Position numbers and translations under genes: made by a program | Assembly: GCA_040386075.1 (NCBI GenBank) | Contig: JAZKGE010000027.1 | Location: forward strand, 171,403-235,402 | From: Bacteroidota bacterium | Lineage (GTDB): Bacteria > Bacteroidota > Bacteroidia > B-17B0 > Aurantibacillaceae | Length of the DNA stretch: 64,000 nt | Reading direction: 5' to 3' | The notes under the pieces: model-generated | What the model was told of the DNA's origin: nothing | Databases searched by the model: none | The model's input: only the letters and a program-made list of their open reading frames with translations | Part shown: positions 1-64,000 of the stretch, piece after piece | How positions within the stretch are numbered: position 1 is the first letter of the stretch | Layout of the letters: each line of letters starts with the position of its first letter

Positions 1-1
1 T

Positions 2-730
2 GTAAGAGTTTACGATAATTTTAGAAACCTTGGTCCAAGAGGAGAGCATACAGAGTTTAGCGGAGCGCTTGGCTTGTGTATAGGTTATGGTGATAAGGTC
101 AAAGAAAAGAATCGATTCATTAGTTCTGTTGGAAATCAAACCCGTTACAGAAATTCCGTTGCTTACAGTTATAATATCTGGCGTAACAGAATTAAAACAT
201 CACAGGTTACAGGTATCGTTGCCCTGCAATTTTACCGGGTTTCTTTTATTATAGAAAACGATCTGCTGGCTAAACCCATGTTGGACAGATTCAGAACAGG
301 TTCATTTTTACTGCAATACCAGGATCACGGCTTTCAGTATGCACTTAACTGCACTATGTGGACGGGGCAAATGGGTTCAGGTGTAAAGAATGATACCCTG
401 TTTCCACGCAAGGGATACATGAATACCGAGAATGGGTTATACAGTAATTTATCTCATGGGCTGTTAAGTGCTCAGGTCAAATATGCCGATCCTTACGGAC
501 AGTACTTGCAGGCTAATGCAGGCGTTGACGCAGAGCAGATAAGAAATGTGGTGCAGAATAAGATCATACATGATATGCCTTTTGTTCCAAAAAAGTGGAA
601 CAAAGCACAAAATTTATACATCCCTATGATCGACACGGCAGGTAAACAATTTTTATACAGGCCTGATCAAAAAATAAGAAAAGCTAAGTTGTTTTTAAAC
701 GCGTATACAGGAGCTAATGTTTTTTATTAG
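2..730 (+). CDS. hypothetical protein, C-terminal fragment (5' end outside window)
   Basis: Frame is open from nt 2 with no stop, so the TTG at 74 in the ORF track is probably not the true start. Ends TAG 728-730. No family motif recognised. Confidence 0.5.
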   Translation, partial: VRVYDNFRNLGPRGEHTEFSGALGLCIGYGDKVKEKNRFISSVGNQTRYRNSVAYSYNIWRNRIKTSQVTGIVALQFYRVSFIIENDLLAKPMLDRFRTGSFLLQYQDHGFQYALNCTMWTGQMGSGVKNDTLFPRKGYMNTENGLYSNLSHGLLSAQVKYADPYGQYLQANAGVDAEQIRNVVQNKIIHDMPFVPKKWNKAQNLYIPMIDTAGKQFLYRPDQKIRKAKLFLNAYTGANVFY

Positions 731-2238
731 AGGTTAACACTCTTCAGTACATCTTCTAAAATTTTTCGATCGTTGCTTAAGCGGGGAACTTTAAATTGCC
801 CACCCAGCCGGTTATTTGCTTTTAGCCAGTTGTAGAATGTTCCTTTTGGTAAAGCCCTGATCACAGGAAATTGCAACACGTAATTATTAAAGCGTTTAGC
901 TTCATAATCGCTATTGATCTGTTTCAACGTATCATCCAACACACTTTTAAAATAATCCAGGTTATTTGGTTCCTGTTCAAATTCGATGAGCCATTCATGA
1001 GCGCCCGTTGCTTCGTTCATAAAAACAGGAGCAGCGGTAAAGTCTACTATATGCGCGCGTGTTTTTTCACAGGCAGTTTTCAGGGCAAACTCTGCGTTGT
1101 GTATCATCAATTCCTCGCCAAACACATTGATGTGTTGTTTGGTCCTTCCGGTTATGATAAAACGGTAAGGACTTAAATTAGTGAAACGAATTGTATCACC
1201 AACCTGGTATCGCCAGAGACCAGCATTAGTACTGATCATCAAAGAATAATCTTTGTCTTTTTGCACCTCGTCTAAATTGTAAACCCGCGGGTTTTCTTTT
1301 TGCAATTCAGATACAGGAATGAATTCATAATAGATGCCATAATCCAGCATCAATAACATTTCGTTGCTTACGCGCTCATCCTGTATACCAAAAAATCCTT
1401 CAGATGCATTGTATAATTGCAAATATGCAACATCATTATTGTTAAATAACCGGTCAAATAATTCTCTGTAGGGAGTAAAGCTAACACCACCGTGAAAATA
1501 TACTTCCAGATTTGGCCAAACTTCTTTTAATGTATCTACTTTTTTAAGTTCTAAAATCCGTTTGATCAACACAAGCATCCAGCTTGGTACTCCTGCTAAA
1601 CTGGTCACGTTCTCATCTGCCATGGAGTTTGCCATTTTCTCCAGCTTATCTTCCCAGTTATCCATTAGGGCAATGTTTACATCGGGAGCTCTGAAATATT
1701 CGGCCCACATTGGCAGGTTTTGAATAATGATCGCGCTTACATCACCATGAAATGAGTCATACTCACCAAAATGATCTGTTTTAAAGCTGCCGCCCAATGC
1801 CAGATTTTTTCCTGTAAATAATTTTGTATCAGCATTATTTATGCAGTGAAAAGTGATCATATCTCGTCCGCCATTATAATGGCAGCCATCTAAAAACTCT
1901 TTACTTACCGGAATGAATTTACTTTTATCAGTAGTACCGCTGCTTTTTGCAAACCATTTGATCTCACTATTCCATAACAGGTTTTGTTCTCCACGTCGCG
2001 TGCGCTCAATATATGGTTTCAGACTTTCGTAATCCTGTATGGGCACATGTTGTTTAAACTGTTCGTAGTTGGTAATAGACTTAAAATCATGTTTTTTTCC
2101 AAACTCAGTGTCTTTACCCGAATTTACTAATTGGCGCAACCATTCTTCCTGAACATCGTGCGGATATTTCATGAATAACTCTACCTGGTGCATCCGTTTT
2201 TTCATGAACCACGATGCTATGGAATTAAGGAAAGGCAT
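727..2238 (-). CDS. GH3 auxin-responsive-promoter family protein (acyl-adenylate-forming amido synthetase-like)
   Basis: 503 aa. The N-terminus SWFMKKRMHQVELFMKYPHDVQEEWL...FAKSSGTTDKSKFIPVS matches my memory of the bacterial GH3 family, and the length is typical. Confidence 0.8.
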   Translation of the reverse strand: MPFLNSIASWFMKKRMHQVELFMKYPHDVQEEWLRQLVNSGKDTEFGKKHDFKSITNYEQFKQHVPIQDYESLKPYIERTRRGEQNLLWNSEIKWFAKSSGTTDKSKFIPVSKEFLDGCHYNGGRDMITFHCINNADTKLFTGKNLALGGSFKTDHFGEYDSFHGDVSAIIIQNLPMWAEYFRAPDVNIALMDNWEDKLEKMANSMADENVTSLAGVPSWMLVLIKRILELKKVDTLKEVWPNLEVYFHGGVSFTPYRELFDRLFNNNDVAYLQLYNASEGFFGIQDERVSNEMLLMLDYGIYYEFIPVSELQKENPRVYNLDEVQKDKDYSLMISTNAGLWRYQVGDTIRFTNLSPYRFIITGRTKQHINVFGEELMIHNAEFALKTACEKTRAHIVDFTAAPVFMNEATGAHEWLIEFEQEPNNLDYFKSVLDDTLKQINSDYEAKRFNNYVLQFPVIRALPKGTFYNWLKANNRLGGQFKVPRLSNDRKILEDVLKSVNL

Positions 2239-2242
2239 AGAA

Positions 2243-3106
2243 CTAGATAATGGCTTTATTCTTTAATAAACTTTGAGTTACAATATCAGCATATTGACAT
2301 AATAACTGGTCGTTCTTTAAATAACTTAAAATGATCTTTATGCCTTCATCACCTTTTCTTAAAGTATAATTCTCATATAGATATTCATTTCCATCCTTTA
2401 AATAACTACCATGTTCCACATAAGTTTTATAGCCTTTGATGATGGTGTGCAATCCCTCTTGTTTTAAAATATCAACTCCCGGGCTTTCCATCCAGGCATC
2501 ATTAATTGAAACGAAATCAGAATTTTGAATTGTATAAAATGGATCAAAATTCATTTTCTCAATTGTTACAGAAAATGAATTAGAGGATTCTGACCTTTGA
2601 CTTCTATTATTGGAAATATAGTTTTGCATATAACAAGGAATTACAGATGCAGATTCTTTTAATTCAAATGGAAGAGATAATGAAAGTGTTTGGGTTATGG
2701 GATAACTACCCCACCTTACTTCTGTCAGGTACGAACTGTTCTCCGCTTTTGAGGAATTATCGCTATTAAAAAAAGTACTGGTAAGCACAAAAAACAAGGC
2801 AAATAAGATAACCGTTGTGCCTAAAAATATTTTGAATTCAGGAATAGTGTTTGAACTTATAAAAGAGCTTGTTCTCTTAAAAACACTTTCTTTTTCTTTA
2901 TAAATAGTATTTGCGTCAACAATTGCTTCGCCATTTTTTGTAGTTTCTTTAGCAATGTAGGATTCGAAAGATGAATCGAATTTTGATTTTTTCCAGTCTA
3001 AATAATTATTAGCTAATTTTTTGTCGCAGCTTTTGCAAAATACAATGCGCTCAGAGTTAACTGTGTTTTTATGCTGACAATTATCGCAAATTAAATAGTT
3101 AGCCAT
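2243..3106 (-). CDS. hypothetical membrane-anchored protein with N-terminal zinc-ribbon
   Basis: CDNC-x13-CKSC four-Cys ribbon at the N-terminus, one hydrophobic span (FLGTTVILFALFFVLTSTFF), then a C-terminal domain of unknown family. Confidence 0.5.
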   Translation of the reverse strand: MANYLICDNCQHKNTVNSERIVFCKSCDKKLANNYLDWKKSKFDSSFESYIAKETTKNGEAIVDANTIYKEKESVFKRTSSFISSNTIPEFKIFLGTTVILFALFFVLTSTFFNSDNSSKAENSSYLTEVRWGSYPITQTLSLSLPFELKESASVIPCYMQNYISNNRSQRSESSNSFSVTIEKMNFDPFYTIQNSDFVSINDAWMESPGVDILKQEGLHTIIKGYKTYVEHGSYLKDGNEYLYENYTLRKGDEGIKIILSYLKNDQLLCQYADIVTQSLLKNKAII

Positions 3107-3189
3107 AGTTTTAATATTGTTCTATTAAAGATAATAAAGATTAATGGTATAACAAATAGAGTCGAGATAAGTTCAGTTTTTAGTTAAAC

Positions 3190-4074
3190 TTATTTTAATG
3201 CTTCTTCTACCTGCGTTTGGTATACCTCATCAAACAGTTCAATGTAAATATCCTGTTGTTTGTATCCTCGTTTTACAAAGCTGAGTGCATTTTGAAGTAA
3301 TTTTTTACCCTTATCAGCTTTATTGTTTTTGATATAAAGCAGGCCTAAATAATAATTTGCTTCTACAGGAAATTGGGTTTGTTTGATCGCTTTCTTATAA
3401 TATACTTCGGCTTGTTTAAAGTCGTTACTTTTTTCATAGCAACGGGCTATATAGAAATAAATATAAGTGTTACAGTTTTTTTGTCCAAAATGACTCACCT
3501 CAAATTTTTCATTTATAATAAATTCACTGATAGCATTTTGATATTGTTCCATTTGATAATAGCACAATCCTTTTAAAAAATGAATATTCTCGCCCACGGG
3601 TGCTTCTACATCTTGTGGTGACAGATCATCGTAATGATTCAAATGTTTCAATGCTTTTATATAATCCCTGTAATAATATAATAATACCCAGCCATAATAG
3701 CCTTCCATTTCTTTAGCATTGATTGCTAAGCTCTTTTCAAGAGCCTGGATAGATTCTGCATAATTACCGTGTTTGGTATTTTGTACAGAATAGGCATGCC
3801 AATCGCCGGCTGTGATGCTATCATTTTTAGCAATACACAGGGTCATCATGTCGTTAGCACATTTTTCATTTCCAAAATATGAAATGGAAGTGCCTATTTC
3901 AAGAATTTCTTTTTTAGTATAGTTTTTATCCTCCAGTATTTTTAGCAGCCTTTGCGGATCGCACAGATTTGTACAATGTGCCAGTTTATACAATGATAAT
4001 GAATCGGATTGTCCATATAAGTTCAAACCAAACACCAGGCATATAACCAAATATCTATTTAGGAAGTATTTCAA
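3190..4074 (-). CDS. TPR-repeat protein, secreted or lipoprotein-like
   Basis: Signal-like N-terminus. Repeated approx 34-aa A/Y/L-patterned helices (YQNAISEF, FKQAEVYYKKAI, ANYYLGLLY). Confidence 0.6.
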   Translation of the reverse strand: MKYFLNRYLVICLVFGLNLYGQSDSLSLYKLAHCTNLCDPQRLLKILEDKNYTKKEILEIGTSISYFGNEKCANDMMTLCIAKNDSITAGDWHAYSVQNTKHGNYAESIQALEKSLAINAKEMEGYYGWVLLYYYRDYIKALKHLNHYDDLSPQDVEAPVGENIHFLKGLCYYQMEQYQNAISEFIINEKFEVSHFGQKNCNTYIYFYIARCYEKSNDFKQAEVYYKKAIKQTQFPVEANYYLGLLYIKNNKADKGKKLLQNALSFVKRGYKQQDIYIELFDEVYQTQVEEALK

Positions 4075-4537
4075 TGAGTTTACCGTTGTTAAATCTGAAG
4101 GAATAAAATTTTCGAATGTTTATCAGGTTCTTTTTATCGTCATAGGAAGGTTGCCATAGCGATAGTTGTTTAATAGCTAGTAATATCTGTGAGCATAATG
4201 GTTCGATATCGTTGGTGATGCTTAATGGTTTATAATTCAAGTCGCATACCTGTGTGCGGTAATAATTGGTTTCTCCTTTGTAATTAATATAAAAATTAAC
4301 TGTTATGATGCCATTGAAGTTAGTTTGTGCATTTATGGAGTTTCTGAATTCTTTTTTAATGGTATAGAAATCCTTTCCATTAGTTGGAGGCGAAGGATGA
4401 TAGTAAGGATAGATCAGTTTATCACCAAAAAAGGCACAACTGTCTGATTGAGAAAAAGAAAAATTGTAAACAAACAGTAAGATCACCGTAAGTTTAACCA
4501 CTGAATGATTATTTTTTTGCTGATAGATAACTTTCAA
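4055..4537 (-). CDS. hypothetical secreted protein
   Basis: 160-aa ORF with a hydrophobic signal-like segment (VVKLTVILLFVYNFSFSQ). Overlaps both neighbours by 20-29 nt, consistent with an operon. No family recognised. Confidence 0.4.
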   Translation of the reverse strand: MKVIYQQKNNHSVVKLTVILLFVYNFSFSQSDSCAFFGDKLIYPYYHPSPPTNGKDFYTIKKEFRNSINAQTNFNGIITVNFYINYKGETNYYRTQVCDLNYKPLSITNDIEPLCSQILLAIKQLSLWQPSYDDKKNLINIRKFYSFRFNNGKLIEILPK

Positions 4538-6104
4538 ATGTATTTAAATCCATTGCATTTAAACAGTTATCTTTTGTTAAAAGCCCCTTGCGAGCAACGT
4601 AGGTACCATAACGCATATCATGGTATCCTTTCAGTTGATGCGCATCCGGGTTAATAGATATCATCACACCTTTTTCTAAACAATAAGGAATCCATCGCCA
4701 GTCGATATCCAAACGGTAAGGATGTGCGTTTAATTCAATCACTACTTTATTAGCTGCACAGGCATCTATTATTTTTTTGTGATCAATAGGGTAGCCGGGA
4801 CGACCTAATAATAAGCGACCTGTTGGATGCCCTAAAATGGTGGTGTATGGGTTTTCAATGGCTTTAATTAAACGGGCATTGGCTTTTTCTTCATCCATTT
4901 TTAAGTTGGCATGAACAGAAGCTACAATGAAATCAAATGTTTTTAAAATGTCTTCATCATAATCCAGGCTACCGTTTCCTAATATGTCGCTTTCAATTCC
5001 TTTAAAGATCTTAAAAGGAAACAATTGTTTATTCAACTTTTCAATTTCCTGCTGTTGCAATAGAACAGTTTCTACTTTTAAGCCATCTGCATACACGGCT
5101 GTTTGAGAGTGGTCGCATATTCCTAAATACTGATAACCTAATTGTTTACAATACACTGCCATTTCTTCCAGGGTATTCATGCCATCACTATAGGTGGAGT
5201 GGTTATGTAAAATACCTTTCAGATCGGTATATTCTATTAATTTAGGTAATTGATTGTTCTTTGCTTTTTCCAGTTCAAATAAACCTTCACGTAATTCAGG
5301 TTCACAATACTGAATATTTAAGTTAGAGTAAACAGATGCTTCGCTCTCATATTTTTTGGTTTGAAGGGCTGTAAAATTAATGCCATCCAGATGTTCTTTA
5401 ACCGAAGAGGTTTCTACTAATTTTCTGTAAAACAAATTGGGATTTACCTGAATAAAGTTTAAAGGAATAGTTTCAGAAACAAATTCATCCAGATCAATGT
5501 TTTCATCTCCAACCAGAATGTCTATTTCTTCGATCGTTTCGGATTTTCGATACATAGCGCCTGTAAAACTTACCAGGTCAGTTTGTTCTTTAATGGCATC
5601 AATGACAGGCTGGCCAATTTTTTCGGCATAAGCATAATGGAACCAACCTGTATTTTTAATTTTGAATTGGATATTCTGGATAATAGTATTTTGTGTTTTT
5701 TCACCAAAACCTTTTAATTCAACTAAACGATTTTCGTTGCAAGCATATAAAAGTTCAGTAACACTTTCCAGTTCAAGTTCAACCCATAATTGCCTTACTT
5801 TTTTCGGGCCTAACCCTTTTATCCCTAACATGTCTACTACTCCGGCGGGTGTGTTGGCCATCAGGTCGCGCAATTCTTTGGTTGTGCCCGTTGTGTTAAA
5901 CTCAATGATCTTTTCGGCAAGGCTTTTGCCTATACCATCTATTTTAGTTAATTCTTCAACGGTAGGATTTGTAAGGTCAAGTCTTGTTTTACTTAATTTA
6001 TAAGCGGCACTGTTGATCGATTTTATTTTAAATGGATTTTCATTATGAAGCTCCATTAACTTGCCGGTAATTTCTAAAGCATCTGCTATATCTTCGGTTG
6101 TCAT
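4509..6104 (-). CDS. polX: PolX-family protein (helix-hairpin-helix Pol-beta-like N-terminus + PHP phosphoesterase domain)
   Basis: HhH motifs (IDGIGKSLAEKI, IKGLGPKKV). Pol-beta-like GAMYRKSETIEEIDILV segment. C-terminal PHP motifs (LHNHSTYSDG, ICDHS, ASVHA, LGHPTGR, NPDAH). Confidence 0.8.
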   Translation of the reverse strand: MTTEDIADALEITGKLMELHNENPFKIKSINSAAYKLSKTRLDLTNPTVEELTKIDGIGKSLAEKIIEFNTTGTTKELRDLMANTPAGVVDMLGIKGLGPKKVRQLWVELELESVTELLYACNENRLVELKGFGEKTQNTIIQNIQFKIKNTGWFHYAYAEKIGQPVIDAIKEQTDLVSFTGAMYRKSETIEEIDILVGDENIDLDEFVSETIPLNFIQVNPNLFYRKLVETSSVKEHLDGINFTALQTKKYESEASVYSNLNIQYCEPELREGLFELEKAKNNQLPKLIEYTDLKGILHNHSTYSDGMNTLEEMAVYCKQLGYQYLGICDHSQTAVYADGLKVETVLLQQQEIEKLNKQLFPFKIFKGIESDILGNGSLDYDEDILKTFDFIVASVHANLKMDEEKANARLIKAIENPYTTILGHPTGRLLLGRPGYPIDHKKIIDACAANKVVIELNAHPYRLDIDWRWIPYCLEKGVMISINPDAHQLKGYHDMRYGTYVARKGLLTKDNCLNAMDLNTFESYLSAKK

Positions 6105-6179
6105 TATCTTTCTGAATTAAAAAGATAAATTTAAACAGTTTTACTGATTATTGAAATTTTATCAGATGTTGTTTTTCAA

Positions 6180-6740
6180 TTAGGGTAATCTGTTTATTAA
6201 ATTGATCAATGTAGTATCGTTAGCATTTTGTATTGCTCCACTTTCAAAATATTTAATATCACCATTTTTATCAATTATTAATTGTATGGGATAGGTTGTA
6301 ATTTGAGATTCTTTTTGTTTCAAAATAGATAAAATGTAATAGTTTGCATCATTTATAAATGTAAAGTTATGTATGTTGCGGTTTTTTCGTTTTAGAAAAT
6401 CTCTTACCACTTTATCTCCGTTTTCCGTTAGGAATATACATCCTATTTTTTTCTGGTCTATTTTAACTACTAAAGAGTCTAAAACCGGCATTTCTTTGAG
6501 GCATGGCCCACAAACTAAATTCCATATATTTATAAAGTAGTATTCCTTAGATATCAATTCAGGGTATTCGGTTTTAAATATTTTTCTTAAATAGGTCATG
6601 CCATCATTCTTAGCGTTTTCTTTGCTAGGAAAAATGGATTTGTTTTCTTGTGCCACTTTATACTGTTGATAATAGCGTGACAAGTAGTAGGCGTTTACAA
6701 TTAATGATATTGGTAATAAAACCCGTAATACAAATTTCAT
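6180..6740 (-). CDS. TlpA/AhpC-like thioredoxin-fold thiol:disulfide oxidoreductase, membrane-anchored
   Basis: N-terminal anchor, then FINIWNLVCGPCLKEMP with a CGPC active-site motif in the usual W-x-x-C-x-x-C context. Confidence 0.7.
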   Translation of the reverse strand: MKFVLRVLLPISLIVNAYYLSRYYQQYKVAQENKSIFPSKENAKNDGMTYLRKIFKTEYPELISKEYYFINIWNLVCGPCLKEMPVLDSLVVKIDQKKIGCIFLTENGDKVVRDFLKRKNRNIHNFTFINDANYYILSILKQKESQITTYPIQLIIDKNGDIKYFESGAIQNANDTTLINLINRLP

Positions 6741-7309
6741 TATTTAAATTTATTTAAGTTGCTAAACAACAAAGTGTCTTTTATTACATCAGTAAATAGT
6801 GTGTTTTTGTAATACTCAATATCACCATTTTTGTTAATAATGAACTGCGCAGTACGTTCTTTAAACTTCATCTTTTTTTGGATAAAAATCGATGAAATAA
6901 AGTCATTCAAATCAGGAACGCATATGAAATTTTTAAAGTAGAAATTATGATTTTTTTGAAATTTCTCAATTGCTGGGTTATCCATTTGTGAAACAAAGAC
7001 AAAACCAATATCAGTATTTTTATAATAGTAGGCAATGCTATCCAGCGTTTTCATATAGATATATTGAGATTCAAAATTTAAAGTAAGGGTGTCCCAAGTT
7101 TGGATAAAGAAATGCTTTTTTGTTTCATAAGCCACTGAATTTACCTCTGATAGTCTATCTTTAAAGTTTTCAATACCTGTTGTTTTATCTACTGGTTTCA
7201 AATCATATAAGTTTTGTGGTAAATTTTTTACGTCAGATAAATACTTCCGTATTAGGCAGATATTTAATATTACTGATAGTATAAATATTCCAAGCAATAG
7301 TTTTTTCAT
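6740..7309 (-). CDS. thioredoxin-fold-like paralog lacking the CxxC motif
   Basis: Same size and layout as 6180-6740. At the equivalent place FFIQTWDTLTLNFESQ replaces W-x-x-CxxC. Start moved to the second Met (MKKLLLG, nt 7309) because the first ATG lies inside the 7322-7352 hairpin. Confidence 0.5.
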   Translation of the reverse strand: MKKLLLGIFILSVILNICLIRKYLSDVKNLPQNLYDLKPVDKTTGIENFKDRLSEVNSVAYETKKHFFIQTWDTLTLNFESQYIYMKTLDSIAYYYKNTDIGFVFVSQMDNPAIEKFQKNHNFYFKNFICVPDLNDFISSIFIQKKMKFKERTAQFIINKNGDIEYYKNTLFTDVIKDTLLFSNLNKFK

Positions 7310-7321
7310 AGTTGTATTAAT

Positions 7322-7352
7322 ACCCAAAATAGAATCAAATTCTATTTTGGGT
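7322..7352 (-). terminator. perfect 14-bp-stem hairpin between the Cys-rich gene and downstream thioredoxin-fold genes (possible intra-operon attenuator)
   Basis: ACCCAAAATAGAAT-caa-ATTCTATTTTGGGT read directly. No clean U-tract follows on the minus strand, so a partial terminator or processing site is more likely than a full stop. Confidence 0.45.
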
Positions 7353-7371
7353 AAAATTAAGAAGTGATATT

Positions 7372-7905
7372 TTATTCAGCAATTACTAATAATTCAGAGT
7401 TCAAAATTTGATAATCACCTTTCTTAATAATTAAAGTGTAGTCTTCAGATTCAACAGTGAAATCGTCAGGAATTGTAATGACCGCATTTTTTATTCGATT
7501 TATTTGTGTCATTTGTAAAACCGGGTCTCTATTTGGGTCAAAGGTTTCGTTATTAATTAGTCCTGTGGTCAAAGGTAGGCTAACTTTAACGGGTCCGTTA
7601 TTACCTGCGACAACCTTTGCTCCTTGAATAATTACACCTCCTTTACATGCTGTTATACACCAGCCATGATTTCCGCATTGGCCCCAGCATTCATATAAAA
7701 TTGTATAACATCCGTCCAGCCAACTGTGACCTAGAGTTGTGTATTTACAACACTCTAAGGGTTTATTTGCCGGATCTACTGGTTGGGGCGTTAAAATAAA
7801 TGTTTCAGTTATGATTTTTGAAGTTGCGAGCCTTGCTTCGTTTGGATTTCCGGCAAAAGTGTTGATACTTGTTGCCATGCAAAGTAACAGAATTAGTTTT
7901 TTCAT
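7372..7905 (-). CDS. secreted cysteine-knot-like protein of unknown family
   Basis: Signal peptide MKKLILLLCMATSINTFAG. Seven Cys within residues 52-87 (ECCKYTTLGHSWLDGCYTILYECWGQCGNHGWCITAC) and none in the remaining 90 aa. Confidence 0.6.
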   Translation of the reverse strand: MKKLILLLCMATSINTFAGNPNEARLATSKIITETFILTPQPVDPANKPLECCKYTTLGHSWLDGCYTILYECWGQCGNHGWCITACKGGVIIQGAKVVAGNNGPVKVSLPLTTGLINNETFDPNRDPVLQMTQINRIKNAVITIPDDFTVESEDYTLIIKKGDYQILNSELLVIAE

Positions 7906-8099
7906 TTTTAGTCTTATTTGGTTTTTTTTAAAATTTAATCATTACGCTTTGTAAATGATGTGCCATTAAAGTCTAGAATATAAGGGCACACAATATTACC
8001 AACTCATAAATAAATTTAAACTACCATTAAAGACGTTTTTAGCACATTTTGGAAAATGGATCATTAAGTTCGTAATAAGTCTGTTCACTAAAACAGTAA

Positions 8100-8768
8100 T
8101 CATAAATACAATTCTGCAAATTTCAAGTCATAAGGGTTTGTGATTTTTATATTCTCTGGATTTCCTCCTACCAGATTAATGCTTTCATCCATGCTTTCTA
8201 ACACGGTTGCATCATCAGTAAAAAATGGTGTATAGTCCTGTTCAAAGGCTTCTTTTATTTTTGATACCAAAAAACATTGAGGTGTTTGTACGATTTTATA
8301 ATCATCCCGGCTCACTGCCTTATTTATACTATTGGTTACCATGCGCATGCTTTCGTTAACAGGCACTACTGGTATGGCATTTCCTTTTTTGGCTGCTGTT
8401 TCAAAACAACGTTTAATGGTTTCAACGCTTACAAATGGCCTAGCTGCGTCATGTATGCCAACAATATCGTTTTTGTTTGTGATGCAATTCAATCCATTCT
8501 TTACCGAATGGAAACGTGTTTCGCCTCCAACAACGGTTTGTATATTCTTTTCCGGAAAATGTTCTGCCAGCATAAAATTGGCATCCGTTAAATAATCTTT
8601 ATGTACGCATACGATGACATTCATGAATTCATCAAATTCAAAAAATCTTTCAATGGTATGAATTAAAACAGGTTTGCCTTTTATTTCAATGAACTGCTTT
8701 GGTACGGATGATTGCATTCTTGTACCTGTTCCGCCGGCAACGATAATTATATTATATTGTGAATTCAT
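8100..8768 (-). CDS. ispD: 2-C-methyl-D-erythritol 4-phosphate cytidylyltransferase
   Basis: MNSQYNIIIVAGGTGTRMQSSVPKQFIEIKGKPVL and later VGIHDAARPF match IspD signatures. Start set to ATG 8768, 1 nt after the upstream gene's stop, rather than the longer track ORF. Confidence 0.9.
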   Translation of the reverse strand: MNSQYNIIIVAGGTGTRMQSSVPKQFIEIKGKPVLIHTIERFFEFDEFMNVIVCVHKDYLTDANFMLAEHFPEKNIQTVVGGETRFHSVKNGLNCITNKNDIVGIHDAARPFVSVETIKRCFETAAKKGNAIPVVPVNESMRMVTNSINKAVSRDDYKIVQTPQCFLVSKIKEAFEQDYTPFFTDDATVLESMDESINLVGGNPENIKITNPYDLKFAELYL

Positions 8769-8769
8769 T

Positions 8770-9777
8770 TTAATAGTTTTTAATACGTTCAATACTCTGG
8801 TCAATAGCTTTATACGCTTTACTGAAAAACTGAAAACGTTGTTTCTCTGCAATACCACTTATCAATGTCGATTTTTTGATCAGGTTCTTCATCCAATGTT
8901 CTATCTCTTCACAAAATTGCTGGTTGCCTGTTGTTAATGAATTCATGGTGTTGAAAGAAATATAAGAATAAACCGAATGATCAACATTAATGTGGATACA
9001 GTTGGTGCCTATTACCAGGTCGCTGTTATATAAACCAAATGGAACGACCAATGCATTTTTCTTTTCGTTTTTGTTTTCATGCTCGGCATAACGATTAATG
9101 GCTTGCATCATTTTTTTTAGTTCCTGCAATACAATGATCGTGTCTTCTTTGTCTTTAAATGCACCCGACTCAAAATAATATTCTATTTGTTTAATAGTAG
9201 TTTGTATCGTTTCATCTGTCCAGATCTCAGTACTTGGGATCTTCAGATAATTTTGATAAATATCATCAGCTAACTGTAATTGTTTCTCGGGGATAGAATC
9301 CCGTTCAAATTTTCTGGTTTGATATTCGGGAACATTTAGTACAGAACGTTGCCAGTAAAATAATTTGAAAGCCGCCAGTTCTTTTGAATAGAATGAATGA
9401 AAGATCGGGATCTCTTCAGCAGCATATATGATCTTTGCATCCTCTGATTTTTGTAATCTTGTTAATTGATTAAGAATTCCTGTTAAATAACTTTCAAAAT
9501 TATCCGCTGAGTCTGTTAACTTAATGTAGTTGCAGGTAACTGAATCATTGTTATTGGAAAATACCGAATCAACCGATATCCGGTAATGTTTGCAGATCTT
9601 ATATGTTTCGTCCAAACTTAATTCTGTCTCATTTCGCAAGCGCCTATAAGCACTGTCATTACTTATTTTAAGTAGGTCTGCTATATCATCCACCAGAGAA
9701 ACATTGGCCGGAACCACTTGTTTTAAGTGCTTAATGAACACTTCCTGCATTGCAAACTCTGTTTTTTTACTTGCCAT
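8770..9777 (-). CDS. helix-turn-helix transcriptional regulator with large C-terminal domain
   Basis: N-terminal HTH-like VSLVDDIADLLKISNDSAYRRLRNETELSLDE. Start set to MASKK (9777), so the palindromes at 9812-9863 lie upstream of it. Confidence 0.6.
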   Translation of the reverse strand: MASKKTEFAMQEVFIKHLKQVVPANVSLVDDIADLLKISNDSAYRRLRNETELSLDETYKICKHYRISVDSVFSNNNDSVTCNYIKLTDSADNFESYLTGILNQLTRLQKSEDAKIIYAAEEIPIFHSFYSKELAAFKLFYWQRSVLNVPEYQTRKFERDSIPEKQLQLADDIYQNYLKIPSTEIWTDETIQTTIKQIEYYFESGAFKDKEDTIIVLQELKKMMQAINRYAEHENKNEKKNALVVPFGLYNSDLVIGTNCIHINVDHSVYSYISFNTMNSLTTGNQQFCEEIEHWMKNLIKKSTLISGIAEKQRFQFFSKAYKAIDQSIERIKNY

Positions 9778-9811
9778 TATGTGGTATTTATTACTAATAA
9801 ATGTAGCTAAT

Positions 9812-9863
9812 ATTTGCAAAAAATGCAAATTATCGTGTCTGAAGCATGATTTTTTGCAAAAAA
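9812..9863. promoter_or_regulatory. two TTTGCA-centred palindromes in a divergent intergenic region (candidate operators)
   Basis: ATTTGCA-aaaaa-TGCAAAT at 9812-9830 and the perfect 14-nt palindrome TTTTTTGCAAAAAA at 9850-9863. A third half-site TTTTTTGCAA lies at 9902-9911. Confidence 0.35.
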
Positions 9864-9990
9864 GCCTCTTTTAACAGAGCAAAAACGTACTTGTTTTCTG
9901 ATTTTTTGCAATTAAGCTGCCCAACGGTCTACAAAGCCGTTTCATTCAGACATGCCTTCGATCTAATTTTGACCTATAAAATATTCAATT

Positions 9991-10800
9991 ATGGAAACTT
10001 TAAATACAATCGAAAAAATCACTTTACTTGTTAGTACAGGTATAGTTTGTTTGGCTAATCTTTTTGTTTTGCTTGAACGTGCAAAAAAATCAGAAAAACA
10101 AAAAAGTAATAATATTCAAAAATTATTATTGATCAATCCAAAAGCAACTTTGACTGTTGTTTTATTCCTTTCTTCATTTTTAATGACTGCACAGGATACT
10201 ATTTATTTTAAAAATAAAATGATTGTTGCTGCTAAAATTACCGAAGTAGGTGTTTCAGAAATTAAATATCAGCGTATGGATAACCTAAGCGGACCAAATT
10301 ATTTATCCTCTAAAACTGAAATTTTTTTGATAAAATACTCAAATGGAGTAACTGATTCAATAAAAGTTGCGGAGCCGGCTGCTACGTTCGTTGAGTATAA
10401 AGAAAACCCTGACCGGATAAGACTTCGTGGAAGCAGAATGAAATTTCACGACAGAACCATTCATGACAGAGAAATGAAATCAGTAGTCCTGAGTTTGTCA
10501 TCTCCTGAAAATAAGATCGCATTTAAAAAAGAGTTTAGGAAACTGAATGAATATAAATTGAAAGAATCTGTTCTTGCGCCTGCTTTGTTTGTATGTGGTG
10601 CCGGAATTCATTTCGCAGCTTTGGGAAGCGCGTTTGGCGCTAATGGGGGTGCAGGCTCTGAAAATCAATCAAATTTGGTTTCAGCTTTCTTGGTAGGAGC
10701 GGCACTTCGGATATCAGGTCATGTAGTGAATATCGTGTATAGGAATAAGAAAAAAAGTAAGCGTGAGGATATCGTGAATATGTATAACAGACAGTATTAA
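9991..10800 (+). CDS. hypothetical membrane protein
   Basis: Long ORF with hydrophobic segments at both ends (VVLFLSSFLMTAQ; PALFVCGAGIHFAALGSAFG; LVSAFLVGAALRISG). Start uncertain: an in-frame TTG about 140 nt downstream would give a cleaner signal peptide. Confidence 0.45.
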   Translation: METLNTIEKITLLVSTGIVCLANLFVLLERAKKSEKQKSNNIQKLLLINPKATLTVVLFLSSFLMTAQDTIYFKNKMIVAAKITEVGVSEIKYQRMDNLSGPNYLSSKTEIFLIKYSNGVTDSIKVAEPAATFVEYKENPDRIRLRGSRMKFHDRTIHDREMKSVVLSLSSPENKIAFKKEFRKLNEYKLKESVLAPALFVCGAGIHFAALGSAFGANGGAGSENQSNLVSAFLVGAALRISGHVVNIVYRNKKKSKREDIVNMYNRQY

Positions 10801-10830
10801 TCAAAATATAAGCCTTTAAAAACAAAAATC

Positions 10831-10998
10831 ATGAAAACAATAACTATTAAAAAAACAATTCAAACCGCCTTTTTTTGTGCTGTAATTCTTTTTTCAACTA
10901 TCATAACAAAAAATACCATCAGAAATATGAAGCGTGTTTATTATATAGAGAAAATGAGTAACAATAGTGTTACCTGTTTCTTTGACCTGATCCATTAA
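10831..10998 (+). CDS. possible 55-aa small membrane protein (below ORF-track cutoff)
   Basis: ATG 10831 to TAA 10996-10998, translated by hand as MKTITIKKTIQTAFFCAVILFSTIITKNTIRNMKRVYYIEKMSNNSVTCFFDLIH. Fills an otherwise empty 232-nt gap. Confidence 0.2.
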   Translation: MKTITIKKTIQTAFFCAVILFSTIITKNTIRNMKRVYYIEKMSNNSVTCFFDLIH

Positions 10999-11032
10999 TT
11001 GATAAAATCATTCATTTAAAAGTTATAGCATT

Positions 11033-12163
11033 ATGAAAAAAATATTCAGATCAATCGTCTTTATGAGCGCATCGTTTCTTTTAATAAACGATCTTGACGC
11101 CCAAAATAATACTACTCAAAAACAAACTTTAACCATTTTGTCCATTGATATTGCCGGTTTAAAAAGTGAACCGCAACAAATGGGAAACCTTGTAAGAACA
11201 GAGTTAGAGAAACTCGACACCTTTGAAGTAATGGACCGCTACGACGTAGCTTACATGGTAGAAAAAAATAAATTGAGTATCAATAATTGTTACGGTAAAT
11301 TATGTTTAACAGAAATTGGAGAAACAATACACTCCGACAAAATGTTAAGTGGAAGTATCGAATTATACCCAAAGTCAATTATTTATACACTGCGTTTAAT
11401 AGATGTAAAATCCAGGTCTATTGAAAAGACAACAGTCATGGAGTTTTTGAATTTGCCCGAAGAACTTCAGGCATTTACAAATATAACCGTTCGTACCATG
11501 TTCAATAAATCAGTTGATAAGAACATATTGATAAAACTAACACAACGAAGCGGTTTTGATAATGCGTTGAATAATCCTAAGAAGGACAGGTTAAGACTAG
11601 ATGGCCCCCGTTTAGGATTTGTTGGATTTACAGGTAATGTTGCTGATATTTTGCAGGCCGATAAATCATCCGGAGGTTTTGAGGCATTCCCTGTCATGTT
11701 TCAGTTTGGCTACCAGTTCGAAAAACAATATCTGAACGAAGGAAAGATCCAGGCTTTATTTGAATTTGTGCCAATGATCACCGGAGTTGATCAGGGTTAT
11801 TTTATTCCGGGATTTTCTTTACTGCACGGTTTAAGAAGTAATATTAATGGTTGGGAATTTGCATTGGGGCCAACCATTAATTTATCTCCAAAATCCAAAG
11901 GTTATTATGATGAAACAAATACCTGGCGCCGTGAGCAGGAATGGACAAGTAATCCTGAAAACGAAAATGTAAAAAACCCATTTACAATTAAAGAAAGATT
12001 AGACAGTAGAGGTGATTATGCTGTTCAAACCGGTTTTGTGTTAGCGTTTGGTAGAACATTTAAATCAGGAAAATTAAACTTACCTGTTAATATATATGTG
12101 ATTCCCGGTAAAGATGGATTTAGAATAGGAGCTTCGCTAGGGTTTAACGCTAAAAATAAATAA
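11033..12163 (+). CDS. hypothetical secreted/outer-membrane protein
   Basis: Signal peptide MKKIFRSIVFMSASFLLINDLDAQ. Gly/aromatic-rich alternating C-terminal half ending GFRIGASLGFNAKNK, suggestive of beta-barrel strands. No family recognised. Confidence 0.5.
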   Translation: MKKIFRSIVFMSASFLLINDLDAQNNTTQKQTLTILSIDIAGLKSEPQQMGNLVRTELEKLDTFEVMDRYDVAYMVEKNKLSINNCYGKLCLTEIGETIHSDKMLSGSIELYPKSIIYTLRLIDVKSRSIEKTTVMEFLNLPEELQAFTNITVRTMFNKSVDKNILIKLTQRSGFDNALNNPKKDRLRLDGPRLGFVGFTGNVADILQADKSSGGFEAFPVMFQFGYQFEKQYLNEGKIQALFEFVPMITGVDQGYFIPGFSLLHGLRSNINGWEFALGPTINLSPKSKGYYDETNTWRREQEWTSNPENENVKNPFTIKERLDSRGDYAVQTGFVLAFGRTFKSGKLNLPVNIYVIPGKDGFRIGASLGFNAKNK

Positions 12164-12171
12164 TTTCTAAT

Positions 12172-12528
12172 ATGATTTTTATTCTCAAACGATTAGCAAT
12201 TATTATTTTTTTGTTTGGAATACTTACTGCATTTAATTCATGTTCATATTTAGCTGTTTTTATAATGGCTAAAGAGAAAAAAACAACGGTTGATAAATGG
12301 GAATCGGGTAAGTATAAAACTCGCATTCAAAAAAGAATAGGTTGGTCAAGCACGCATTTTTATCATTGCAGAGTACAAGTTAAAAGATTGGGAGGCCTTT
12401 ATTATCGAACAGTTGTTGTAAAAATATTTTCAAGAGAAAATTATGCGTCCTGTTTAATTAAATGCCCCTTCCGTAACGATACCCTTGCTGTTGACGTGTG
12501 CAAGAAGACTACTGTTCTTATTAAATAA
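12172..12528 (+). CDS. hypothetical small lipoprotein-like protein
   Basis: 118 aa with hydrophobic N-terminus ending FNSC (lipobox-like). Starts 8 nt after the upstream gene. Confidence 0.4.
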   Translation: MIFILKRLAIIIFLFGILTAFNSCSYLAVFIMAKEKKTTVDKWESGKYKTRIQKRIGWSSTHFYHCRVQVKRLGGLYYRTVVVKIFSRENYASCLIKCPFRNDTLAVDVCKKTTVLIK

Positions 12529-12558
12529 TATAATTTTCAAATTCTTTTTTTAATAATT

Positions 12559-13170
12559 ATGAAAACAAAAATCTTATATAAAATTCCACACGCTTTACTT
12601 TACTCACGTTTAGTAGTTGCTATTTTTATCATCGTATTTTCTTTTATTAAGATAGCGCCGATTATAATTGTAACCTTAAGTGTTTATGCCATTTTAAGCG
12701 ATGTATTTGATGGAATGCTTGCCAGGCGCTTAAAAATTTCCACTGTCGAAATGCGTCAATTGGATACAAAAATTGATACCGTTTTTTGGTTTAGCTGTTT
12801 GTTTTATTTATGTATGAATCAAACCCAATTTTTAAGATCACATATAATAGAGTTATTCGTTTTGGTATTTTCAGAACTGTTTATTATTGCATTAGGGAAA
12901 TTGAAGTTTAATGAACGGATCTCTTATCATACCATATTATCAAAATGCTGGGCTTTATGTTTATTATGGTTTTTTATTGATATCTGCTTAAATAATGCCT
13001 GTGGTTTTAGTTTTGCCATTTCATTTTGGTATGGTTTAGTGGTACAATTTGAGATTTTAATGATTGCCGTTATTTTAAAAACCAGTCATACCGATGTACC
13101 TTCTGTTTTACAGGCCATTAAATTAAGAAAAGGTTTGGTTATCAAAAGGAACCGTTTTTTCAACGGCTAA
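12559..13170 (+). CDS. CDP-alcohol phosphatidyltransferase family protein
   Basis: DVFDGMLARRLKISTVEMRQLDTKIDTVF fits the D-x2-DG-x2-AR...D-x3-D signature. Polytopic membrane protein. Confidence 0.7.
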   Translation: MKTKILYKIPHALLYSRLVVAIFIIVFSFIKIAPIIIVTLSVYAILSDVFDGMLARRLKISTVEMRQLDTKIDTVFWFSCLFYLCMNQTQFLRSHIIELFVLVFSELFIIALGKLKFNERISYHTILSKCWALCLLWFFIDICLNNACGFSFAISFWYGLVVQFEILMIAVILKTSHTDVPSVLQAIKLRKGLVIKRNRFFNG

Positions 13171-13308
13171 AAAGCTGTTTTGTGGGGTTAACTAACATTC
13201 TTTTGTTTAAAATTACCATTTTACCTCAAAAAACTTCCGTTTTTTTTGGTTTAGTTTTGTTTTTGTCGAGAAAACAACTAATTTAATCGATTATTAAACG
13301 ATAAATTT

Positions 13309-14583
13309 ATGAAAAGACTTTCTACAAAACTATCTTTTTTAGCGGTTTGCTTAGTTGTTTTAAATACTTCCTTGGCTCAATTGTCTGTTACAGCACAGGC
13401 TGGCGGCCTAAAATTTTTAGGCGATGTTGGACAAAAAAATAATGCTAACTTTTTTAGTGACATGCGCCTGGGTTATAACCTTGGGATTGAATACCGTATC
13501 GGTAAAGTGTTGGGTATTGGTATTGATGGAATGTATGGTAAATTAGCAGGTACAGATAATGATAAAAGCTCTCATTTAAATTTTCAGTCTACAATTATGG
13601 GAGGAGGGCTTAATTTATATGCCTTTTTTGATAAATTAGGAGAAAAAGAAAAAGAGGTTTCGCCATATATCCACGCAGGTTTTGGCTACCTGATGTTCGA
13701 TCCCTATGGAGATCTAAGAGATAAGAATGGTACTGTTTATAATTACTGGACAGATGGTTCTATCCGTAATTTAGTGGAAGATCCTGCTAACGATCCTTTG
13801 TCAGTAACTCTCAAAAGGGATTACAAGTACGAAACACAGTTAAAAGATACAGCTTCTAATTTTGCACGCAACACATTTTACATTCCTGTAGGACTTGGAG
13901 CTAAATTCAAAATGGGTTTCCGAGCCAGCTTAAGAGTAGGAGTAACTTACAATATTTGCATGAGTGATTATATTGATGGCTATAAAAAAGGTGGTAACGA
14001 TAGCTGGGCTTCCGCAAATGTAGGGGTTAATATTCATTTTGGTAAAAAACCAAAAGATGCTTATAGTAATGTTGATTTCAAAGCAGTTGATAATTCAGAT
14101 ACAGATGGTGATGGTATTAAAGATCTGGATGATAGATGTTTAGGAACACCTAAGGGTGTTAAAGTAGACGGAAAAGGTTGTCCGGAAGATAATGATGATG
14201 ACGGTGTGTTTGATTACATGGATAAAGAATTAGCTTCTAAAAAAGGTGCTAAAGTAGATGGAAGCGGTGTTACTATTGATGAAGAGGCAATGGCAAAACG
14301 TCAGTTAGCATGGGATAGTCTTTCAACAGAAAGAAGCGAAGGCTTTAACAACGCACCTAGTTTAAGTTATTTGAAAGAGATAGAGGCCAAGGCTAAGGCA
14401 AATCAATCTCAAACCGGTAAAACATCTAAAATACCAGCAGAGTTTATAGAAGCAGATTACAATAAAGACGGTACTATTTCAGCCGCAGAAATTACACAAA
14501 CCATTGATGGGTTCTTCGAAGGAGCAAACTCATTCAATGTTGAGAAGATAAATAAGCTCATTGACTTTTTCTTTGAGCAGTAA
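13309..14583 (+). CDS. outer-membrane protein: barrel-like N-domain + thrombospondin type-3 Ca-binding repeats + EF-hand-like C-terminus
   Basis: Signal peptide. DTDGDGIKDLDDRCLGTPKGVKVDGKGCPEDNDDDGVFDYMD (TSP3-type). DYNKDGTISAAEI (EF-hand loop). N-domain is paralogous to 16013-18211. Confidence 0.7.
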   Translation: MKRLSTKLSFLAVCLVVLNTSLAQLSVTAQAGGLKFLGDVGQKNNANFFSDMRLGYNLGIEYRIGKVLGIGIDGMYGKLAGTDNDKSSHLNFQSTIMGGGLNLYAFFDKLGEKEKEVSPYIHAGFGYLMFDPYGDLRDKNGTVYNYWTDGSIRNLVEDPANDPLSVTLKRDYKYETQLKDTASNFARNTFYIPVGLGAKFKMGFRASLRVGVTYNICMSDYIDGYKKGGNDSWASANVGVNIHFGKKPKDAYSNVDFKAVDNSDTDGDGIKDLDDRCLGTPKGVKVDGKGCPEDNDDDGVFDYMDKELASKKGAKVDGSGVTIDEEAMAKRQLAWDSLSTERSEGFNNAPSLSYLKEIEAKAKANQSQTGKTSKIPAEFIEADYNKDGTISAAEITQTIDGFFEGANSFNVEKINKLIDFFFEQ

Positions 14584-14592
14584 ACTAGCAAT

Positions 14593-15978
14593 ATGATAAA
14601 ACCACTTATTATTTTATTTAACACTGTATCAGTATTTTTATTTAGCTTTTTTTTCGGCGATACTCCTGTGACAATATCTGGGAACTTCCCAAAAAGCGCT
14701 AATGTAGCATCAGAATTTACAGCAGAGATAAAGATCAATAAGGGTAGCATCGGTGGTTTTGCTAAACTTCAGTTAGAAGTTCCTCAAGGGTTTACTGTAA
14801 AAGAACAGGATAGTAGAACAGGTAATTTTTCTTTTGCAACTAATATTGCAAAGATCATTTGGACAGCAATGCCAAGCGATCCTGAGTTTACAGTTAAATT
14901 TACAATAAGCGCCGATGCTTCGGCAGCAGGCGCTAAAACAATTGCCTCCAAGTTTTCATTTGTAAATAATAATAATAAAGAAGTGGTTGAAATGACTCCG
15001 GTAGAGATCATGATCGGCGACGGATCCGGCGCACCTGTAGCTACATCATCTACTCCACCCGAAACTGCATCTACTCCTCCGGCAACCGAAACTGTTCCTG
15101 TATCTACTTCATCCACACCTTCTTTCGAAAATCCTACTGAACCTAATTCCAATATTGTTTGTGCCAGAAATATTACTGCCGGAGCAAACGCCAATGAGTT
15201 TAATGTTGAAGTGAAAATTAAAAAAGGAGGAATCAAAGGATTTGCTAAATACCAGGAAGTACTGCCTGTAGGATTTAATGCAAAAGGCGATAAACTGAAC
15301 GGAAGTTCATTTTCGGTGGCTGACGGTAAGTTGAAATTTGTTTGGGTATCATTGCCAACAGACGAAGAGCTGACAGTGTCTTATATTTTAGAAAAAACAT
15401 CTTCAGCATCAGCAGATGCTAAATTAGATAATGGTGAATTTTCATACTTGGAAAATGATCAGAGTAAAAAGATCAAAATGCCTGTAGATGCTATTGGCGG
15501 CGGAGCAACTACTGTTGTGCAAACAGAGCCTGTTCAAACCCAAACAGTTGCAGCTGAACCTACAACTCAGCCTGTTGTTTCAACAACTGAGCCAGTAAAA
15601 ACTGAACCAACTACAACAGAGCCGGTAAAAAACGAACCAACAACTGCTGAGCCTGTTAAAACAGAACCTAAAGCAACAGTTGCCAGAAAAGAGGGAAATG
15701 TTTCATACAATGTTCAGATCGGTGCTTTTGTAAATGCCATTCAATCTGATGTCCTGTCAAAAAAATTCAATATCACCGAGAGCATAAAAAGCGAGATGGC
15801 TCAGGGCTTCAATAAATTTATGGTTGGTAATTTTAACGAATACAAAGACGCACGTTCACACAGGGAAAACATAAAACAAAAAGGTTGTAACAGTGCTTTT
15901 GTGGTTGCTTATAACGGGGCTAAAAGAATAACAGTTCAGGAAGCACTTATGATTACCAGTCAAAAATGGTTTAAATAA
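14593..15978 (+). CDS. SPOR-domain protein with a duplicated N-terminal module and Pro/Thr linkers
   Basis: Two homologous approx 110-aa modules (FTAEIKINKGSIGGFAKLQLEVPQGF... and FNVEVKIKKGGIKGFAKYQEVLPVGF...). C-terminal YNVQIGAFVNAIQ...AFVVAY is SPOR-like. Confidence 0.7.
   Translation: MIKPLIILFNTVSVFLFSFFFGDTPVTISGNFPKSANVASEFTAEIKINKGSIGGFAKLQLEVPQGFTVKEQDSRTGNFSFATNIAKIIWTAMPSDPEFTVKFTISADASAAGAKTIASKFSFVNNNNKEVVEMTPVEIMIGDGSGAPVATSSTPPETASTPPATETVPVSTSSTPSFENPTEPNSNIVCARNITAGANANEFNVEVKIKKGGIKGFAKYQEVLPVGFNAKGDKLNGSSFSVADGKLKFVWVSLPTDEELTVSYILEKTSSASADAKLDNGEFSYLENDQSKKIKMPVDAIGGGATTVVQTEPVQTQTVAAEPTTQPVVSTTEPVKTEPTTTEPVKNEPTTAEPVKTEPKATVARKEGNVSYNVQIGAFVNAIQSDVLSKKFNITESIKSEMAQGFNKFMVGNFNEYKDARSHRENIKQKGCNSAFVVAYNGAKRITVQEALMITSQKWFK
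15583..15672 (+). repeat. 3 x 30-bp in-frame tandem repeat (TTEPVKTEPT / TTEPVKNEPT / TAEPVKTEPK)
   Basis: Read directly from sequence and translation. Lies in the linker before the SPOR domain. Confidence 0.75.
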
Positions 15979-16012
15979 GATCATTTTTCTTATTTTTGAG
16001 AATCCACAGCTA

Positions 16013-18211
16013 ATGCTTAAAAGAGTACTTTTTATATTCCTTGTTTTAATTTGTTCTTTTACTAAAGCTCAAACGGATACTTCTGCCAAAGCAAAAGCTT
16101 TACCATCGGCAACTCCCGTAGCTGAACCTGCTAAAAAAACTCAGTCCGACCCACCTTCGCTTGGTGATATCTTCAAACCTAAAATTTCTTTAGGTGCTGG
16201 CATGCTGTCTTTTCATGGCGACTTGTATGCAAAGCATTACCAGGCACCATGGACTGCAAGAATTGCTTATGATCTTAATATTTCACAACGTTTATATAAA
16301 TCTTTACAATTAAATTTTAATATTTTATTTGGGAAGCTTGGTGCAAACGAATGGATCGATAACCGTCAGGAAAATTTCCAGTCCGAAATACGATCGGGCG
16401 GATTAAGTTTAATGTATGATTTTGGAAATTTTATTCCTGACCGTTGCCGTATCCGGCCATGGATTTCCGTAGGGGTCAACTCATTCGAGTTCCTGTCAAA
16501 AACCGATCAGTATGACAGGTATGGAAATAAGTATTATTATTGGAGTGATGGATCTATAAAAAATATAGATGAGGCGGCACCTACCGCCTCTTTGGCTGTT
16601 AATTTAAATAGAGATTATATATATGAAACCGATATCAGGGAACAGAATAAAGATGGCTTTGGTAGATATCAGGAACGTGCTTGGGCTTTTCCTGTTGGAG
16701 CAGGTGCTTTAATGAAAATAACAGACCGTTTTGATTTTAAGATCGGGTTCCAGTATTATTTTTCTACAACTGATTACATTGATGGCATATCTAACAACAG
16801 TTTAGGAACAAGAGCAGGAACTAAACAAAAGGATAATTTTGTTTATACATCTTTTGCATTGCAGTACGATCTTGTATTCAAGAAAAAATCAAAAGGCGAT
16901 ACATTGCCTGATGATTATTTTGATAATGTGAATTGGCTGGCCATTGATAATGGCGATTATGATGAAGATGGTATTAAAGATTGGGATGATAAATGTCATG
17001 GTACACCAAAAGGCGTTAAGGTAGATGCCAACGGTTGTCCGTTTGATGATGATAATGATGGTGTACCAAACCATGCTGATGATGAATTAACATCCCCTGC
17101 AGGTGTTGAGGTAAATAACAAAGGAGTTGCATTAACAGATGAGTACTGGCAAAACTGGTACAATACATATATGGATAGCGGCAATGTTGTTAAACAGGAA
17201 GTTATAGAGAATTTTTATGCTGCTAAAAAAGATACAGCTTCAACACATCAGCCTGAGCAAAATAAGAACGAAAAAGTTTATACTGTCGAATTAGCCAGAT
17301 ATTCAGGACCAGTGCCAAATAATGAAATGGCTTACTTATTAAGTATAGGTGATGTAAAATCAACTACACTTCCTGATAATTCAACCGTATTGTATACCGC
17401 AGGTACTTATAAAGAAATTCAGAACGCAGTAAAGCGAAGGGATGAATTGATCACTGAAGGAAATAAGAATGCCAAAGTAGGTTACTTTAAAAATGGCGAC
17501 ATGGTGACGCTAACAGATGACGAGATCAATAATTTAACAACTAACAGTGCAGCTACTACAAGCATTTCATCTAATACAGCAACAACCACTAATTCAAGCT
17601 CTGATGCTGATGCCAATGAATTTGCAAAAGGAGATATCGTTTACCGTGTGCAACTAGGCGCCTACAAAAACCGGATCTCCAAAGGCGTATTTAAAAATGC
17701 AGGAACTATATTGGAACTTAAAACCGACGATGATGTATTTCGCTATGCTACCAAAGGTTTTAAAACTATAGAAGAGGCAGCAAACAAAAAGGCGGATCTG
17801 ATGCTTGACGGTTACGGTGATGCATTTATTACTGCGTATAAAGATGGTAAGCGTATTCCTATGAGCGCAACAAAAGCCACCATGGATACAGAAGAAAAAG
17901 AGGATATTACAAAAATTGAATCCTTTAGTTCGGTTGATAAATCTTTGGTAAGCTTTAAAGTTCAGTTGGGTGCGCTTCGTAGAGCAGGCTCTAATGATAT
18001 GGAAGAAAAAACCAAAGATATGGAAGGCGTTGAAAAACAAGGCACAGGTTCAGGAATGATCCGATACACCGCAGGTAATTTCAGCGATTATTCGAAGGCC
18101 GATAAGTATCGTCAGGAGCTTGCTGATAAAGGACTTTTAGAAGCTTTTGTGATAGCAGTATTTAAAGGAGAGATCATTTCCATACAGGAAGCGCAGGAGC
18201 TTTTAAAATAA
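16013..18211 (+). CDS. outer-membrane protein: barrel-like N-domain + TSP3 repeats + three SPOR-like domains
   Basis: Signal peptide. DYDEDGIKDWDDKCHGTPKGVKVDANGCPFDDDNDGVPNHAD. SPOR-like VYRVQLGAYKNRIS...AFITAY, SFKVQLGALRRAGS...AFVIAVF and a weaker VYTVELARYSG copy. Confidence 0.7.
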   Translation: MLKRVLFIFLVLICSFTKAQTDTSAKAKALPSATPVAEPAKKTQSDPPSLGDIFKPKISLGAGMLSFHGDLYAKHYQAPWTARIAYDLNISQRLYKSLQLNFNILFGKLGANEWIDNRQENFQSEIRSGGLSLMYDFGNFIPDRCRIRPWISVGVNSFEFLSKTDQYDRYGNKYYYWSDGSIKNIDEAAPTASLAVNLNRDYIYETDIREQNKDGFGRYQERAWAFPVGAGALMKITDRFDFKIGFQYYFSTTDYIDGISNNSLGTRAGTKQKDNFVYTSFALQYDLVFKKKSKGDTLPDDYFDNVNWLAIDNGDYDEDGIKDWDDKCHGTPKGVKVDANGCPFDDDNDGVPNHADDELTSPAGVEVNNKGVALTDEYWQNWYNTYMDSGNVVKQEVIENFYAAKKDTASTHQPEQNKNEKVYTVELARYSGPVPNNEMAYLLSIGDVKSTTLPDNSTVLYTAGTYKEIQNAVKRRDELITEGNKNAKVGYFKNGDMVTLTDDEINNLTTNSAATTSISSNTATTTNSSSDADANEFAKGDIVYRVQLGAYKNRISKGVFKNAGTILELKTDDDVFRYATKGFKTIEEAANKKADLMLDGYGDAFITAYKDGKRIPMSATKATMDTEEKEDITKIESFSSVDKSLVSFKVQLGALRRAGSNDMEEKTKDMEGVEKQGTGSGMIRYTAGNFSDYSKADKYRQELADKGLLEAFVIAVFKGEIISIQEAQELLK

Positions 18212-18241
18212 TTTGTACATTTATAGTAAATTTTTAAGAAC

Positions 18242-18508
18242 ATGAAGAAGCTTATATTATCATCGATGCTTGTAATGGCCTGTTGTTTAACGGCAAGCGC
18301 TCAGGAGCCTGAAAAAAAGAAAGAAAGTTCAACCCCTGCTCCAAGTAGAGGGCAGGAAAGAGCGATCAACGAAAGCGGGGTTTCTGTCAAATCCGAATCT
18401 AAGAAAAGTAGTTCCAATTCTAAAAAGGCACCAACACCGCCACCTGCAACACCAGCTACACCGCCAAAACCAGCGGATCCCCCAAAAGACCCTAAAAAGC
18501 CAGAATAA
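18242..18508 (+). CDS. small secreted Lys/Pro/Ser-rich disordered protein
   Basis: Signal peptide MKKLILSSMLVMACCLTASAQ, then low-complexity sequence ending TPPPATPATPPKPADPPKDPKKPE. Followed by a terminator. Confidence 0.5.
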   Translation: MKKLILSSMLVMACCLTASAQEPEKKKESSTPAPSRGQERAINESGVSVKSESKKSSSNSKKAPTPPPATPATPPKPADPPKDPKKPE

Positions 18509-18513
18509 TTTCA

Positions 18514-18545
18514 AACCCTTTGTTACACAGCGAAGGGTTTTTTGT
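18514..18545 (+). terminator. rho-independent terminator
   Basis: AACCCTT-12 nt-AAGGGTT followed by TTTTT. Confidence 0.6.
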
Positions 18546-18667
18546 TAAAAATAGCGGTGAATTTTCCCGTAATCCGTTATTAAATACAGGTCACGATAAA
18601 CTACCGCTTATATAATTTGTTATAGTAGACCAAGTATTGTTTATACCTTTAAGCTTTAAATTTTCTC

Positions 18668-21169
18668 ATGAAACACCTGTTATTAATCGTTGCCCTTTTT
18701 ATTGGTTTAATTGCTAATGCCCAGATGCCTGGTATGCCAAAAGGCATGAAGGATCCTAAACTAGGCCGGGTATTTGGTAAAGTATTAGATGCCAATACCG
18801 GAAAACCCGTGGAGTATGCTTCAGTACAGGTGTTATGGTTTAATAAAGACAGTCTTTTAGGTGGAGGCTTAGTAAAAGAAAACGGTGATTTTGCTGTGGA
18901 AGGGTTGCCATCTTTTGGACAGGTGAGAGTGAGGATTAAATTCATTGGTTATAAAGATCATACTCAAAAAGTATTTATTGTTCCACCTGATAAAGTTGAT
19001 CAGGATCTGGGGAACATCAAATTGGCAGTTGATGATAAATTATTAAGCGAGGTTGAGGTAACTGCCGAAAAAAGTGCGGTTGTATTATCTATTGATAAAA
19101 GAACCTATAATGTGGAAAAAGATCTTTCGGTAAAGGGAGGAACTGCTGTTGATGTGATGAAGAATATTCCCGGATTAACCGTTGATGCTGATGGAAATGT
19201 GCAACTGAGAAATCAATCACCGATGATCTATGTGGATGGAAGACCAACTACATTGACTTTACAACAAATACCGGCCGATCAGATCGATAGGGTAGAGATC
19301 ATTACAAATCCATCCGTTAAGTTCGATGCCAGTGCAACAGGTGGTGTGTTGAATGTGGTAATGAAGAAAAACGGCAAACCGGGTTATAACGGAATGGTTA
19401 TGGCCTATGTTGGAACCGGAGACCGATACGGTGGAATGGCTAATATTAATGTTAAGCAGGGAAAATGGAATACCTCATTGATGTATTCTTTTAACCAGGC
19501 GATCAACAATACAACAGGTTTTACAAAAAGAACTCAATTAGATAGTGGAATTGTCACGGGACATTATAATCAGGATAACACCACCCGAATGATGAATTTG
19601 TTCAACTTCGGTAGATTAGGAATTGATTATAATATTGATAACAGAAATACGATCTCTTTGAATGGAATGATCGTTGCCGGAGAATTTAAGACTAATGACA
19701 AACAAGATTACAATGCTGATTACACAGTGCCAGTTTATTTTGCCCTTAATGGAGAGCAAGTAAACAAACAGCAGGCAGCTTTTCAAAATTATAATGCCCA
19801 ATTATTGTATAAAAAAACGTTCCCAAAAGTAGGTAAGGAATTAACAATCGACGGTAATTATAATTACACAACCTCGAAGAATGGTTATTTGTTTGCGAGA
19901 ACTACGATAATGAATGATACACTTTCACTTCCTGCATTTTATCAGAAAAATGAAGGGACAACAACAGCTAATCAATTTGTATTGCAGTCTGATTATGTGA
20001 ATCCAATTTCGGACACTAAAAAATTTGAGGCTGGTATCAAGGCTTTTTATAAAAACTCTATAAGTACTAATAATACGAGCGTTGCCTTAGGAAGCGAAGA
20101 TAGCTATGAAAGAGATAGTGTGATGAGTAATCGCTACGTGATCGATGATATGGTAAATGCAGCCTATGTGAATTACAGTGCTAAAACTTTTTGGGATATT
20201 GGTTACCAGGCCGGTTTGCGTTTCGAACAATCTTATTATGCAGGGCATATAACCGATAAGAAACAAAATTTCTCATATAGCTATCCGTCAACAGGCGACG
20301 ATATTTTGAAGTCCTTGTTTCCGGCAATTTACTTTTCTAAAAAATTGAAAAAAAGTCAGGAAGTACAATTGAATTTTAGTAGAAAAATTCAACGCCCTAA
20401 CTTTTTTCAGTTAATGCCGTTTGTAATGTTTGCTGATAAGCAAAACTACCGTATAGGTAACCCTCAGCTAAAACCTGAATTTAAAAATATTGCTGAAGCA
20501 AATTATAACAAGATCCTTTCTAAAGGTAGTTATTTGGCATCGGGTTATTTCCGCTACGAAGAACAGCCAATAACAGACGTTGCCTATCCTTCGCCTTCTG
20601 ATCCTACAGTGTTGATCAATACATCTATTAATGGTGATAATGCTATCCGTTATGGTTTAGAGAATACGTTTAAATGGACCTTCTTTAAAAATTTAGATTG
20701 GACCGTAAACGCAAATGCCTATTACATTTACATCAAAGGAAAAATTGTTCCAACCGAACCGGAAGTAAAAACGGAAGGATATGCCTGGAATGCTAAAACA
20801 ACCCTTTCTTATAAATTCCCTAAAAATATTACTTTACAGGTAAATGGTAATTATGAGTCGCCAAAGATCTTATTATTAGGTGTATCTAACGAGATCTATT
20901 CAATGGATATTTCATTAAACTATATGTACAAAACCAAATGGATCTTTAATGCTACATTAAGTGATGTGTTTAATACACGCCGAATGGGAACCCATTATGA
21001 AACACCTTATTACGAACAGGATCTGTCGAGAAGACGTGAATCGCGTTATTTCCGTTTTACAGTAACTTACCTGTTTGGTAAAATGGATGCATCTATCTTT
21101 AAACGCGGTAAGCAAATGAAGAACATGGGTGGACAGGAAGGAAACCAGGATGGTCTGGATTTCAAATAG
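18668..21169 (+). CDS. TonB-dependent-receptor-like outer-membrane beta-barrel protein with carboxypeptidase-regulatory-like N-domain
   Basis: GRVFGKVLDANTGKPVEYASVQV (CarbopepD_reg-like). Plug-like DVMKNIPGLTVDADGNVQLRNQSPMIYVDGRP. Long beta-rich C-terminus with the aromatic motif YLFGKM about 30 residues from the C-terminus. No SusD partner adjacent. Confidence 0.8.
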   Translation: MKHLLLIVALFIGLIANAQMPGMPKGMKDPKLGRVFGKVLDANTGKPVEYASVQVLWFNKDSLLGGGLVKENGDFAVEGLPSFGQVRVRIKFIGYKDHTQKVFIVPPDKVDQDLGNIKLAVDDKLLSEVEVTAEKSAVVLSIDKRTYNVEKDLSVKGGTAVDVMKNIPGLTVDADGNVQLRNQSPMIYVDGRPTTLTLQQIPADQIDRVEIITNPSVKFDASATGGVLNVVMKKNGKPGYNGMVMAYVGTGDRYGGMANINVKQGKWNTSLMYSFNQAINNTTGFTKRTQLDSGIVTGHYNQDNTTRMMNLFNFGRLGIDYNIDNRNTISLNGMIVAGEFKTNDKQDYNADYTVPVYFALNGEQVNKQQAAFQNYNAQLLYKKTFPKVGKELTIDGNYNYTTSKNGYLFARTTIMNDTLSLPAFYQKNEGTTTANQFVLQSDYVNPISDTKKFEAGIKAFYKNSISTNNTSVALGSEDSYERDSVMSNRYVIDDMVNAAYVNYSAKTFWDIGYQAGLRFEQSYYAGHITDKKQNFSYSYPSTGDDILKSLFPAIYFSKKLKKSQEVQLNFSRKIQRPNFFQLMPFVMFADKQNYRIGNPQLKPEFKNIAEANYNKILSKGSYLASGYFRYEEQPITDVAYPSPSDPTVLINTSINGDNAIRYGLENTFKWTFFKNLDWTVNANAYYIYIKGKIVPTEPEVKTEGYAWNAKTTLSYKFPKNITLQVNGNYESPKILLLGVSNEIYSMDISLNYMYKTKWIFNATLSDVFNTRRMGTHYETPYYEQDLSRRRESRYFRFTVTYLFGKMDASIFKRGKQMKNMGGQEGNQDGLDFK

Positions 21170-21339
21170 ATTCTTCCGATCTGTAAATTATTTTCCGGTA
21201 TTTTAATGAATAACAGATGCTTATTATTCATATAAGCTATTTCCTTGGCAAAAGCGGCTGATAGACGTAATTTATAAATAGATAAACGGTTTTATAACCT
21301 TAGCAATTTTGGTTATATTCGTTACATAATATTTATAAT

Positions 21340-24294
21340 ATGATCCAATTGAAATCCTTTTTGCCCCTGGCTTTAGCACTTGTTATTGTACAGGCTAATG
21401 CTCAAACTAAACCAACCACCAAGCCAACTGCTAAAGATGGCTCTCCGGTTCCTTCTCTCAATTTTGAGTATGCTTTGAACGATCCGTTTAAAGCCCGGAT
21501 ATATACATTGAAGAACGGCATGAAAGTATACATGAGTGTTTATAAAAACGCACCTCGTATACAAACCTATATTGCTGTTAGGGCAGGTAGTAAAAATGAT
21601 CCTTCAACAGCTACAGGCTTGGCACATTACCTGGAGCATATGGTATTTAAAGGAACAGATAAATTTGGCACCAAAGATTTTGCTAAAGAATCAGTAGAAT
21701 TGACAAAGATCGAGAACCTTTATGAAACTTACCGCCAAACTAAAGACGAAGGACAACGTAAAAAAATATATCATCAGATCGACAGTATTTCAGGTGTTGC
21801 AGCAAAATACGCTATTGCAAACGAGTACGATAAAATGTTAGCCGGTATTGGCGGGCAAGGAACTAATGCATTTACATCTTTCGATCAAACGGTTTATGTA
21901 AATGATATTCCTTCGAATCAATTAGAGAACTGGTTGAAGATAGAGTCAGAGCGTTACCGTAAACCGGTTCTACGTTTATTCCATACTGAGTTAGAGGCAG
22001 TATATGAAGAAAAGAACAGGGGTCTTGACAGTGATAACAGCAAATTATGGGAGGCGATATTTTCTGGCCTATTCAAAAATCATAACTACGGTAAGCAAAC
22101 AACAATTGGTACAATTGACCATTTAAAAAATCCTTCAATGAAGGAAATTATGAAATACTATAACACCAATTATGTTCCAAATAACATGGCTATTTGTTTA
22201 AGTGGTGATTTTGATCCGGATGCTACTATTAAATTGATCGAAAAGAATTTTGGTACAATGCCTTCTAAGCCTGTAGCGCCCTATACTTTTGAAAAAGAAG
22301 CGCCAATTACTGAAAAGATAGTTAAAGAGATCATCGGGCCTGATGCAGCAAATTTAGCAATGGCCTGGCGTTTTGCTGGTACAGGAAGTAAGGATGCAGA
22401 CATGATCACTTTAATTAATTTATTGTTATCAAACGGTAGCGCGGGTTTATTGGATCTGAATTTAAATCAACAACAAAAAGTATTGAATAGTGGTAGTTAC
22501 TCATATGTACTGAAAGATTATGCTACTCATATTTTATTTGCCGAACCAAAAGAAGGACAAACTTTAGAAGAAGCGGAAAAACTATTGTACGGCCAGCTTG
22601 AATTGCTTAAGAAAGGCGAATTCCCTGATTGGTTAATGAATGCAGTGATAACTGATATGAAATTAAAGAAGACAAAAGATCTGGAAGATAATCAGTCTCG
22701 CGCCATGGAATTTGTAGATGCATTTATTAACGATACAAAATGGCAGCAATCAGTTAATGAAGTGGAACGTTTATCAAAGATCACAAAACAGGAAGTCATG
22801 GATTTTACCAAAGCTAACTATAATGAAAATAATTATGTAGTAGTTTACAAGAAAATTGGTGAAGACAAGAATATTCAAAAAGTTGAAAAACCACAGATCA
22901 CACCTGTTGAAGTGAATAGAGATGATCAATCTCCATTTGTGAAAAATATCTTAAGCAATAAAACGGCTGATATGCAGCCAAAGTTCATTGATTATGAAAA
23001 GGATGTGATGAGAACAACCATGAATGGCAATATTCCTGTACTTTATGGTCAGAATACAGAGAATCAGTTGTTTGACCTTTACTATGCTTTTGATATGGGA
23101 ACCAACAACGATAAAACATTGCCCATTGCCATTAATTACATTTCCTATTTAGGAACCAGTAAAATGACTCCTGCCGAAGTACAACAGGAATTTTATAAAT
23201 TAGGTTGTTCATTCAATGTATTTAATTCTGATAATCAAACATGGGTAAGCTTAACGGGCCTCAACGAAAATTTTGAAAAGGCAACTGCTCTATTTGAAGG
23301 TTTATTTGCAGATCCTAAAGTAGATGAAGCAACACTTAAAAATTTAATATCCGACATTTTAAAAAAGCGTAGCGATGCTAAACAGGAAAAGCGTACGATC
23401 CTTCAAAAAATGATGGTAAACTATGCAAAGTATGGTTCGTCAAACCCAGCTACTAATATTTTATCTGAAGAAGAATTAATGAAATTACAACCGGCGCAGA
23501 TCGCTGAATTGATCAAATCGTTAATGACCTATCAACATAAGATATTATACTATGGTCCAAAATTGATCGGCGATGTAAAGGAAGCGTTGAATACAGTTCA
23601 TACAGTTCCGGCAGCAGGATTAAAGCCTGTTCCTGCAGAGGCAAATTTTGTAACTCAGCCTTTTAATAATACGATATACGTTGTGGATTACGATATGAAA
23701 CAAGCTGAGATCGTTATATTAACAGAAGGAGAAAAGTATGATGCTAAAAACACACCTTTGATCAGTATGTATAACGAATATTTTGGTGGAGGAATGAGCT
23801 CTGTTGTATTTCAGGACCTGAGAGAGTCTAAAGCCCTTGCGTATTCTTGCTATTCAACTTACAGAAGACCAAGCGACCCAAAATTGCCGTATTATAATTT
23901 CTCTTATATAGGTTCGCAATGCGATAAATTACCTGAGGCTATGTCGGGCATGATGAATTTATTAAATAACGTTCCTAAGTCTGATATTGCTTTTGGGGCC
24001 GCTAAGGAAGCTATTTTGCAGGATATTAAAACACAGCGTATTAATAAGGCAGAGATATTGTTTGATTATTTGAACGCTGAAAAATTTGGCTTAAAAACAG
24101 ATATCAGAAAAGATATTTACTCAAATGTTACTACCATGACATATGATGACGTGAAAAAGTTCCAGGATGATAAGATCAAGAATAAGCCTTCTACAGTATT
24201 GGTTTTAGGTAAAAAAGATATGCTGGATATTAAAACACTTGAAAAGTATGGCACGGTCAAGTACCTGACCCTAAAAGACGTTTTTGGATATTAG
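21340..24294 (+). CDS. M16-family (pitrilysin/insulinase-like) zinc peptidase, two-module, secreted
   Basis: Signal peptide. Inverted zinc motif HYLEHMVFKGT (HxxEH). The 984-aa length fits a fused active plus inactive half. Confidence 0.85.
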   Translation: MIQLKSFLPLALALVIVQANAQTKPTTKPTAKDGSPVPSLNFEYALNDPFKARIYTLKNGMKVYMSVYKNAPRIQTYIAVRAGSKNDPSTATGLAHYLEHMVFKGTDKFGTKDFAKESVELTKIENLYETYRQTKDEGQRKKIYHQIDSISGVAAKYAIANEYDKMLAGIGGQGTNAFTSFDQTVYVNDIPSNQLENWLKIESERYRKPVLRLFHTELEAVYEEKNRGLDSDNSKLWEAIFSGLFKNHNYGKQTTIGTIDHLKNPSMKEIMKYYNTNYVPNNMAICLSGDFDPDATIKLIEKNFGTMPSKPVAPYTFEKEAPITEKIVKEIIGPDAANLAMAWRFAGTGSKDADMITLINLLLSNGSAGLLDLNLNQQQKVLNSGSYSYVLKDYATHILFAEPKEGQTLEEAEKLLYGQLELLKKGEFPDWLMNAVITDMKLKKTKDLEDNQSRAMEFVDAFINDTKWQQSVNEVERLSKITKQEVMDFTKANYNENNYVVVYKKIGEDKNIQKVEKPQITPVEVNRDDQSPFVKNILSNKTADMQPKFIDYEKDVMRTTMNGNIPVLYGQNTENQLFDLYYAFDMGTNNDKTLPIAINYISYLGTSKMTPAEVQQEFYKLGCSFNVFNSDNQTWVSLTGLNENFEKATALFEGLFADPKVDEATLKNLISDILKKRSDAKQEKRTILQKMMVNYAKYGSSNPATNILSEEELMKLQPAQIAELIKSLMTYQHKILYYGPKLIGDVKEALNTVHTVPAAGLKPVPAEANFVTQPFNNTIYVVDYDMKQAEIVILTEGEKYDAKNTPLISMYNEYFGGGMSSVVFQDLRESKALAYSCYSTYRRPSDPKLPYYNFSYIGSQCDKLPEAMSGMMNLLNNVPKSDIAFGAAKEAILQDIKTQRINKAEILFDYLNAEKFGLKTDIRKDIYSNVTTMTYDDVKKFQDDKIKNKPSTVLVLGKKDMLDIKTLEKYGTVKYLTLKDVFGY

Positions 24295-24302
24295 AACCAA
24301 TC

Positions 24303-24335
24303 AAAGCCTCTATCATCGATAGAGGCTTTTTTTAT
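24303..24335 (+). terminator. rho-independent terminator
   Basis: AAAGCCTCTAT-catcg-ATAGAGGCTTT followed by a T-run. Confidence 0.7.
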
Positions 24336-24407
24336 GTTAGACTTTTTGAAAAAGAAATTTCGTAAATCCGAAATAAAATGACAATTTTAAAGTAAAAGTA
24401 TTATTTA

Positions 24408-26690
24408 ATGAAAATTGGAATCAAATTAACTATTATCTTTTTTTTAATTGCCTTCCTCTCAATGTTGGTTGTTGGGATCATTAGTTATAAGCAGGCTAAA
24501 GCTTCTTTTGAGATCGAAAGTTTTAACAGGTTAACTGCAGTTAGAGAAGCTGAAGCAAATCAGATCACAGATTACTTTCAGCAAATAAAAGATGAGTTGA
24601 GTACAATGGCCGAAGATCCTTCTATGATAGATGCCATGAAAGGTTTTAAGTATGGTTTCGATCATATACATGAAGAATTGAATCTGGATCATCAAACATT
24701 TGAACGTTCAAGAAATCACATTGAAAAATATATTGACACCATTGTATTACCAAAACTTAATGGTGGATATTCAAAAAAAGTAAGTAAAGAAGAGGTTGTA
24801 AATTATACTAATAAGAATGCAAATTTTCTCCAGGATCAGTTCATGGTTTCCAATAACCTACCAATTGGTTCAAAGCATTTGCTTGATTCAATTGATCACA
24901 AATGCACTTATAATGCAGTTCATAAAAAATATCATCCCGTTATTCGCCATTTCCTTGACCGATTCGGATATTATGACGTCTTTTTAATTGATCATGTAAC
25001 AGGAAATGTTGTTTATACCATTTATAAAGAGTTTGATTTTGGATCTTCTCTGCTAACCGGACCTTTCAGTAAAACTAATTTTGCTGATTGCTTTAATAAA
25101 GCCCGTGTTATCAAAAACAAAGGAGAAGTTAACCTGGTTGACTTTTCTGCCTACCTACCCTCATATAACGAACGCGCTTCTTTTATAGCCTGTCCTATTT
25201 TTGAAGGAAATGAAATGATTGGTGTCCTTGCCTTTCAAATGCCCATTGATAAGATCAATAATATTATGACCAGCAATCATCAATGGGCAAAAGTTGGATT
25301 AGAAAAAACCGGCGAAACTTATCTTATTGGAGAAGATTTTAAACTAAGAAATCAATCAAGGTTTTTAATTGAAGACAGCACAAATTATTTTAAGATGTTA
25401 ACTAAAATTGGAACTGATGATGCAACCATCGCGAACATTAAAAATTTCCATAGCACTATTGGGTTACAGGAAGTAAAAACAGAAGGAACAATAGATGCTT
25501 TAGCGGGAAATACGGGAACAAAGATCTTTAATGATTACAGGGGAGTTCCGGTGCTATCGTCCTATAAGCCGTTAAAAATATTGGGAATGAATTGGGCTAT
25601 TATGAGCGAGATCGATGAAGAGGAAGCGTTTTCACATGTAGTAACTTTGCGGAACCATATTATCGAAGGCTTTATTGTTTTGTTGGTGATCATACTTTTT
25701 GTATCTTATTTTGTGTCGAAACAAATAACAAAGCCACTCAAGGAATTAACAATTGATGCTGCAGAAATAGCTAATGGCAATTTCGATGTTGTGTTAAATA
25801 CAAACACCAAAGATGAAATTGGAGTATTGGCAGATGGTTTCAGAAAAATGCAGGTATCTATCAGTAATTTAGTGCATGGTCTGGAAGATACAGTAAGAGC
25901 AAGAACTGCCGAAGTTGTATTACAAAAAGATATAATCGAAGAAAAGCAAAAGGAAGTATTGGATAGTATTAATTATGCTAAACGTATCCAGTATACATTA
26001 TTAGCCAATGATAATTTTATCAGAAAATTCCTTAAAGATCATTTTGTGATATTTAAACCTAAAGATATTGTAAGTGGAGATTTTTACTGGGCAACTAAAA
26101 CTGATAATAAATTTTACCTGGCCGTGTGCGATAGTACGGGCCATGGTGTTCCGGGAGCTTTTATGAGTTTGTTAAATATTTCTTTTTTAAATGAAGCTAT
26201 CAACCAGAAAAAAATTGAAGAACCAAACAAAGTACTGGATTATGTGAGGCAACGACTTATAAAGAATATCTCAAAAGACGGAGGGCAAGATGGTATGGAT
26301 GCTATCTTATTATGTTTTGATCTTGAAACGAAAGAAGTTACGTATGCTGCAGCTAATAATGCACCAATAATCATCAGAGAGGGAACTATCATTGAATATG
26401 AAGCAGATAAAATGCCGGTAGGGATTGGTGTGCGTAACGAGCCATTCAGACTGTTTAAAATAGATGCATTCAAAGATGATGTTATTTTAGTTTATACAGA
26501 TGGGTTTGCCGATCAGTTTGGAGGACCTAAGGGCAAGAAATTTAAATACAAACAACTAAAAGAAAATTTAATTATCAATCATCAGTTATCTTTATCTGAA
26601 CAAAAGGAGAAACTTGTAACTGTTTTTGAGAGTTGGAAAGGAGACCTGGAACAAGTAGATGATGTGTGTGTAATTGGAATTAGAATGTAA
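24408..26690 (+). CDS. membrane sensor: Cache-like periplasmic domain + HAMP + PP2C/SpoIIE serine phosphatase
   Basis: Two TM segments flank an approx 380-aa extracytoplasmic domain. HAMP-like KPLKELTIDAAEIANGNFDV...DEIGVLADGFRKM. PP2C motifs SGDFYWA, CDSTGHGVPGAFMS, YTDGFADQFGG. Confidence 0.8.
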   Translation: MKIGIKLTIIFFLIAFLSMLVVGIISYKQAKASFEIESFNRLTAVREAEANQITDYFQQIKDELSTMAEDPSMIDAMKGFKYGFDHIHEELNLDHQTFERSRNHIEKYIDTIVLPKLNGGYSKKVSKEEVVNYTNKNANFLQDQFMVSNNLPIGSKHLLDSIDHKCTYNAVHKKYHPVIRHFLDRFGYYDVFLIDHVTGNVVYTIYKEFDFGSSLLTGPFSKTNFADCFNKARVIKNKGEVNLVDFSAYLPSYNERASFIACPIFEGNEMIGVLAFQMPIDKINNIMTSNHQWAKVGLEKTGETYLIGEDFKLRNQSRFLIEDSTNYFKMLTKIGTDDATIANIKNFHSTIGLQEVKTEGTIDALAGNTGTKIFNDYRGVPVLSSYKPLKILGMNWAIMSEIDEEEAFSHVVTLRNHIIEGFIVLLVIILFVSYFVSKQITKPLKELTIDAAEIANGNFDVVLNTNTKDEIGVLADGFRKMQVSISNLVHGLEDTVRARTAEVVLQKDIIEEKQKEVLDSINYAKRIQYTLLANDNFIRKFLKDHFVIFKPKDIVSGDFYWATKTDNKFYLAVCDSTGHGVPGAFMSLLNISFLNEAINQKKIEEPNKVLDYVRQRLIKNISKDGGQDGMDAILLCFDLETKEVTYAAANNAPIIIREGTIIEYEADKMPVGIGVRNEPFRLFKIDAFKDDVILVYTDGFADQFGGPKGKKFKYKQLKENLIINHQLSLSEQKEKLVTVFESWKGDLEQVDDVCVIGIRM

Positions 26691-26710
26691 GTACAGAATA
26701 GTGCTCAATA

Positions 26711-26746
26711 AAAAATCCCACTCAGCTCGAGTGGGATTTTTTATTG
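26711..26746. terminator. bidirectional terminator between convergent genes
   Basis: AAAAATCCCACTC-agctc-GAGTGGGATTTTT, with A-run and T-run flanks serving both strands. Confidence 0.7.
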
Positions 26747-26749
26747 AAT

Positions 26750-28024
26750 TTAGTCTTTAAACAAAGGATATTTACTCATCATTGTGTTAATCTTCGTTTT
26801 CAATTTAGCCAGTTCTTTTGGATTGTCTTTGTTCTTTAAAGCAGCATCAATATAATCTACTACCTTCAGGCAGTCTTTTTCCTTGAGTCCGCGGCTTGTA
26901 ATAGCAGGTGTGCCAATACGGATGCCTGAGGTAACAAATGGAGATTTGTCATCAAAGGGAACCATATTCTTGTTTACTGTAATATCAGCTTCACCTAAAG
27001 CTTTCTCAGCTTCTTTACCGGTTAATCCTTTACTGCGTAGATCAATTAACATACAGTGATTGTCTGTTCCGCCTGAAATAATTTTATAACCTTTTTCTAT
27101 TAATGCTTTTGCCATTGTTTGTGCATTTTTGATGACCTGCACACAATATAACATATACTCATCACTTAAGCATTCGGCATATGCTACTGCTTTAGCAGCG
27201 ATCACATGCTCTAACGGGCCACCTTGGGTTCCCGGGAAAACAGCCATGTCTAAACAGGCACTCATCATTTTCAATTCTCCTTTAGGTGTTTTTTCTCCCA
27301 TTGGATTTTCAAAATCCTTGCCAATCATGATCATTCCACCTCTTGGTCCGCGTAATGTTTTGTGAGTAGTAGTAGTTACAATATGACAATGAGGTAATGG
27401 GTCGTTTAAAATACCTTTTGCAATTAAACCTGATGGGTGAGAAATATCAGCCATCAGTAAAGCCCCAACACTATCCGCTATTTTACGTAAGCGGACATAA
27501 TCCCAATCGCGGGAATAAGCAGATGCCCCACAAATGATCAATTTTGGTTTTTCTTTTTTAGCAGTTTCCTCAACTTTATCATAGTTTACTTGCCCTGTTT
27601 TTTCTTCAACACCATAAAATGTGGCGCGGTATAATTTACCCGAAAAGTTAACAGGAGAACCATGGGTTAAATGCCCACCATGCGACAAGTCAAAACCTAA
27701 AATAGTATCGCCTGGTTTCAAGCAAGCCAGCATAACAGCGGCATTTGCCTGTGCACCAGAATGGGGTTGTACGTTTACCCAAACTGCCCCAAACAACTCT
27801 TTTGCCCTGTCAATAGCAATTTGTTCTACTTTATCCACTACTTCACAACCGCCATAATAACGTTTGTTAGGCAGGCCTTCTGCGTATTTATTTGTTAAAA
27901 CGCTTCCCATTGCTTTCATAACCTGATCGCTTACGTAATTTTCGCTGGCAATCAGCTCAATTCCACGGGTTTGACGGTCTTTTTCTTCTTTAATAAGTTT
28001 AAAAATCGCAGTGTCTTTTTTCAT
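26750..28024 (-). CDS. glyA: serine hydroxymethyltransferase
   Basis: [26 protein letters not shown] and [14 protein letters not shown] (PLP-Lys motif) are all classic SHMT signatures. 424 aa. Confidence 0.95.
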
Positions 28025-28033
28025 AGTATATAA

Positions 28034-28507
28034 TTATTCAGGTTGAAATTTAGTGTAGAGTTTGGCAGAAGCAATAATAAAAAAAGCTACTAAAGGCGAC
28101 TGAGCAATACCCATTAGCCAACGGCTAAAAGTATATTCATCTCCATTTAATTGATTATTTATGATATAGTTACAAGCCATTGAAATACCCGACAAAACTA
28201 ACAATATTGCGTATATATAAATAACCCATCGCGCATTTTTTTTATCAGCACAGATCAATTTGACGGCAAAATAGCCTGTAAACAGATAAGCTAAAAAGTA
28301 CAATATAGTTAGGGGGTATTTTAGATAATAGAGCGTTGAGTAATCAAAATGTGTGATAAGCTCTAAACAGGGAGGTATTTTTATGTCTTCATTGTGATAA
28401 TATAATTTGAATAGCTGGTTGTTAATGTTTACAAACAAGAACTCCCGGCTAAAACCTAAAAAGGCAAAAAGGCTAATGAATATGATATATTTAAGGCTTC
28501 TTTTCAC
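28034..28507 (-). CDS. exosortase F system-associated membrane protein (candidate)
   Basis: 157-aa protein with 4 predicted TM segments. Its start overlaps the 3' end of the xrtF-like gene by 17 nt. Size and position match my memory of the XrtF-associated family. No motif-level proof. Confidence 0.55.
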   Translation of the reverse strand: MKRSLKYIIFISLFAFLGFSREFLFVNINNQLFKLYYHNEDIKIPPCLELITHFDYSTLYYLKYPLTILYFLAYLFTGYFAVKLICADKKNARWVIYIYAILLVLSGISMACNYIINNQLNGDEYTFSRWLMGIAQSPLVAFFIIASAKLYTKFQPE

Positions 28508-29033
28508 TTTTTTTTGTACCTGAAAATTTGTTTACCCACAGCATCCATAAGCCAAACACAGCACTATAAGCTATAAAAGTAAAAGTATAAGTGTGATTGA
28601 AATCCAAGTAAGTATAATTGTATTTTGCTATCAGGGCAAGAGCAATGATGCGAAGGATATTGATGGTGTGCACGATCAATATTCCCAATGGCAGATACCA
28701 TGATTTATTTTTAACATTTCCGGGATAGGCAATTACGAATATTGCAAACAAAAACATGAGGGTAATACCGTTACAGGGTCCGCCTATCCATACGCCATTT
28801 GAACCATCAATGCCAAATACTTGAAAATCATTTACCTCTTTACTGGCAAAGGTTTTATAGCCCAAAAGGTCAAAAATCCATTTGCAGATATTTATAATTT
28901 CACGGATGAAAAGCTGATCACCACGTGTATTTCGCTTAATGATAAATTCGTATAAAAAATAGCAAAAACCATATAAAAATGCGGCCTTTAAAATAAAAAA
29001 GTGAAATTTATTGTTTTTGATTTTCGCTAACAT
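28491..29033 (-). CDS. xrtF: exosortase family protein, XrtF-like
   Basis: Polytopic. Candidate catalytic Cys (VWIGGPCNGITLMF), Arg (HTINILRIIAL) and His (LDFNHTY) occur in exosortase order. Start set to Met36 of the track ORF (MLAKIKNN, nt 29033), just after the 29038-29068 terminator. Confidence 0.7.
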   Translation of the reverse strand: MLAKIKNNKFHFFILKAAFLYGFCYFLYEFIIKRNTRGDQLFIREIINICKWIFDLLGYKTFASKEVNDFQVFGIDGSNGVWIGGPCNGITLMFLFAIFVIAYPGNVKNKSWYLPLGILIVHTINILRIIALALIAKYNYTYLDFNHTYTFTFIAYSAVFGLWMLWVNKFSGTKKSEKKP

Positions 29034-29037
29034 AAGT

Positions 29038-29068
29038 AAAAAACCCCCCGCCAGCTGGCGGGGGGTTT
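29038..29068 (-). terminator. strong GC-only rho-independent terminator/attenuator
   Basis: CCCCCCGCCAGCTGGCGGGGGG (perfect 22-nt palindrome, 29044-29065), followed on the minus strand by T6. The xrtF ATG lies 5 nt beyond the T-run. Confidence 0.75.
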
Positions 29069-29073
29069 GGATT

Positions 29074-29286
29074 TTATAATGAAGATTCTTTATGTTTTGA
29101 GTAAAGCTTTCTGCCACCATATATAGCTCCGGCAGCAATTAGTAACGATATACCGCCGTCGATTGGAACACACGGAGGAGGCCAGCAATCTGGACTACTT
29201 CCAGAAGGAGGAGGAGGTGGTAAAGCTACACAAAGAGTGGTAAAACCAACTATGAAAAATAATATAAACAAAAACTTCGTATTCAT
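29074..29286 (-). CDS. 70-aa secreted peptide ending in an exosortase-type sorting signal (P-I-D-G-G + TM + basic tail)
   Basis: MNTKFLFILFFIVGFTTLCVA | LPPPPPSGSSPDCWPPPCV | PIDGG ISLLIAAGAIYGG RKLYSKHK. Has its own terminator and sits next to xrtF. Confidence 0.65.
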   Translation of the reverse strand: MNTKFLFILFFIVGFTTLCVALPPPPPSGSSPDCWPPPCVPIDGGISLLIAAGAIYGGRKLYSKHKESSL

Positions 29287-29364
29287 TTTTTAGCTATAAT
29301 GGATGTAAATATATAAAAAAATAATTGTAACTACAATTCTTTATTAAAAATCATGCCAAATTAG

Positions 29365-29372
29365 TATATTTG
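29365..29372 (+). promoter_or_regulatory. candidate Bacteroidota -7 promoter box (TAnnTTTG)
   Basis: TATATTTG lies 19 nt upstream of the wzc-like GTG start. I found no convincing -33 TTTG. Confidence 0.3.
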
Positions 29373-29390
29373 CTGATATAAAAATAGTTT

Positions 29391-31748
29391 GTGGAGCGCA
29401 AAAAAAACACAGCATTAATAAGCAATAATGATTTCAAGACAATTTGGAGAATAGTTTCCAAGAATTGGTATATACCCTTAATTTTTATTTCTGTATCTTA
29501 CTTAATCGGATATTTTTATATTTATAAATTAACCAATGTTTACCAGGCCTCTGTTGAATTATTGAAAAGTAACGACACTTATTATAAGGATAATTTAGTG
29601 TCTGATCAGGGCTTTTATGGATCAAATAAAACTTTCGTCGATAACTCTAACGAAATAAGAATTGTTAAATCCTACGATTTAATGAAAGAAACGATTCTTA
29701 AGCTAAAAGACAGAGTAGAAGTTTCTTATTATCTCGTAGGAAGAGTGAGAACAACTGAGCAGTTTGTAGGTATGCCTTTTGTTGTAAAAGTTAACTCGGT
29801 TAATTCGGCTATAAATGAACAGGTCATGCGTTTCCAGATCTTAAATTATGATGAGTACCAGATCACCTATTCCCTTGGTGGAATTGAATTTAAAAAAATA
29901 GGAAAATTTGGACAAAATTTAGTTGATATTGACTTTAACATTTTAGTAGAAAGGGAAAAGAAATTTAACAGGAATATAGCTAATGAGTTATCCAAATTAG
30001 ATTATCAGATAGTTGTACATGATATAGATAGGTTGGTTCACAATTTTCAGAGGTCATTGGTAGTTGAAAACCCTGACTATACAAATGTTTTGGTTTTAAA
30101 ATTTGAAGATATCCTGCCTGAAAGGGCTGTTTTACTGCTGGATACGCTTTCTAAAGCATATTTAAATAAGTCGTTAAATGCACGTTTTGAACTTAACGAA
30201 AGAACCATTAACTACATCGACAAGCAATTGCTTGAAGTAAGTACATCATTAAATGGCATCGAAGATACAATGCAATTGTATAAGCAAAAAAATAATATTT
30301 TGGATCTGGGATGGGAACGGGAAGATTTTTTTAAAAAATTAGCATCTTTTGAAGGCGAAAAAAATAATTTGACTTTAAAAATTAATGCTATTAATGATCT
30401 GGAAAAATATATTATTGAAGATAAAGATCCGGAGTTCTTGCCTCCTAATGTATTCCTAGTGGATAATGACCGTTTTATGATCCAATCAGTAAACGAGTTA
30501 TATTCGATGCAATTAAAATTAAATGAACAATTGGGATTTTCAAAAGAGAGCAATCCTAATATCATTGAAATCAAGGAAGGCATTAAAAAGCTGAAGCAAA
30601 GTATGTTACTATACATAAATAACACGCGCAATGCTAGTTATAAAATCATGGAAAATATACAGAATGAAGTGCAAAAGTATATTGTCCAGATCAAAAATAT
30701 TCCACCACAACAGCGGGATATCTTAAATATCCAACGAAAAGTTGCTGTCAATGAACAGTTATATAACTTCCTGCTACAACGTAAAGCTAACATAAAAATT
30801 GGTAAAGCATCAATAGTTCCTGAAATGAAAATAATCGATAGTCCAAGAAATCTTGGAGTTATCAGGCCGGATAAAAAAAACATTCAAACTGTGTTTTTAA
30901 TAATAGGAGCTGTTTTATCTGCGCTTATAATTGCAATCAGATTTTTCTTTTTTACTACTATCCAAACAGTTGAAGAGCTTAAAGAACAGACATTCTTGCC
31001 AATAATCGGAGACTTACCATTCCAAAAAGGAATATCAAACCTCGGATTTACAGTAGAGGAAAGTCCATCGTCTTATATTGCAGAAGGTTTCAGAACATTG
31101 AGAACCAATCTGCAGTATGTTATATTAAATTCTAATAAGAAAACTATTTTACTAACTTCTAATGCTCCGGGCGAGGGAAAAACGTTTAGTACCATAAATT
31201 TAGCTGCGCTTTTAGCTAAGAGTGGAAAGACAGTAGTAATGTTAGAATTGGATCTACATAAGCCACGTATTCAAAAAGCATTAGAAATGAATGCCGACAT
31301 CGGAATAAGCACTTTTATGGTAGGAGCAAATACTTTGGATGAAATTGTAAAACCTACCCTTGTTAAAAATTTGTATGTAATTTTATCCGGGCCCATTCCT
31401 CCTAATCCTTCAGATTTAGTACTATCAGAAAAACTAAAGGAACTAATTAATTACGCTAAAGAGAAATTTGACTATGTGCTGATTGACACGCCACCAATTG
31501 GTATGTTAGCTGATGCATCTTACCTGATGCAGTATTCAGACATTAACCTGATGGTGTTAAATACTAAGTTTGCTAATAAACACGTGCTTGATAATTTCCA
31601 CAAACTGGTTGAAAATAATGACATCAGTAATATGTATTTGATACTGAACGGCGTTAAAAGAAAAAGAAGTAAATATTATTATTCTCGTTATGGATATGGT
31701 TACGGTTATGGCTACGGCTATGGCTACGGTTATTCCAAAAAGTCATAA
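29391..31748 (+). CDS. wzc: polysaccharide co-polymerase / tyrosine autokinase (Wzc/GumC-type: Wzz domain + CpsD-like ATPase)
   Basis: N-terminal TM plus long coiled periplasmic region plus second TM. Walker A SNAPGEGKTFS, Walker A' VVMLELDLHKP, Walker B YVLIDTPP. C-terminal Tyr cluster YYYSRYGYGYGYGYGYGYGY. Confidence 0.85.
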   Translation: MERKKNTALISNNDFKTIWRIVSKNWYIPLIFISVSYLIGYFYIYKLTNVYQASVELLKSNDTYYKDNLVSDQGFYGSNKTFVDNSNEIRIVKSYDLMKETILKLKDRVEVSYYLVGRVRTTEQFVGMPFVVKVNSVNSAINEQVMRFQILNYDEYQITYSLGGIEFKKIGKFGQNLVDIDFNILVEREKKFNRNIANELSKLDYQIVVHDIDRLVHNFQRSLVVENPDYTNVLVLKFEDILPERAVLLLDTLSKAYLNKSLNARFELNERTINYIDKQLLEVSTSLNGIEDTMQLYKQKNNILDLGWEREDFFKKLASFEGEKNNLTLKINAINDLEKYIIEDKDPEFLPPNVFLVDNDRFMIQSVNELYSMQLKLNEQLGFSKESNPNIIEIKEGIKKLKQSMLLYINNTRNASYKIMENIQNEVQKYIVQIKNIPPQQRDILNIQRKVAVNEQLYNFLLQRKANIKIGKASIVPEMKIIDSPRNLGVIRPDKKNIQTVFLIIGAVLSALIIAIRFFFFTTIQTVEELKEQTFLPIIGDLPFQKGISNLGFTVEESPSSYIAEGFRTLRTNLQYVILNSNKKTILLTSNAPGEGKTFSTINLAALLAKSGKTVVMLELDLHKPRIQKALEMNADIGISTFMVGANTLDEIVKPTLVKNLYVILSGPIPPNPSDLVLSEKLKELINYAKEKFDYVLIDTPPIGMLADASYLMQYSDINLMVLNTKFANKHVLDNFHKLVENNDISNMYLILNGVKRKRSKYYYSRYGYGYGYGYGYGYGYSKKS
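31689..31733 (+). repeat. (Tyr-Gly)7-Tyr coding repeat at the Wzc C-terminus
   Basis: tat gga tat ggt tac ggt tat ggc tac ggc tat ggc tac ggt tat. The peptide repeat is perfect, but synonymous codons alternate at the DNA level. Confidence 0.85.
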
Positions 31749-31753
31749 GTTCT

Positions 31754-32731
31754 ATGAATATCACCTCTGAAAAAATTGAAGATCTTTCCATACTAATAAC
31801 AGGTGGGGCAGGTTTTATAGGCTCTCATCTGGCAGAACATTTTGTGAAAGCTGGAGCAAAAAAAATTGTTGTTTTAGATGATCTAAGTACGGGTTTTGAA
31901 AAAAACATCAGTAAATTATTTAAACACGATAATTTTGAATTTATAAAGGGAAGTATTGTTGATCTGGTAACATGCAAACTTGCTTGTAAGGGAATTGATG
32001 TTGTACTGCATCATGCTGCCCTGGGATCGGTGCCACGTAGTATCGAAAATCCAATGGCAACTAATGAGGTAAATGTATCGGGTTTTGTTAATATGCTACA
32101 TGCATCCCATATTGCCGGAGTTAAAAAATTCATTTATGCGTCTTCTTCTTCTGTTTATGGAGATGATATGACTTTTCCAAAAACAGAATCCAAAACAGGG
32201 AATTTATTATCGCCTTATGCGGTTACCAAGCATACAAACGAAAAATATGCGTCTGTCTTCTCATCCTTGTATGGACTTAAAACCGTCGGATTTCGCTATT
32301 TTAATGTGTTTGGCGAAAGACAAAATCCAGCCGGTGCTTATGCCGCAGTTATACCTAAATTTATTGATAGTTTGTTAAATGATAAATCACCAACCATTTT
32401 CGGAACTGGCAATAACACACGCGATTTTACTTACGTTGGCAATGTTGTATTAGCAAATACACAGGCTGTTTTAAATAATAAAATATCTGGAGGAACTGTC
32501 ATGAATATCGCTTGCGGAGGTACTATTTCTGTGAATGATATTTTTAATCACATATCTGGTTTTTTAGCTGCCAGCTTAAAGCCTACTTATTGCCCTGAAA
32601 GAAAGGGAGAAATTAAAGATAGTTATGCAGATATATCCTATGCTAAAAATGGGCTTAACTATGAACCTCAAATCACAGTTATTGATGGTTTAGAGCGAAC
32701 TGTGGAGTGGTTTAAATCGCAAATGGCTTAA
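31754..32731 (+). CDS. NAD-dependent UDP-HexNAc(A) 4-epimerase, WbpP/TviC-like
   Basis: ITGGAGFIGSHL, PMATNEVNVSGFVNML, SSSSVYGDD, YAVTKHTNEKYA and RYFNVFGERQNPAGAYAAVIPKF closely follow the WbpP/TviC pattern I remember. Confidence 0.8.
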   Translation: MNITSEKIEDLSILITGGAGFIGSHLAEHFVKAGAKKIVVLDDLSTGFEKNISKLFKHDNFEFIKGSIVDLVTCKLACKGIDVVLHHAALGSVPRSIENPMATNEVNVSGFVNMLHASHIAGVKKFIYASSSSVYGDDMTFPKTESKTGNLLSPYAVTKHTNEKYASVFSSLYGLKTVGFRYFNVFGERQNPAGAYAAVIPKFIDSLLNDKSPTIFGTGNNTRDFTYVGNVVLANTQAVLNNKISGGTVMNIACGGTISVNDIFNHISGFLAASLKPTYCPERKGEIKDSYADISYAKNGLNYEPQITVIDGLERTVEWFKSQMA

Positions 32732-32753
32732 AAATTCTTTTTATTTCGTTCAA

Positions 32754-32778
32754 TTTTGAGTAAATTTGTTACTCAAAA
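32754..32778 (+). terminator. perfect 10-bp AT-rich hairpin after the epimerase gene (weak terminator or RNA element in the UpxY leader)
   Basis: TTTTGAGTAA-atttg-TTACTCAAAA. A second small hairpin ATGTGA-gaaaa-TCACAT lies at 32781-32797. No U-tract. Confidence 0.35.
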
Positions 32779-32926
32779 TAATGTGAGAAAATCACATCAA
32801 TTTACAAAGCTTGGTTAATAACTTATCATCTCTGCTTTGGATTAATGATGATTAAAATTCATATTTGGTAGTGTGATAATCAGGTCTCTTAGTCTATTGT
32901 GACTGAGGAGGCGAAGCTGTAAATGG

Positions 32927-33424
32927 ATGGGACAATGGTATGCAATATATGTTAATTCACGTGCCGAAAAAAAAGTAGTAAGCTTGTTAAATGCTAAAAA
33001 TATTGAAGCATATACACCAATTGTAAAGGTCATTAAACAATGGAGCGATCGTAAAAAAAGTGTTGAACTGCCTATTTTGAGCGGTTATGTTTTTGTAAGA
33101 GAAATTCAAACAGATCAGGATAAAATATTACAAACAAAAGGCGTGGTAAATTTTGTTAGATCCGATGGAAAAATGGCCATCGTGCGTGATATAGAAATTG
33201 AAAGACTAAAGCAACTGGTTCAGTTAGGTTACCAATTTGACACCTCACAAACCAACAAAATATACAGCAGGGGCGAAAAAGTGAAAATAACGTCTGGCGT
33301 ACTAAAAAACCTCGAAGGTTATGTCCTCGAAAATGAAGATGGTAAATTTATAGAAATAGTGTTGGAAAGCATTGGCCAGAGCATAAAAGCGAAATTACCA
33401 AAAGAGATATTGTTAAGTTCATAA
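32927..33424 (+). CDS. UpxY-family NusG-like transcription antiterminator
   Basis: WYAIYVNSRAEKKVVSLLNAKNIEAYTPIVKVIKQWSDRKKSVELPILSGYVFV (NGN domain) and KOW-like GEKVKITSGVLKNLEGYV. 165 aa. Confidence 0.8.
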   Translation: MGQWYAIYVNSRAEKKVVSLLNAKNIEAYTPIVKVIKQWSDRKKSVELPILSGYVFVREIQTDQDKILQTKGVVNFVRSDGKMAIVRDIEIERLKQLVQLGYQFDTSQTNKIYSRGEKVKITSGVLKNLEGYVLENEDGKFIEIVLESIGQSIKAKLPKEILLSS

Positions 33425-33432
33425 ATGAAATT

Positions 33433-35316
33433 ATGTTAACAGCATTAGGGAAATTATACAATAAAAAAATTGACGCAAGAGGGTTAGCTCTTTTCAGAAT
33501 AATTTATTCACTGGTATTGCTTGGTGAAGTTATTCAATTATTTTATTTCAGACATTTAATATATGACGTTGTTCCCAATGTTGAACTTTATGAAATAGAT
33601 GTAACTCCAGCGTTTATAGTTTGGATTATTTCGCTTATTTGCTTGGTATTTGGAGTCTTTACCAGAACAAGTGCAATCATTAACTATATCTGCTCTCTGT
33701 TTTTTATTGCTACAATCAAGTCCTATGAGTATCACATGTTTTATACTTATATGAGCATTAATTTTTTATTAATGTTTCTGCCGGTCTCAAGACAATGGTC
33801 ATTGGACAGATTATTTCAAAAGATCAAATATTCTAATACGAGGTTCGAATATATACCCCAAAAAGAGGTGTCCTCAATGGCCTATTTTATTCCGGTATTT
33901 ATTGGAATTGCTTTAGTGTATTTTGACTCGGTGCTATATAAATTAACGGACGATATGTGGTTAAAAGGCCTGGGAATATGGTTGCCAGCATCAATGCCTA
34001 TGACCACACAGGCTGCAGGCCATGCTGTTCTTAACCAGGAATGGCTGATGAAATTTTTAAGCCACTTTACAATTTTTTTCGAGTTTATATTTGTCTTTAT
34101 AATGTGGACTAAGCGTTTGCGTTGGTTTTGTGTTATTGTTGGTATAGGGTTGCACATTGGCATTTTGATAGAATTCCCTATTCCATTCTTTGCATTAGGT
34201 GTATGCGCAATTTACATACTTATGATGCCGGTAAGTATATATAGAAAGTTAAATAAATTTAAGATCAAAAACCCTAAATTGTTTTTTTATTACGACGCCG
34301 AGTGTCCTTTATGTGTAAGGACAAAAATAGTTATTCAACATTTCGATATCCTGAAGGCCGTTTCATTCTTATCAATACAGGGTCACGCAAAAAACCAGCC
34401 GGCATTAGATAGGATTGAAGAAGAAAAATTATACCAGGATATTTATAGTGTATCAAAAACAGGAAAAGTTTATAATGGAGTAAACACTTATATACAAGTA
34501 TTTAATGTTATTTTTTATTTTAAGCCTATATCATGGCTCTTAAGGATACCCGGAATTTATCATCTTGCTAAATTTGTTTATGCAAAAATTGCAAATGAAA
34601 GAGAAACCGAACGCTGTACTGAAGATACATGTGGTTACACTCCTCCTGTTGTACCTCAAAATAACAATGAAATAAAGCTATTAAAAACTTTTTCAGTTAA
34701 CGACTTGTACAGAAAAATAGTTGTAGGTTTCTTTTTAATACTCATTGCTCTTCAGTGTTTAGTATCGTTAAACTCACCACTAATAGTAAATGCCCGAAAA
34801 GCAGTAAAACTTAAAAATTCAGTTGTTGGAAAACATATTTCAAGTGTGAGTAATAACGTAAATAAAAATGCTAAAATATGGTTAGGTATAACTCACCATA
34901 GCCTATTTATGAAAACTCATTTTGATGAGTATGAACACATAATTAGTGTTAGTTATTGTAATAAAAAGTCAGGATTACAGAGATTGCCTATAATGGATGA
35001 ACATGGTATGCCTGGCAGTTATTTGTATGGATTTAATTGGGCTAAATGGACATTTAGAACCAATAGCCCCAAAATAGATAGTGTAAAATTAAGTTCGGGG
35101 ATACGATCTTTCACAGCATTTTGGGCACAAAAAAATAATGTCAGCTTATTAAACGATTCATTTATAGTTTTCGTTAAAAAAGTTCAGATACCTACCGGCT
35201 GGCAACGTGATTTTTTAAGAACCCAACTTTCTAAGTCAACGTGGATAGACGCCGGCAAAATTTATTGGAAGAATAAGTCCTATTATTCTAATATAAAAAA
35301 TATTGAAACGTTATAG
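33433..35316 (+). CDS. fusion protein: HTTM (vitamin-K-dependent gamma-carboxylase-like) membrane domain + DCC/DUF393-type CxxC thiol-disulfide oxidoreductase + unknown C-terminal domain
   Basis: IDARGLALFRIIYSLVLLGEVIQLFYF plus about 8 further hydrophobic spans (HTTM-like). FFYYDAECPLCVRTKIVIQHFD (DCC motif). One more TM (VVGFFLILIALQCLVSL), then about 200 aa of unknown family. Confidence 0.6.
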   Translation: MLTALGKLYNKKIDARGLALFRIIYSLVLLGEVIQLFYFRHLIYDVVPNVELYEIDVTPAFIVWIISLICLVFGVFTRTSAIINYICSLFFIATIKSYEYHMFYTYMSINFLLMFLPVSRQWSLDRLFQKIKYSNTRFEYIPQKEVSSMAYFIPVFIGIALVYFDSVLYKLTDDMWLKGLGIWLPASMPMTTQAAGHAVLNQEWLMKFLSHFTIFFEFIFVFIMWTKRLRWFCVIVGIGLHIGILIEFPIPFFALGVCAIYILMMPVSIYRKLNKFKIKNPKLFFYYDAECPLCVRTKIVIQHFDILKAVSFLSIQGHAKNQPALDRIEEEKLYQDIYSVSKTGKVYNGVNTYIQVFNVIFYFKPISWLLRIPGIYHLAKFVYAKIANERETERCTEDTCGYTPPVVPQNNNEIKLLKTFSVNDLYRKIVVGFFLILIALQCLVSLNSPLIVNARKAVKLKNSVVGKHISSVSNNVNKNAKIWLGITHHSLFMKTHFDEYEHIISVSYCNKKSGLQRLPIMDEHGMPGSYLYGFNWAKWTFRTNSPKIDSVKLSSGIRSFTAFWAQKNNVSLLNDSFIVFVKKVQIPTGWQRDFLRTQLSKSTWIDAGKIYWKNKSYYSNIKNIETL

Positions 35317-35348
35317 TACTCAGGTTTGCAAAATTTAGTGAATATTAT

Positions 35349-35513
35349 ATGCATTTATATGTTCCCATCCTCAAATTCAGGCTTTCAGCTGTGTTTTTAT
35401 TTTTTGTGATAGCTTCAACCATTTTGCTCAGTCACTTATCATATAAATACTTTGAATCATATTTTCTAAAGTTCAAATTAAAATACACGTTGGTAAATTC
35501 AGGTCAAAACTAA
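35349..35513 (+). CDS. possible 54-aa single-TM small protein (below ORF-track cutoff)
   Basis: ATG 35349. Hand translation MHLYVPILKFRLSAVFLFFVIASTILLSHLSYKYFESYFLKFKLKYTLVNSGQN. Its TAA (35511-35513) abuts the GTG start of the next gene. Confidence 0.25.
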   Translation: MHLYVPILKFRLSAVFLFFVIASTILLSHLSYKYFESYFLKFKLKYTLVNSGQN

Positions 35514-36350
35514 GTGAAAATATTAATTACGGGCATATCAGGTTTTCTGGGAAATTATTTGTTTAATAACTGGACGAGTAATGACTTTCTATGGGGGATC
35601 ACTCAATCTAACACGCCCATCAACAATAATCTTAATTTTCCGTTATACAATATCTCAGAGCTAGATAAAATTGAACAACCTGACGTTGTAATTATGTGCC
35701 ACGCAGTTATTTCAAATAGTAAAACAAAGGCTTCAAATGAAAATTTATTTGAGGGAAATGTTTTATATACCGAAAAGATCAGGAGAAAATTTCCACAGGC
35801 ATATTTCATTTATACCTCTACAGTTTCTGTTTATTCTCAGGAGGAAGAACGTATAACTGAAGAATCAAGTATAAAACCCTCCAATGGTTATTCAATTTCA
35901 AAGTACTGGGGAGAATTAACTTTTAAAGACAGTAATGCAGGCATTATTCGATTCTCGTCGCTGTATGGAAATGGTATGACTGAAGGAACCATAATTCCAA
36001 ATTATGTAAATATGGCTTTGGATAAAAATGTAATTGAAGTATGGGGAAATGGAAGCCGGATGCAGAACTATCTTCATATTAAAGATGCTAAAAATTATAT
36101 TGAGGCTTTAGCAGTTAAAAAGCTAAACGGTATTTTTTTGGGCATTAATAGTGTCGAAAATAGTAATATCGAATTAGCAAAAATCGTTTCTGAAAAAACA
36201 GGCGCTGAAATTAGATTTATTAACGAAGATAACTCAGTGTCGGTTAAGTATAACAATGAATATACCTTATCCAAATTAAACATGTCACCTGGAGTAAAAT
36301 TTAGTAAGGGAACAGAAGACTATATTGTATGGAAGCAAAAACAGTTTTAG
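35514..36350 (+). CDS. NAD(P)-dependent SDR-family sugar epimerase/reductase (short, RmlD-like size)
   Basis: GTG start gives MKILITGISGFLGNYL (Rossmann motif at the N-terminus). YSISKYW is a YxxxK catalytic motif. Confidence 0.7.
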   Translation: MKILITGISGFLGNYLFNNWTSNDFLWGITQSNTPINNNLNFPLYNISELDKIEQPDVVIMCHAVISNSKTKASNENLFEGNVLYTEKIRRKFPQAYFIYTSTVSVYSQEEERITEESSIKPSNGYSISKYWGELTFKDSNAGIIRFSSLYGNGMTEGTIIPNYVNMALDKNVIEVWGNGSRMQNYLHIKDAKNYIEALAVKKLNGIFLGINSVENSNIELAKIVSEKTGAEIRFINEDNSVSVKYNNEYTLSKLNMSPGVKFSKGTEDYIVWKQKQF

Positions 36351-37303
36351 TTACAGGAATTGGCGGTAACGTTGGTCAGGGGATTTTAAGAAATATCTCT
36401 TCTTTAAATTATCCAATCAGGTTAGTTGGAACAAACACAATTGAGTTCACTGCTGGAAATCACTTGGTAGATGCCTTTTATAAGACACCTTTTGCCTACG
36501 ATACAGATTTTTTAAAAATAGTCATTGATATTATCAGTAAAGAAAAAGTTGACCTGGTAATTCCCTCTACAGATTACGAATCATATTACCTGGCATTAAA
36601 CTCAGACAAACTGCCATGTAAATTAGCAACGTCAAGTAGTAATGCTACAGGGATTTACTTAGATAAATTTTTAACATGGCAATTTCATCACAAACACAAT
36701 ATTAGTTTTGCAGAAAGCATATTGCCTAGTGCATATCAACAAAGTTTTAGTAAGGCAATTGCTAAGCCAAGAAAAGGACGAGGTTCAAGAGGCTTGATCA
36801 AAAATGTTAAAGATGTTTCCGGATTATCAGACGAAGAATACATGGTGCAGGAACAAATCGACGGCAATGAAATTACAACAGCAGTTTATAACAGTTATTT
36901 AACCGGCGAAGTGATAGGCCTTATTACTATGGAACGCACATTGGATAATGGTGCCACTAACTATTGTCGGGTTATTACTACCTATGATGATGAATTGCTT
37001 AAAATGGCAAAATTAATGACTGAAAAATTAAATTTGAAGGGAGCATATAATATTCAGTCAATTGTAAATAACAACAATGAGATTGTTCCATTTGAAATAA
37101 ATTGTCGCATATCAGGAACAAATTCTATCAGATCAAATTTTGGATTCAAAGATGTCAAGTATACAATTGATGAATTACTGTATAATATAAAGCCTGAAAA
37201 TCCTGTGATCATAAAAGGAGAAGCTCACCGCATATTGTTAGATGTGATTTATTCTGAAGGAACAAATAATGGTAACAATAAAGATAATTTTTTAATTTTT
37301 TAA
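36329..37303 (+). CDS. ATP-grasp domain protein
   Basis: VLVTGIGGNVGQGILRNI pre-ATP-grasp domain. KPRKGRGSRGL P-loop-like segment, EYMVQEQIDGNEIT, and PFEINCRISG near the C-terminus follow ATP-grasp ligase topology. Confidence 0.7.
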   Translation: MEAKTVLVTGIGGNVGQGILRNISSLNYPIRLVGTNTIEFTAGNHLVDAFYKTPFAYDTDFLKIVIDIISKEKVDLVIPSTDYESYYLALNSDKLPCKLATSSSNATGIYLDKFLTWQFHHKHNISFAESILPSAYQQSFSKAIAKPRKGRGSRGLIKNVKDVSGLSDEEYMVQEQIDGNEITTAVYNSYLTGEVIGLITMERTLDNGATNYCRVITTYDDELLKMAKLMTEKLNLKGAYNIQSIVNNNNEIVPFEINCRISGTNSIRSNFGFKDVKYTIDELLYNIKPENPVIIKGEAHRILLDVIYSEGTNNGNNKDNFLIF

Positions 37304-37304
37304 T

Positions 37305-37940
37305 ATGCATCTCTTACTTGACGCTGCAAATACGATAATTTACAAACCCAAATTTTATACAACGTTTGTTGATGTTGTAAATGCAAACGCTCAAACAAAT
37401 ATTGAAATAGAGGAGTTAAGCAAAATTCATAAGATTATTTCAGAATGTTTTACTTTTCCGGATAAAACTTCAAAAGAATTTTATTACGATTTTAATAAAG
37501 AGTTATTGTATGCTTTTGGTATAGTTCCTAGCGCTGCACTTTTAAATACATTGTTCACAAGCTGTTCTTATTTACCCTGGGAAAAATACGAAGATACAAA
37601 ATGGCTTAATGAAATTAATTGTGAAAAGTCGGTTCTGTCAAATTTTCATAATGGACTTAAGGATATTATGGAGTTATTATTTCCTGGACAGTTTCAATCG
37701 CTTACTATTTCCGAAAATGAAAACTGTCGTAAACCTGATGTCAATTTTTATTTAGCTGCAGTAAAAAAATTAGATATTGATCCCTCCGAGATAGTTTATG
37801 TTGGCGATTCAGTTAAACTTGATCTTGAGCCTGCAATGGCTGTTGGGATGAAAGCATTTCTGATCGACAGAGGAAATTACTACCCTCATTGTCGACATCG
37901 TATTTCGAGTTTCCGAGATTTAGCCGAAAAAATTAAGTAA
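37305..37940 (+). CDS. HAD-superfamily hydrolase (subfamily IA-like), atypical motif I
   Basis: Motif I LLDAANTII (D-A-A-N-T instead of DxDxT), motif III-like RKPD, motif IV VGDSVKLDLEPA. Confidence 0.6.
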   Translation: MHLLLDAANTIIYKPKFYTTFVDVVNANAQTNIEIEELSKIHKIISECFTFPDKTSKEFYYDFNKELLYAFGIVPSAALLNTLFTSCSYLPWEKYEDTKWLNEINCEKSVLSNFHNGLKDIMELLFPGQFQSLTISENENCRKPDVNFYLAAVKKLDIDPSEIVYVGDSVKLDLEPAMAVGMKAFLIDRGNYYPHCRHRISSFRDLAEKIK

Positions 37941-38866
37941 TGAAAAAATTATCGTTAGTAGTACCCGTTTATTTTGAGGAAGAATGTATTCTGCAATTTA
38001 TTGCAGAAACAACAACAGTTTTAAATAAACTTGATTTGGAATGGGAAATAGTTTTTATTGATGATGGAAGTAAAGATAATACGGTTGAATTAATAAAATC
38101 AAAATCTGTCCAGGAGTCACGGATCAAATTAATAGAGTTTTCCTACAATCATGGTAAACAAATGGCGGTATCAGCAGGCATAAAACATGCAACCGGCGAT
38201 TACTTGTTGTATATGGATCCCGATCTGCAAGATCCTCCGGATGAAATACCTTTATTTGTTAACGAAATTGAAAAAGGTTATGATTTGGTATTTGGCATCA
38301 GAAAAGAAAAAATAGATTCTGTTCTTAATAAATTTTATTCTAAAATATTTTGGGGCACCCTTAATAAATTTACAGGATTGGAAATACCTAAAGGGCTTGC
38401 TGTGATGCGTATTTTTAACCGACGGTTTGCCGATAAATTTTTGGAATATGCAGAAACCAATCGTTTTATAGAAGGAATTTTCATGCATATCGGCATGAAG
38501 CGTAGCCAAATAGAAATTTCTCAACGTAAACGATTTGCAGGGACAAGCAAGTTTAATTTCAAGAAGAAAATGCAACTCGCATTTGATGCAATTTTTGACT
38601 TTTCAGAACTTCCTTTAAAGATGGCTTTGAAACTTGGGGTCTTAATTGCCTTATTAGGCTTTCTTGCTTTATTTGTAATTTTCATTCTTAAGGTGTTTTT
38701 TATTGATTTTGCATTAGGTTGGCCATCACTTATCTCTGCTATTACGGTTAGTTTAGGTCTTCAATTATTTTTTACTGGAGTGGCAGCGATTTACATCGGT
38801 AAAATATACCGGGAAGTTAAAGGAAGACCACTTTTTTCAGTTAAAGAACTCACTAATTTAAATTGA
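37940..38866 (+). CDS. GT2 polyprenyl-phosphate glycosyltransferase (ArnC/GtrB/DPM1-like)
   Basis: LSLVVPVYFEEECI, FIDDGSKDNT and MDPDLQDPP, plus two C-terminal TM helices, the ArnC/GtrB architecture. Confidence 0.85.
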   Translation: MKKLSLVVPVYFEEECILQFIAETTTVLNKLDLEWEIVFIDDGSKDNTVELIKSKSVQESRIKLIEFSYNHGKQMAVSAGIKHATGDYLLYMDPDLQDPPDEIPLFVNEIEKGYDLVFGIRKEKIDSVLNKFYSKIFWGTLNKFTGLEIPKGLAVMRIFNRRFADKFLEYAETNRFIEGIFMHIGMKRSQIEISQRKRFAGTSKFNFKKKMQLAFDAIFDFSELPLKMALKLGVLIALLGFLALFVIFILKVFFIDFALGWPSLISAITVSLGLQLFFTGVAAIYIGKIYREVKGRPLFSVKELTNLN

Positions 38867-39501
38867 AGAAACTAGCTATTATAGGGGCCGGAGACCTGGG
38901 GGATTTGATCTCCTACCATGCAACGCAAGACGGACATTATCATGTTGTTGGTTTTTATGATGATTATGCGGCTAAAGGCTCCGTATTAAACAACATTGAG
39001 GTGCTAGGTAAAATAGCAGAATTGGAGGAACATTTTTCAAAAGGAATTTTTGATGTGTTAATGATAGGTGTTGGATATAATCACATGTCATTCAGAAAAA
39101 CGTTGTTCGAAAAGTATGATCATAAAATTCCATTCGGAAACATAATACACTCTTCAGCCTTTGTTGACCCATCTGTAAAATTGGGAACCGGAGTTTTTAT
39201 TTTACCTGGCTGCACGCTCGATAAGAGCGTAGTCATAGGAAATAATGTATTATTAAACACCTCTGTTTGCATAGCACACGATACTACTATTGGCGATCAT
39301 TGTTTTTTATCGCCCAGAGTAAGCATTGCAGGTAAAACACATATAAAGCACAGCTGTGTTCTTGGAATTAACTCAACTATTATTGATAACATAAATATTG
39401 AACCCGAAATAAAGATAGCCGCCGGTACGGTTGTTATTAAAAGCCTCACTCAAAAAGGATTATATGCGGGCGTGCCTGCGATATTTAAAAAAGAACTATG
39501 A
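38863..39501 (+). CDS. PglD/NeuD-family sugar N-/O-acetyltransferase (left-handed beta-helix)
   Basis: N-terminal KKLAIIGAGDLGDLI Rossmann-like subdomain, then hexapeptide repeats (IGNNVLLNTSVCIAHDTTIGDHCFLSPRVSIAG). TTG start overlaps the upstream stop. Confidence 0.75.
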   Translation: MKKLAIIGAGDLGDLISYHATQDGHYHVVGFYDDYAAKGSVLNNIEVLGKIAELEEHFSKGIFDVLMIGVGYNHMSFRKTLFEKYDHKIPFGNIIHSSAFVDPSVKLGTGVFILPGCTLDKSVVIGNNVLLNTSVCIAHDTTIGDHCFLSPRVSIAGKTHIKHSCVLGINSTIIDNINIEPEIKIAAGTVVIKSLTQKGLYAGVPAIFKKEL

Positions 39502-40634
39502 TTACATTCAATAAACCTTATTTAACAGGTAAAGAAAACGATTATATTGCTGGAGCGGTTGCCAGTATGAAAATTTCAGGCGATGGAAATTATACTAAAA
39601 TGTGCCATAAATTTTTTGAAGAAAAGTATGGCTTTAAAAAAGTACTTCTAACCACGTCCTGTACCGATGCCTTAGAAATGGCAGCATTATTACTGGATAT
39701 AAAAGAAGGGGATGAGGTCATCGCACCATCATATACATTTGTATCTACAGTAAACGCATTTGTTTTGCGTGGAGCCAAAATAGTATTTGTGGATAGTGGT
39801 AGTGATAATCCGAACATGGATGTTAGTGCTATTGAAGCATTGATCACCGACAGAACAAAAGTTATCTTGCCTGTGCATTATGCTGGTATAGCCTGTAACA
39901 TGACAAGGATCATGGAAATAGCCGATAAACATGATTTGTTTGTTGTGGAAGACGCTGCACAGGCTATTGATTCATATTACAAGGATAGACCGTTAGGGTC
40001 TATAGGTCACTTATCAGCCTTTTCATTCCACGAAACAAAAAATATCATTTCTGGTGAAGGTGGTATGTTAGTTATTAATGATGAACGTTTTATTAAACGT
40101 GCAGAAATAATTCGGGAAAAAGGAACAAATCGTTCTTCATTTTTTAGAGGCGAAGTTGACAAGTATGGCTGGGTTGACCTTGGTTCATCATTTTTGCCTT
40201 CAGACATAATTGCGGCATTCTTATTTGCTCAGCTTGAAAACCTGGATGATATTCAACAAAAACGAAAGACTATTTGGGATCAATATAACCAGGGTTTAAA
40301 AAAACTTAGTGATAACGGTAAATTAAAATTACCGCTTATTCCTCGTGACGCAACTAATAATGCTCATATGTATTATGTTATTTGCAAAAATTTAGATGAG
40401 CGAACCCGGTTGATCAAACATCTTAAGGAGAGTGACATTCATGCGGTTTTTCACTATCTCAGTCTGCACAAAAGCCCTTATTATTTAACAAAACACGATG
40501 GTCGTGTACTTAGTAATTCTGATTATTATTCCGAAAGCCTTCTCAGACTTCCCTTTTATTTCGAATTAAATAAGGAGCAGGTAAACAGTGTAGTTGATAG
40601 CATTAATTCATTTTATAATGAACAGCCTCAATAA
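39498..40634 (+). CDS. DegT/DnrJ/EryC1-family PLP aminotransferase, WecE (dTDP-4-amino-4,6-dideoxyhexose transaminase)-like
   Basis: FNKPYLTGKENDYI, TSCTDALEMAALLL, and SFHETKNIISGEGGML with the PLP lysine, as in WecE. Confidence 0.85.
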   Translation: MITFNKPYLTGKENDYIAGAVASMKISGDGNYTKMCHKFFEEKYGFKKVLLTTSCTDALEMAALLLDIKEGDEVIAPSYTFVSTVNAFVLRGAKIVFVDSGSDNPNMDVSAIEALITDRTKVILPVHYAGIACNMTRIMEIADKHDLFVVEDAAQAIDSYYKDRPLGSIGHLSAFSFHETKNIISGEGGMLVINDERFIKRAEIIREKGTNRSSFFRGEVDKYGWVDLGSSFLPSDIIAAFLFAQLENLDDIQQKRKTIWDQYNQGLKKLSDNGKLKLPLIPRDATNNAHMYYVICKNLDERTRLIKHLKESDIHAVFHYLSLHKSPYYLTKHDGRVLSNSDYYSESLLRLPFYFELNKEQVNSVVDSINSFYNEQPQ

Positions 40635-42327
40635 CTGGTATAACCCCAAAAAGCTACCTGGTATTATAATGATAATATCATTAGTTGTGTTTTTTTTATA
40701 CTTGTCACCATTCTTTATATATGGTGAAATGGTACATATATGGCCTTATGATAATTTAAATTCAAATGTGGTATGGAATAAAATCATAGCACAAAGTGGT
40801 AGTATTTTTTCATCTAATGAAACTATTATTCCAAATATTATGGGGGGCGTACCACGTAGTTGTTTTTATTGTTCGGAATTTAGTGCATTACTTTGGTTGT
40901 ATTATTTTTTCTCACCATTTACTGCTTATGTGTTAAACATTGTACTGTTGCATTCCGTTGCTTTTTTCGGAGCCTATATGTTGAGTAAAAAGTATTTTTT
41001 GAAAGATCAATCTTATTTATTTGCCTTCCCGGTTGCCCTGTGTTTTGCCTTAATCCCTTTTTGGTCTCCGGCATGTTTAAGTATTGCAGGGCAGCCATTG
41101 TTACTGTATGCACTTTTTAACATCAAGACAAAAGATTCAAGTTATTTAGATTGGCTTATTGTTATGTTGTTTCCATTATTCTCCTTTTTTGCATTTAGTA
41201 CTTTGTTTTTTATTGTTGCTATCGGCTTATTTTTTATATACGATACTATCAGATATAAAAAAATCAATATCGCTTTTTTTATGGCCATTTCGCTCTTATT
41301 GGTTATGTGCATACTTGCCGAGTATAGACTATTTATAAGTTTTTTTATTAAGCCATCTTATGTATCTCACCGGGTTGAATTCCAGTTGGATGAAAGACCA
41401 TTAACTTTCATTGAGGTACTTAAAACAACGGTTGAAGCATTTAAAACAGGACAGCATCACGCCAGTTCTTTACACTATCCTATTTTATGTGTTATAGTTC
41501 TAATAGCTTTAGTTGTTGGGTTTATAAAGAAAAGTAAATATCTAAAACCAGTGATTTATTTGCTTATGGTTGCCGGCTCAATTATGCTGTTTTATAAGCT
41601 TACAAATTGGGGAGTGTATGTCGAAAAAACAAGAGGCAACAAGCTGTTAACTGAATTTAAGATCGAAAGGTTTTATACGTTGTATCCATTAATATGGTTG
41701 TTGATTCTTTCTGCCTCCGTTTTTATCGTGGCCACATTTAAAAATAGAGTACTAAATGGCGTGATCTTTATTTTGCTTTCTGCTCAAATTGCATATCTGT
41801 TTTCTAATTCTATAGAATTTAAATACTCACTACGGGATTATGTTTTGCATTCTAAAGATGTTCCTTCTAAATATAAAACATTTAGAGAGTTTTATTCTGA
41901 AGATTTATTTACAAAAATTAAAACTATTATAGGAAAGCCTCAATCTGAATATAGGGTTGTTAACCTTGGGGTTGATCCAGCTATTACTGCCTATAATGGT
42001 TTTTATACGTTAGATATGTATATGGCAGTTTATCCCCTGGACTACAAGAAAAAATTCAGAAGAATTATGGAAAAGGAATTAGATAAGGATAATGCCAAAA
42101 GGAAAACGTTTGACAATTGGGGAAGCCAATGCTACTTGATTTCATCAGAAATTGCTAAGCCAGAAATTGATAATTTGGAATTAAATTTTGATATGCTTAA
42201 AGAAATGAACTGCCAGTTTATTTTTTCAGTTCGGAAAATAAATAATGCATCAGAAAATTTAAGTTTTGTATCCAAAGTACCCGGAAACAGATATCTTAAA
42301 TATATTTATGTGTATAAAGTTATATGA
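40618..42327 (+). CDS. large polytopic membrane protein (about 12 TM + soluble C-terminal domain), unknown family; candidate GT-C-like transferase or polymerase
   Basis: About 570 aa with hydrophobic spans over the first approx 400 aa and a soluble tail (YRVVNLGVDPAITAYNGFYTLDMYMAVYP...). Start set to ATG 40618, overlapping the WecE-like stop. Confidence 0.55.
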   Translation: MNSLNNWYNPKKLPGIIMIISLVVFFLYLSPFFIYGEMVHIWPYDNLNSNVVWNKIIAQSGSIFSSNETIIPNIMGGVPRSCFYCSEFSALLWLYYFFSPFTAYVLNIVLLHSVAFFGAYMLSKKYFLKDQSYLFAFPVALCFALIPFWSPACLSIAGQPLLLYALFNIKTKDSSYLDWLIVMLFPLFSFFAFSTLFFIVAIGLFFIYDTIRYKKINIAFFMAISLLLVMCILAEYRLFISFFIKPSYVSHRVEFQLDERPLTFIEVLKTTVEAFKTGQHHASSLHYPILCVIVLIALVVGFIKKSKYLKPVIYLLMVAGSIMLFYKLTNWGVYVEKTRGNKLLTEFKIERFYTLYPLIWLLILSASVFIVATFKNRVLNGVIFILLSAQIAYLFSNSIEFKYSLRDYVLHSKDVPSKYKTFREFYSEDLFTKIKTIIGKPQSEYRVVNLGVDPAITAYNGFYTLDMYMAVYPLDYKKKFRRIMEKELDKDNAKRKTFDNWGSQCYLISSEIAKPEIDNLELNFDMLKEMNCQFIFSVRKINNASENLSFVSKVPGNRYLKYIYVYKVI

Positions 42328-42343
42328 TTGGCAATAGGTAATC

Positions 42344-42877
42344 ATGATCGAAACACTTATATCGTCTAAAACAAGAATAAAGCTGTTGATGAAATTTTTT
42401 CTCAATAGTCAAAATACAGGTTATTTGCGTAGCCTGGAGGAAGAGTTTGGCGAGTCTACAAATGGAATAAGAATTGAACTTAATAAATTTGAGAAAGCAG
42501 GATTTTTGAATTCCGTTATAAAAGGAAATAAAAAAATATTTACCGCAAATACAAAGCATCCCTTGTATGTCGACATCAATAGAATGATCATGAAAATGGT
42601 TGGAATTGAATATGTGCTCGACTATATATTGCAACGAATTGGAAATTTGAGTAAGGTATATTTGACTGGAAAGCTGGCAAATGGCCAAGACTCAGATGTT
42701 ATTGATATAGTATTGATCGGAGATGATTTAAATAAGACATTTTTATTAGAGCAGATCGAAAAGGCAGAACAAAAAATTGGTAAGAAGATCAGGTTTATAA
42801 CTTACACTACAAATGAATTTGAGTTAAGTAGAATTGAGGAATACGATATAAAGCCCTTATTATTATGGGGAAAATAA
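42344..42877 (+). CDS. winged-HTH regulator fused to a minimal nucleotidyltransferase-like domain
   Basis: N-terminal SKTRIKLLMKFFLNSQNTGYLRSLEEEFGESTNGIRIELNKFEKAGFL (ArsR-like wHTH). C-terminal LTGKLANGQDSDVIDIVLIGDD resembles the G-x-x-A-x-G...D-x-D core of minimal NTases. Confidence 0.55.
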   Translation: MIETLISSKTRIKLLMKFFLNSQNTGYLRSLEEEFGESTNGIRIELNKFEKAGFLNSVIKGNKKIFTANTKHPLYVDINRMIMKMVGIEYVLDYILQRIGNLSKVYLTGKLANGQDSDVIDIVLIGDDLNKTFLLEQIEKAEQKIGKKIRFITYTTNEFELSRIEEYDIKPLLLWGK

Positions 42878-42891
42878 TTATTTAGATATTT

Positions 42892-43746
42892 ATGATGCAA
42901 ACAAAAGAAGATTGGGATTTGATCATTAGACCCCGAAGCAAATGGTTTCAACTAGACTTACATGCCATTTGGAAATATCGCGACTTACTGATGTTATTAG
43001 TAAAACGTGATTTTGTTGCGGTATATAAGCAAACTATACTAGGACCGTTGTGGTTTTTTATTCAGCCGGTACTTACCGCCTTGACATTTACATTTATTTT
43101 TGGACGGGTGGCACAATTAAGTACAGAGAAAATGCCGCCTATGGCATTTTATTTGGCGGGCATCACGTTATGGACTTATTTTTCAGATTGTTTCATAAAA
43201 ACTTCCAATACGTTTATTGCCAATGCCGGAGTATTTGGAAAAGTATATTTTCCAAGACTAATTATTCCTTTATCTATATTGGTATCCAATTTAATGAAGC
43301 TTGGCATTCAATTTTTGATCTTTCTTTGTGTATGGATGTATTATTACAATACGACCGATAAAATACATCCGCAATGGCAATATATGTGGGTATTGCCGAT
43401 ACTGATTATTATGATGGCTGGTTTAGGTTTTGGTTTTGGCGTTTTAATTTCTTCATTAACCACTAAGTATCGGGACTTTACTTTTTTAATTGGATTTGGA
43501 GTGCAGTTATTAATGTACGGAAGCTCTATTGTTCTCCCAATTTCTACGATGTCGCCTAAGGTGCAATTTTTAATGAAGTTAAATCCATTAACATCGGTTA
43601 TCGAAGGCTTTAAATTTATTTTTTTAGGCTCTGGTTTTTTTGAATTTAATTGGTTGTTATATTGCTTTGGTTTTATGATAGTGCTTGTTGCCCTATCGGT
43701 TATAATATTTAATAAAGTAGAAAAATCCTTTATGGATACCGTTTAA
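42892..43746 (+). CDS. wzm: ABC-2-type polysaccharide/O-antigen export permease
   Basis: 284 aa with 6 TM. RDLLMLLVKRDFVAVYKQTILGPLWFFIQP is the typical ABC-2 N-terminal signature. Confidence 0.8.
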   Translation: MMQTKEDWDLIIRPRSKWFQLDLHAIWKYRDLLMLLVKRDFVAVYKQTILGPLWFFIQPVLTALTFTFIFGRVAQLSTEKMPPMAFYLAGITLWTYFSDCFIKTSNTFIANAGVFGKVYFPRLIIPLSILVSNLMKLGIQFLIFLCVWMYYYNTTDKIHPQWQYMWVLPILIIMMAGLGFGFGVLISSLTTKYRDFTFLIGFGVQLLMYGSSIVLPISTMSPKVQFLMKLNPLTSVIEGFKFIFLGSGFFEFNWLLYCFGFMIVLVALSVIIFNKVEKSFMDTV

Positions 43747-43748
43747 TC

Positions 43749-45044
43749 ATGAGTAATACAGTTATAAAAGTAGAGGGACTTGGCAAACAGTATCGCTTAG
43801 GAAAAGTTGGTGCTGCTACACTGTCATCTGATTTGAATAGATGGATAGCCAAAGTGAGAGGCAAGGAAGATCCTAATTTAAAAATTGGCGAAGTAAATGA
43901 TAGAACCAAAGTTAGCACCAGTAATTTGGTGTGGGCTTTAAAAGACATTAATTTTGAAGTAAAGCAAGGTGATGTGCTTGGTATTATCGGTAAAAATGGT
44001 GCTGGAAAATCAACGTTATTAAAAATCTTATCAAGAGTTACTGCTCCAACAATCGGCGACATTAAAGTGAAAGGTCGTATAGCCAGCTTACTGGAAGTAG
44101 GAACAGGATTTCATCCGGAGTTAAGTGGGAGGGAGAACATTTATTTAAATGGTGCTATCCTTGGAATGACCAAACAGGAAATCAAAAATAAATTCGATGA
44201 GATAGTAGATTTTAGCGGTGTGGAACGTTATATTGATACTCCGGTTAAACGTTATTCATCAGGAATGTACGTGCGATTGGCATTTGCCGTAGCAGCTCAT
44301 CTGGAGCCAGAGATTCTGATCGTAGATGAAGTATTGGCTGTAGGTGATGCTGAGTTTCAAAAAAAGTGCCTGGGTAAAATGAAAGATGTAAGCGGCCAGG
44401 GACGTACGGTTTTATTTGTAAGCCATAATATGGCGGCAGTAAAAGGATTGTGTACAACAGGAATTGTTTTAGAACAGGGTACTATCAAGTTTAATGGAAC
44501 TAGTGAGGGAGCAATAGATTTTTACAGCCGTTCGGCATATAATTTATCTGAAATACCTTTGGAAGAAAGGAAAGACAGAAAAGGAAATGGTAAACTCAGA
44601 ATAAAGGATATCATATACGTTAATAACCTTGGTACAAGAGTGGGTGATTTGACCTCCGGCGAGTATTACAAAATACAATTTCAGTTTGAACGTTACCAGC
44701 AGATAGACTTAAAGCAATTAACGTTTGTATTGCAATTTAAAAATGAAAGCGATGAGATCGTAACTACCATAGCAACGGACGAGCAGGGAACAGTATTTAA
44801 CACCATCGGAAACACAGGCTGTTTTGAGATTGAAATTCCTAGACTTAATTTTAGAGAGGGTAGGTATCTTATAAATTTTATGATCAGCGAAAAGCTTTCT
44901 TTTAACACTCCACATGTTACCATTGATTATTTAGCAGATGCAGCCACTATGAATGTTATCAGGGGCGATTACTGGAATTCGGGAATATTAAACAGGCCTA
45001 AAGGTTTTATTCAGGAATCTTCAATTAAAATAATAGATCTTTAG
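43749..45044 (+). CDS. wzt: polysaccharide ABC exporter ATP-binding protein with C-terminal Wzt-type glycan-binding extension
   Basis: Walker A GIIGKNGAGKSTLLK, signature YSSGM, Walker B ILIVDEVLAVGD, H-loop FVSHN. About 180 extra C-terminal residues, beta-rich. Confidence 0.9.
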   Translation: MSNTVIKVEGLGKQYRLGKVGAATLSSDLNRWIAKVRGKEDPNLKIGEVNDRTKVSTSNLVWALKDINFEVKQGDVLGIIGKNGAGKSTLLKILSRVTAPTIGDIKVKGRIASLLEVGTGFHPELSGRENIYLNGAILGMTKQEIKNKFDEIVDFSGVERYIDTPVKRYSSGMYVRLAFAVAAHLEPEILIVDEVLAVGDAEFQKKCLGKMKDVSGQGRTVLFVSHNMAAVKGLCTTGIVLEQGTIKFNGTSEGAIDFYSRSAYNLSEIPLEERKDRKGNGKLRIKDIIYVNNLGTRVGDLTSGEYYKIQFQFERYQQIDLKQLTFVLQFKNESDEIVTTIATDEQGTVFNTIGNTGCFEIEIPRLNFREGRYLINFMISEKLSFNTPHVTIDYLADAATMNVIRGDYWNSGILNRPKGFIQESSIKIIDL

Positions 45045-45056
45045 AACTAATATCTC

Positions 45057-46871
45057 ATGCTGGTTATTAATTTGAGTTATAATGCAAAGGATTTTTTAGA
45101 ATATAAAAAAGAGTGTGCAAATTCAGATTCGTTAGTATTGGATATAACGGGCGCTCTGTCAAATGAGGTAATTAAAGGCTCTATAGATATTGGAACATTA
45201 CAAGAAAATTATACTATATTTCAACAGGCAATTACCGATATGATTGATGCTATCGGTAAAGCAAGTCTATTACAGTTAAATAACAATGAACAGGTAAGAG
45301 ATTTAAACTTGAATGGTTTAAACCTTTTTTGGCAAACCACCATCTCCGAAAAATACCCTACACACTCATTTTTGATTAATTTATTTTATCTGAAAATAAT
45401 TTTAAAAGAAAAGCTTGAATCCATTAATTTTAAAAGTGTATACATTATACTTCCTTCAATTCACGAAACAGTATATATCAAATCTATCACTAAGTTCTTC
45501 CAACAAAATTATCAAATAGAGCAGTCAGGTTTTAATATTGACTTTAAATCTACTGAAAGCAACGGATCACTTTTTAAAAAGATAAAATCTACTATTATAG
45601 AGACGTTATTTTTTAAAAAGAACATTGAGTCTTTTAAAGTTTCAAAGAAAAATTTTCAGTTAAGAAACTATGCGGTTATTCCCGTTCACTCTCCTTCATG
45701 GAAACAAGCTGAAAATAGAGACAGGGTTCTTGGATTTATTGTTGATGGATCACAGGGTGCAAAAGGAACTTATCTTCCCTACTTTAGCGACTTGTTTGCA
45801 ACCGTAAAATGGAATGTGAAATGGGATTTGGATTATATTCATTCTTTTCCAACTAAGTTTCAATTAGCTAAACATTACTTTTCTAAGTTCAATATTTATA
45901 AAAAAATAAGAAAGATCAGGGATTTGAATGTTACCGATATAAATTTCGTTGATGGAAATGTTATTTATTCTGAACTGAAAATGGTCTTATCTAAAAATTA
46001 TTATTTTGTAAATTTTCTGTGGATGAAGAATTTTTTTTCTTCTATGTCCAGTCCGTCAAATATTTTTTACTATTGTGAATTTTATAAACAGCGGGGAAGA
46101 GTTATTTCTCAAGCAGTTAATAGATGCAATAATCCAAAAGTTAAATCGTATGGCTTTCAACATGGTATAATTTATAAAGGGCATACAATTTATAATCTTA
46201 CTAGAACGGAAATGGAATGCACAAAGGCATTTAATGGGTTACCAAAACCACAGCATTTTATCTTGTGGGGCAAGTATTTTAAAGACATATTAAATACACA
46301 CAACGCATTTGCTGATAGCGAATTATTAGTGGCAGGTAATCCAAATTATTTGGGTGCATTTAAAAAACATACCCATAGAAAACATAAAAATGAAGTTCCT
46401 ACGTTTTTATGGTGCACCACTTTAGAAGTTTTAGCTAAAAAGGAATTAGATATTATACAGCCATTTCTTAATGGATTAAATTCATATAAATTACTCATTC
46501 GTTGTCATCCCGGACACCAAATTCAAAATCATGTTTTAGGTTTATTTAATGAAGAAAGCATTAAAAATGTTAGTATCTGTGATAAAAAGGATGTATTTGA
46601 TGCTATTTGTACTATTGACTATGTATTTGCTGCAGTAGCATCCACTATTTTTATGGATGCCTTGATGCTAAACAAAATTGTATTTCAATTACAAACGGAT
46701 ATATTTTATAATGCACTAATACCCTCACCTAATGCCTATATTGTTAATTCATCAAATGAATTGAATGAACTTTATACCAAACTAAAACTACAGGACACAG
46801 AAAAAAATTTTGTGAAAGAGCAAACTATTTTGCATTTGAACGAATCGACCTGGGAAGAAATTTTAAATTAA
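45057..46871 (+). CDS. hypothetical protein; C-terminal half weakly resembles GT-B TagF/capsule-polymerase-type enzymes
   Basis: 604 aa. EVPTFLWCTTLEV ... YKLLIRCHPGH recalls the ILYAPTWR ... K-x-HP pattern of CDP-glycerol glycerophosphotransferase/capsule synthesis families. Eye-level similarity only. Confidence 0.45.
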   Translation: MLVINLSYNAKDFLEYKKECANSDSLVLDITGALSNEVIKGSIDIGTLQENYTIFQQAITDMIDAIGKASLLQLNNNEQVRDLNLNGLNLFWQTTISEKYPTHSFLINLFYLKIILKEKLESINFKSVYIILPSIHETVYIKSITKFFQQNYQIEQSGFNIDFKSTESNGSLFKKIKSTIIETLFFKKNIESFKVSKKNFQLRNYAVIPVHSPSWKQAENRDRVLGFIVDGSQGAKGTYLPYFSDLFATVKWNVKWDLDYIHSFPTKFQLAKHYFSKFNIYKKIRKIRDLNVTDINFVDGNVIYSELKMVLSKNYYFVNFLWMKNFFSSMSSPSNIFYYCEFYKQRGRVISQAVNRCNNPKVKSYGFQHGIIYKGHTIYNLTRTEMECTKAFNGLPKPQHFILWGKYFKDILNTHNAFADSELLVAGNPNYLGAFKKHTHRKHKNEVPTFLWCTTLEVLAKKELDIIQPFLNGLNSYKLLIRCHPGHQIQNHVLGLFNEESIKNVSICDKKDVFDAICTIDYVFAAVASTIFMDALMLNKIVFQLQTDIFYNALIPSPNAYIVNSSNELNELYTKLKLQDTEKNFVKEQTILHLNESTWEEILN

Positions 46872-46922
46872 TATCAGCAATCTTTATTTATTTTATAAAC
46901 TCTTATCATTTAATTTTATAAC

Positions 46923-47939
46923 ATGTTAGATTTAAACGGAAAATCTCTTTTAATAACAGGAGGAACTGGTTCTTTAGGAAAAGAACTTACTAAAACTATT
47001 CTGCAAAACTGGCCGGATATTAAACGACTTGTAATATTTTCAAGAGATGAACAGAAACAGTTTCAAATGGATCAGGAATTCCCTTCCTCTAAGCATAAGG
47101 CCATTCGATACTTCATTGGGGATGTAAGGGATCTTGAACGCTTAAAGCGAGCTTTCATTGGTATTGATTACGTTATTCACGCAGCTGCCATGAAACATGT
47201 GCATATTGCAGAATATAATCCGGATGAATGTGTTAAAACCAATATTGGCGGAGCAGAAAACGTTATTAAAGCGGCACTGGATTCAAATATTACAAAAGTG
47301 GTGGCCCTGTCAACAGATAAGGCATGTGCGCCAATTAATTTGTACGGTGCAACAAAATTAACTTCCGATAAATTATTTATTGCTGCTAATAATATCAAAG
47401 GTCATAAAGATATCAAGTTTTCAGTTGTTAGATATGGTAATGTAATGGGTTCAAACGGTTCAGTAATTCCTTTTTTCCTGAACAAAAGAAAAGAAGGTGT
47501 GTTGCCAATAACAGATCCCAATATGACACGTTTTAATATCTCGTTGCAGGGTGGTGTTGACATGGTGCTTCATGCATTAGATGCAGCCTGGGGTGGAGAA
47601 TTATTTGTGCCAAAGATACCTTCTTATAAAATTATGGATGTTGCAAAAGCAATAGGACCAAATTGCGAGCATAAAATAAACGGTATTCGACCAGGAGAAA
47701 AAATTCATGAGGAAATGATAACCAGCTCCGACTCATTTACAACTTATGATCTGGGGAAATATTATGTGATCCTTCCTCAGGTTACTAATTGGAAACTGGA
47801 TGAGTACATGAAACACTTTAACGCTAAACTGGTTCCTCAAGGATTTCATTACACTTCAGAAAACAATAGTGAATGGGAAACTGTTGAAGGATTAAGAAAA
47901 TTGATTGTTGAACACGTTGACCCAACTTTTAAACCATAA
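46923..47939 (+). CDS. pseB: UDP-N-acetylglucosamine 4,6-dehydratase (inverting)
   Basis: LNGKSLLITGGTGSLGKELTKTIL...VIFSRDEQKQFQM, YGATKLTSDKLF and RYGNVMGSNGSVIPFF match PseB/FlaA1. Followed by pseC. Confidence 0.85.
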   Translation: MLDLNGKSLLITGGTGSLGKELTKTILQNWPDIKRLVIFSRDEQKQFQMDQEFPSSKHKAIRYFIGDVRDLERLKRAFIGIDYVIHAAAMKHVHIAEYNPDECVKTNIGGAENVIKAALDSNITKVVALSTDKACAPINLYGATKLTSDKLFIAANNIKGHKDIKFSVVRYGNVMGSNGSVIPFFLNKRKEGVLPITDPNMTRFNISLQGGVDMVLHALDAAWGGELFVPKIPSYKIMDVAKAIGPNCEHKINGIRPGEKIHEEMITSSDSFTTYDLGKYYVILPQVTNWKLDEYMKHFNAKLVPQGFHYTSENNSEWETVEGLRKLIVEHVDPTFKP

Positions 47940-47943
47940 TTAA

Positions 47944-49092
47944 ATGATTCCATACGGTAGACAAAATATTACTGAGGATGATATTAATGCTGTTATAACA
48001 GCATTGAAATCAGATTTCCTGACACAAGGCCCTGAGATAGCGGTGTTTGAAAAAGCATTTGCTGAGTATATAGGATGTAAGTATGCTGTGGCTGTATCAA
48101 ATGGAACGGCTGCGTTACATTTATGCACCATGGCGTTAGGAGTTGATGAGAATTCAAGAGTTATCACAAGCCCGATTACCTTCGCTGCTTCTGCTAATTG
48201 CGTTCGTTATTGCAATGGGGAAGTTTATTTTGCTGATATTGATCCTGAGACTTATTTACTGGACATCACTAAAGTGCGGGCATTATTGGAAAAGCAGCCT
48301 AAAGGCTACTTTCAGGGAATAATTCCCGTAGATTTTGCAGGTAACGCGGTTAATCTTGAAGAATTCAGAAAGCTGGCAGATGAATTTGGTTGTTGGATCA
48401 TTGAAGATGCTTGTCACGCACCGGGTGGCTATTTTATAGATAGTAAAGGAACCCAGCAGTTTTGTGGAAACAGCCGGTTTGCCGATCTGGCTATTTTTTC
48501 TTTTCATCCGGTTAAACATATAGCGTGCGGCGAAGGAGGAATGGTAACTACTAATGATGAAGCTTTATATCATAAACTGATAAAGCTTCGTACTCATGGC
48601 ATCACTAAGGATCCTGAGTTGATGCACAAAAATGATGGAGGTTGGTATTATGAAATGCAAGAGTTAGGGTATAATTATCGAATTACAGATTTTCAGGCTG
48701 CCTTGGGAACCTCTCAATTAAAGAGAGCAGACGAAGGTTTAAAAAGAAGAAGAGAGATAGCTCGCATTTACGAAGATGCTTTTAAATCAAATAAAAATAT
48801 AAAGGCACAATCCGGAGTTGTTGATGGACACGCCTATCACTTATATATTATTGAAGTAGAAAAACGTAAAGACTTGTATGACTTCTTAAGATCAAAAGAT
48901 GTTTTTTGTCAGGTTCATTATATTCCTGTTCATACCTTACCTTATTATGAAAGCTTAGGATGGAAACAGGGAGATTTTAAAAATGCAGAACAATACTACA
49001 AAGGTTGTTTAAGTTTGCCTATGTATCCTACCTTAACCAATGAACAACAAATGTTTGTGATCAACCTCATTAACTCGTTTTTAGGTGAATAA
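47944..49092 (+). CDS. pseC: UDP-4-amino-4,6-dideoxy-N-acetyl-beta-L-altrosamine transaminase
   Basis: MIPYGRQNITEDDINAVITALKSDFLTQGP and SFHPVKHIACGEGG (PLP Lys). Sits between pseB and pseF. Confidence 0.85.
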   Translation: MIPYGRQNITEDDINAVITALKSDFLTQGPEIAVFEKAFAEYIGCKYAVAVSNGTAALHLCTMALGVDENSRVITSPITFAASANCVRYCNGEVYFADIDPETYLLDITKVRALLEKQPKGYFQGIIPVDFAGNAVNLEEFRKLADEFGCWIIEDACHAPGGYFIDSKGTQQFCGNSRFADLAIFSFHPVKHIACGEGGMVTTNDEALYHKLIKLRTHGITKDPELMHKNDGGWYYEMQELGYNYRITDFQAALGTSQLKRADEGLKRRREIARIYEDAFKSNKNIKAQSGVVDGHAYHLYIIEVEKRKDLYDFLRSKDVFCQVHYIPVHTLPYYESLGWKQGDFKNAEQYYKGCLSLPMYPTLTNEQQMFVINLINSFLGE

Positions 49093-49777
49093 CGTTGCAA
49101 TTATAACAGCTCGTGGCGGCAGTAAACGCATACCAAAAAAAAATATAAAAGATTTTTTGGGAAAACCTATTATTGCCTATTCAATTGAAACAGCCTTAAA
49201 TTCAGGTTTGTTTGATTATGTCATGGTGTCTACTGACGACAATGAAATTGCAGAAGTAGCAAAAAAATACGGCGCTCAAGTTCCCTTTGTAAGAAGCAAA
49301 CAAACATCAGATGATTTTACAGGTACTGCCGATGTTGTGATAGAAGTATTACATGATTTGAAAAAAATAGGAAAAGAATTTATAAACGCCTGTTGCATTT
49401 ATCCAACGGCGCCTTTTATATCTAAACAAACATTAAATGAATCGTATCAATTACTCATTGGTAAAAAATTTGATTCTGTGTTTCCAGTTTGTTCTTTTTC
49501 ATACCCAATTCAAAGGGCCTTAGAAATCAATGATTCAAAAACAAAAATGGTTTGGGGAGAAAATTTGAATAAACGTTCGCAGGATTTACCAGCAAGATAT
49601 CACGATGCTGGACAATTTTATTGGATGAATGTGGAATCTTTTTTAATTGAGAAAAAATTATTCACTAACAATACAGGCTCTGTCATCTTAGATGAATTAC
49701 AAGTACAAGACATAGATAACGAAACCGATTGGAAATTGGCGGAATTAAAATTCAATTTATTATTTTCTAGTAATTAA
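49085..49777 (+). CDS. pseF: pseudaminic acid cytidylyltransferase
   Basis: VAIITARGGSKRIPKKNIKDFLGKPIIAYSI and RSQDLPARYHDAGQFYW are CMP-NulO synthetase motifs. GTG start overlaps the pseC stop. Confidence 0.8.
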   Translation: MNNVAIITARGGSKRIPKKNIKDFLGKPIIAYSIETALNSGLFDYVMVSTDDNEIAEVAKKYGAQVPFVRSKQTSDDFTGTADVVIEVLHDLKKIGKEFINACCIYPTAPFISKQTLNESYQLLIGKKFDSVFPVCSFSYPIQRALEINDSKTKMVWGENLNKRSQDLPARYHDAGQFYWMNVESFLIEKKLFTNNTGSVILDELQVQDIDNETDWKLAELKFNLLFSSN

Positions 49778-49778
49778 A

Positions 49779-51782
49779 ATGCGCAATTATAAGTGTTTAC
49801 AAACTAATACATTTTCTAATGGAAATTATAGCTTAGTTCCAATTAGAGATGAAGATAAGTACGATATCTTAAAGTGGCGCAATGAACAAATAGATATTTG
49901 TAGGCAAACAACACCTTTAACCAACGAGCAACAGGAGTTATATTTTAGCACAGTCGTTACGCAGTTATTCGAAGAGGAAAAACCAAATCAAATACTTTGG
50001 TCTTTTTTATTAGATGGCAAGTTTATAGGATATGGAGGGTTGGTACATATCGATTGGGATAAAAAATGCGGTGAAATTTCTTTTTTGACAGAAACCTCTC
50101 GGAGTAAAATAAAAGATTTATTTATTTCTGAATGGACAATTTATTTATCACTTGTAAAAGAAATAGCTAAGGTTCATTTGAACTTTAATTACATCTTTAC
50201 ATACGCCTATGACATTAGACCTAATTTATATGTAGCTCTTGAAAATTCAGGATTTAATGAAACGGAACGTTTTAAAGATTTTATCGAAATTAATAGTGAA
50301 TTAAAAGATGTTGTAATACATACATTTTATTTTACTGAGCCGGTAATGAGGTTTGCAAAATTATCTGATGTCGATCTTTATTATAAATGGGTTAATAATC
50401 CTGAAGTAAGAAAAAATTCTTTCAATCAGGATATAATTGCGTATGAAGGTCATGTTAAATGGTTTAATGCTAAAGTAAATTCAGAAAATTGTTTTTTTTA
50501 TCTTTTTTTTAATAAGGATTTAAGCCCTATTGGTCAGGTTAGAATTGATAAAAATGAAGAAGTAATTGTTGATGTTTCGATTGACGAAAATCAAAGAGGC
50601 AGATCGTACTCTTCAAAAGTATTAAAATTGGCTTGCGAAGATTTTTTTAAAAAATTCCCAAACGAAACGATTTCTTCTTATATCAAAAAAACAAATATTC
50701 CTTCATACAAAGCTTTTTTAAATGCAGGCTTTTTTGAAGTAACTAATCATATTGATTCTAGTGTTTTTAAACTCGAGAAGATGAAGAATAAGAGACAGGT
50801 TATTTATTCATTTGAAAATAAAAATGATTTATTTGATGTTATTAAATTGAATAATACAGATGAGAAAGATGTTTCAGAGTTTTTTGAACTTTTTTATCAT
50901 TGCTTTGGGAAGCGCTCATATCTTGATACTGATTGGTATAATTGGTTTCACGTGAATAATCCCTACGGCTTATGTAATAATTATATTCTTGTAGACAGAG
51001 AAAAAAATAAATTTATTGGTGCTTATGCTTTAGCTAAATCTGTTATAAGTATTAATGGTAAATCTTCGAATGCCAAAATTGGCGTAAACGGAATGATTCA
51101 TCAGGACTACAGAAACAGAGGGCTATACTCTAAAATAATTGAAATTGCAGTTCAGCAGGATGATAAAGAAGTTTTAGCTATTGCCTATCCCCACGGAAAA
51201 AATAAGGGTTCTGCTTCAGGTCATGCAAAAGCAGGATGGAAATTATTAAAAGAAATTGCATTTTATGCAATCACAAGTCTAAATGATTTTTCGATAGATG
51301 AGAAAGTTAAAAAGATAAGCTCTTTTACTGGAATAAATGGCATTGATGAATTAGTGAAATCATGTAACTATTCAAGTTACTTAGTGCGAACCAAAGAATG
51401 GCTTAATTGGCGTTTTTTTTTAAGACCTCACAAAAAATATGAAGTCATCGGACATTTTGATTCAGTAAATCATATACAGGGTTATTTAGTTTTAGGGTAT
51501 TATAAGAATGATGTTGTCAATAGATGTCAAATATTGGATTATAGTGCTGTAAATTTTGAAGTATTGCTTTCTTTATTAAATAAAGCTAAAGAGATTGCTT
51601 TTACTAATCAATGTTCAGTGCTTGATGTATGGCTTGATGAGTATTCAAAAGAATTAAAGTTCTTTATAGAACATGCATTTTTAAAGACAGACGAACATTA
51701 TTCATTATTCTATTTTAATAACACAAATAATAAGTTAGACATCAATATAAAAACAATTTTATCCGATTTAGATGCAGTTTAA
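49779..51782 (+). CDS. triple acyltransferase fusion: two PseH-like GNAT modules + one larger GNAT/FemAB-like module
   Basis: Module 1 LVPIRDEDKYDILKWRNEQIDI. Module 2 FAKLSDVDLYYKWVNNPEVRKNSF...QRGRSYSSKVL. Module 3 GVNGMIHQDYRNRGLYSKIIEIAV. The KWRN/KWVN motif mirrors Campylobacter PseH. Confidence 0.65.
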   Translation: MRNYKCLQTNTFSNGNYSLVPIRDEDKYDILKWRNEQIDICRQTTPLTNEQQELYFSTVVTQLFEEEKPNQILWSFLLDGKFIGYGGLVHIDWDKKCGEISFLTETSRSKIKDLFISEWTIYLSLVKEIAKVHLNFNYIFTYAYDIRPNLYVALENSGFNETERFKDFIEINSELKDVVIHTFYFTEPVMRFAKLSDVDLYYKWVNNPEVRKNSFNQDIIAYEGHVKWFNAKVNSENCFFYLFFNKDLSPIGQVRIDKNEEVIVDVSIDENQRGRSYSSKVLKLACEDFFKKFPNETISSYIKKTNIPSYKAFLNAGFFEVTNHIDSSVFKLEKMKNKRQVIYSFENKNDLFDVIKLNNTDEKDVSEFFELFYHCFGKRSYLDTDWYNWFHVNNPYGLCNNYILVDREKNKFIGAYALAKSVISINGKSSNAKIGVNGMIHQDYRNRGLYSKIIEIAVQQDDKEVLAIAYPHGKNKGSASGHAKAGWKLLKEIAFYAITSLNDFSIDEKVKKISSFTGINGIDELVKSCNYSSYLVRTKEWLNWRFFLRPHKKYEVIGHFDSVNHIQGYLVLGYYKNDVVNRCQILDYSAVNFEVLLSLLNKAKEIAFTNQCSVLDVWLDEYSKELKFFIEHAFLKTDEHYSLFYFNNTNNKLDINIKTILSDLDAV

Positions 51783-52476
51783 TAATAAAAAAATCATGAT
51801 TGTTGTAGCACATCCAGATGATGAATTATTAGGATTAGGGGCTACAATGAATAAAATAATTTCAGAAAGTAATGTAATAACACACTTAGTTATATTAGGT
51901 GAAGGTATTACTTCACGATCTGATAATCGAGACAAATCTTTATGGGAAAAAGAACTTGAGATACACCGTAATAATATTTATGCCGCACAAAAATGCATTG
52001 GGTATCATTCCGTAAGTATTCATCAAATAGCAGATAATAGATTTGATAGTGTAAATCTTCTTGATATTATTAAAATAGTTGAAAAAGAAAAAGAAAAATT
52101 TCAACCAGATGTTATTTTTACACATCATGGTGGTGATTTAAATATTGATCATCAACGTACTTTTGAAGCAGTAATTACATGCACTAGACCTATGGAAAAT
52201 GAAAAGGTAAAAACAATCATTACTTTTGAAACCCCATCGGGTACAGAATGGCGAGCATCAACAGATCCTAAACATTTTATTCCTAATTTATTTTTTGAAG
52301 TGTCGGAAGATAATTTAGACGCTAAAATTAAGGGCATGGAAAATTACGAATTTGAAAAAAGAAAGTATCCTCATCCCAGATCTCCAGAAGCATTAAAAAT
52401 ACAAGCACAGCGTTGGGGGATTTCTGTGGGAAAACCTTTTGCAGAGGCATTCGTTTTAGTTAGACAAATTAATTAA
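51772..52476 (+). CDS. PIG-L/LmbE-family N-acetyl-sugar deacetylase
   Basis: IMIVVAHPDDELLGLGATM and HHGGDLNIDH are the family zinc-binding signatures. Confidence 0.8.
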   Translation: MQFNNKKIMIVVAHPDDELLGLGATMNKIISESNVITHLVILGEGITSRSDNRDKSLWEKELEIHRNNIYAAQKCIGYHSVSIHQIADNRFDSVNLLDIIKIVEKEKEKFQPDVIFTHHGGDLNIDHQRTFEAVITCTRPMENEKVKTIITFETPSGTEWRASTDPKHFIPNLFFEVSEDNLDAKIKGMENYEFEKRKYPHPRSPEALKIQAQRWGISVGKPFAEAFVLVRQIN

Positions 52477-52483
52477 TTTAAAG

Positions 52484-53524
52484 ATGAATATTAAAATAGG
52501 TGATTTTTTAATTGGCTCAAATCAAAAGCCATTTATTATAGCAGAAATGAGTGGTAATCATAATCAATCATTAGATCGAGCATTTGAGTTAGTAGATGCA
52601 GCTGCAGCAGCGGGGGCACATGCTTTAAAACTGCAAACGTATACAGCCGATACGATTACCATGAAAGGTGCTTACACTATTACAGATCCTAATTCTCTGT
52701 GGTATGGTAAAGAATTGCATGATTTGTATAAAGAAGCCTACACACCTTGGGAATGGCATAAACCTATTTTTGACAGGGCAATTGAAAAAGGAATGATTGC
52801 ATTCAGTTCGCCATTTGATGAAACGGCTGTTGATTTTTTGGAAAGTCTAAATGTTCCTGCATATAAAATTGCTTCTTTCGAAAATACACATTTACCATTA
52901 ATTCGTAAAGTGGCAAAAACCGGTAAACCAGTAATTATTTCAACTGGTGTTTCTTCCATAGCTGATGTAGATGAGGCTGTTAAAACATTGAAATCTGAGG
53001 GCTGCGAAAATTTTGTTTTATTAAAATGCACAAGCACATATCCTGCTACTCTCGAAAACACAAACTTAAACACGATTCCTCATTTAGCCCAATTACATAA
53101 TTGCATTGTTGGTTTATCAGACCATACCATGGGAATTGGAGCATCCGTTGCGGCCGTGGCATTAGGTGCAAGAGTAATTGAAAAACATTTCACCTTGCGC
53201 AGAGCAGATGGAGGTGTCGATAGTGCGTTTTCGATGGAGCCAGAGGAGTTAAAAGCCTTAGTGATTGAAACTGAACGTGCCTTTTTATCACTCGGTAAAA
53301 TTCAATATGGCGTGCAAAAAATAGAACAGAATAGCTTGTTTTTTAAACGCTCTATTTATGTTTCAAAAGATATAAAAGCTGGAGAATTATTTAGTGAAGC
53401 TAATCTTAAAATTATTCGCCCTGGTGATGGTTTAGCCCCAAAGTTTTGGGATGATATTATTGGCAAACCATGTCATTACAATTTAAAGGCAGGTAGTCCA
53501 TTAAATTTTAAGAATCTTATTTAA
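52484..53524 (+). CDS. pseI: pseudaminic acid synthase (NeuB family with SAF domain)
   Basis: KPFIIAEMSGNHNQSLDRAFELVDAAAAAGAHALKLQTY, GLSDHTMG, VIEKHFTL. C-terminal SAF-like KDIKAGELFSEANLKIIRPGDG. Confidence 0.85.
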   Translation: MNIKIGDFLIGSNQKPFIIAEMSGNHNQSLDRAFELVDAAAAAGAHALKLQTYTADTITMKGAYTITDPNSLWYGKELHDLYKEAYTPWEWHKPIFDRAIEKGMIAFSSPFDETAVDFLESLNVPAYKIASFENTHLPLIRKVAKTGKPVIISTGVSSIADVDEAVKTLKSEGCENFVLLKCTSTYPATLENTNLNTIPHLAQLHNCIVGLSDHTMGIGASVAAVALGARVIEKHFTLRRADGGVDSAFSMEPEELKALVIETERAFLSLGKIQYGVQKIEQNSLFFKRSIYVSKDIKAGELFSEANLKIIRPGDGLAPKFWDDIIGKPCHYNLKAGSPLNFKNLI

Positions 53525-53527
53525 AAG

Positions 53528-54700
53528 ATGCGAAAATCGATTTTAGTTATTTGCGGCACCGATCTTCAAAAAGCGCCAAGGTTTTTAACTCAGTTAGAAG
53601 CGCTTTATAAAGATTATGATATTACTGCAGCAGGCTATTCAGGTGATTTAAATTCTGAAAAGTATAAATTTATTTCGCTCATAAAAAGGCAAAGAGCTGA
53701 TAATTTTACCTTTCATCTCAAATATCCTTTATTACTTCGAAAGTTTTTTTCAATGTTATTGCGTGTTATTTATTCCAGGACAATTGACCCCGAAAAAAGC
53801 AGAATAGAAAATAATTTCAATTTATTGAAAAAATATAATTATGATCTGGTTATCTCCCACCATTTAAATGATTTACCGCTTGGCGTAAAACTTGCAAAGC
53901 ATAAGAAAACAAAATTGATCTTCAACGCACACGAATATTATCCTTTGCAATTTGAAGATAGGGATGACTGGATGCAAAATACCCAGCCATACAACATCAA
54001 AATAGCAAACACGTATTTTAAAGATGTGGATGCGTGTTTTTGTGTAGGATCTATTATTGCTCAAAAATATAAGGACGAATTTAATTTGGATAGCGACGTT
54101 ATCACGAATTCAAAACCTTTTATAGAGATAGCACCAGCAAAACTTAAAGCTGACGAAAAAATAAAGTTGGTACATCATGGCGCGGCAAACAGATCCAGAA
54201 AAATTGAAGAGATGATGGAACTAATGACGCATCTTGGCGAGAATTATACATTGGATCTGGTGTTGGTGCCAGGTGAGGAAAAGTATATTACCGAACTTAA
54301 GCAAAAAGCTTTAGCGTATAAGAATATTAATTTTCCTGAGGCAGTTCCTACAAAAGATATCTCTGCATACATCAGCAAATATGATATTGGTATTTATATT
54401 TTGCCTCCTACAAATTTTAATGGCACAAACGCACTTCCAAATAAATTTTTTGAATTTGTTCAGGCCAGACTTGCTATTGCAATCGGGCCATCTCCGGAAA
54501 TGGAATTACTGGTTAAAAAATATGATCTTGGTGTTGTATCTACTGATTTTTCATCGAAGTCGCTTGCAGATGCAATTTTGAAGATGGATGTGGAAAAGAT
54601 CATGTATTATAAAAACCAGGCTCATAAGCATGCGAAGGAATTAAGTACGGATGAAAACATGGATAAGATCAAACACATAGTTTATACTTTATTAAATTAG
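53528..54700 (+). CDS. GT-B glycosyltransferase-like protein (GT4-like C-terminal half)
   Basis: LVHHGAANRSRKIEEMM ... ALPNKFFEFVQARLAIAIGP resembles the E-x7-E region of retaining GT4 enzymes. No MurG/PseG-like G-x-G-H motif. Confidence 0.5.
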   Translation: MRKSILVICGTDLQKAPRFLTQLEALYKDYDITAAGYSGDLNSEKYKFISLIKRQRADNFTFHLKYPLLLRKFFSMLLRVIYSRTIDPEKSRIENNFNLLKKYNYDLVISHHLNDLPLGVKLAKHKKTKLIFNAHEYYPLQFEDRDDWMQNTQPYNIKIANTYFKDVDACFCVGSIIAQKYKDEFNLDSDVITNSKPFIEIAPAKLKADEKIKLVHHGAANRSRKIEEMMELMTHLGENYTLDLVLVPGEEKYITELKQKALAYKNINFPEAVPTKDISAYISKYDIGIYILPPTNFNGTNALPNKFFEFVQARLAIAIGPSPEMELLVKKYDLGVVSTDFSSKSLADAILKMDVEKIMYYKNQAHKHAKELSTDENMDKIKHIVYTLLN

Positions 54701-54714
54701 GAAGTGGTATATTG

Positions 54715-55875
54715 ATGCGTGTTGGAATTATTTTTACCGGAGTTGCAAATGAACATGTAGGGGGAGCAGAGCGTTTTTTTGCTGATTTTTATGATATATA
54801 CAATAGGCAGTCAAAAAAACAAAATGATGTTTTTTTTATAACAGATAAGAATTCATGTGATGTGTATACTAAAAAGTTAAAAAAACTTCGTTACACTAAA
54901 AATATTATACTTATACCCAATTTTAATAACCGATTTAAAAACACACTCGAATCTTTTTTTTTCCTGTTGAAACTTATTCTGAAAAGAATTGATATTATTC
55001 ATATCGGGTCTTATGGAAGGCACTATTATCATCTTTTGGATAGTATTAAATTTTTACCCATTTTTTTAAGACCAAAAATAGTGATCAATATTGTGGATTG
55101 TGAGATACCTTACGTGCTTGGTAATAGTTCAGATCCAAAGCATAGTTCTTATAAAGCCAAATATCTTCCATTATTTGATGACATTAAGATCGATGCAGTT
55201 TACTCCTGGTATAAACTGTTCAAGCAGTTCGCCGAATCGAAGGGTATTATTAAATCAAATCCATTGATAGAATCGGTTGCTACCCGTTTTTCTGACACTG
55301 CACGATTTATTTCTGCAGCAAACAAAAAAAATGAAATTATTTTTGCCGCAAGGCTTACCCATCAAAAGCAACCCTTGTTTTTTTTAAAAGCCATCCGGAT
55401 TTTAAAAGCAAATTTTTTTGAAGACATTAAAGGCTGGAAATTTTTGATATACGGAAAAGGTCCTTTAGAAAAAGATGTACAGGAATTTATTTCAAATAAC
55501 GGGCTGGAGGAGTTGATTTCCGGACATTCAAATTCTGATCTATCAAAAGTATTTTCTGAAACAAAATGTTTTGTGTCAACCCAGGATTATGAAAATTTCC
55601 CTTCTCTGTCGATGTGCGAAGCTATGGCTGCTGGTAATGCTGTAATTGCAAGAAATGTGGGTCAGACAGATTTTTTTGTAAAACATGACGTTAATGGTTA
55701 TGTTTTAGATAATGATACTCCTGAGGGCCTTGCTTATATGTTGCACAAATATATCACAAGTCCTCAAAATCATCTTCGGATGCAAAATGAAAGTGTTCGT
55801 TTAACCAAAGAGGTGCATACCGCAGATAATTTTATAAGAGATATTGATTCTTTTTGGAAAAAGGTAAACCAATAG
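54715..55875 (+). CDS. GT4-family glycosyltransferase
   Basis: ENFPSLSMCEAMAAGNAVIARNVGQTDFFVKHDVNGYV is a standard GT4 EX7E block. Start set to the ATG 3 nt inside the TTG of the track ORF. Confidence 0.8.
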   Translation: MRVGIIFTGVANEHVGGAERFFADFYDIYNRQSKKQNDVFFITDKNSCDVYTKKLKKLRYTKNIILIPNFNNRFKNTLESFFFLLKLILKRIDIIHIGSYGRHYYHLLDSIKFLPIFLRPKIVINIVDCEIPYVLGNSSDPKHSSYKAKYLPLFDDIKIDAVYSWYKLFKQFAESKGIIKSNPLIESVATRFSDTARFISAANKKNEIIFAARLTHQKQPLFFLKAIRILKANFFEDIKGWKFLIYGKGPLEKDVQEFISNNGLEELISGHSNSDLSKVFSETKCFVSTQDYENFPSLSMCEAMAAGNAVIARNVGQTDFFVKHDVNGYVLDNDTPEGLAYMLHKYITSPQNHLRMQNESVRLTKEVHTADNFIRDIDSFWKKVNQ

Positions 55876-55883
55876 ATTTAAAC

Positions 55884-56897
55884 ATGAGCTCAGGATATAG
55901 TAAAGTAGACCAATACGAATTTAATCAGGACTTTTCTGATAATAACGCCTACATCAAGCAGGCCGGACTGAAAGGTTTTGCCTTACTTAAGTTTAAATTT
56001 AAAGTGTGGTATGGATTTAACAATGCAGATACACGTTTAAAACAAAGTATTGCTAAAGGAGTATGTTATTACGGACCTTTTAAAGGCGAATTTGGACATT
56101 TTACGGCACACACTCTTCCCTTTTTAATGTATCTTCATAAACAAAGCGTAAAAATAATTTATTGTGGAATGGAGCTTCATAAGCCATTTATGATAGATGA
56201 GAATGGTAATACGATCATTCATGAATTTAGAACTTTAAGAGATTTTTTCGCAGAAGTTAGTCCTAAAAGTAATAGTACAGTTCCACCAAAAGATGTTCAG
56301 GACGAAATTAAAAAATTTGAGGACGAAGCAAATGCTTCCGGCTTACCTTTTTGGAACATCGGCGATGATTTTTATTACTGGTTTATTCACCGGAATTGGC
56401 TTTTGAATAATCATACACATATTTATAATCTTGATAAATTTTATAAAACCAAAGACGAAAATGCCTGTTGCATTTTTCCACGAAGCAAAGGTGCAGCTCA
56501 AAGTCATAATAATGGCAGCCAATGGGACTATGTTGGCTTAATAGATTTAATTGCTCCGTATTTTGATAAAATATATATCTGCGGGCACCCTTCCCAGGTA
56601 AAAGATCTGGCTACAACCAATCCCAAAGTAGAAGTTGCTGTAAGCACAAATAATGGGGTTACATTAGAAAAAACTTCAAATTCCAGATTAATAATTACGC
56701 AACACAGTGGCGTAAATAATGTTGGGGAATATGTAAACACGCAAGTGTTGATCATTTATAAAGGAGGAACTAAGGTAGGTGATATTGGTAGCATGAATAA
56801 TACGCTTCGTTTTAGGAAAGCATTGGGAGATAAATATCCTTTAAAATTTGCATTTAATGAGCAGGAAATAGTTAATTTTGTTAAGGAACACAACTAA
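55884..56897 (+). CDS. hypothetical protein with weak GT9 (heptosyltransferase)-like C-terminal motif
   Basis: LIITQHSGVNNVGEYVNTQVLIIYKGG loosely parallels the GT9 block L-V-I-G-N-D-S-G-x-x-H-L-A-A-A-x-G-x-P-x-V-x-L-F-G. Start set to ATG 55884, after the upstream stop. Confidence 0.4.
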   Translation: MSSGYSKVDQYEFNQDFSDNNAYIKQAGLKGFALLKFKFKVWYGFNNADTRLKQSIAKGVCYYGPFKGEFGHFTAHTLPFLMYLHKQSVKIIYCGMELHKPFMIDENGNTIIHEFRTLRDFFAEVSPKSNSTVPPKDVQDEIKKFEDEANASGLPFWNIGDDFYYWFIHRNWLLNNHTHIYNLDKFYKTKDENACCIFPRSKGAAQSHNNGSQWDYVGLIDLIAPYFDKIYICGHPSQVKDLATTNPKVEVAVSTNNGVTLEKTSNSRLIITQHSGVNNVGEYVNTQVLIIYKGGTKVGDIGSMNNTLRFRKALGDKYPLKFAFNEQEIVNFVKEHN

Positions 56898-56911
56898 GTA
56901 AAGAAATAAGA

Positions 56912-57781
56912 ATGATTGATATTATTGAAGATTTTATTAAAAAAGCATCTGGTTTACACGTTTTAGTAATTGGAGAAACAATCATTGATGAATTTATCGA
57001 TGTAAGTTACGAAGGACAATCTATGAAGTCAATTTGTCCGGTTTATAAACTCGAAGAAAAACAGAATATTCAAATGGGCGGCGCTACAGCTATTGCTAAC
57101 CATTTAGTTGACTTTGTTAAAAAAGTGGATGTGATAACAAATACAAATCGTGAGATTGTGAAAACACGTTATGTAGATGTAAATGACAAAAAAAAGCATG
57201 TAGAGATCAATAAATTTGATACTGCAGGATTTAAAGAAATTAAGGTGAATGTGCAGGATTACGATGTTGTAATCGTGGCAGATTTTGGTCATGCATTTTG
57301 CGATAAGCTGTTTATTAATGATGGTTTTCATTTAATGTGTCAAACTAATTCAAACAATTTTGGATTTAACCGTATTTCTAAATGGAAAAACAATCGAAAG
57401 AAAAGCGCGTGTATAGATTTAAGAGAAGCAAGCTTACAGGTAAATAAGCGTATTAGTAATCCCAGGGATAAAGACATTCTTGAGATTTATAACTACGAAT
57501 TGAATACCGAAGATCTATTTGTGACATCGGGAAGAGAAGGGGCATTTTATACTGACGGAAAAATAACCAATATGCAACCAACATTTAAGTCAAATGTGGT
57601 AGACACTATTGGAGCAGGCGATACGTTTTTTGCATTTGCCTGTGTAGCATCACATCTTAATTTTAAGGAAAATACATTACTAGTACCTTCTATTGCCGCC
57701 AGTTTGTCTACAACCTGGTTATGTAACGAAAAATCAGTCACAAAAAATATACTATTAGAACATGCAGCTAGATTTATATAA
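56912..57781 (+). CDS. PfkB-family sugar kinase, HldE/RfaE domain-I-like (heptose-7-phosphate kinase-like)
   Basis: HVLVIGETIIDEFIDVSYEG..SICPVYKL parallels RfaE-I VLVIGDxMLDRY...ISPEAPVPV. DTIGAGDTFFA is the PfkB signature. Confidence 0.7.
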   Translation: MIDIIEDFIKKASGLHVLVIGETIIDEFIDVSYEGQSMKSICPVYKLEEKQNIQMGGATAIANHLVDFVKKVDVITNTNREIVKTRYVDVNDKKKHVEINKFDTAGFKEIKVNVQDYDVVIVADFGHAFCDKLFINDGFHLMCQTNSNNFGFNRISKWKNNRKKSACIDLREASLQVNKRISNPRDKDILEIYNYELNTEDLFVTSGREGAFYTDGKITNMQPTFKSNVVDTIGAGDTFFAFACVASHLNFKENTLLVPSIAASLSTTWLCNEKSVTKNILLEHAARFI

Positions 57782-58292
57782 GAATTTTTTTACATCCTAT
57801 TTTCAGGATACCACAGTTGTTAAACAAATAAGTGAGTCTATAGATTTGCTAAAAAACAAAAAAAGAATTTTCTTTATCGGAAATGGTGGGTCCAATTCTA
57901 TCTGTTCCCATATGATGGAAGATTACGGAAAGATTGCTGGTTACAAATCATATGCCTTTTCGGATGCATCGTTAATTACATGTTATGCAAATGATTTTGG
58001 TTACGAGCACGCCATTGCAGAGTGGTTAAAATTGCACATGGAAGGTGAGGATGTATTAGTCGCAATTTCCAGTTCAGGAAATTCAAAAAATATTATTAAT
58101 GCTGTTGCAGAAGCAAAATCAAAAGGATGTGATGTTATTTCGTTATCTGGTTTTAAACCTGATAATGAATTGAGAAAGACCGGTAATGTTAATTTTTACC
58201 TTCCGGTTGAAAATTATGGTATTGTAGAATGTTATCATCAGATAATTTTACATGTTGTTTTAGATGAATTAGCACTTATCAGAAAAAAATAA
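57762..58292 (+). CDS. SIS-domain sugar-phosphate isomerase, GmhA-like
   Basis: RIFFIGNGGSNSICSHMMEDY and VLVAISSSGNSKNIINAV are SIS/GmhA-type blocks. Confidence 0.75.
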   Translation: MQLDLYKNFFTSYFQDTTVVKQISESIDLLKNKKRIFFIGNGGSNSICSHMMEDYGKIAGYKSYAFSDASLITCYANDFGYEHAIAEWLKLHMEGEDVLVAISSSGNSKNIINAVAEAKSKGCDVISLSGFKPDNELRKTGNVNFYLPVENYGIVECYHQIILHVVLDELALIRKK

Positions 58293-58296
58293 ATTA

Positions 58297-59232
58297 ATGT
58301 CAAAAACAAAAGTTTTAATAACAGGTGTTGCAGGATTTATAGGATCTAATCTGCTGGATTATTTGATTGAAAAAACCGATTGGCATATTACCGGAGTTGA
58401 TAACTGTAGCACAGGAAACAGGGATAATATTGAACATCACATGAATAATCCTCGATTTGAGTTTCATTTGATGTCGGTTAGAGATATGAGATCTTTAAAA
58501 GAATTTTCTAAAGTATTTCATTTAGCAGCGTTACCTCGTATTCAGCCAAGTTTTGAACTCATTAACGAACACATTGAAGCAAATTTAAATCAGGCTATTT
58601 ATTTGATTGAATTAATGATCAGAGAGAATCATTATCCTCGATTAGTATATAGCGGTTCGAGTGCCATTTATGGAACACCTTCTATTATTCCAACTCCTGA
58701 AACAGAAAAAATAGATTGCTTAAGCCCTTATGCTTTTCAAAAATATGAGGTCGAAAAATATTTAGAATTAATAGCAACCCGTTATCCCTTGGATTACATG
58801 ACAGTTCGTTATTTTAATCCTTATGGACCAAGATCATTTAATCCACATAATGCGTTTAATGCATATAGTAGTGTAGTGGGAATTTTCCTTAATAGGCTTA
58901 AAAACGGGCAAAAATTATTAGTTACAGGGGATGGTTCCCAAAAACGGGATTTTATTCACGTACAGGATCTTGCAAAAGCCAACTATATGGCATCTGTTCA
59001 TCCTCAAAAGTTGAACACGGCTTTTAATGTAGGTTTTGGAAGTACATTAAGTATTTTAGAACTGGCAAAATTAATTGCAGGAAATAATTATGAATTTATT
59101 GATAAACGCGATGGGGAAGCTGAGATCACTTTTGCTGACACAACCAAAACAAAATCTATTTTAGGATGGAATCCATCTGTGGAAATTGCAACTTATATTA
59201 AAGAGGAACTAAATAAAATCAATGCAGGATAA
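58297..59232 (+). CDS. NAD-dependent nucleotide-sugar epimerase (extended SDR; HldD-like size)
   Basis: KVLITGVAGFIGSNLLDYL, GSSAIYG, YAFQKYEVEKY (YxxxK), RYFNPYGPR. Confidence 0.8.
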   Translation: MSKTKVLITGVAGFIGSNLLDYLIEKTDWHITGVDNCSTGNRDNIEHHMNNPRFEFHLMSVRDMRSLKEFSKVFHLAALPRIQPSFELINEHIEANLNQAIYLIELMIRENHYPRLVYSGSSAIYGTPSIIPTPETEKIDCLSPYAFQKYEVEKYLELIATRYPLDYMTVRYFNPYGPRSFNPHNAFNAYSSVVGIFLNRLKNGQKLLVTGDGSQKRDFIHVQDLAKANYMASVHPQKLNTAFNVGFGSTLSILELAKLIAGNNYEFIDKRDGEAEITFADTTKTKSILGWNPSVEIATYIKEELNKINAG

Positions 59233-59650
59233 AAATACGATAGTAGGATTTGCATGTGGTGTTTTTGACTTATTTCATGCCGGGCACATTTTAATGTTGC
59301 AGGAATGTAAACAACATTGTGACTATTTGCTTGTGGCCTTAAATAAGGCAGAGAACATTGATTATAAAATTAACCCTAACAAAAAGGCTCCCATTTTTTC
59401 ATTTAATGATCGAAAGCTGATCATGGAAAACTGTAAATTGGTTGATGAGGTGATAGGTTATAATTCAGAAGAAGAACTGGTTAAAATAATGACGGAACGA
59501 AAAATCGATATCCGCTTTTTGGGAGAGGATTATAAAGGTAAGCCAATCACCGGAGCGGAACTGGTTTCAAAAATACATTATACAGATAGAAAACATGGAC
59601 TTAGTTCAAGCTTGTTTAAAGAAAAAATAATGCTTGGAGCAAAATCCTAA
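59222..59650 (+). CDS. cytidylyl/adenylyltransferase-fold protein, HldE/RfaE domain-II or TagD-like
   Basis: IVGFACGVFDLFHAGHILMLQECK carries the HxGH nucleotidyltransferase motif. 142 aa. Confidence 0.8.
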   Translation: MQDKNTIVGFACGVFDLFHAGHILMLQECKQHCDYLLVALNKAENIDYKINPNKKAPIFSFNDRKLIMENCKLVDEVIGYNSEEELVKIMTERKIDIRFLGEDYKGKPITGAELVSKIHYTDRKHGLSSSLFKEKIMLGAKS

Positions 59651-59684
59651 TGATACATGAACAAATGCTATTTAACTTCTGCAA

Positions 59685-60131
59685 ATGATAATTAATAATA
59701 TATCTTACAAAGAGCGGTACACAAATTTACATCCCCAATTTACTCAAGCATTTGATTTTATTAATGGTTTTGTACCTCAAAAGAACATTCCCGGAAAAAT
59801 TGATATAGACGGCGATACTGTTTTCGCTATTTATTCCGAACCTGAAAATGCAAATAGTAATCTCTCTAAATTAGAGTCACATCGCAAATATATAGATATA
59901 CATTTTATTATCAGCGGATCTGAGTTATTTGGCTGGATGCCATTACTTAGTTGCAAAAGCCCCATTGGTGATTTCAATGTTGAAGACGATTATATCTTAT
60001 ATGATGATAAAGAGTTTAAAAAAATTCAACTAACTCAGAGCGATTTTGTAATTGTATATCCCGAAGACACTCATGCTCCCGGACTCGAAACATCAGATTT
60101 AAAAAAACTAGTTATTAAAATTAAATTATAA
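59685..60131 (+). CDS. YhcH/YjgK/YiaL-family protein (cupin-like; sialic-acid-operon-associated family)
   Basis: GKIDIDGDTVFAIYSE...ESHRKYIDIHFIISGSELFGW...YPEDTHAPG matches my memory of the family. Confidence 0.65.
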   Translation: MIINNISYKERYTNLHPQFTQAFDFINGFVPQKNIPGKIDIDGDTVFAIYSEPENANSNLSKLESHRKYIDIHFIISGSELFGWMPLLSCKSPIGDFNVEDDYILYDDKEFKKIQLTQSDFVIVYPEDTHAPGLETSDLKKLVIKIKL

Positions 60132-60135
60132 GATA

Positions 60136-61800
60136 ATGAAAGTTATTGCAGAAAGTGCATATAATCATCAAGGTAATTTTGAATATCTTAAAAAGCTTGC
60201 TAAGGCAAGCAAAGACGCTGGCGCCGATTATTTTACTGTTCAAATGATGAACGTAAATGAGTTTTGTACAAAAGAGTATTCAAAGTATCAATTATACTTA
60301 GATACAGAATTTAGTGAAACTCAATGGATTGACCTTTTTAATTATTGTAAGCAAATTGATATCAATGTAATTCCTTGTACCCTCGAAATTAAATCATTTG
60401 ATGTTGCATATAATTATGGGTTTAGATTGGTGAAAATACACGGTACAGATTTAACCAATGGTCCTTTTTTGAATTACATTAAAGATAAAGGCAATTGTAA
60501 AGTTATTTTAGAAACCCAATGCAGTACAGATTTTGAAATTAAATTAGCCGTTGAAGATTTTGGAGAAATTATAGAGTGCCTGTTTCATGGCTTTAGCAAT
60601 TATCCTACAGAGCCAAACGAGCATAATTTAAACGCTCTTACATATTTAAAAAACAGGTACCATTTAAATACAGGTTTTGCTGACCATAGTTTGGATACTC
60701 AGATCATCCCTTGTATGGCAATGGCCTTGGGTTGTAGTTATATTGAAAAACATATCACTATTCATCGTAATGATCGTCAATTTGATTATCAGGTTTCGCT
60801 TGAGCCTTATGAGTTTTCAGTAATGGTCAATTCACTCAGGCATTACCAACAAACATTGGGGGTACCTGTTAAGCATCCCGTGAAATCGGAAAAAGGCTTT
60901 AGAGATATTATCTTCAAAAAATATTTGGGGAATGGGGTTTTTAAAAGAGATAATGAAGGAAAGACTTATATTGAAAGTGTAATTGATACTTTTGAAAAAG
61001 GTAACGTTTCGGCAGCGATAATTGCCAGGCTAAAGTCAAAACGATTAAAATTAAAAGTTTTAAAGCCTTTCGGAGAAAACGAATCCATTATTTCTTTATA
61101 TAATAGATTAAAAGGTAACTGTAAAACAATTCAACATATTGAATTGGCTACAAGCTATCATCCTGATGATGAACCTCTGGCGAATTTATTTGAAACTAAA
61201 GGGTTACCACATTTTGAAGGTCACCCCGAAAGCGTCATAGACAGACTTCTGGAGGTAGCTTATAAAAACAAGTCAGCAGCTGTTTTCCGTGTTACCGGCG
61301 ACAATCCTTTTACTGATCCCGTTTTGATGGATAAAATGGTGAAAATTTTTATGGAAAATGACGTTGATTATGTGAGAGTGAATAATGTACCATTTGGGAT
61401 CAGTGCGGAGTTATTTAGTACAAAATATTTATGGAAGTTATATCTCGAAATGGAAGATCCTTTCGTAAGTGAATATCTGTCATGGTTTATTTTAAACGAT
61501 AATACCTGTAAAAAAGCATGTATTGAATTTAAGTGTGATAAAGAGTATGCTAAGTTCGTAAATTTAAGTATTGATTATCCTGAAGATTATGATTACGCTG
61601 TATCTATTTTAAACAGTATCAATGTTCAGCCATTTGAAAAAATTGTTTTGCAGGATGTTATCAAAAATATTACTGACAAACATATAGTAGATGTTACAAA
61701 ATTCATAAAATTGCCTCAGGGAGTTAGTATCCTGTACAGTGATTATTTAAAGTTGATAGAGGAAACTAAATACATATATAAGGAAACGTATTCAATTTAA
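60136..61800 (+). CDS. fusion: NeuB/SpsE-like ulosonic-acid synthase domain (no SAF) + SpsF/acylneuraminate-cytidylyltransferase-family domain
   Basis: N-half VIAESAYNHQGNFEYLKKLAKASKDAGADYFTVQ, GFADHSLD, YIEKHITI. C-half from about residue 290: VSAAIIARLKSKRLKLKVLKPFGENESII ... FRVTGDNPF. Confidence 0.7.
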   Translation: MKVIAESAYNHQGNFEYLKKLAKASKDAGADYFTVQMMNVNEFCTKEYSKYQLYLDTEFSETQWIDLFNYCKQIDINVIPCTLEIKSFDVAYNYGFRLVKIHGTDLTNGPFLNYIKDKGNCKVILETQCSTDFEIKLAVEDFGEIIECLFHGFSNYPTEPNEHNLNALTYLKNRYHLNTGFADHSLDTQIIPCMAMALGCSYIEKHITIHRNDRQFDYQVSLEPYEFSVMVNSLRHYQQTLGVPVKHPVKSEKGFRDIIFKKYLGNGVFKRDNEGKTYIESVIDTFEKGNVSAAIIARLKSKRLKLKVLKPFGENESIISLYNRLKGNCKTIQHIELATSYHPDDEPLANLFETKGLPHFEGHPESVIDRLLEVAYKNKSAAVFRVTGDNPFTDPVLMDKMVKIFMENDVDYVRVNNVPFGISAELFSTKYLWKLYLEMEDPFVSEYLSWFILNDNTCKKACIEFKCDKEYAKFVNLSIDYPEDYDYAVSILNSINVQPFEKIVLQDVIKNITDKHIVDVTKFIKLPQGVSILYSDYLKLIEETKYIYKETYSI

Positions 61801-61801
61801 T

Positions 61802-62836
61802 ATGACATATATAATAGGAGAAATAGGACAAAACCATAATGGTTCGGTAGATATTGCAAAGTTAATTGTTGACGCTGCTGCGCGACCTATTCACGAAGAT
61901 CTGTTTGGGCTTCAGCTAAAGCCAATGGATGCTGTTAAATTGACCAAAAGAGACCTGAACCAGGAATTGTCTAAAACCCAAATGGAAGCTCCTTATAATA
62001 GTGCTCATTCGTTTGGTAAAACTTATGGAGAGCATAGGGCTGCTTTAGAGTTGAATGATGATCAGCATTTTGAAGTGTATAAGCACGCCAAAAATTTAGG
62101 TTTGGATTTTGTGGAAACACTATGTGCTGTTGGTTGTTTATCAATGTTAAAATTATTTACACCTGATAGATTAAAAGTTGCAAGTCGTGATTTAACTAAT
62201 TTGCCGTTGCTGACAGCTTTGGCAGAAACCAAAATCCCTATAATCGTTTCTACAGGAATGGCCGGACAACAGGAGCTTGATAGTGCGATTAATGTTATCA
62301 CAAAATATAATTCTGATTTGTCTATTTTGCATTGCGTCTCTCAATATCCTACTCAGCCGCAAAATGTAAATTTAAAAACGATCACCTATCTTCAAAAAAA
62401 TTATCCCCAATTCACTATTGGTTATTCTGATCATACGATCGGTATCTCAGCACCTGTTGCTGCTGTAGCGATGGGCGCACAGATTATTGAAAAACATATC
62501 ACTTTAGATCGGAAAATGAAAGGTACTGATCAGGCAGGGTCGCTGGGTATTGATGGCATTAACCGTATGGTAAGAGATATCCGCGTTATGGAAATGTCGT
62601 TGGGTAAGGAAGAAATTTTTATTGAAGAAGGTGTTAAATCTTCAAGGGTAAAACTGGAACGTTCTATTGCTAGTAAGCGAACGATTAAAAAAGGAGAAAA
62701 AATTTCTGAGGCAGATATTCACATGCTATCTCCCGGAGATGGTTTTAAATGGGCTGAGAATGATAAGGTAATTGGAAAAACAGCCAAGCACGATATTTCT
62801 GAAAACGAGATTATCTATTCAACAATGATCGGGTAA
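61802..62836 (+). CDS. NeuB-family sialic/Kdn-type acid synthase with SAF domain
   Basis: YIIGEIGQNHNGSVDIAKLIVDAAA, GYSDHTIG, IIEKHITLDR. SAF-like RTIKKGEKISEADIHMLSPGDG. Confidence 0.8.
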   Translation: MTYIIGEIGQNHNGSVDIAKLIVDAAARPIHEDLFGLQLKPMDAVKLTKRDLNQELSKTQMEAPYNSAHSFGKTYGEHRAALELNDDQHFEVYKHAKNLGLDFVETLCAVGCLSMLKLFTPDRLKVASRDLTNLPLLTALAETKIPIIVSTGMAGQQELDSAINVITKYNSDLSILHCVSQYPTQPQNVNLKTITYLQKNYPQFTIGYSDHTIGISAPVAAVAMGAQIIEKHITLDRKMKGTDQAGSLGIDGINRMVRDIRVMEMSLGKEEIFIEEGVKSSRVKLERSIASKRTIKKGEKISEADIHMLSPGDGFKWAENDKVIGKTAKHDISENEIIYSTMIG

Positions 62837-62838
62837 TT

Positions 62839-63942
<1,104 letters not shown>

Positions 63943-63943
<1 letters not shown>

Positions 63944-64000
63944 TGTTCTTTAAAATTTTACGCTACCTGTTCTTGTTTAGGCTTAAAAAACAAGGTATAG
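63943..64000 (+). CDS. start of a further ORF running off the window (hydrophobic/basic N-terminus)
   Basis: ATG overlaps the upstream TAA (TAATG). MFFKILRYLFLFRLKKQGI... is open to nt 64000. Too short to assign. Confidence 0.25.

Follow-up and report, generated by a model that had tools for sequence, protein, structure and literature searches.

Three co-directional genes at positions 6180–7905 of the window, the 64,000-nt stretch of DNA analyzed here from an uncultured Bacteroidota bacterium, encode a secreted cysteine-rich protein and two membrane-anchored thioredoxin-fold proteins. Gene 1 (7372–7905, minus strand) encodes a 177-aa secreted protein of an uncharacterized family. Gene 2 (6740–7309, minus strand) encodes a 189-aa redox-dead thioredoxin-fold paralog, and gene 3 (6180–6740, minus strand) a 186-aa TlpA/ResA-like thiol-disulfide oxidoreductase. 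Comparison of related loci supports the three genes as a conserved cassette. The reading favored here, with a probability of about 0.55, sees in gene 1 a dispensable client served by a dedicated pair of periplasmic thiol-disulfide oxidoreductases. The cassette has the appearance of a private service for folding or redox chemistry, and not of a toxin system.

The list of open reading frames and their translations reproduced the arrangement given in the original prediction, with all three genes on the minus strand and gene 2 beginning at an ATG; a TTG at 7327 is a possible alternative start. The nucleotide said to be common to genes 2 and 3 is nt 6740, which belongs to both the stop codon TAA of gene 2 and the start codon ATG of gene 3 (one-nucleotide overlap). 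Measured against two ~70%-identical orthologous loci, at which dS is saturated, each of the three genes shows purifying selection (dN/dS of at most ~0.1 where measurable). On its flanks, the cassette has ispD and a PolX-like gene, both housekeeping genes; a GH3-family gene and one for a TPR protein are also among its neighbors. No ABC transporter was seen among these neighbors, and no mobile context was found around the cassette. A gene with an Ntox23 domain at positions 2–730 of the window was judged unconnected, as it lies on the opposite strand, 5.4 kb away and behind five unrelated genes. TAnnTTTG, the -7 promoter motif of Bacteroidetes, was matched 88 times vs. 106 expected, never in the intergenic regions of the cassette, and was uninformative here; a sigma-70 promoter scan stayed at background level.

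The N-terminus of gene 1 is MKKLILLLCMATSINTFA|GN, a Sec-type signal peptide of about residues 1–18. The mature protein contains seven cysteines, at residues 52, 53, 66, 73, 77, 83, and 87. The cluster of residues 52–87 (nt 7645–7752, minus strand), defined by the translation and family alignments, thus holds the seven cysteines in 36 residues claimed earlier. These are not the only cysteines of gene 1, however, because an eighth one (C9) is within the signal peptide. C9 was rejected as a lipoprotein cysteine, since it lacks a lipobox and is not conserved; the LPAM_1 model matches just 2 of the 17 gene-1 family members. Downstream of the signal peptide follow a low-complexity linker, a T-P-Q-P-x-x-P strand, a three-stranded cysteine-bearing sheet, and a C-terminal beta/alpha domain ending with K-x-G-x-Y-x-I. 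The mature protein of ~145 aa is two-part and beta-rich, with a conserved C-terminal domain free of cysteines.

The gene-1 family is small. It has 12 representatives among 1.84 billion proteins, and it is present in 7 of 185 genomes of one Bacteroidota family/order. Word-indexed protein searches yielded few relatives. Gene 1 matches nothing in Pfam, NCBIfam, PADLOC, PHROGs, or the PDB profile search, in which the sole match, to an Fe-S subunit, is insignificant (E = 0.17). Even at E ≤ 1, nothing was found in Pfam/NCBIfam. One family member shows a weak metallothionein match (E = 0.047). The C-terminus was considered as a possible T9SS cargo signal, but the Por_Secre_tail and TIGR04183 models do not match, and no T9SS domain was matched across the 17 members at E ≤ 5. 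The richness in Trp and Cys brought to mind the Trp-quinone cofactor subunits of the MauA/QHNDH type, which were rejected because Trp is not conserved family-wide. Weak matches in two further genomes (G009 and G074) are unrelated lipoproteins. Two AF2 models of gene 1 are of moderate confidence (pLDDT 63 and 67), and place strands at residues 34–40, 53–61, 66–73, 80–87, 90–93, and 106–111, a helix at 128–139, and then five strands. Foldseek comparison of both models with PDB returned nothing below E = 0.8; lipocalin and GH95-domain matches were disregarded as weak (probability ≤ 0.13). The family has no annotation and no structural relative was found, in agreement with the earlier remark that the cysteine pattern was not recognized as that of any named family.

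Alignments of the 17 members separate two classes of cysteines. C73 and C87 are invariant, and C53 and C66 are at least 90% conserved, while C52, C77, and C83 are lineage-specific extras. Several members carry exactly four cysteines per domain. P40, P42, G163, and Y165 are also conserved, although only G163 and Y165 join the cysteines among the strictly conserved residues. The conserved cysteines are spaced x12, x6, and x13, and no CxxC, CxxxC knuckle, or other known metal motif is present in gene 1. In the hairpin register of the AF2 models, C53 is opposite to C73 and C66 is opposite to C87. Based on this predicted strand register alone, the four cysteines, on neighboring antiparallel strands, most likely form two cross-strand disulfides, C53-C73 and C66-C87. 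The lineage of the window adds three cysteines, and because the total is odd, a free or exchangeable thiol is likely in its gene 1; a predicted third pair, C52-C77, would leave C83 free. The protein had been described as cysteine-knot-like. This description is unsupported, since only four of the seven cysteines are kept across the family, and simple cross-strand pairs are predicted in a two-part protein. A knottin or inhibitor cystine knot was likewise rejected; it would require six conserved cysteines with three disulfides (C1-C4, C2-C5, and C3-C6) in a small autonomous domain, and the cysteine region of gene 1 belongs to a protein of ~145 aa.

Gene 3 exceeds the Pfam cut-offs for Redoxin (29.9 bits; cut-off 26.6) and AhpC-TSA (29.3 bits; cut-off 26). 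The best NCBIfam models are TlpA (NF047696, 36.9 bits) and ResA (PRK03147, 35.3 bits), both far below the equivalog cut-offs of 230 and 170, so that gene 3 is not assigned as TlpA or ResA proper. PDB matches are Etrx1 (2yp6), ResA (4nmu), and TlpA (1jfu), with E = 4e-5 to 1e-4. The active site is W73...C77-G-P-C80-L-K-E-M-P, with CGPC encoded at nt 6501–6512, and the cis-Pro is in Y150-P151. In Etrx1, the counterparts of C77-G-P-C80 and Y150-P151 in the alignment are the active site and the 'IPTEYLID' loop, respectively. W73, C77, P79, C80, E83, P85, L87, D88, and P151 are invariant in nine members of the subfamily. The CGPC in a TlpA-like context noticed at the outset is thus confirmed, and gene 3 is, by family and predicted activity, a membrane-anchored TlpA/ResA-like thiol-disulfide oxidoreductase. 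The subfamily is restricted, being found in just 23 of the 185 genomes. The back-translated pattern PC[ILV][KAE]E[MI]PxLD is generic and returned mostly proteobacterial TlpA/CcmG-like genes, besides two useful full-length relatives, both from the same family. With TlpA of Bradyrhizobium, ResA/StoA of Bacillus, and Etrx1 of S. pneumoniae, all of them reducing extracytoplasmic thioredoxins with a membrane anchor, gene 3 has in common the fold, an N-terminal anchor, WxxxCxPCxxE[MF]P, and the cis-Pro. Unlike them, it is unlinked to cytochrome c maturation, Sco/Cox, Msr, or sporulation genes.

As had been proposed, the membrane-anchored proteins of genes 2 and 3 are paralogs, 27% identical along their whole length (E = 1e-14). 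In gene 2, TWDTLT (residues 71–76, nt 7082–7099) replaces W-x-x-x-C-x-P-C; in addition to this predicted replacement, there is a 3-residue insertion and the cis-Pro is lost. Gene 2 alone has no match in Pfam, NCBIfam, PADLOC, PHROGs, or the PDB profile search. All six gene 2 orthologs lack CxxC (one contains a single Cys), and their cis-Pro is variable. For gene 2, dN is 0.24–0.32, vs. 0.15–0.18 for gene 3. The CxxC-less copies form a small number of old clades, with a subclade structure that mostly mirrors that of the CxPC copies, and the tandem pair of dead and active copies recurs in at least 14 genomes. These observations support the CxxC-less copy as an old, conserved, and selected partner, and not a decaying duplicate. 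In PDI, a catalytic CxxC thioredoxin module (a domain) works with a CxxC-less substrate-binding module (b' domain). Genes 3 and 2 would correspond to these two modules, although those of PDI are fused in one soluble ER protein, while genes 2 and 3 encode separate, anchored, and translationally coupled polypeptides. From the conserved tandem arrangement, the largely parallel phylogenies, and the analogy to the PDI b' domain, gene 2 and gene 3 probably co-operate.

The original prediction described a perfect 14-bp hairpin at 7322–7352 following gene 1. The hairpin was recovered, with a larger extent: a 15-bp stem with a 3-nt loop at 7321–7353 (minus strand), between genes 1 and 2. Its folding energy is -18.2 kcal/mol (z = -5.1), and none of 200 shuffled sequences folds as well. 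It is not followed by a U-tract, and a scan for canonical terminators did not call it. A hairpin is present at the same position in six of nine gene-1 loci, which, beyond the window, are those of G027 and JGI L003, both cassettes of G032, and that of G115. Across these loci, the position is conserved, while the sequences are compensatory or wholly unrelated. The hairpin is absent in G102 and G030, where the genes abut or overlap, and in G022. A hairpin is also seen beside a relic of gene 1 in G018. By this comparison, the hairpin counts among the conserved features of the cassette. Candidate roles are partial termination or stabilization of the 3' end, either of which would set the expression of gene 1 above that of genes 2 and 3.

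Linkage is one line of evidence for the favored reading. In nine of ten gene-1 contexts, a CxPC thioredoxin of the one subfamily is directly downstream on the same strand, and seven of the contexts are non-syntenic. The loci of G000, G027, and JGI L003 are syntenic, while flanks differ at cassettes A and B of G032 and at G022, G102, G115, and G030. The exception is the gene-1 homolog P0011, on a contig of 1.6 kb, with no thioredoxin within ~350 nt downstream. Because the subfamily is present in 23 and gene 1 in 7 of the 185 genomes, chance adjacency is negligible. Gene 1 adjoins at least five different thioredoxin subclades, as singles or pairs, and in G030, G115, and the second G032 cassette it is found without any CxxC-less copy. 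The co-occurrence that was to be checked is thereby seen for gene 1 and the CxPC thioredoxin. The pair is not strictly dedicated to gene 1, since at least ten genomes have the dead/active pair without gene 1. Within the collections searched, the N-terminal linker together with the tandem dead paralog is confined to this one Bacteroidota family. Upstream of the same thioredoxin genes, another genome, G136, encodes a Cys/Trp/Gly-rich peptide of 98 aa that lacks a Sec-type hydrophobic core; a short Cys/Trp/Gly-rich peptide is seen in G569 as well.

In the sister loci of G018, G151, and G021, gene 1 is reduced to a relic of roughly 25 codons next to intact thioredoxin genes; the gene has thus been lost to decay at least three times. 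Since the pair occurs without gene 1 and survives beside the relics, the enzymes must have other clients or another role. The distribution indicates that gene 1 depends on the thioredoxin, and not the thioredoxin on gene 1, which may be only one opportunistic client of the pair.

The genome of the window (98.9% completeness) encodes DsbD, with one DsbD_TM match (85.9 bits, a 714-aa frame on contig C41), and shows no match to DsbB or VKOR and only a sub-threshold DsbA-like match. It contains 17 Redoxin matches. A DsbD-type electron donor is also found in the systems of TlpA, ResA, and Etrx1. From the CxPCxxE[MI]P site, the presence of DsbD, and no detectable DsbB, VKOR, or clear DsbA, we infer that gene 3 would reduce or isomerize the cysteines of its client, or would be the only local catalyst for them in the cell. 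Gene 1 could then be considered as a Sec-exported, beta-rich client, the four conserved cysteines of which would form probably two cross-strand disulfides. Gene 3, N-terminally anchored and facing the periplasm, would act on these cysteines outside any general DsbA/DsbB pathway. Its translationally coupled paralog, gene 2, would probably serve as a subunit for binding or scaffolding, without catalytic activity of its own. The hairpin that follows gene 1 would probably raise the client transcript above the enzyme transcript.

Gene 1 could instead have no specific functional link to the enzymes, and merely lie upstream of a general-purpose thioredoxin pair, perhaps with a common promoter. Consistent with this, most genomes with the pair have no gene 1, gene 1 has been lost repeatedly while the thioredoxins persist, and P0011 is a lone gene. 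However, without selection for linkage, adjacency in seven non-syntenic contexts and to at least five thioredoxin subclades would be difficult to account for, and, G163 and Y165 apart, strict conservation in gene 1 is confined to cysteines. An absence of any functional link is thus considered improbable. A similarly doubtful alternative is a periplasmic metal- or cofactor-binding protein, whose cysteines are ligands kept reduced by the TlpA-like enzyme, in the manner of TlpA for Sco and CoxB or of ResA/CcmG for apocytochrome c. The site of gene 3 is of the reducing TlpA/ResA type, DsbD is present as an electron source, and no general oxidase was detected. His80, within CGNH, is conserved in the subgroup of the window, and the insignificant Fe-S subunit match and the weak metallothionein match point in the same direction. 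Against ligands, neither His nor Trp is conserved family-wide, known metal motifs are missing, the spacing puts the cysteines across strands as is typical of disulfides, and the cassette is unlinked to cytochrome, oxidase, or copper genes at the loci compared.

Very unlikely is the idea of the original prediction, in which gene 1 encodes a bacteriocin or another secreted antibacterial effector, gene 3 matures it by forming its disulfides, and gene 2 is an immunity or binding protein. The layout of a structural gene, a hairpin, and accessory genes resembles such systems, as does the patchy distribution with repeated gain and loss in one family; the G136 peptide upstream of the same thioredoxin genes could be counted on this side, and bacteroidetocin clusters carry a thiol oxidoreductase required for activity (PMC6671954). 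Yet no GG-leader, C39/ABC exporter, toxin domain, or phage or defense match was found, the flanks are housekeeping genes with no mobile context found, and the mature protein of 145 aa has a conserved non-Cys C-terminal domain. The decay of gene 1 beside intact thioredoxins also speaks against a toxin. An immunity role for gene 2 is unsupported: the three gene-1 contexts without the CxxC-less copy argue against an obligatory immunity protein, the pair is common without gene 1, and the bacteroidetocin oxidoreductase gave no immunity (PMC6671954). The client reading remains preferred.

The closest analogs of the cassette are astA-dsbL-dsbI and the bacteroidetocin oxidoreductase. The astA-dsbL-dsbI (assT) operon of uropathogenic E. 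coli comprises three cistrons, starting with astA for the substrate and followed by a redox pair that preferentially serves it; such a pair also occurs transcribed apart from the substrate gene (PMC4152235). Both this operon and dsbA2-dsbB-astA of Campylobacter jejuni combine, like the cassette, the gene for a periplasmic protein with two oxidoreductase genes. The astA systems consist of a DsbA-like oxidase and a DsbB-like quinone-linked membrane protein, and their client is an enzyme of known function. Here, two anchored TlpA/ResA-like folds are found, one of them dead, DsbB and VKOR are not detectable, and the client is an uncharacterized 145-aa protein. According to PMC6671954, Bacteroides lack a general disulfide machinery, and a cluster-encoded thiol oxidoreductase, which confers no immunity, is needed for full bacteroidetocin activity. 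Like the cassette, these clusters (class IIf, Bacteroidales) come from Bacteroidota and place a secreted Cys-containing product beside its own thiol oxidoreductase. A bacteroidetocin, however, is a peptide of 42 aa that carries a GG leader and is exported by a C39-peptidase ABC transporter, and its cluster includes a 5-TM protein. None of these is present here; gene 1 instead combines a Sec signal peptide with a large non-Cys domain. The passages of PMC6671954 consulted mention no dead thioredoxin paralog for those clusters.

It can be speculated, at long odds, that the pair is a split PDI, in which a redox-dead anchored thioredoxin fold captures clients for its coupled active twin, as a new kind of disulfide handling in Bacteroidota without DsbA/DsbB. 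Gene 1 and the G136 and G569 peptides would then be new redox-gated secreted effectors or signals, with strained cross-strand disulfides switched by the pair.

A dedicated oxidoreductase encoded next to its substrate is an established principle, and the interest of the finding is moderate. The handling of cysteines in exported proteins is poorly understood in Bacteroidota without DsbA/DsbB or VKOR, and TlpA-like paralogs are numerous in these genomes, with clients unassigned. The cassette offers a concrete and testable pair of enzyme and client. The natural losses of gene 1, leaving relics, are built-in comparative controls, and the conserved inactive/active tandem could show how a dead paralog aids substrate handling.

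Three co-directional ORFs lie on the minus strand of the window: gene 1 (7372–7905; 177 aa), gene 2 (6740–7309; 189 aa), and gene 3 (6180–6740; 186 aa). Nucleotide 6740 is common to genes 2 and 3 (TAATG). All three are under purifying selection, with dN/dS of ~0.1 or less against two ~70%-identical orthologous loci at saturated dS. Between genes 1 and 2 is a stem-loop (7321–7353) with a 15-bp stem and a 3-nt loop. Its folding energy is -18.2 kcal/mol (z = -5.1), and 0 of 200 shuffles fold equally well. It has no U-tract, and the canonical terminator scan gives no call there. The original prediction described this region correctly, apart from minor corrections. A partial ORF at 2–730 of the plus strand strongly matches the polymorphic-toxin domain Ntox23 (PF15528; E = 2e-30) and is also seen in the syntenic relative L001. 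It lies on the other strand, separated from gene 3 by 5.4 kb that include GH3-family, TPR, and PolX-like genes, and was judged unrelated to genes 1–3.

The product of gene 1 starts with a Sec-type signal peptide (MKKLILLLCMATSINTFA, followed by GN). Its mature part contains seven Cys, as originally counted, all within residues 52–87 (nt 7645–7752), but an eighth, non-conserved Cys in the signal peptide had been overlooked. Sequence and profile searches gave no match in Pfam, NCBIfam, PADLOC, PHROGs, or PDB, and of 1.84 billion representative proteins searched exhaustively with phmmer, only 12 matched. The family is present in 7 of 185 genomes (one per species) of the window's order, a single GTDB family of uncultured Bacteroidota, and essentially absent outside it in a 401-genome draw across the class. 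Alignments of 12 and 17 members reveal four conserved Cys (C53, C66, C73, and C87), a P-x-P-x-x-P strand ahead of the first Cys, and a C-terminal K-x-G-x-Y-x-I motif. C52, C77, and C83 are confined to the subgroup of the window. Several members contain exactly four Cys per domain, one contains the whole module twice, and the Cys total is often odd (5 or 7).

Two AlphaFold2 models of moderate quality (pLDDT 63 and 67, pTM 0.58–0.59) concur on the secondary structure. An N-terminal antiparallel sheet (strands 34–40, 53–61, 66–73, 80–87, and 90–93) is predicted, followed by one strand, a helix (128–139), and five strands. C53 is opposite C73 and C66 opposite C87 in the predicted hairpins, and from this register we infer two cross-strand disulfides, C53–C73 and C66–C87. 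Foldseek against PDB returned no match with E below 0.8. The proposed description "cysteine-knot-like" is therefore unsupported: the Cys region does not stand alone as a six-Cys domain. In G569, a genome of another Bacteroidia family, a 95-aa secreted protein (L018, 1459–1746, minus strand; CTVYDGFTDSWYTHTYSCFFCWGGSNNAC) aligns with positions 1–76 of the gene 1 profile (E = 1e-5) and may represent the Cys domain on its own; no thioredoxin is close by. The homolog in G022 has its signal peptide and mature part in different frames (L101/L125, 316–480 and 434–889), either by frameshift or by assembly error; its near-identical metagenomic relative P0009 is intact.

Genes 2 and 3 are paralogous over the full length (27% identity, E = 1e-14). 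Gene 3 scores above the Pfam cut-offs for Redoxin and AhpC-TSA. Its best named NCBIfam matches are TlpA, ResA, and DsbE, all far below equivalog cut-offs, and its best PDB matches are Etrx1, ResA, TlpA, and StoA. The active site is W73...C77-G-P-C80-L-K-E-M-P with the cis-Pro at Y150-P151. It is a TlpA/ResA-like superfamily member and not an ortholog of these proteins. Gene 2 has TWDTLT and a short insertion at the expected CxxC position, lacks the cis-Pro, and alone matches no family model. Read directly, both N-termini consist of a short basic stretch and one hydrophobic helix, which fits an N-in membrane anchor with a periplasmic thioredoxin domain. A maximum-likelihood tree was built from 48 thioredoxin-fold proteins of these loci. 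The CxxC-less (dead) copies form a few old clades in it, the label changes at least twice, and the subclades of the dead copies largely parallel those of their CxPC (active) partners. The dead copy therefore lost its active site anciently and has been kept since as a partner. Another branch of the subfamily, mostly CxxC-less, is seen in genus g33 (L117, L119, L121, and L137), where it comes after PadR-like regulators and membrane proteins of ~290 aa. The C-terminal part of these membrane proteins matches the thioredoxin profile too. The dead fold seems to have been put to a separate use here, of a sensor or regulator type.

The linkage of gene 1 to a thioredoxin is the strongest result of this analysis. 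Every genome-derived gene 1 homolog has directly downstream, on its own strand, a CxPC thioredoxin from a single subfamily (W-x3-C-x-P-C-[ILV]-x-E-[MI]-P-x-L-D-[ST]). Gene 1, dead copy, and active copy are found in the source genome G000, G027, and JGI contig L003 (syntenic, with ispD and PolX flanks), in G032 (response-regulator flank), in G022 (aspS and SOD flanks), and in G102 (radical-SAM flank). Directly adjoining the first cassette of G032 is a second, a gene-1-like ORF with a CKPC thioredoxin. G115 and a Logan contig carry a double-module gene 1 with one CKPC thioredoxin, and G030 carries gene 1 with a CIPC thioredoxin. The association thus holds in 9 of 10 contexts, of which seven are non-syntenic; several metagenomic members (P0004–P0009 and P0014) are not part of this count. 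Chance adjacency can be dismissed, because the subfamily is present in only 23 of the 185 genomes, each with between one and five copies. Only P0011 departs from the pattern: its 1.6-kb contig (L138) has no thioredoxin within some 350 nt. A ~150-nt repeat recurs on either side of P0011 (125–274 and 1033–1281), its copies similar in translation and alike in orientation, which points to a mobile or repeat-bounded setting.

Of nine loci, six have a strong stem-loop after gene 1. G022 lacks one, as do G102 and G030, where the genes abut or overlap. The hairpins show compensatory changes among close relatives, and those of G032 and G115 are wholly unrelated GC-rich sequences at the same place. The hairpin has thus been under selection as part of the cassette.

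The dead/active tandem also occurs without a gene 1 homolog, in G001, G018, G061, G104, G136, G150, G151, G185 (twice), G189, and G191, with neighbours unrelated between genomes. The order is always dead then active, and the genes usually overlap or abut. Directly upstream of intact thioredoxin genes in G018, G151, and G021, sisters of loci with intact gene 1, are relics of its last ~25 codons, interrupted by stops (G018 and G151) or otherwise truncated. The G018 relic (L132, about 4840–4915) includes IIIYKPGSYTIIKENLL and is followed by a hairpin. The G151 relic (L136, just upstream of 3969) reads IKYKAGNYSVVDL, a stop, and MKLKITRTN, versus IIYKPGKYTIDHSKMKLTINRTN in G102, and the G021 relic (L116, just upstream of 1501) reads DNNVLFLEAGNYDVFNCK, versus NNDVLIIKAGFYEVFNKK in G030. 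At least three losses of gene 1 have therefore taken place with the enzymes kept. Gene 1 requires the thioredoxin, but not the reverse. In every case the deletion spared the 3' end of gene 1, which might hold a promoter or hairpin for the downstream genes.

In G136, a 98-aa ORF (L129, 6602–6898, plus strand) contains an LTPNP motif and six Cys within a stretch rich in Trp, Gly, and Tyr (CFCWQVGGGDNCWRYECNCVSGNNHYHFYYTNC), resembling the N-terminal part of gene 1. Its N-terminus is charged, without a Sec hydrophobic core, and the family HMM matches it at no better than E = 0.07. Downstream come first an extra anchorless CQPC thioredoxin, then the dead/active pair. Paralogous proteins beginning MA(A/E)ETQYT.N.G...NL.GTGTL, without Pfam assignment, adjoin subfamily thioredoxins in G136 and G189 (L129, 8868–10991, and L128, 18–818).

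We give a probability of roughly 55% to gene 1 being a client of the enzyme encoded downstream. That gene 1 and the thioredoxins are mere neighbours would fit its repeated loss, and is improbable given linkage across at least five thioredoxin subclades. It is similarly doubtful that the Cys bind a metal or cofactor and have to be held in reduced form, as in TlpA-Sco: a reducing-type enzyme fits, but the Cys spacing does not, and linkage to respiratory genes is not seen. Least probable is a bacteriocin with gene 2 as its immunity protein, as originally suggested. This is weakened by three cassettes having gene 1 without gene 2, by finding no export or toxin machinery, and by the housekeeping flanks. 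In the one studied Bacteroidota analogue, bacteroidetocin, the oxidoreductase gave no immunity, according to PMC6671954.

If gene 1 is such a client, its protein would be exported by Sec, and the periplasm-facing CxPC domain of gene 3 would act on its cysteines. Because gene 3 has an active site of TlpA/ResA type and the genome a DsbD, reduction or isomerisation is favoured, by which thiols would be corrected or held and the odd Cys perhaps protected. G000 (98.9% complete) has a DsbD-type membrane electron transporter, 17 Redoxin-family frames, no DsbB or VKOR match, and only a sub-threshold DsbA-like match. This agrees with a statement in PMC6671954 that Bacteroides has no general disulfide-forming machinery. 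Without DsbA/DsbB, gene 3 could instead be the local oxidant, and the sequence does not decide between these directions. Translational coupling, the conserved tandem, and the largely parallel trees suggest that gene 2 is probably a non-catalytic assistant of gene 3. The hairpin would keep the client transcript above that of the enzymes.

As described in PMC4152235 and PMC6671954, astA-dsbL-dsbI and the bacteroidetocin oxidoreductase follow the same logic; the latter, encoded in the cluster, probably forms the bacteroidetocin disulfides. New here are the client family, the conserved membrane-anchored dead/active tandem, and cassettes that form a natural series from intact through partial to relic.

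Follow-up and report, generated by a model that had tools for sequence, protein, structure and literature searches.

Three co-oriented genes on the minus strand, at positions 28034-29286 of the window (the whole stretch of 64,000 nucleotides that was analysed), form a PID-CTERM/exosortase X (XrtX) sorting module, the mechanism of which, with moderate probability, ends in transfer of a peptide to an acceptor in the cell envelope. Most likely, we infer, XrtX cuts at the PID motif of a 70-residue mini-protein and hands over a disulfide-looped peptide of ~20 residues. Rather than a protein for display, the module would probably make a small peptide of the envelope. The system as such is already catalogued (NCBIfam NF046080, NF046081 and NF046082; Pfam PF28310), and a literature search retrieved neither a paper naming XrtX or PID-CTERM nor an experiment on any such protein. 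All elements that an earlier, sequence-only reading of this DNA had described are present where it placed them.

The mini-substrate gene (29074..29286, minus strand) encodes 70 amino acids followed by a stop codon, and its translation consists of a signal peptide, a 19-residue Pro/Cys passenger and a PID-CTERM sorting signal. In a profile search it scored 45.8 bits against NF046080 (PID_CTERM; cutoff 26, E = 3.7e-12), residues 40-64 being aligned with positions 1-25 of the 25-position profile. The proposal that this frame bears a sorting signal is thereby supported, and the name PID-CTERM, which had been suggested along with it, proved to be the curated one in both NCBIfam (NF046080) and Pfam (PF28310). 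The latter domain, also named PID_CTERM, is precomputed on a protein identical to the 70-residue frame (P0001) and on its relatives, including every one of 222 close homologs of 67-101 residues; our local copy of Pfam-A, in which PF28310 is absent, gave no match. No second PID-CTERM frame was found within the 64-kb window, where 29074-29286 is the only copy.

By sequence rules, residues 1-21 (MNTKFLFILFFIVGFTTLCVA; 29224..29286, minus strand) have the n-, h- and c-regions of a signal peptide. Signal peptidase I is predicted to cut after C-V-A, with small residues at -1 and -3, according to a heuristic cleavage rule. Cys19 was considered as a lipoprotein cysteine and rejected: the preceding T-T-L does not fit a lipobox and just 40% of relatives possess Cys19. 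The passenger, previously estimated at about 20 residues with two cysteines, comprises 19 (residues 22-40, LPPPPPSGSSPDCWPPPCV; 29167..29223, minus strand). It contains, in this order, a Pro run, a Gly/Ser linker that varies in length among relatives, and the motif CWPPPC. Across 217 family members CWPPPC is invariant and the Pro run is 92-97% conserved; a passenger with invariant CWPPPC marks a sub-clade within PID-CTERM systems.

The tripartite sorting signal that follows (residues 41-66; 29089..29166, minus strand; NF046080 match) is composed of PIDGG (41-45), a 13-residue hydrophobic span ISLLIAAGAIYGG (46-58) carrying G53xxxG57, and the basic cluster RKLYSKHK (59-66). The helix directly abuts the PIDGG motif, and the signal stops four residues short of the stop codon. 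P41, D43, G45, L49 and G53 are invariant in the family, and Y56, G57 and K60 are at least 98% conserved. The signal-peptide stretch is variable (2-3 bits of entropy) while the remainder of the mini-protein is conserved, and the tail being much better conserved than the signal peptide implies its specific recognition.

Tiny passengers characterise the PID-CTERM family as a whole and are not peculiar to the locus at 29074-29286. When a tail-only profile, built from a 31-residue tail alignment, was run against 1.84 billion proteins, it matched 1,661 clusters, and 148 of the best 150 had sizes of 40-121 residues. P0218 and P0237, larger proteins in the top 150, were discarded, since their internal repeats match only the helix plus Lys and contain no PID. 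(A separate homolog search with a mature-region alignment gave 7,564 matches at E <= 1.) Passengers predicted in the best clusters with the heuristic cleavage rule have a median of 14 residues and contain 24% Pro, 15% Gly and 13% Asp. By the same rule, cysteine is absent from the passengers of 110 clusters, occurs twice in 29 and once in 4, at least two of the latter having been mis-cut by the rule. This near-exclusive pairing of cysteines would fit an exported, disulfide-bonded peptide.

The second gene, xrtX (28491..29033, minus strand), encodes exosortase X of 180 amino acids. The ATG at 29033 is preferred as its start because a longer frame, beginning with TTG, would cross the terminator described below. 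The polytopic protein had been assigned to exosortases, and rightly so: it exceeds the threshold of the exosortase/archaeosortase signature TIGR04178 (52.5 bits, cutoff 23) and retains the conserved pattern of candidate catalytic residues Cys87, Arg128 and His147 in the contexts GGPC87NG, NILR128I and DFNH147. Its attribution to the XrtF subtype has to be corrected. The best exosortase subfamily is exosortase X (NF046081), at 181 bits just above the cutoff of 170, followed by XrtF (TIGR04128) with 78.9 bits, below the cutoff of 90. TIGR02602 (XrtA/EpsH; 9.2 bits, cutoff 105.55) and Pfam Exosortase_EpsH (21.8 bits, cutoff 25.7) also remained below threshold. Close homologs are named "exosortase family protein XrtF" in JGI and some GenBank records; the mislabel is understandable, as older public annotations use that name.

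Among 59 XrtX and XrtF sequences, C87, N88 and H147 are invariant and R128 occurs in 58; C87, R128 and H147 are all invariant in 39 additional homologs. A triad of Cys, Arg and His is the proposed active site of exosortases and archaeosortases (bioRxiv 10.1101/2023.06.07.544157), and in the archaeosortase ArtA the requirement for Cys173, Arg214 and Arg253 was shown experimentally (PMC9263693). The AlphaFold2 model of XrtX (pLDDT 84.7, pTM 0.78) is helical and polytopic, with long helices at 9-35, 90-102, 107-138 and 145-170, an amphipathic helix at 38-57 and a small beta-sheet. No solved homolog was detected by sequence, nor by fold (best Foldseek E = 1.3).

The third gene (28034..28507, minus strand, GTG start) encodes an XrtX-associated-like membrane partner of 157 amino acids, a placement based on synteny and on a weak match to NF046082. 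As noticed before, it overlaps the end of xrtX, by 17 nt. The match is full-length (residues 1-150 on profile positions 1-146 of 147; E = 4.6e-9) and reaches 36.1 bits, under the cutoff of 75; partners in the tested related loci likewise score only 30-44 bits. By its sequence the protein is a divergent relative of the NF046082 family. The sequence-only reading had taken it for the XrtF-associated protein, and this did not hold: no match to that family (TIGR04127) was obtained at E <= 1. For comparison, the partner from a genuine XrtF locus (L051), the enzyme of which scores 242 bits against the XrtF model, gives 143.7 bits with TIGR04127. Profiles of XrtX partners and XrtF partners produced a weak, collinear and borderline match in hhalign (probability 47.7%, E = 1.9e-4), and jackhmmer did not connect the two groups of proteins.

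Between the mini-gene and xrtX, an intrinsic-terminator-like hairpin with a T-run was located by folding (29041..29068, minus strand). Its stem of 12 bp, with 9 G-C pairs, begins 5 nt past the stop codon of the mini-gene, and its energy of -26 kcal/mol (z = -4.9) was matched by none of 200 shuffled sequences. At least 32 of 45 related loci have a GC-rich hairpin and T-run at this position, in the form of 27 different stem-loop sequences; the position of the terminator is conserved and its sequence is not. On the other side of the mini-gene, the module is separated from the divergently oriented glycan locus by exactly the 104 bp reported earlier (29287..29390, 17% G+C). This intergenic region, shared with a Wzc-like gene, is likely to hold promoters of both directions, as suggested by two consensus-level matches: a Bacteroidetes-type -7 motif TATATTTG at 29365-29372 on the plus strand and a near-match TAATTTG at 29357-29363 on the minus strand. 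The Wzc-like polysaccharide co-polymerase/tyrosine kinase (29391..31748, plus strand; GNVR and AAA_31 domains) is the first gene of the glycan locus, which takes up the rest of the window on the plus strand, starting at 29391, and contains, besides Wzc-like, NusG/UpxY-like and glycosyltransferase genes, an ABC-2/Wzt exporter and genes for nonulosonic acid. An HTTM/DCC1 thiol-disulfide oxidoreductase 4 kb away was tried as a general partner of the Cys-containing peptide and dismissed, being found only here and in one further locus (L046).

The proposed association of the mini-gene with its exosortase gene holds in relatives. Across 46 related loci, a mini frame lies directly upstream of xrtX on the same strand in 44 (43 of them intact), and the order mini-gene, xrtX, partner is retained in 43. 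Exceptions are L036 and L044, where xrtX has no adjoining mini-gene, and L001, where the mini-gene is disrupted. A partner homolog directly follows xrtX in 44 of the 46. Within 6 kb of xrtX, 41 loci harbor a Wzc-like homolog, which is upstream and divergent in 39, and one is also found near the module in L060, a locus retrieved with the mini-gene as its centre. In most related loci the module is divergent from the Wzc-like gene and upstream of glyA; the arrangement persists in distant loci, where the passengers, 5-25 residues long, are unrelated. In look-ups centred on mini-genes, an exosortase adjoins the mini-gene in L059, L060 and L065, and mini-genes of L061/L062 and L066/L067 are distant from any exosortase. 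PID-CTERM systems thus do not strictly have one substrate per enzyme, and no additional PID-CTERM frame was found within 6 kb of any xrtX. The match to the PID-CTERM model, the 222 relatives and the synteny in 43 of 46 loci are together far beyond chance.

We propose the following course of events. The 70-residue pre-protein would be exported by Sec and cleaved by signal peptidase I after CVA. The product would remain in the inner membrane with its N-terminus out, anchored by the short C-terminal helix, so that the basic tail is cytoplasmic and the PID motif is exposed at the periplasmic face, where both cysteines of CWPPPC may join in a small disulfide loop. XrtX is presumed to be a cysteine enzyme with four transmembrane segments, Cys87, Arg128 and His147 of which, by the positive-inside rule, would point towards the periplasmic side; membrane topology was deduced from charge distribution and predicted helices. 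The enzyme would read the V-P-I-D-G-G motif together with the GxxxG helix and cleave at the PID motif or directly beside it. The ~19-21-residue peptide would then be joined through its new C-terminus to an envelope acceptor, in analogy to archaeosortase A/PGF-CTERM and rhombosortase/GlyGly-CTERM; a membrane lipid is the most likely acceptor, and a glycan produced by the neighbouring locus the alternative. Owing to the hairpin behind the mini-gene, transcripts of the substrate would outnumber those of the enzyme and partner. The product to be expected is a Pro-rich peptide conjugate, very short and resistant to proteases, that is tied to the biology of capsule or exopolysaccharide (EPS).

In one alternative, XrtX is a plain protease and the looped, Pro-rich peptide of ~20 residues is hydrolysed free into the periplasm or medium, where it would have a signalling or antimicrobial role or be added to the matrix, and no acceptor is involved. 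The layout does resemble a peptide-precursor operon, with a small gene, a leaky terminator and a processing enzyme. Short and Pro-rich passengers are what one expects of stable free peptides; they are often predicted to begin with Gln, as in pyroglutamate formation under the Bacteroidetes Q-rule (PMC5837995), and one-step transpeptidation is unproven for the exosortase/archaeosortase family, archaeosortase itself included (bioRxiv 10.1101/2023.06.07.544157). We nevertheless find this reading improbable. The conserved module contains no outer-membrane peptide exporter, cleavage is coupled to lipid attachment in the characterised analogues ArtA and rhombosortase, and passengers are barely conserved between clades, which would be unusual for a signal recognised by a receptor. 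Equally improbable, in our opinion, is that the mini-protein stays uncleaved and acts as a single-pass subunit or regulator of a complex of XrtX, partner and Wzc, docking through its conserved GxxxG helix with PID as a docking motif. The transmembrane helix with the flanking PIDGG and KK is indeed the most conserved part of the mini-protein, the Wzc-like gene is conservedly adjacent, and in L040 the passenger is reduced to ~5 residues, which may mean that function resides in the tail. Yet this tail has the exact tripartite layout, at the extreme C-terminus, of cleaved sorting signals and passes a curated sorting-domain model. XrtX moreover retains every catalytic residue, for which a pure scaffold would have no need, and the passenger of the CWPPPC clade is itself strongly constrained.

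The runs PPPPP and WPPP in the mini frame are ribosome-stalling motifs, and one can imagine that the frame is mainly a cis-regulatory leader, in which EF-P-dependent translation of polyproline and the terminator form an attenuator of xrtX. The hairpin begins 5 nt past the stop codon, so that a ribosome terminating there would reach over its 5´ arm. As the principal function we consider this very unlikely: a full signal peptide and a conserved membrane helix are encoded, searches gave 7,564 relatives at E <= 1 and 1,661 clusters, polyproline is absent from many clades and some copies lie far from any exosortase gene. Regulation could operate on top of the function of the frame rather than constitute it. 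Least credible of all is that the module represents an exosortase F system. Such an assignment could invoke XrtF as the second-best model (78.9 bits), the naming of homologs in public records, the borderline relatives narrowly over the XrtF cutoff (93.5 bits in L044 and 91.7 in L065) and the collinear partner profiles (probability 47.7%). The enzyme lies under the XrtF cutoff and over that of XrtX, however, its partner lacks the TIGR04127 match that gives 143.7 bits with a true XrtF partner, and none of 12 true XrtF loci has a PID-CTERM frame within 6 kb.

Compared with the curated PID-CTERM/XrtX trio, the module has the signal and the enzyme over their cutoffs, the same three-gene layout and a host from Bacteroidota; it differs in its divergent partner (36 bits versus 75) and in its CWPPPC passenger. 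XrtF is a sister enzyme family of ~30% identity and equal size, which shares the C/N/R/H pattern and the C-terminal motif LWMLWVNKF. XrtF and TIGR04127 of Flavobacteriia also resemble the XrtX module in that the gene of a small multi-pass partner overlaps the 3´ end of the enzyme gene. In true XrtF loci (Lacinutrix, Gelidibacter, Bizionia) no mini-gene precedes the enzyme gene, unlike in XrtX loci, and a divergent GAF-domain gene lies upstream, whereas in XrtX loci this place belongs to the Wzc-like gene. Flavobacterium johnsoniae requires both XrtF and its partner to form biofilms and colonise surfaces, and identification of XrtF substrates was left as future work (PMC10936215).

Exosortase A (EpsH, XrtA) with PEP-CTERM belongs to the same superfamily, its tripartite tail likewise has the motif abutting the helix, and it is genomically tied to exopolysaccharide loci, as here (bioRxiv 10.1101/2023.06.07.544157). 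XrtA is much larger (EpsH-type, with eight transmembrane segments), its motif is P-E-P instead of P-I-D, and it serves many full-size, often glycosylated substrates per genome, whereas PID-CTERM substrates are mini-proteins of 40-120 residues with passengers of 9-25. PGF-CTERM/ArtA of Haloferax volcanii represents an enzyme family homologous to XrtX; for ArtA alone have experiments proved that removal of the C-terminal helix goes along with lipid attachment and that the conserved Cys and Arg residues are needed (PMC9263693). ArtA is archaeal, acts on large S-layer and surface glycoproteins and uses an archaeal lipid as the acceptor. Operons of pilins, fimbriae and RiPP precursors follow the same expression logic, with a hairpin between a short precursor gene and low-level enzyme genes. 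The likeness concerns only operon design and not homology, XrtX being an intramembrane exosortase; by this analogy, the short mini-gene is probably highly expressed relative to the enzyme genes.

The mini-protein substrates, the adjacency to a Wzc-type gene and the insulation by a terminator point to a small peptide component in capsule or EPS biology. As a more general idea, which we regard as possible and put forward tentatively, XrtX systems may serve not for protein display but as dedicated peptide ligases, which convert mini-precursors made on ribosomes into protease-resistant conjugates of 10-25-residue peptides with structural roles in assembly or anchoring of Bacteroidota capsule or EPS. 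The peptide of the CWPPPC clade may then be a polyproline rod capped by a disulfide loop, and the conjugate a lipopeptide or a peptide-capped glycan. If this logic is true, it could also account for the still-missing substrates of XrtF, for which mini-substrates are a lead relevant to biofilm formation in Flavobacterium.

The mini-substrate further bears on what the acceptors of exosortases are and on whether these enzymes are true transpeptidases (bioRxiv 10.1101/2023.06.07.544157). What is exported amounts to one peptide of ~20 residues and defined mass, a near-ideal probe: its C-terminal modification could be read by intact-mass spectrometry, with no digestion of a large glycoprotein. Carriers of XrtX are widespread and mostly uncultured freshwater and soil Bacteroidota. 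In the deposited annotation of the present locus, two of the three module genes appear to be missed or truncated.

The 70-aa ORF at 29074-29286 (-), here called the mini-gene, translates to exactly the protein quoted in the sequence-only reading. Its product consists of a signal-peptide-like N-terminus (residues 1-21), the passenger LPPPPPSGSSPDCWPPPCV (residues 22-40), the motif PIDGG (41-45), a hydrophobic span of 13 residues (46-58) and the basic stretch RKLYSKHK (59-66). It passes the PID_CTERM model NF046080 (45.8 bits vs cutoff of 26, NCBIfam release 20) and the same C-terminal signal is listed in Pfam as PF28310 'PID_CTERM', so the name PID-CTERM given in the sequence-only reading was right. 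No other PID-CTERM ORF is present in the 64-kb window. The polytopic protein encoded next to it (28491-29033, 180 aa, ATG at 29033 being the best start) had been assigned to exosortase F. This subtype has to be corrected: the enzyme exceeds the cutoff of the sister family exosortase X (XrtX, NF046081; 181 bits vs 170) as well as that of the general exosortase/archaeosortase signature (52.5 bits vs 23), and stays below that of XrtF (78.9 bits vs 90, both families in NCBIfam release 20). Close homologs are named 'XrtF' or 'archaeosortase/exosortase family protein' in older public annotations. The feature is thus real and was described correctly, only slightly mislabelled.

The third gene, that of the partner protein (28034-28507, -, 157 aa), overlaps the end of xrtX by 17 nt. 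Its product aligns end to end with the model of XrtX-associated membrane protein NF046082 (E = 4.6e-9), at a score far under the cutoff (36.1 bits vs 75). Judged by these model matches, the module is a member of the curated PID-CTERM/XrtX system, with a divergent partner protein. Systems of this kind are already known to database curators as family models; the literature searched contained no paper mentioning PID-CTERM or XrtX. In the deposited annotation of this uncultured Bacteroidota MAG, the partner is an 89-aa hypothetical protein fragment (MES2762430.1), while the form conserved in 44 loci has 157 aa, and the mini ORF has neither accession nor name on record. Annotation thus seems to be wrong or missing for two of the three module genes.

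The Cys/Arg/His pattern of exosortases, proposed earlier for the enzyme, holds. Its motifs are GGPC87NG, NILR128I and DFNH147, and among 59 aligned XrtX/XrtF sequences C87, N88 and H147 are invariant, with R128 present in 58. A triad of these three residue types is suspected to be catalytic in exosortases and archaeosortases (Haft, bioRxiv 10.1101/2023.06.07.544157). An AlphaFold2 model (pLDDT 84.7) contains long helices at 9-35, 90-102, 107-138 and 145-170. Because both termini of XrtX carry basic residues, the positive-inside rule would turn Cys87, Arg128 and His147 to the periplasmic side, the expected location of the PID motif. Among solved structures, none resembling the enzyme was found.

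Scanning of 185,579 species genomes for XrtX yielded 58 loci. Forty-six are XrtX-like, every one from Bacteroidota MAGs; the other 12, from Flavobacteriaceae, are true XrtF loci (in the one tested, the enzyme scored 242 bits for XrtF and the partner 143.7 bits for TIGR04127). In 44 of the 46 XrtX loci (in one as a disrupted copy), the ORF that directly precedes xrtX in the same orientation matches the mini profile, which bears out the expected synteny of the 70-aa ORF with the exosortase. The partner gene follows 3' of xrtX in 44 of 46, and homologs of the divergent Wzc-like gene and of glyA occur within 6 kb in 41 and 42 loci, respectively. The order divergent Wzc-like gene, mini, xrtX, partner, glyA is kept down to about 50% XrtX identity (loci L001-L039 and L057). 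More distant XrtX loci (38-43% identity) retain the mini-gene, but its passengers there are unrelated and shorter still: NCNPN, DLPPGGDEGGDPV, PPPMPGPPVI and SSFPPSSFGSMNDL. Neither a mini ORF nor a PID-like tail was found within 6 kb in the 12 XrtF loci. Three XrtX loci are devoid of an intact cis mini-gene. L001 (5815-5962), counted among the 44, has lost the PID motif and helix by internal deletion or frameshift; L036 (5867-6021) has no mini-gene, its Wzc-like gene and xrtX being separated by just some 150 nt; upstream of position 883 in L044 there is likewise none, and the enzyme of that locus falls on the border of XrtX and XrtF.

Small passengers are a general feature of the PID-CTERM family. 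All 222 close relatives of the mini-protein are 67-101 aa long. In the clade of the window, CWPPPC, P41, D43, G45, L49 and G53 are invariant and the helix retains the packing motif G53xxxG57, with a variable signal peptide (2-3 bits of entropy per position); the passenger belongs to this CWPPPC sub-clade. The mature-region profile matched 7,564 proteins at E <= 1 (66-97 aa among 120 matches listed). When only the 31-residue tail was used as a profile, a search of 1.84 billion representatives gave 1,661 clusters at E <= 0.001, and 148 of the best 150 are sized 40-121 aa. Because the tail score is independent of passenger size, PID-CTERM proteins of full size must be rare. The two larger proteins among the best 150, P0218 (351 aa) and P0237 (408 aa), were rejected: only the helix-plus-Lys part is matched, as internal repeats, and the PID motif is absent. 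Both are Lys-rich and soluble by appearance, with three repeats 'AGGxALAAGAxYGAKKL.DxKKKK' corresponding to the helix-plus-basic half of the tail.

When passengers of 143 representatives were predicted with a simple signal-peptidase rule, their median length was 14 residues (5th-95th percentile 9-25) and their composition 24% Pro, 15% Gly and 13% Asp. Many begin with Gln, which by the Bacteroidetes Q-rule would give N-terminal pyroglutamate (PMC5837995, PMC10653852). No Cys is present in 110 of them, two in 29 and one in 4, at least two of the last being artefacts of the cleavage rule. The paired Cys argue for an exported, disulfide-bonded loop. It is unusual for an entire exosortase clade to serve mini-proteins whose passengers have 9-25 residues.

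Look-ups centred on minis revealed an adjoining exosortase in L059, L060 and L065 and none within 3 kb in L061/L062 and L066/L067. Minis are therefore also encoded in trans; those of the latter loci all exceed the PID_CTERM cutoff. In L061/L062 (3001-3267) the mini, with an acidic CDPF...C passenger and a PIDGGAS tail, lies downstream of a gene for 1,499-aa T9SS (Por_Secre_tail) cargo; those of L066 (1164-1355) and L067 (852-1043) lie beside a PAP2 phosphatase gene. The exosortases by the most divergent minis match XrtX best, yet below its cutoff of 170 (L059 781-1335, 123 bits; L065 2701-3264, 135 bits), and one of the two narrowly exceeds the XrtF cutoff (91.7 vs 90). The enzymes paired with PID-CTERM thus form a clade that reaches somewhat beyond the NCBI trusted XrtX set, and presence of the mini-gene does not follow the curated XrtX/XrtF boundary.

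We suggest the following course of events. The mini-protein would be exported by Sec and cut by signal peptidase I after CVA, leaving it N-out; its basic tail would stay inside and its PID motif would lie at the periplasmic face of the membrane. C34 and C39 of the passenger would form a disulfide. XrtX would then recognise V-P-I-D-G-G and the GxxxG helix, cleave at or near the PID motif and hand a peptide of about 19-21 residues to an acceptor. The transfer step is proposed by analogy with ArtA and the exosortase/archaeosortase family. Removal of the PGF-CTERM helix by ArtA is accompanied by lipid attachment, and the enzyme needs Cys173, Arg214 and Arg253 (PMC9263693); one-step transpeptidation is unproven (Haft, bioRxiv 10.1101/2023.06.07.544157). 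The module would work like PEP-CTERM/XrtA and PGF-CTERM/ArtA, yet it lies outside both subfamilies, below their model cutoffs, and is likewise no member of XrtF, whose defining models it does not pass. The conserved Wzc-like adjacency ties the system to surface polysaccharide biology, and so do the biofilm and colonisation defects that F. johnsoniae shows for xrtF and its partner (PMC10936215).

Instead of being transferred, the peptide may be released free, or the mini-protein may persist uncleaved as a micro-protein subunit. The mini-gene could also act as a polyproline/terminator attenuator. A 12-bp stem with 9 G-C pairs, followed by a T-run, lies 5 nt past its stop codon (29041-29068; -26 kcal/mol, z = -4.9 vs shuffles), which is striking against the 34% G+C of the window. 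At least 32 of 45 loci have a hairpin and T-run 3' of the mini-gene. Their stem-loops come in 27 different sequences; structure is conserved, sequence is not. Attenuation is unlikely as the main function, because there are thousands of conserved relatives and trans-encoded copies. The conserved terminator suggests that substrate is made in excess over enzyme. Such mini-passengers offer a clean experimental way to learn what the substrates of exosortases become attached to.

The gap of 104 bp to the divergent gene at 29391 was confirmed. This gene is Wzc-like (GNVR and P-loop domains) and opens a single-strand locus of more than 34 kb, so the module is indeed divergent from the glycan locus, as the sequence-only reading had it. 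The locus comprises a NusG/UpxY-like gene, glycosyltransferases, sugar aminotransferases, an ABC-2/Wzt exporter and nonulosonic-acid genes. Promoter-like motifs stand back-to-back in the intergenic region (29357-29372), as consensus matches only: the + strand carries TATATTTG, a perfect match to the Bacteroidetes -7 motif, 19 nt ahead of the GTG of the Wzc-like gene, and the - strand carries TAATTTG, one base short of consensus, about 70 nt ahead of the mini-gene ATG. Where BY-kinases usually have a Tyr cluster, the C-terminus of the Wzc-like protein (31677-31748, +) has a long Tyr-Gly repeat, YYYSRYGYGYGYGYGYGYGYSKKS, which is found also in L036. Combined with the Wzc-like gene and the ABC-2/Wzt-type exporter is a full nonulosonic-acid set (42892-45044 and 46923-53524, +): PseB-like dehydratase, DegT aminotransferase, cytidylyltransferase, triple-GNAT protein, PIG-L and NeuB. 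A DUF6044 protein (40594-42327, 577 aa) is encoded inside the locus as well. A fusion of HTTM and DCC1-like thiol-disulfide oxidoreductase (33433-35316, +), likewise within the glycan locus, lies 4 kb from the gene of the Cys-pair peptide, and an HTTM homolog (6940-8664) directly follows the XrtX partner gene in L046, a distant locus. Its link to the Cys-pair peptide is uncertain, because no homolog was found in loci other than these two. On the other side of the module, glyA (serine hydroxymethyltransferase; 26750-28024, -) starts 9 nt past the partner stop codon on the same strand and is probably co-transcribed. An odd and persistent housekeeping neighbour, it keeps its position in most of the 42 loci with glyA nearby.

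What the first reader, a model, noticed from the sequence alone, without database searches (positions are those of the whole stretch)
33433..35316. Gamma-carboxylase-like HTTM domain fused to a DCC-type CxxC oxidoreductase, as first gene after the UpxY antiterminator
Seen: one 627-aa ORF combines three parts. First is a polytopic N-terminal region starting IDARGLALFRIIYSLVLLGEVIQLFYF. Second is FFYYDAECPLCVRTK. Third is another TM followed by an unassignable tail of about 200 aa. It starts 9 nt after the UpxY-like gene. Established: HTTM is the bacterial family homologous to the vertebrate vitamin-K-dependent gamma-glutamyl carboxylase. DCC/DUF393 proteins are putative thiol-disulfide oxidoreductases with an N-terminal CxxC. 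In animals the carboxylase depends on a separate thiol-driven quinone reductase (VKOR). Inference: the fusion could be a self-contained quinone or thiol redox-coupled modifying enzyme. A glycan locus is an unexpected place for it, since such loci normally encode only sugar enzymes and transporters. Possible targets are a Glu- or Asp-rich envelope protein or the glycan itself. I know of no function for bacterial HTTM proteins in polysaccharide loci.
Basis: partly seen in the sequence, partly recalled or inferred. Interest (0 to 1): 0.65.

Follow-up and report, generated by a model that had tools for sequence, protein, structure and literature searches.

The report
Carboxylase-like membrane enzyme in glycan cassette
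[quoted passage not shown] Its relatives almost always sit beside the genes that make one unusual amino sugar, which suggests that bacteria use vitamin-K-type chemistry to modify surface sugars.

Summary
Window 33433..35316 (+) is one intact 627-aa ORF with Pfam HTTM (res 10-265) and DCC1-like (res 286-391, C291-P-L-C294) above curated cut-offs. Its ATG lies 9 nt after the UpxY gene.

It is not an assembly artefact. More than 120 full-length homologues (44-53% identity) exist across aerobic Bacteroidota.

An AlphaFold model (pLDDT 88.8, pTM 0.87) matches only human gamma-glutamyl carboxylase (GGCX) in the PDB. GGCX His160, Lys218 and Trp223 align with invariant H101, K170 and W176.

The "unassignable tail" (TM9 plus about 180 aa) always accompanies HTTM, including in a roughly 500-aa sister class that lacks DCC. 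DCC is therefore an insertion in the cytoplasmic TM8-TM9 loop. By the positive-inside rule the CxxC lies on the opposite membrane face from the active site.

The glycan setting is the rule, not the exception. In 69-70 of 80 related loci the gene sits within six genes of an ATP-grasp or WbqC ligase and of a VioB/PglD-type acetyltransferase or WecE-type aminotransferase. UpxY adjacency is unique to this window.

My best reading, which is inferred, is a menaquinol- and O2-driven modification, probably carboxylation, of the acyl side chain of a 4-amino-4,6-dideoxyhexose at the periplasmic face. No paper in the searched library links HTTM to glycan loci.

The parts
32927..33424 (+). UpxY-family (NusG-like) transcription antiterminator gene, immediately upstream
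   Evidence: NCBIfam NF033644 137.4 bits (cut-off 100) and Pfam NusG. Adjacency to the HTTM gene is unique to this window.
33433..35316 (+). Whole 627-aa ORF: GGCX-like membrane enzyme with an inserted DCC1-like domain
   Evidence: ORF; Pfam; AF2 model pLDDT 88.8, pTM 0.87; Foldseek top 16 PDB hits are all human GGCX.
33460..34227 (+).
   Evidence: Pfam PF05090. Helices from the model. Local Foldseek alignment to GGCX: 287 columns, rmsd 4.2 A.
33733..33735 (+). Codon of invariant His101, aligned with GGCX His160; periplasmic loop 3, motif (E)YH
   Evidence: hhalign and MAFFT agree. Invariant in A1 and A3.
33940..33960 (+). Codons K170 to W176 (KLTDDMW), aligned with GGCX K218 to W223 (KLDADW). 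[quoted passage not shown]
   Evidence: K170, W176 and G179 are invariant. The role of Lys218 is taken from PMC12647623.
34288..34605 (+). DCC1-like thioredoxin-fold domain (res 286-391), inserted in the cytoplasmic TM8-TM9 loop
   Evidence: Pfam PF04134 E 7e-16. Replaced by a short linker in the DCC-less sister class. Flanking loop is rich in K/R, net +4.3.
34303..34314 (+). CPLC redox motif (C291, C294)
   Evidence: Read from the sequence. Both Cys and the Pro are invariant in 32 homologues.
34615..34632 (+). Second invariant cysteine pair C395 and C400 (RCTEDTC), just beyond the Pfam DCC match
   Evidence: Invariant in A1. Function is inferred only.
34696..34767 (+). TM9 (res 422-445), which carries the chain back to the periplasm
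   Evidence: Helix 422-445 in the model. Invariant Q441.
34768..35316 (+). Periplasmic C-terminal domain (res 446-627) with invariant G485, H489, F492, H496, Y500. Occupies the position of the GGCX lumenal domain.
   Evidence: Conserved in A1, A2 and A3. Profile search finds it only C-terminal to HTTM, with or without DCC. The tail-only model has GGCX as its top 7 PDB hits, but weakly (E 6e-3).
35319..35513 (+). Relic of the 3' end of an acyltransferase-3 gene, filling the spacer before the next gene
   Evidence: blastx to AT3 proteins of related loci, E 2e-11 to 1e-9, aligned to their last 40-90 residues. AT3 is the gene immediately after HTTM in 10 of 80 loci.
35514..37940 (+). Short SDR/epimerase-like protein (35514-36350), ATP-grasp ligase (36329-37303) and HAD phosphatase (37305-37940): the commonest companion trio
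   Evidence: Pfam and NCBIfam. The same order follows the HTTM gene in about 36 of 80 loci.
37940..38866 (+). ArnC/PgfS-like GT2, a polyprenyl-phosphate glycosyltransferase type
   Evidence: NCBIfam PgfS 233 bits and ArnC-type PRK10714 182 bits, both below the equivalog cut-offs; Pfam GT2.
38863..40634 (+). NeuD/PglB/VioB-family sugar N-acetyltransferase (38863-39501) and WecE-type dTDP-4-amino-4,6-dideoxyhexose aminotransferase (39498-40634)
   Evidence: TIGR03570 178 bits (cut-off 160.8); NF008687 580 bits (cut-off 375). Present near the HTTM gene in 68 and 60 of 80 loci respectively.
40594..42327 (+). DUF6044 polytopic membrane protein; possible partner
   Evidence: Pfam PF19510 497.7 bits. 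Adjacent to a DCC-less HTTM+tail gene in L081, but found in only 1 of 80 Bacteroidota loci.

Best explanation
Architecture. [quoted passage not shown] It has nine TM helices, a periplasm-facing pocket and a three-helix cap. H101, K170 and W176 align with GGCX His160, Lys218 and Trp223. After TM9 comes a small periplasmic domain. A DCC1-like CPxC thioredoxin-fold domain is inserted into the cytoplasmic TM8-TM9 loop.

Genomic setting. The protein is a fixed member of a cassette that makes an N-acylated or aminoacylated 4-amino-4,6-dideoxyhexose. The cassette holds a WecE/VioA-type aminotransferase, an ATP-grasp or WbqC ligase, and a VioB/PglD-type or GNAT N-acetyltransferase.

Proposed mechanism (inferred).
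1. The sugar is delivered to the periplasmic face on a lipid carrier. This happens either as a polyprenyl-phosphate sugar made by the ArnC-like GT2, or inside a flipped repeat unit.
2. The enzyme then oxygenates menaquinol with O2, as GGCX does, to generate a strong base.
3. That base removes a proton next to a carboxyl or carbonyl group of the sugar's acyl side chain. The carbanion is most likely trapped with CO2, giving a malonate-type, metal-binding group. The precedent is MloH, which alpha-carboxylates an aspartyl unit.
4. The cytoplasmic DCC domain, with its invariant CPxC and the C395/C400 pair, is proposed to use cytoplasmic thiol reductant to regenerate menaquinol from the quinone or its epoxide.

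What is shown: the architecture, the residue conservation, the charge-based topology and the gene association. What is inferred: the cofactor, the substrate, the carboxylation and the DCC role.
For: - Pfam HTTM and DCC1-like both score above their cut-offs.
- The AF2 model is confident (pLDDT 88.8, pTM 0.87). The top 16 Foldseek PDB hits are all human GGCX (E 5e-7 to 8e-3, prob 1.0). The next hit has E 0.23.
- hhalign and MAFFT both align H101, K170, W176, G179 and R78 with GGCX H160, K218, W223, G226 and R136. Apart from R78, which is nearly invariant in the 32-sequence alignment only, these are invariant in the 32-sequence alignment and in the alignment that includes DCC-less relatives at 31-36% identity.
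- GGCX has nine TMs, a three-helix cap over vitamin K, and a substrate pocket made of lumenal loops 3, 7 and 9 (PMC12647623). The model has the same helix count and three short helices between TM5 and TM6.
- Loop charges give an N-in topology, with net +2.6, +4.3 and +4.3 on the inside loops and -1.6, -1.0 and -0.7 on the outside loops.
- The tail domain occurs in 454 cluster representatives, always C-terminal to HTTM, with or without DCC.
- Neighbourhood: 69 of 80 loci have an ATP-grasp or WbqC gene, and 70 of 80 an acetyltransferase or aminotransferase, within six same-strand genes. The same cassette surrounds DCC-less homologues in two further large genomes outside the set of 80 loci. One of them also carries RmlA, an RmlB-like dehydratase/epimerase and DUF6044.
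- The aminotransferase scores 580 bits on the dTDP-4-amino-4,6-dideoxygalactose transaminase model.
- MloH is a bacterial GGCX relative that alpha-carboxylates aspartate in a small molecule (PMC12186529).
- HTTM plus DCC fusions recur in Firmicutes, which argues for functional coupling (bioRxiv 10.64898/2026.08.19.745780).
- A malonylamino form of this sugar type (Qui4NMal) is known in nature, in the E. coli K10 capsule (PMC10433991).
- All named hosts are aerobic, menaquinone-using Bacteroidota. The aerobic and menaquinone point rests on my own knowledge.
Against: - There is no biochemical evidence here for a cofactor, a substrate or a product.
- The CxxC is predicted on the opposite membrane face from the active site, so direct reduction in the pocket is impossible. 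The quinone would have to move between leaflets.
- DCC is absent from a sister class that sits in the same cassette, so it is not required for the core reaction.
- GGCX Asn159 is Tyr100 here. The equivalents of Phe299 (the CO2 site) and Tyr395 could not be fixed: MAFFT gives F253 for F299, but hhalign -glob is offset by 4.
- HTTM phylogeny does not follow the type of ligase. This argues against recognition of one particular acyl group.
- The Leptospira GGCX orthologue is reported to epoxidise vitamin K without carboxylating (my own knowledge; Rishavy et al. 2005). Conserved residues therefore do not prove carboxylation.
- The tail-to-GGCX lumenal domain match is weak (E 6e-3, prob 0.41).
Confidence: 0.4

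Rival explanations
1. Quinone-linked thiol oxidoreductase with no carbanion chemistry. The HTTM domain only binds menaquinone, and the DCC CxxC exchanges electrons with it, much as in DsbB, VKOR or DoxX-type systems. The role would be to keep a partner enzyme of the glycan pathway, or the local quinone pool, in the right redox state.
For: DCC1-like domain with an invariant CPxC and a second invariant Cys pair. The HTTM-DCC fusion recurs in other phyla. A plant DCC protein is a core plastoglobule protein, and plastoglobules are a prenylquinone compartment (PMC12587418; the prenylquinone point is my own knowledge). JGI names some homologues as DoxX/SURF4-family membrane proteins.
Against: A sister class in the same cassette has no DCC and no cysteine pair, yet keeps every invariant HTTM and tail residue. 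The residues kept are those of the GGCX oxygenation and substrate pocket, on the periplasmic side and away from the CxxC. No redox-dependent partner is evident among the conserved neighbours.
Confidence: 0.2
2. The GGCX-like isoprenoid pocket binds the polyprenyl-phosphate-linked sugar rather than menaquinone. The protein would then flip, present or otherwise process the lipid-linked sugar, for example by epimerisation or de-acylation, taking roughly the place of ArnD or ArnE/F in an Arn-like pathway.
For: In GGCX the pocket holds an isoprenyl tail. The window and about 38 of 80 loci carry an ArnC/PgfS-like GT2 nearby. The compact cassette in L081 (RmlA, an RmlB-like dehydratase/epimerase, DegT, WbqC, GNAT, GT2, HTTM, DUF6044) resembles the Arn layout and has no annotated flippase.
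Against: About half the loci have no ArnC-like GT2 in the cassette. They carry a WecF-like GT56 and a Wzx flippase instead, which means cytoplasmic incorporation. Invariance of the Lys218, His160 and Trp223 equivalents is hard to explain without quinone oxygenation. Small SMR-like candidate flippases are present in some loci (cluster 29; family assignment is my reading of the sequence, not a search result).
Confidence: 0.15
3. It is a protein carboxylase, as in animals. It would modify Glu or Asp residues of a secreted or envelope protein, and its place in a glycan operon would reflect only co-regulation.
For: GGCX fold and catalytic residues. SdpB-type HTTM proteins of Bacillus act in peptide maturation (my own knowledge; there is a weak TIGR04033 hit of 22 bits).
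Against: No conserved small ORF or protein gene accompanies the family. The conserved neighbours are all sugar-nucleotide and glycan enzymes. The only small ORF after the gene in this window is an acyltransferase relic. The periplasmic domain is about 180 aa against roughly 350 aa in GGCX, so the two propeptide clamps cannot both be present. The SdpB model scores far below its cut-off, 22 against 178 bits.
Confidence: 0.07
4. The fusion is an assembly or frameshift artefact, or a chance ORF.
For: None found.
Against: More than 120 collinear full-length homologues from independent genomes. 215 confirmed relatives were found in one-genome-per-species contigs. Both domains score above the Pfam cut-offs. 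The AF2 model is confident across all three parts.
Confidence: 0.01

Closest known systems
[quoted passage not shown]
   Same: It is the only fold match in the PDB. Both have nine TM helices, a three-helix cap after the catalytic Lys, an active site on the non-cytoplasmic face, and TM9 followed by an extracytoplasmic domain. His160, Lys218, Trp223 and Gly226 correspond to invariant H101, K170, W176 and G179.
   Different: Sequence identity is 10-16%. The extracytoplasmic domain is about 180 aa rather than about 350, so the propeptide clamps are not both present. Asn159 is Tyr here. A DCC1-like domain replaces the short cytoplasmic TM8-TM9 loop. The gene context points to a sugar substrate, not a protein. 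The expected cofactor is menaquinone. Activity is untested.
MloH, the GGCX relative of malonomycin biosynthesis (Law et al. 2018, cited in PMC12186529 and PMC12647623)
   Same: It is a bacterial HTTM enzyme acting on a non-protein substrate. It alpha-carboxylates an aspartyl unit to give an aminomalonate moiety, which is the closest precedent for carboxylating an acyl side chain. Its HTTM region is fused to a TM-plus-domain module.
   Different: It comes from an actinomycete natural-product cluster, not a glycan cassette. No DCC domain is reported.
Firmicute HTTM + DCC1-like protein (447 aa) paired with a DUF5819 protein (bioRxiv 10.64898/2026.08.19.745780)
   Same: It has the same HTTM-then-DCC order. 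A partner consisting of a TM helix plus a domain completes a GGCX-like assembly in AlphaFold 3. In the window protein the analogous TM9 plus tail is fused in cis.
   Different: It is a two-gene system. The window's tail has no Pfam DUF5819 match even at E <= 10. The context of the Firmicute pair is not reported as glycan. No function is known there either.
DCC1-like / DUF393 proteins (B. subtilis YuxK, Arabidopsis DCC1)
   Same: Pfam match above cut-off, with the N-terminal CxxC in the family's typical position.
   Different: Here it is an internal domain of a polytopic membrane protein. It has an extra invariant Cys pair (C395, C400) just beyond the Pfam match. It is dispensable in a sister class.
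VKOR and bacterial VKOR-thioredoxin fusions
   Same: Conceptually both involve cysteine pairs that recycle a naphthoquinone for, or alongside, a carboxylase or oxidase.
   Different: There is no homology. The VKOR CxxC is membrane-embedded on the same (lumenal or periplasmic) side as the GGCX site (my own knowledge). Here the CxxC is in a soluble-type domain predicted to be cytoplasmic.
Arn (L-Ara4N lipid A modification) and Pgf/Gtr-type periplasmic glycosylation pathways
   Same: The cassette logic is shared: an aminotransferase, N-acylation, an ArnC/PgfS-like polyprenyl-phosphate GT2 and large polytopic membrane proteins.
   Different: The sugar is a dTDP-derived 4-amino-4,6-dideoxyhexose. 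Arn, Pgf and Gtr have no GGCX-like component. About half the related loci use a WecF-like GT56 instead of the GT2.

Membership tests
HTTM / GGCX superfamily | Significant match to the Pfam HTTM profile over its full length | tested here: met
   PF05090, 35.2 bits against cut-off 27.7, profile positions 1-255 of 259.
HTTM / GGCX superfamily | GGCX-type fold: nine TM helices with a three-helix cap | tested here: met
   AF2 model pLDDT 88.8. The top 16 Foldseek PDB hits are all GGCX, prob 1.0. Nine long helices and three short helices at res 174-200 match the description in PMC12647623.
HTTM / GGCX superfamily | Catalytic base Lys218, plus His160 and Trp223 | tested here: met
   K170, H101 and W176 align by two methods and are invariant.
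HTTM / GGCX superfamily | CO2-stacking Phe299 and substrate-binding Asn159 and Tyr395 | tested here: inconclusive
   MAFFT aligns invariant F253 with F299 and H241 with H287, but hhalign -glob is shifted by 4. Asn159 is Tyr100. The Tyr395 equivalent is not assignable.
HTTM / GGCX superfamily | Lumenal domain with two propeptide-binding clamps | tested here: not met
   The periplasmic domain is about 180 aa. Tail-only Foldseek hits GGCX first but weakly, E 6e-3 and TM 0.21. hhalign against GGCX 350-740 is not significant.
HTTM / GGCX superfamily | Vitamin K hydroquinone- and O2-dependent epoxidase/carboxylase activity | not testable with these tools
   Needs biochemistry.
DCC1-like (DUF393) thiol-disulfide oxidoreductases | Pfam PF04134 match with the N-terminal CxxC | tested here: met
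   59.9 bits against cut-off 27.8, profile positions 2-108 of 113. C291-P-L-C294 is invariant.
DCC1-like (DUF393) thiol-disulfide oxidoreductases | Thioredoxin-like fold | tested here: inconclusive
   Only weak glutaredoxin matches in the whole-protein Foldseek search (E 1.6-4.5, TMt 0.40-0.46). The domain was not searched on its own.
DCC1-like (DUF393) thiol-disulfide oxidoreductases | Thiol-disulfide exchange activity | not testable with these tools
   Needs biochemistry.
SdpB family (TIGR04033) | Score above the NCBIfam cut-off | tested here: not met
   22.3 bits against cut-off 178.4.
DUF5819 (partner of Firmicute HTTM-DCC proteins) | Pfam match in the tail | tested here: not met
   No Pfam family at E <= 10 for res 410-627.
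UpxY-led capsule operon (first structural gene) | The gene family regularly follows upxY | tested here: not met
   UpxY-like genes lie within 10 kb in 5 of 80 loci, 3-8 genes upstream, and are never adjacent.
4-amino-4,6-dideoxyhexose N-acyl cassette (defined here) | Co-location with a WecE/VioA-type aminotransferase, a VioB/PglD-type or GNAT acetyltransferase, and an ATP-grasp or WbqC ligase | tested here: met
   The window carries all three. Figures for the 80 loci: 69/80 ligase, 70/80 AcT or AmT, 58/80 both AcT and AmT. The same is seen in L081 and L082.

The most novel reading that the evidence does not exclude
Bacteroidota, and some Planctomycetota-like genomes, would use a menaquinone-driven GGCX-type enzyme to carboxylate a sugar-borne acyl or aminoacyl group after export. 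This would place Gla-, aminomalonate- or malonyl-type calcium-binding groups on O-antigens or capsules. It would be the first vitamin-K-type carboxylation of a carbohydrate. Such groups could have been missed because malonate-type acids lose CO2 during the hot acid steps used to release and analyse polysaccharides, just as Gla was long missed in proteins (my own knowledge).
Probability: 0.2. Interest if true: 0.9.

Novelty: new variant of a known kind. Interest (0 to 1): 0.72.

Why it matters
- What bacterial HTTM/GGCX relatives do has been open since the domain was named in 2004. Only one, MloH, has a demonstrated substrate.
- This family gives that question a concrete, testable setting. The enzyme is hard-wired into a defined sugar cassette in hundreds of genomes, many of them culturable and genetically tractable, such as Flavobacterium, Chryseobacterium, Pedobacter and Chitinophaga.
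- If the enzyme does modify the glycan, vitamin-K-type chemistry would extend from proteins and one antibiotic to carbohydrates.
- It would also add a new, probably metal-binding, determinant to surface antigens of fish and opportunistic pathogens.
- It would explain why a thiol-redox domain is repeatedly fused to HTTM.
- Even without the chemistry, database names should change. The family is currently called only "DCC1-like thiol-disulfide oxidoreductase", which hides the larger GGCX-like enzyme.

Tried and rejected
- Sequence searches of the PDB, with the protein and with a 32-sequence profile, found no GGCX match. Only fold comparison did.
- Pfam on the tail alone at E <= 10 found nothing, so no DUF5819 match.
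- hhalign of the tail profile against GGCX 350-740 was not significant.
- Tail-only structure search: GGCX ranks first to seventh, but at E 6e-3 to 0.1. I treat this as suggestive only.
- hhalign -glob and MAFFT disagree by four residues in TM7-TM8, so the F299 and H287 equivalences are left open.
- I tested whether HTTM sequences co-diversify with the ligase type (ATP-grasp type 1, type 2 or WbqC). Nearest-neighbour concordance is 48 of 75 against 29 when shuffled. However, the tree mixes types within genera, for example Maribacter L025 against L026 and Epilithonimonas inside the Chryseobacterium group. I therefore reject substrate-specific co-evolution.
- I tested DUF6044 as an obligate partner. 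It was found in only 1 of 80 Bacteroidota loci (L052) besides the window, and also in L081, so it is not obligate.
- The sigma-70 promoter and terminator scan of 32600-35600 was no better than shuffled sequence. It shows no terminator between the gene and its neighbours. The scan does not model Bacteroidota promoters.
- Literature searches for HTTM with DCC, polysaccharide, O-antigen or Flavobacterium, and for HTTM alone, found no paper linking HTTM to glycan loci.
- One paper (PMC12701776) could not be read.
- The frameshift or artefact explanation is rejected.


Full report

Yes. The ORF list gives one uninterrupted frame at 33433..35316 (+), ATG start, 627 aa. The DNA reads as described.
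- Pfam finds DCC1-like (PF04134, res 286-391, E 7.1e-16, 59.9 bits, cut-off 27.8).
- Pfam also finds HTTM (PF05090, res 10-265, E 1.3e-08, 35.2 bits, cut-off 27.7), covering nearly the full profile.
- The gene before it, 32927..33424, is a UpxY-family antiterminator (NF033644, 137 bits, cut-off 100). The spacer is 8 nt.
- The last 218 residues match no Pfam family even at E <= 10.

**2. Is the fusion genuine?**

A search of 5.8 billion proteins returned more than 120 homologues of 617-652 aa. They cover 97-100% of the query at 44-53% identity. Hosts include Flavobacterium, Chryseobacterium, Pedobacter, Sphingobacterium, Chitinophaga, Leeuwenhoekiella and Zobellia. Where named, they are called "DCC1-like thiol-disulfide oxidoreductase family protein". 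A 32-sequence alignment is conserved end to end (mean column identity 58%), with invariant residues in all three parts. A scan of one genome per species confirmed 215 relatives. A frameshift artefact is excluded.

**3. What is the protein?**

- *Model.* AlphaFold2 with that alignment gives a confident model (mean pLDDT 88.8, pTM 0.87). It has nine long helices, three short helices at res 174-200, an alpha/beta domain at 283-388, and a mixed alpha/beta C-terminal domain.
- *Fold match.* Against 350,542 PDB chains, the 16 best matches are all human GGCX (E 5e-7 to 8e-3, probability 1.0). The next hit has E 0.23. Sequence-only searches of the PDB miss this.
- *Residue mapping.* I first confirmed a recalled GGCX sequence as 100% identical to the PDB chain. 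Profile alignment and an independent MAFFT alignment then both align H101, K170, W176, G179 and R78 with GGCX H160, K218, W223, G226 and R136. The local motif is VYFDSVLYKLTDDMW against VYFIAGVKKLDADW.
- *Roles in GGCX.* Lys218 deprotonates vitamin K hydroquinone. His160 binds the substrate carboxyl. Mutating Trp223 or Phe299 cripples activity (PMC12647623).
- *Conservation.* H101, K170 and W176 are invariant in the family, including in relatives at 31-36% identity.
- *Open points.* MAFFT also pairs invariant H241 and F253 with GGCX H287 and F299, but hhalign -glob is shifted by four residues. I leave the CO2-site equivalence open. GGCX Asn159 is Tyr100 here.

**4. The "unassignable tail".**

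- A profile of the tail (TM9 plus the domain) was searched against 1.84 billion representatives. It finds 454 proteins (373 at E <= 1e-10).
- The complete-looking hits fall into two length classes, about 620-640 aa and about 485-540 aa (shorter hits look like truncated genes). In both, the match sits at the C-terminal end.
- Pfam shows that the shorter class is HTTM plus tail with no DCC. In an alignment, the DCC domain is cleanly replaced by a 15-30 residue linker, while every invariant HTTM and tail residue is kept.
- The tail is therefore an integral part of the HTTM enzyme. It occupies the place of GGCX TM9, lumenal loop 9 and the lumenal domain. DCC is an insertion in the TM8-TM9 loop.
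- A tail-only model (pLDDT 76) again has GGCX as its seven best PDB matches, but only at E 6e-3 to 0.1. Sequence comparison with the GGCX lumenal region is not significant. At about 180 aa, the tail cannot contain both GGCX propeptide clamps.

**5. Topology.**

Across 32 homologues, the mean net charge of the loops alternates.

| Segment | Net charge | Predicted side |
|---|---|---|
| N-terminus | +2.6 | in |
| Loop 1 | -1.6 | out |
| Loop 3 (EYH) | -1.0 | out |
| Loop 4 | +4.3 | in |
| Loop 5 (K170 and cap) | -0.7 | out |
| After TM8 | +4.3 | in |

- This is the GGCX topology, with nine TMs and the pocket made from lumenal loops 3, 7 and 9.
- It places the CPLC of the DCC domain in the cytoplasm and the catalytic residues and tail in the periplasm.
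- The DCC part of this family also carries a second invariant cysteine pair, C395 and C400, just beyond the Pfam match.

**6. Genomic setting.**

- *Method.* I called and clustered ORFs in 80 related loci of about 22 kb each.
- *Position.* The gene nearly always lies in a same-strand glycan operon. It is followed by one of three arrangements:
  - SDR, ATP-grasp, HAD, optionally GT2, then acetyltransferase and aminotransferase, as in the window;
  - a second ATP-grasp type, then acetyltransferase and aminotransferase;
  - WbqC, optionally GT2 and a methyltransferase-like ORF (my reading of its sequence; not scanned), then acetyltransferase and aminotransferase.
- *Counts.* Within six same-strand genes:
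  - 69 of 80 loci have an ATP-grasp or WbqC gene;
  - 70 of 80 have the acetyltransferase or the aminotransferase;
  - 58 of 80 have both.
  - Several of the exceptions are cut contigs.
- *Annotations.*
  - The window's aminotransferase scores 580 bits on the dTDP-4-amino-4,6-dideoxygalactose transaminase model (cut-off 375).
  - The acetyltransferase is NeuD/PglB/VioB family.
  - The GT2 resembles ArnC and PgfS.
  - The other companions are ATP-grasp, WbqC, acyltransferase-3 and a WecF-like GT56.
- *Other phyla.* DCC-less homologues sit in the same kind of cassette.
  - L081 is a compact island: GT2, GNAT, WbqC, HTTM+tail, then DUF6044, RmlA and an RmlB-like dehydratase/epimerase on the other strand, then DegT.
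  - L082 has DegT, HTTM+tail, ATP-grasp, GT2 and a PglD-like gene.
- *UpxY.* By contrast, UpxY lies within 10 kb in only 5 of 80 loci and is never adjacent.

**7. What the setting implies.**

- The constant companions make a 4-amino-4,6-dideoxyhexose whose amine is acylated by a ligase and then N-acetylated. This chemistry gives the N-acyl and N-acetyl-aminoacyl Qui4N or Fuc4N residues known from O-antigens (PMC3210612, PMC7685785).
- The sugar can enter the glycan by two routes. One is through an ArnC-like GT2. The other is through a cytoplasmic GT56 with a Wzx flippase. The GGCX-like protein accompanies both routes.
- Its sequence tree does not follow the ligase type. It therefore probably acts on a shared feature of the sugar after export, at the periplasmic face where its pocket lies.

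**8. Most likely mechanism (inferred).**

1. Menaquinol, the quinone of these aerobic Bacteroidota (my own knowledge), is deprotonated by K170 and oxygenated.
2. The resulting strong base removes a proton next to a carboxyl or carbonyl group of the sugar's side chain, which H101 helps to hold.
3. The carbanion is trapped by CO2.

- Precedents exist for this chemistry. MloH alpha-carboxylates an aspartyl unit of a small molecule. A malonylamino form of this sugar type, Qui4NMal, occurs in the E. coli K10 capsule.
- The DCC domain would regenerate menaquinol from the cytoplasmic side. The recurrence of HTTM-DCC fusions in Firmicutes supports functional coupling. Its absence from a sister class shows that it is accessory.
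- I put 0.4 on this overall reading and about 0.2 on carboxylation of the glycan specifically.

**9. Rivals.**

- A purely redox role (0.2).
- A lipid-carrier handling or other non-quinone role (0.15).
- A protein substrate (0.07). There is no conserved substrate gene, and the only small ORF next to the gene is an acyltransferase relic.
- An artefact (about 0).

**10. Novelty.**

Full-text searches found no paper connecting HTTM or GGCX-like proteins with polysaccharide loci. The nearest item is a 2026 preprint on a Firmicute HTTM-DCC/DUF5819 pair of unknown function. The family exists in databases under a name that describes only its small inserted domain. I rate it a new variant of a known kind: a GGCX-type enzyme in a new setting with a new domain arrangement. 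It has a realistic chance of revealing a new substrate class.

Noticed in passing
window 35319-35513: The 197-nt spacer after the gene is not empty. One frame reads ...MHLYVPILKFRLSAVFLFFVIASTILLSHLSYKYFESYFLKFKLKYTLVNS*. This matches the last 40-90 residues of acyltransferase-3 proteins, which lie right after the HTTM gene in 10 of 80 related loci (blastx E 2e-11). It is a relic of a deleted O-acyltransferase gene. Its stop overlaps the GTG start at 35514.
   Followed up: yes
L035, L040, L048, L059, L074 (about 8-15.7 kb in each locus): Two or three full-length HTTM-DCC-tail paralogues (621-643 aa) sit in tandem in some Saprospiraceae, Chitinophagaceae and unclassified Bacteroidota loci. This suggests diversification of specificity, or several modifications.
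   Followed up: partly
window 40594-42327; L081 9589-11397; L052 2037-3713: A DUF6044 polytopic membrane protein (Pfam 498 bits) follows the aminotransferase in the window. One also lies next to the DCC-less HTTM+tail gene in L081. It occurs in only 1 of 80 Bacteroidota loci, so it may be an ArnT-like transferase used by one sub-type of the cassette. Its function is unknown.
   Followed up: partly
window 32753-32797: Just after the stop of gene 31754-32731 there is a perfect 11-bp inverted repeat, ATTTTGAGTAA/TTACTCAAAAT, with a 5-nt loop. A second 6-bp hairpin follows (ATGTGA-gaaaa-TCACAT). TAAATTTG at 32761-32768 fits the Bacteroidota -7 promoter motif TAnnTTTG. The region could be a terminator, a promoter for upxY, or both. 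This is read and was not tested. The sigma-70 scan was uninformative.
   Followed up: no
window 29391-63943: A single-strand gene run of more than 34 kb makes up the glycan locus:
- a Wzc-like co-polymerase/tyrosine kinase ending in a (YG)n tail, and UpxY;
- a Wzm/Wzt ABC exporter (42892, 43749);
- PseB- and PseC-like genes;
- three NeuB-family synthases (52484, 60136, 61802), the one at 60136 fused to a cytidylyltransferase;
- a 667-aa protein with three GNAT domains (49779), and a PIG-L deacetylase;
- a heptose-type PfkB/SIS/cytidylyltransferase set (56912-59650).
Several large ORFs have no Pfam match at the thresholds used (E <= 1e-05 for the first two, <= 0.001 for the last): 45057-46871, 55854-56897, 42344-42877.
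   Followed up: partly
window 34615-34632 (C395, C400): An invariant RC-x4-C pair lies just after the DCC domain, outside the Pfam model. With CPxC this gives four conserved cysteines, which recalls the loop pair plus CxxC of VKOR. Whether ordinary DCC proteins share the pair was not checked.
   Followed up: no
L061 and L072; L081 and L082: A few family members are in bins labelled Glaciecola (Gammaproteobacteria) and Planctomycetaceae. DCC-less members are in two large genomes of 6.5 and 7.9 Mb. Among 80 loci and 120 proteins, no hit came from a named anaerobic Bacteroidales genus. That would fit an O2-requiring reaction, but the sample is limited.
   Followed up: partly
window 28034-29138 (- strand): Two overlapping small polytopic membrane ORFs (157 and 215 aa) lie upstream of the locus on the opposite strand and have no Pfam match. 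Their look and position recall exosortase-type pairs of Flavobacteria. This is my impression only.
   Followed up: no
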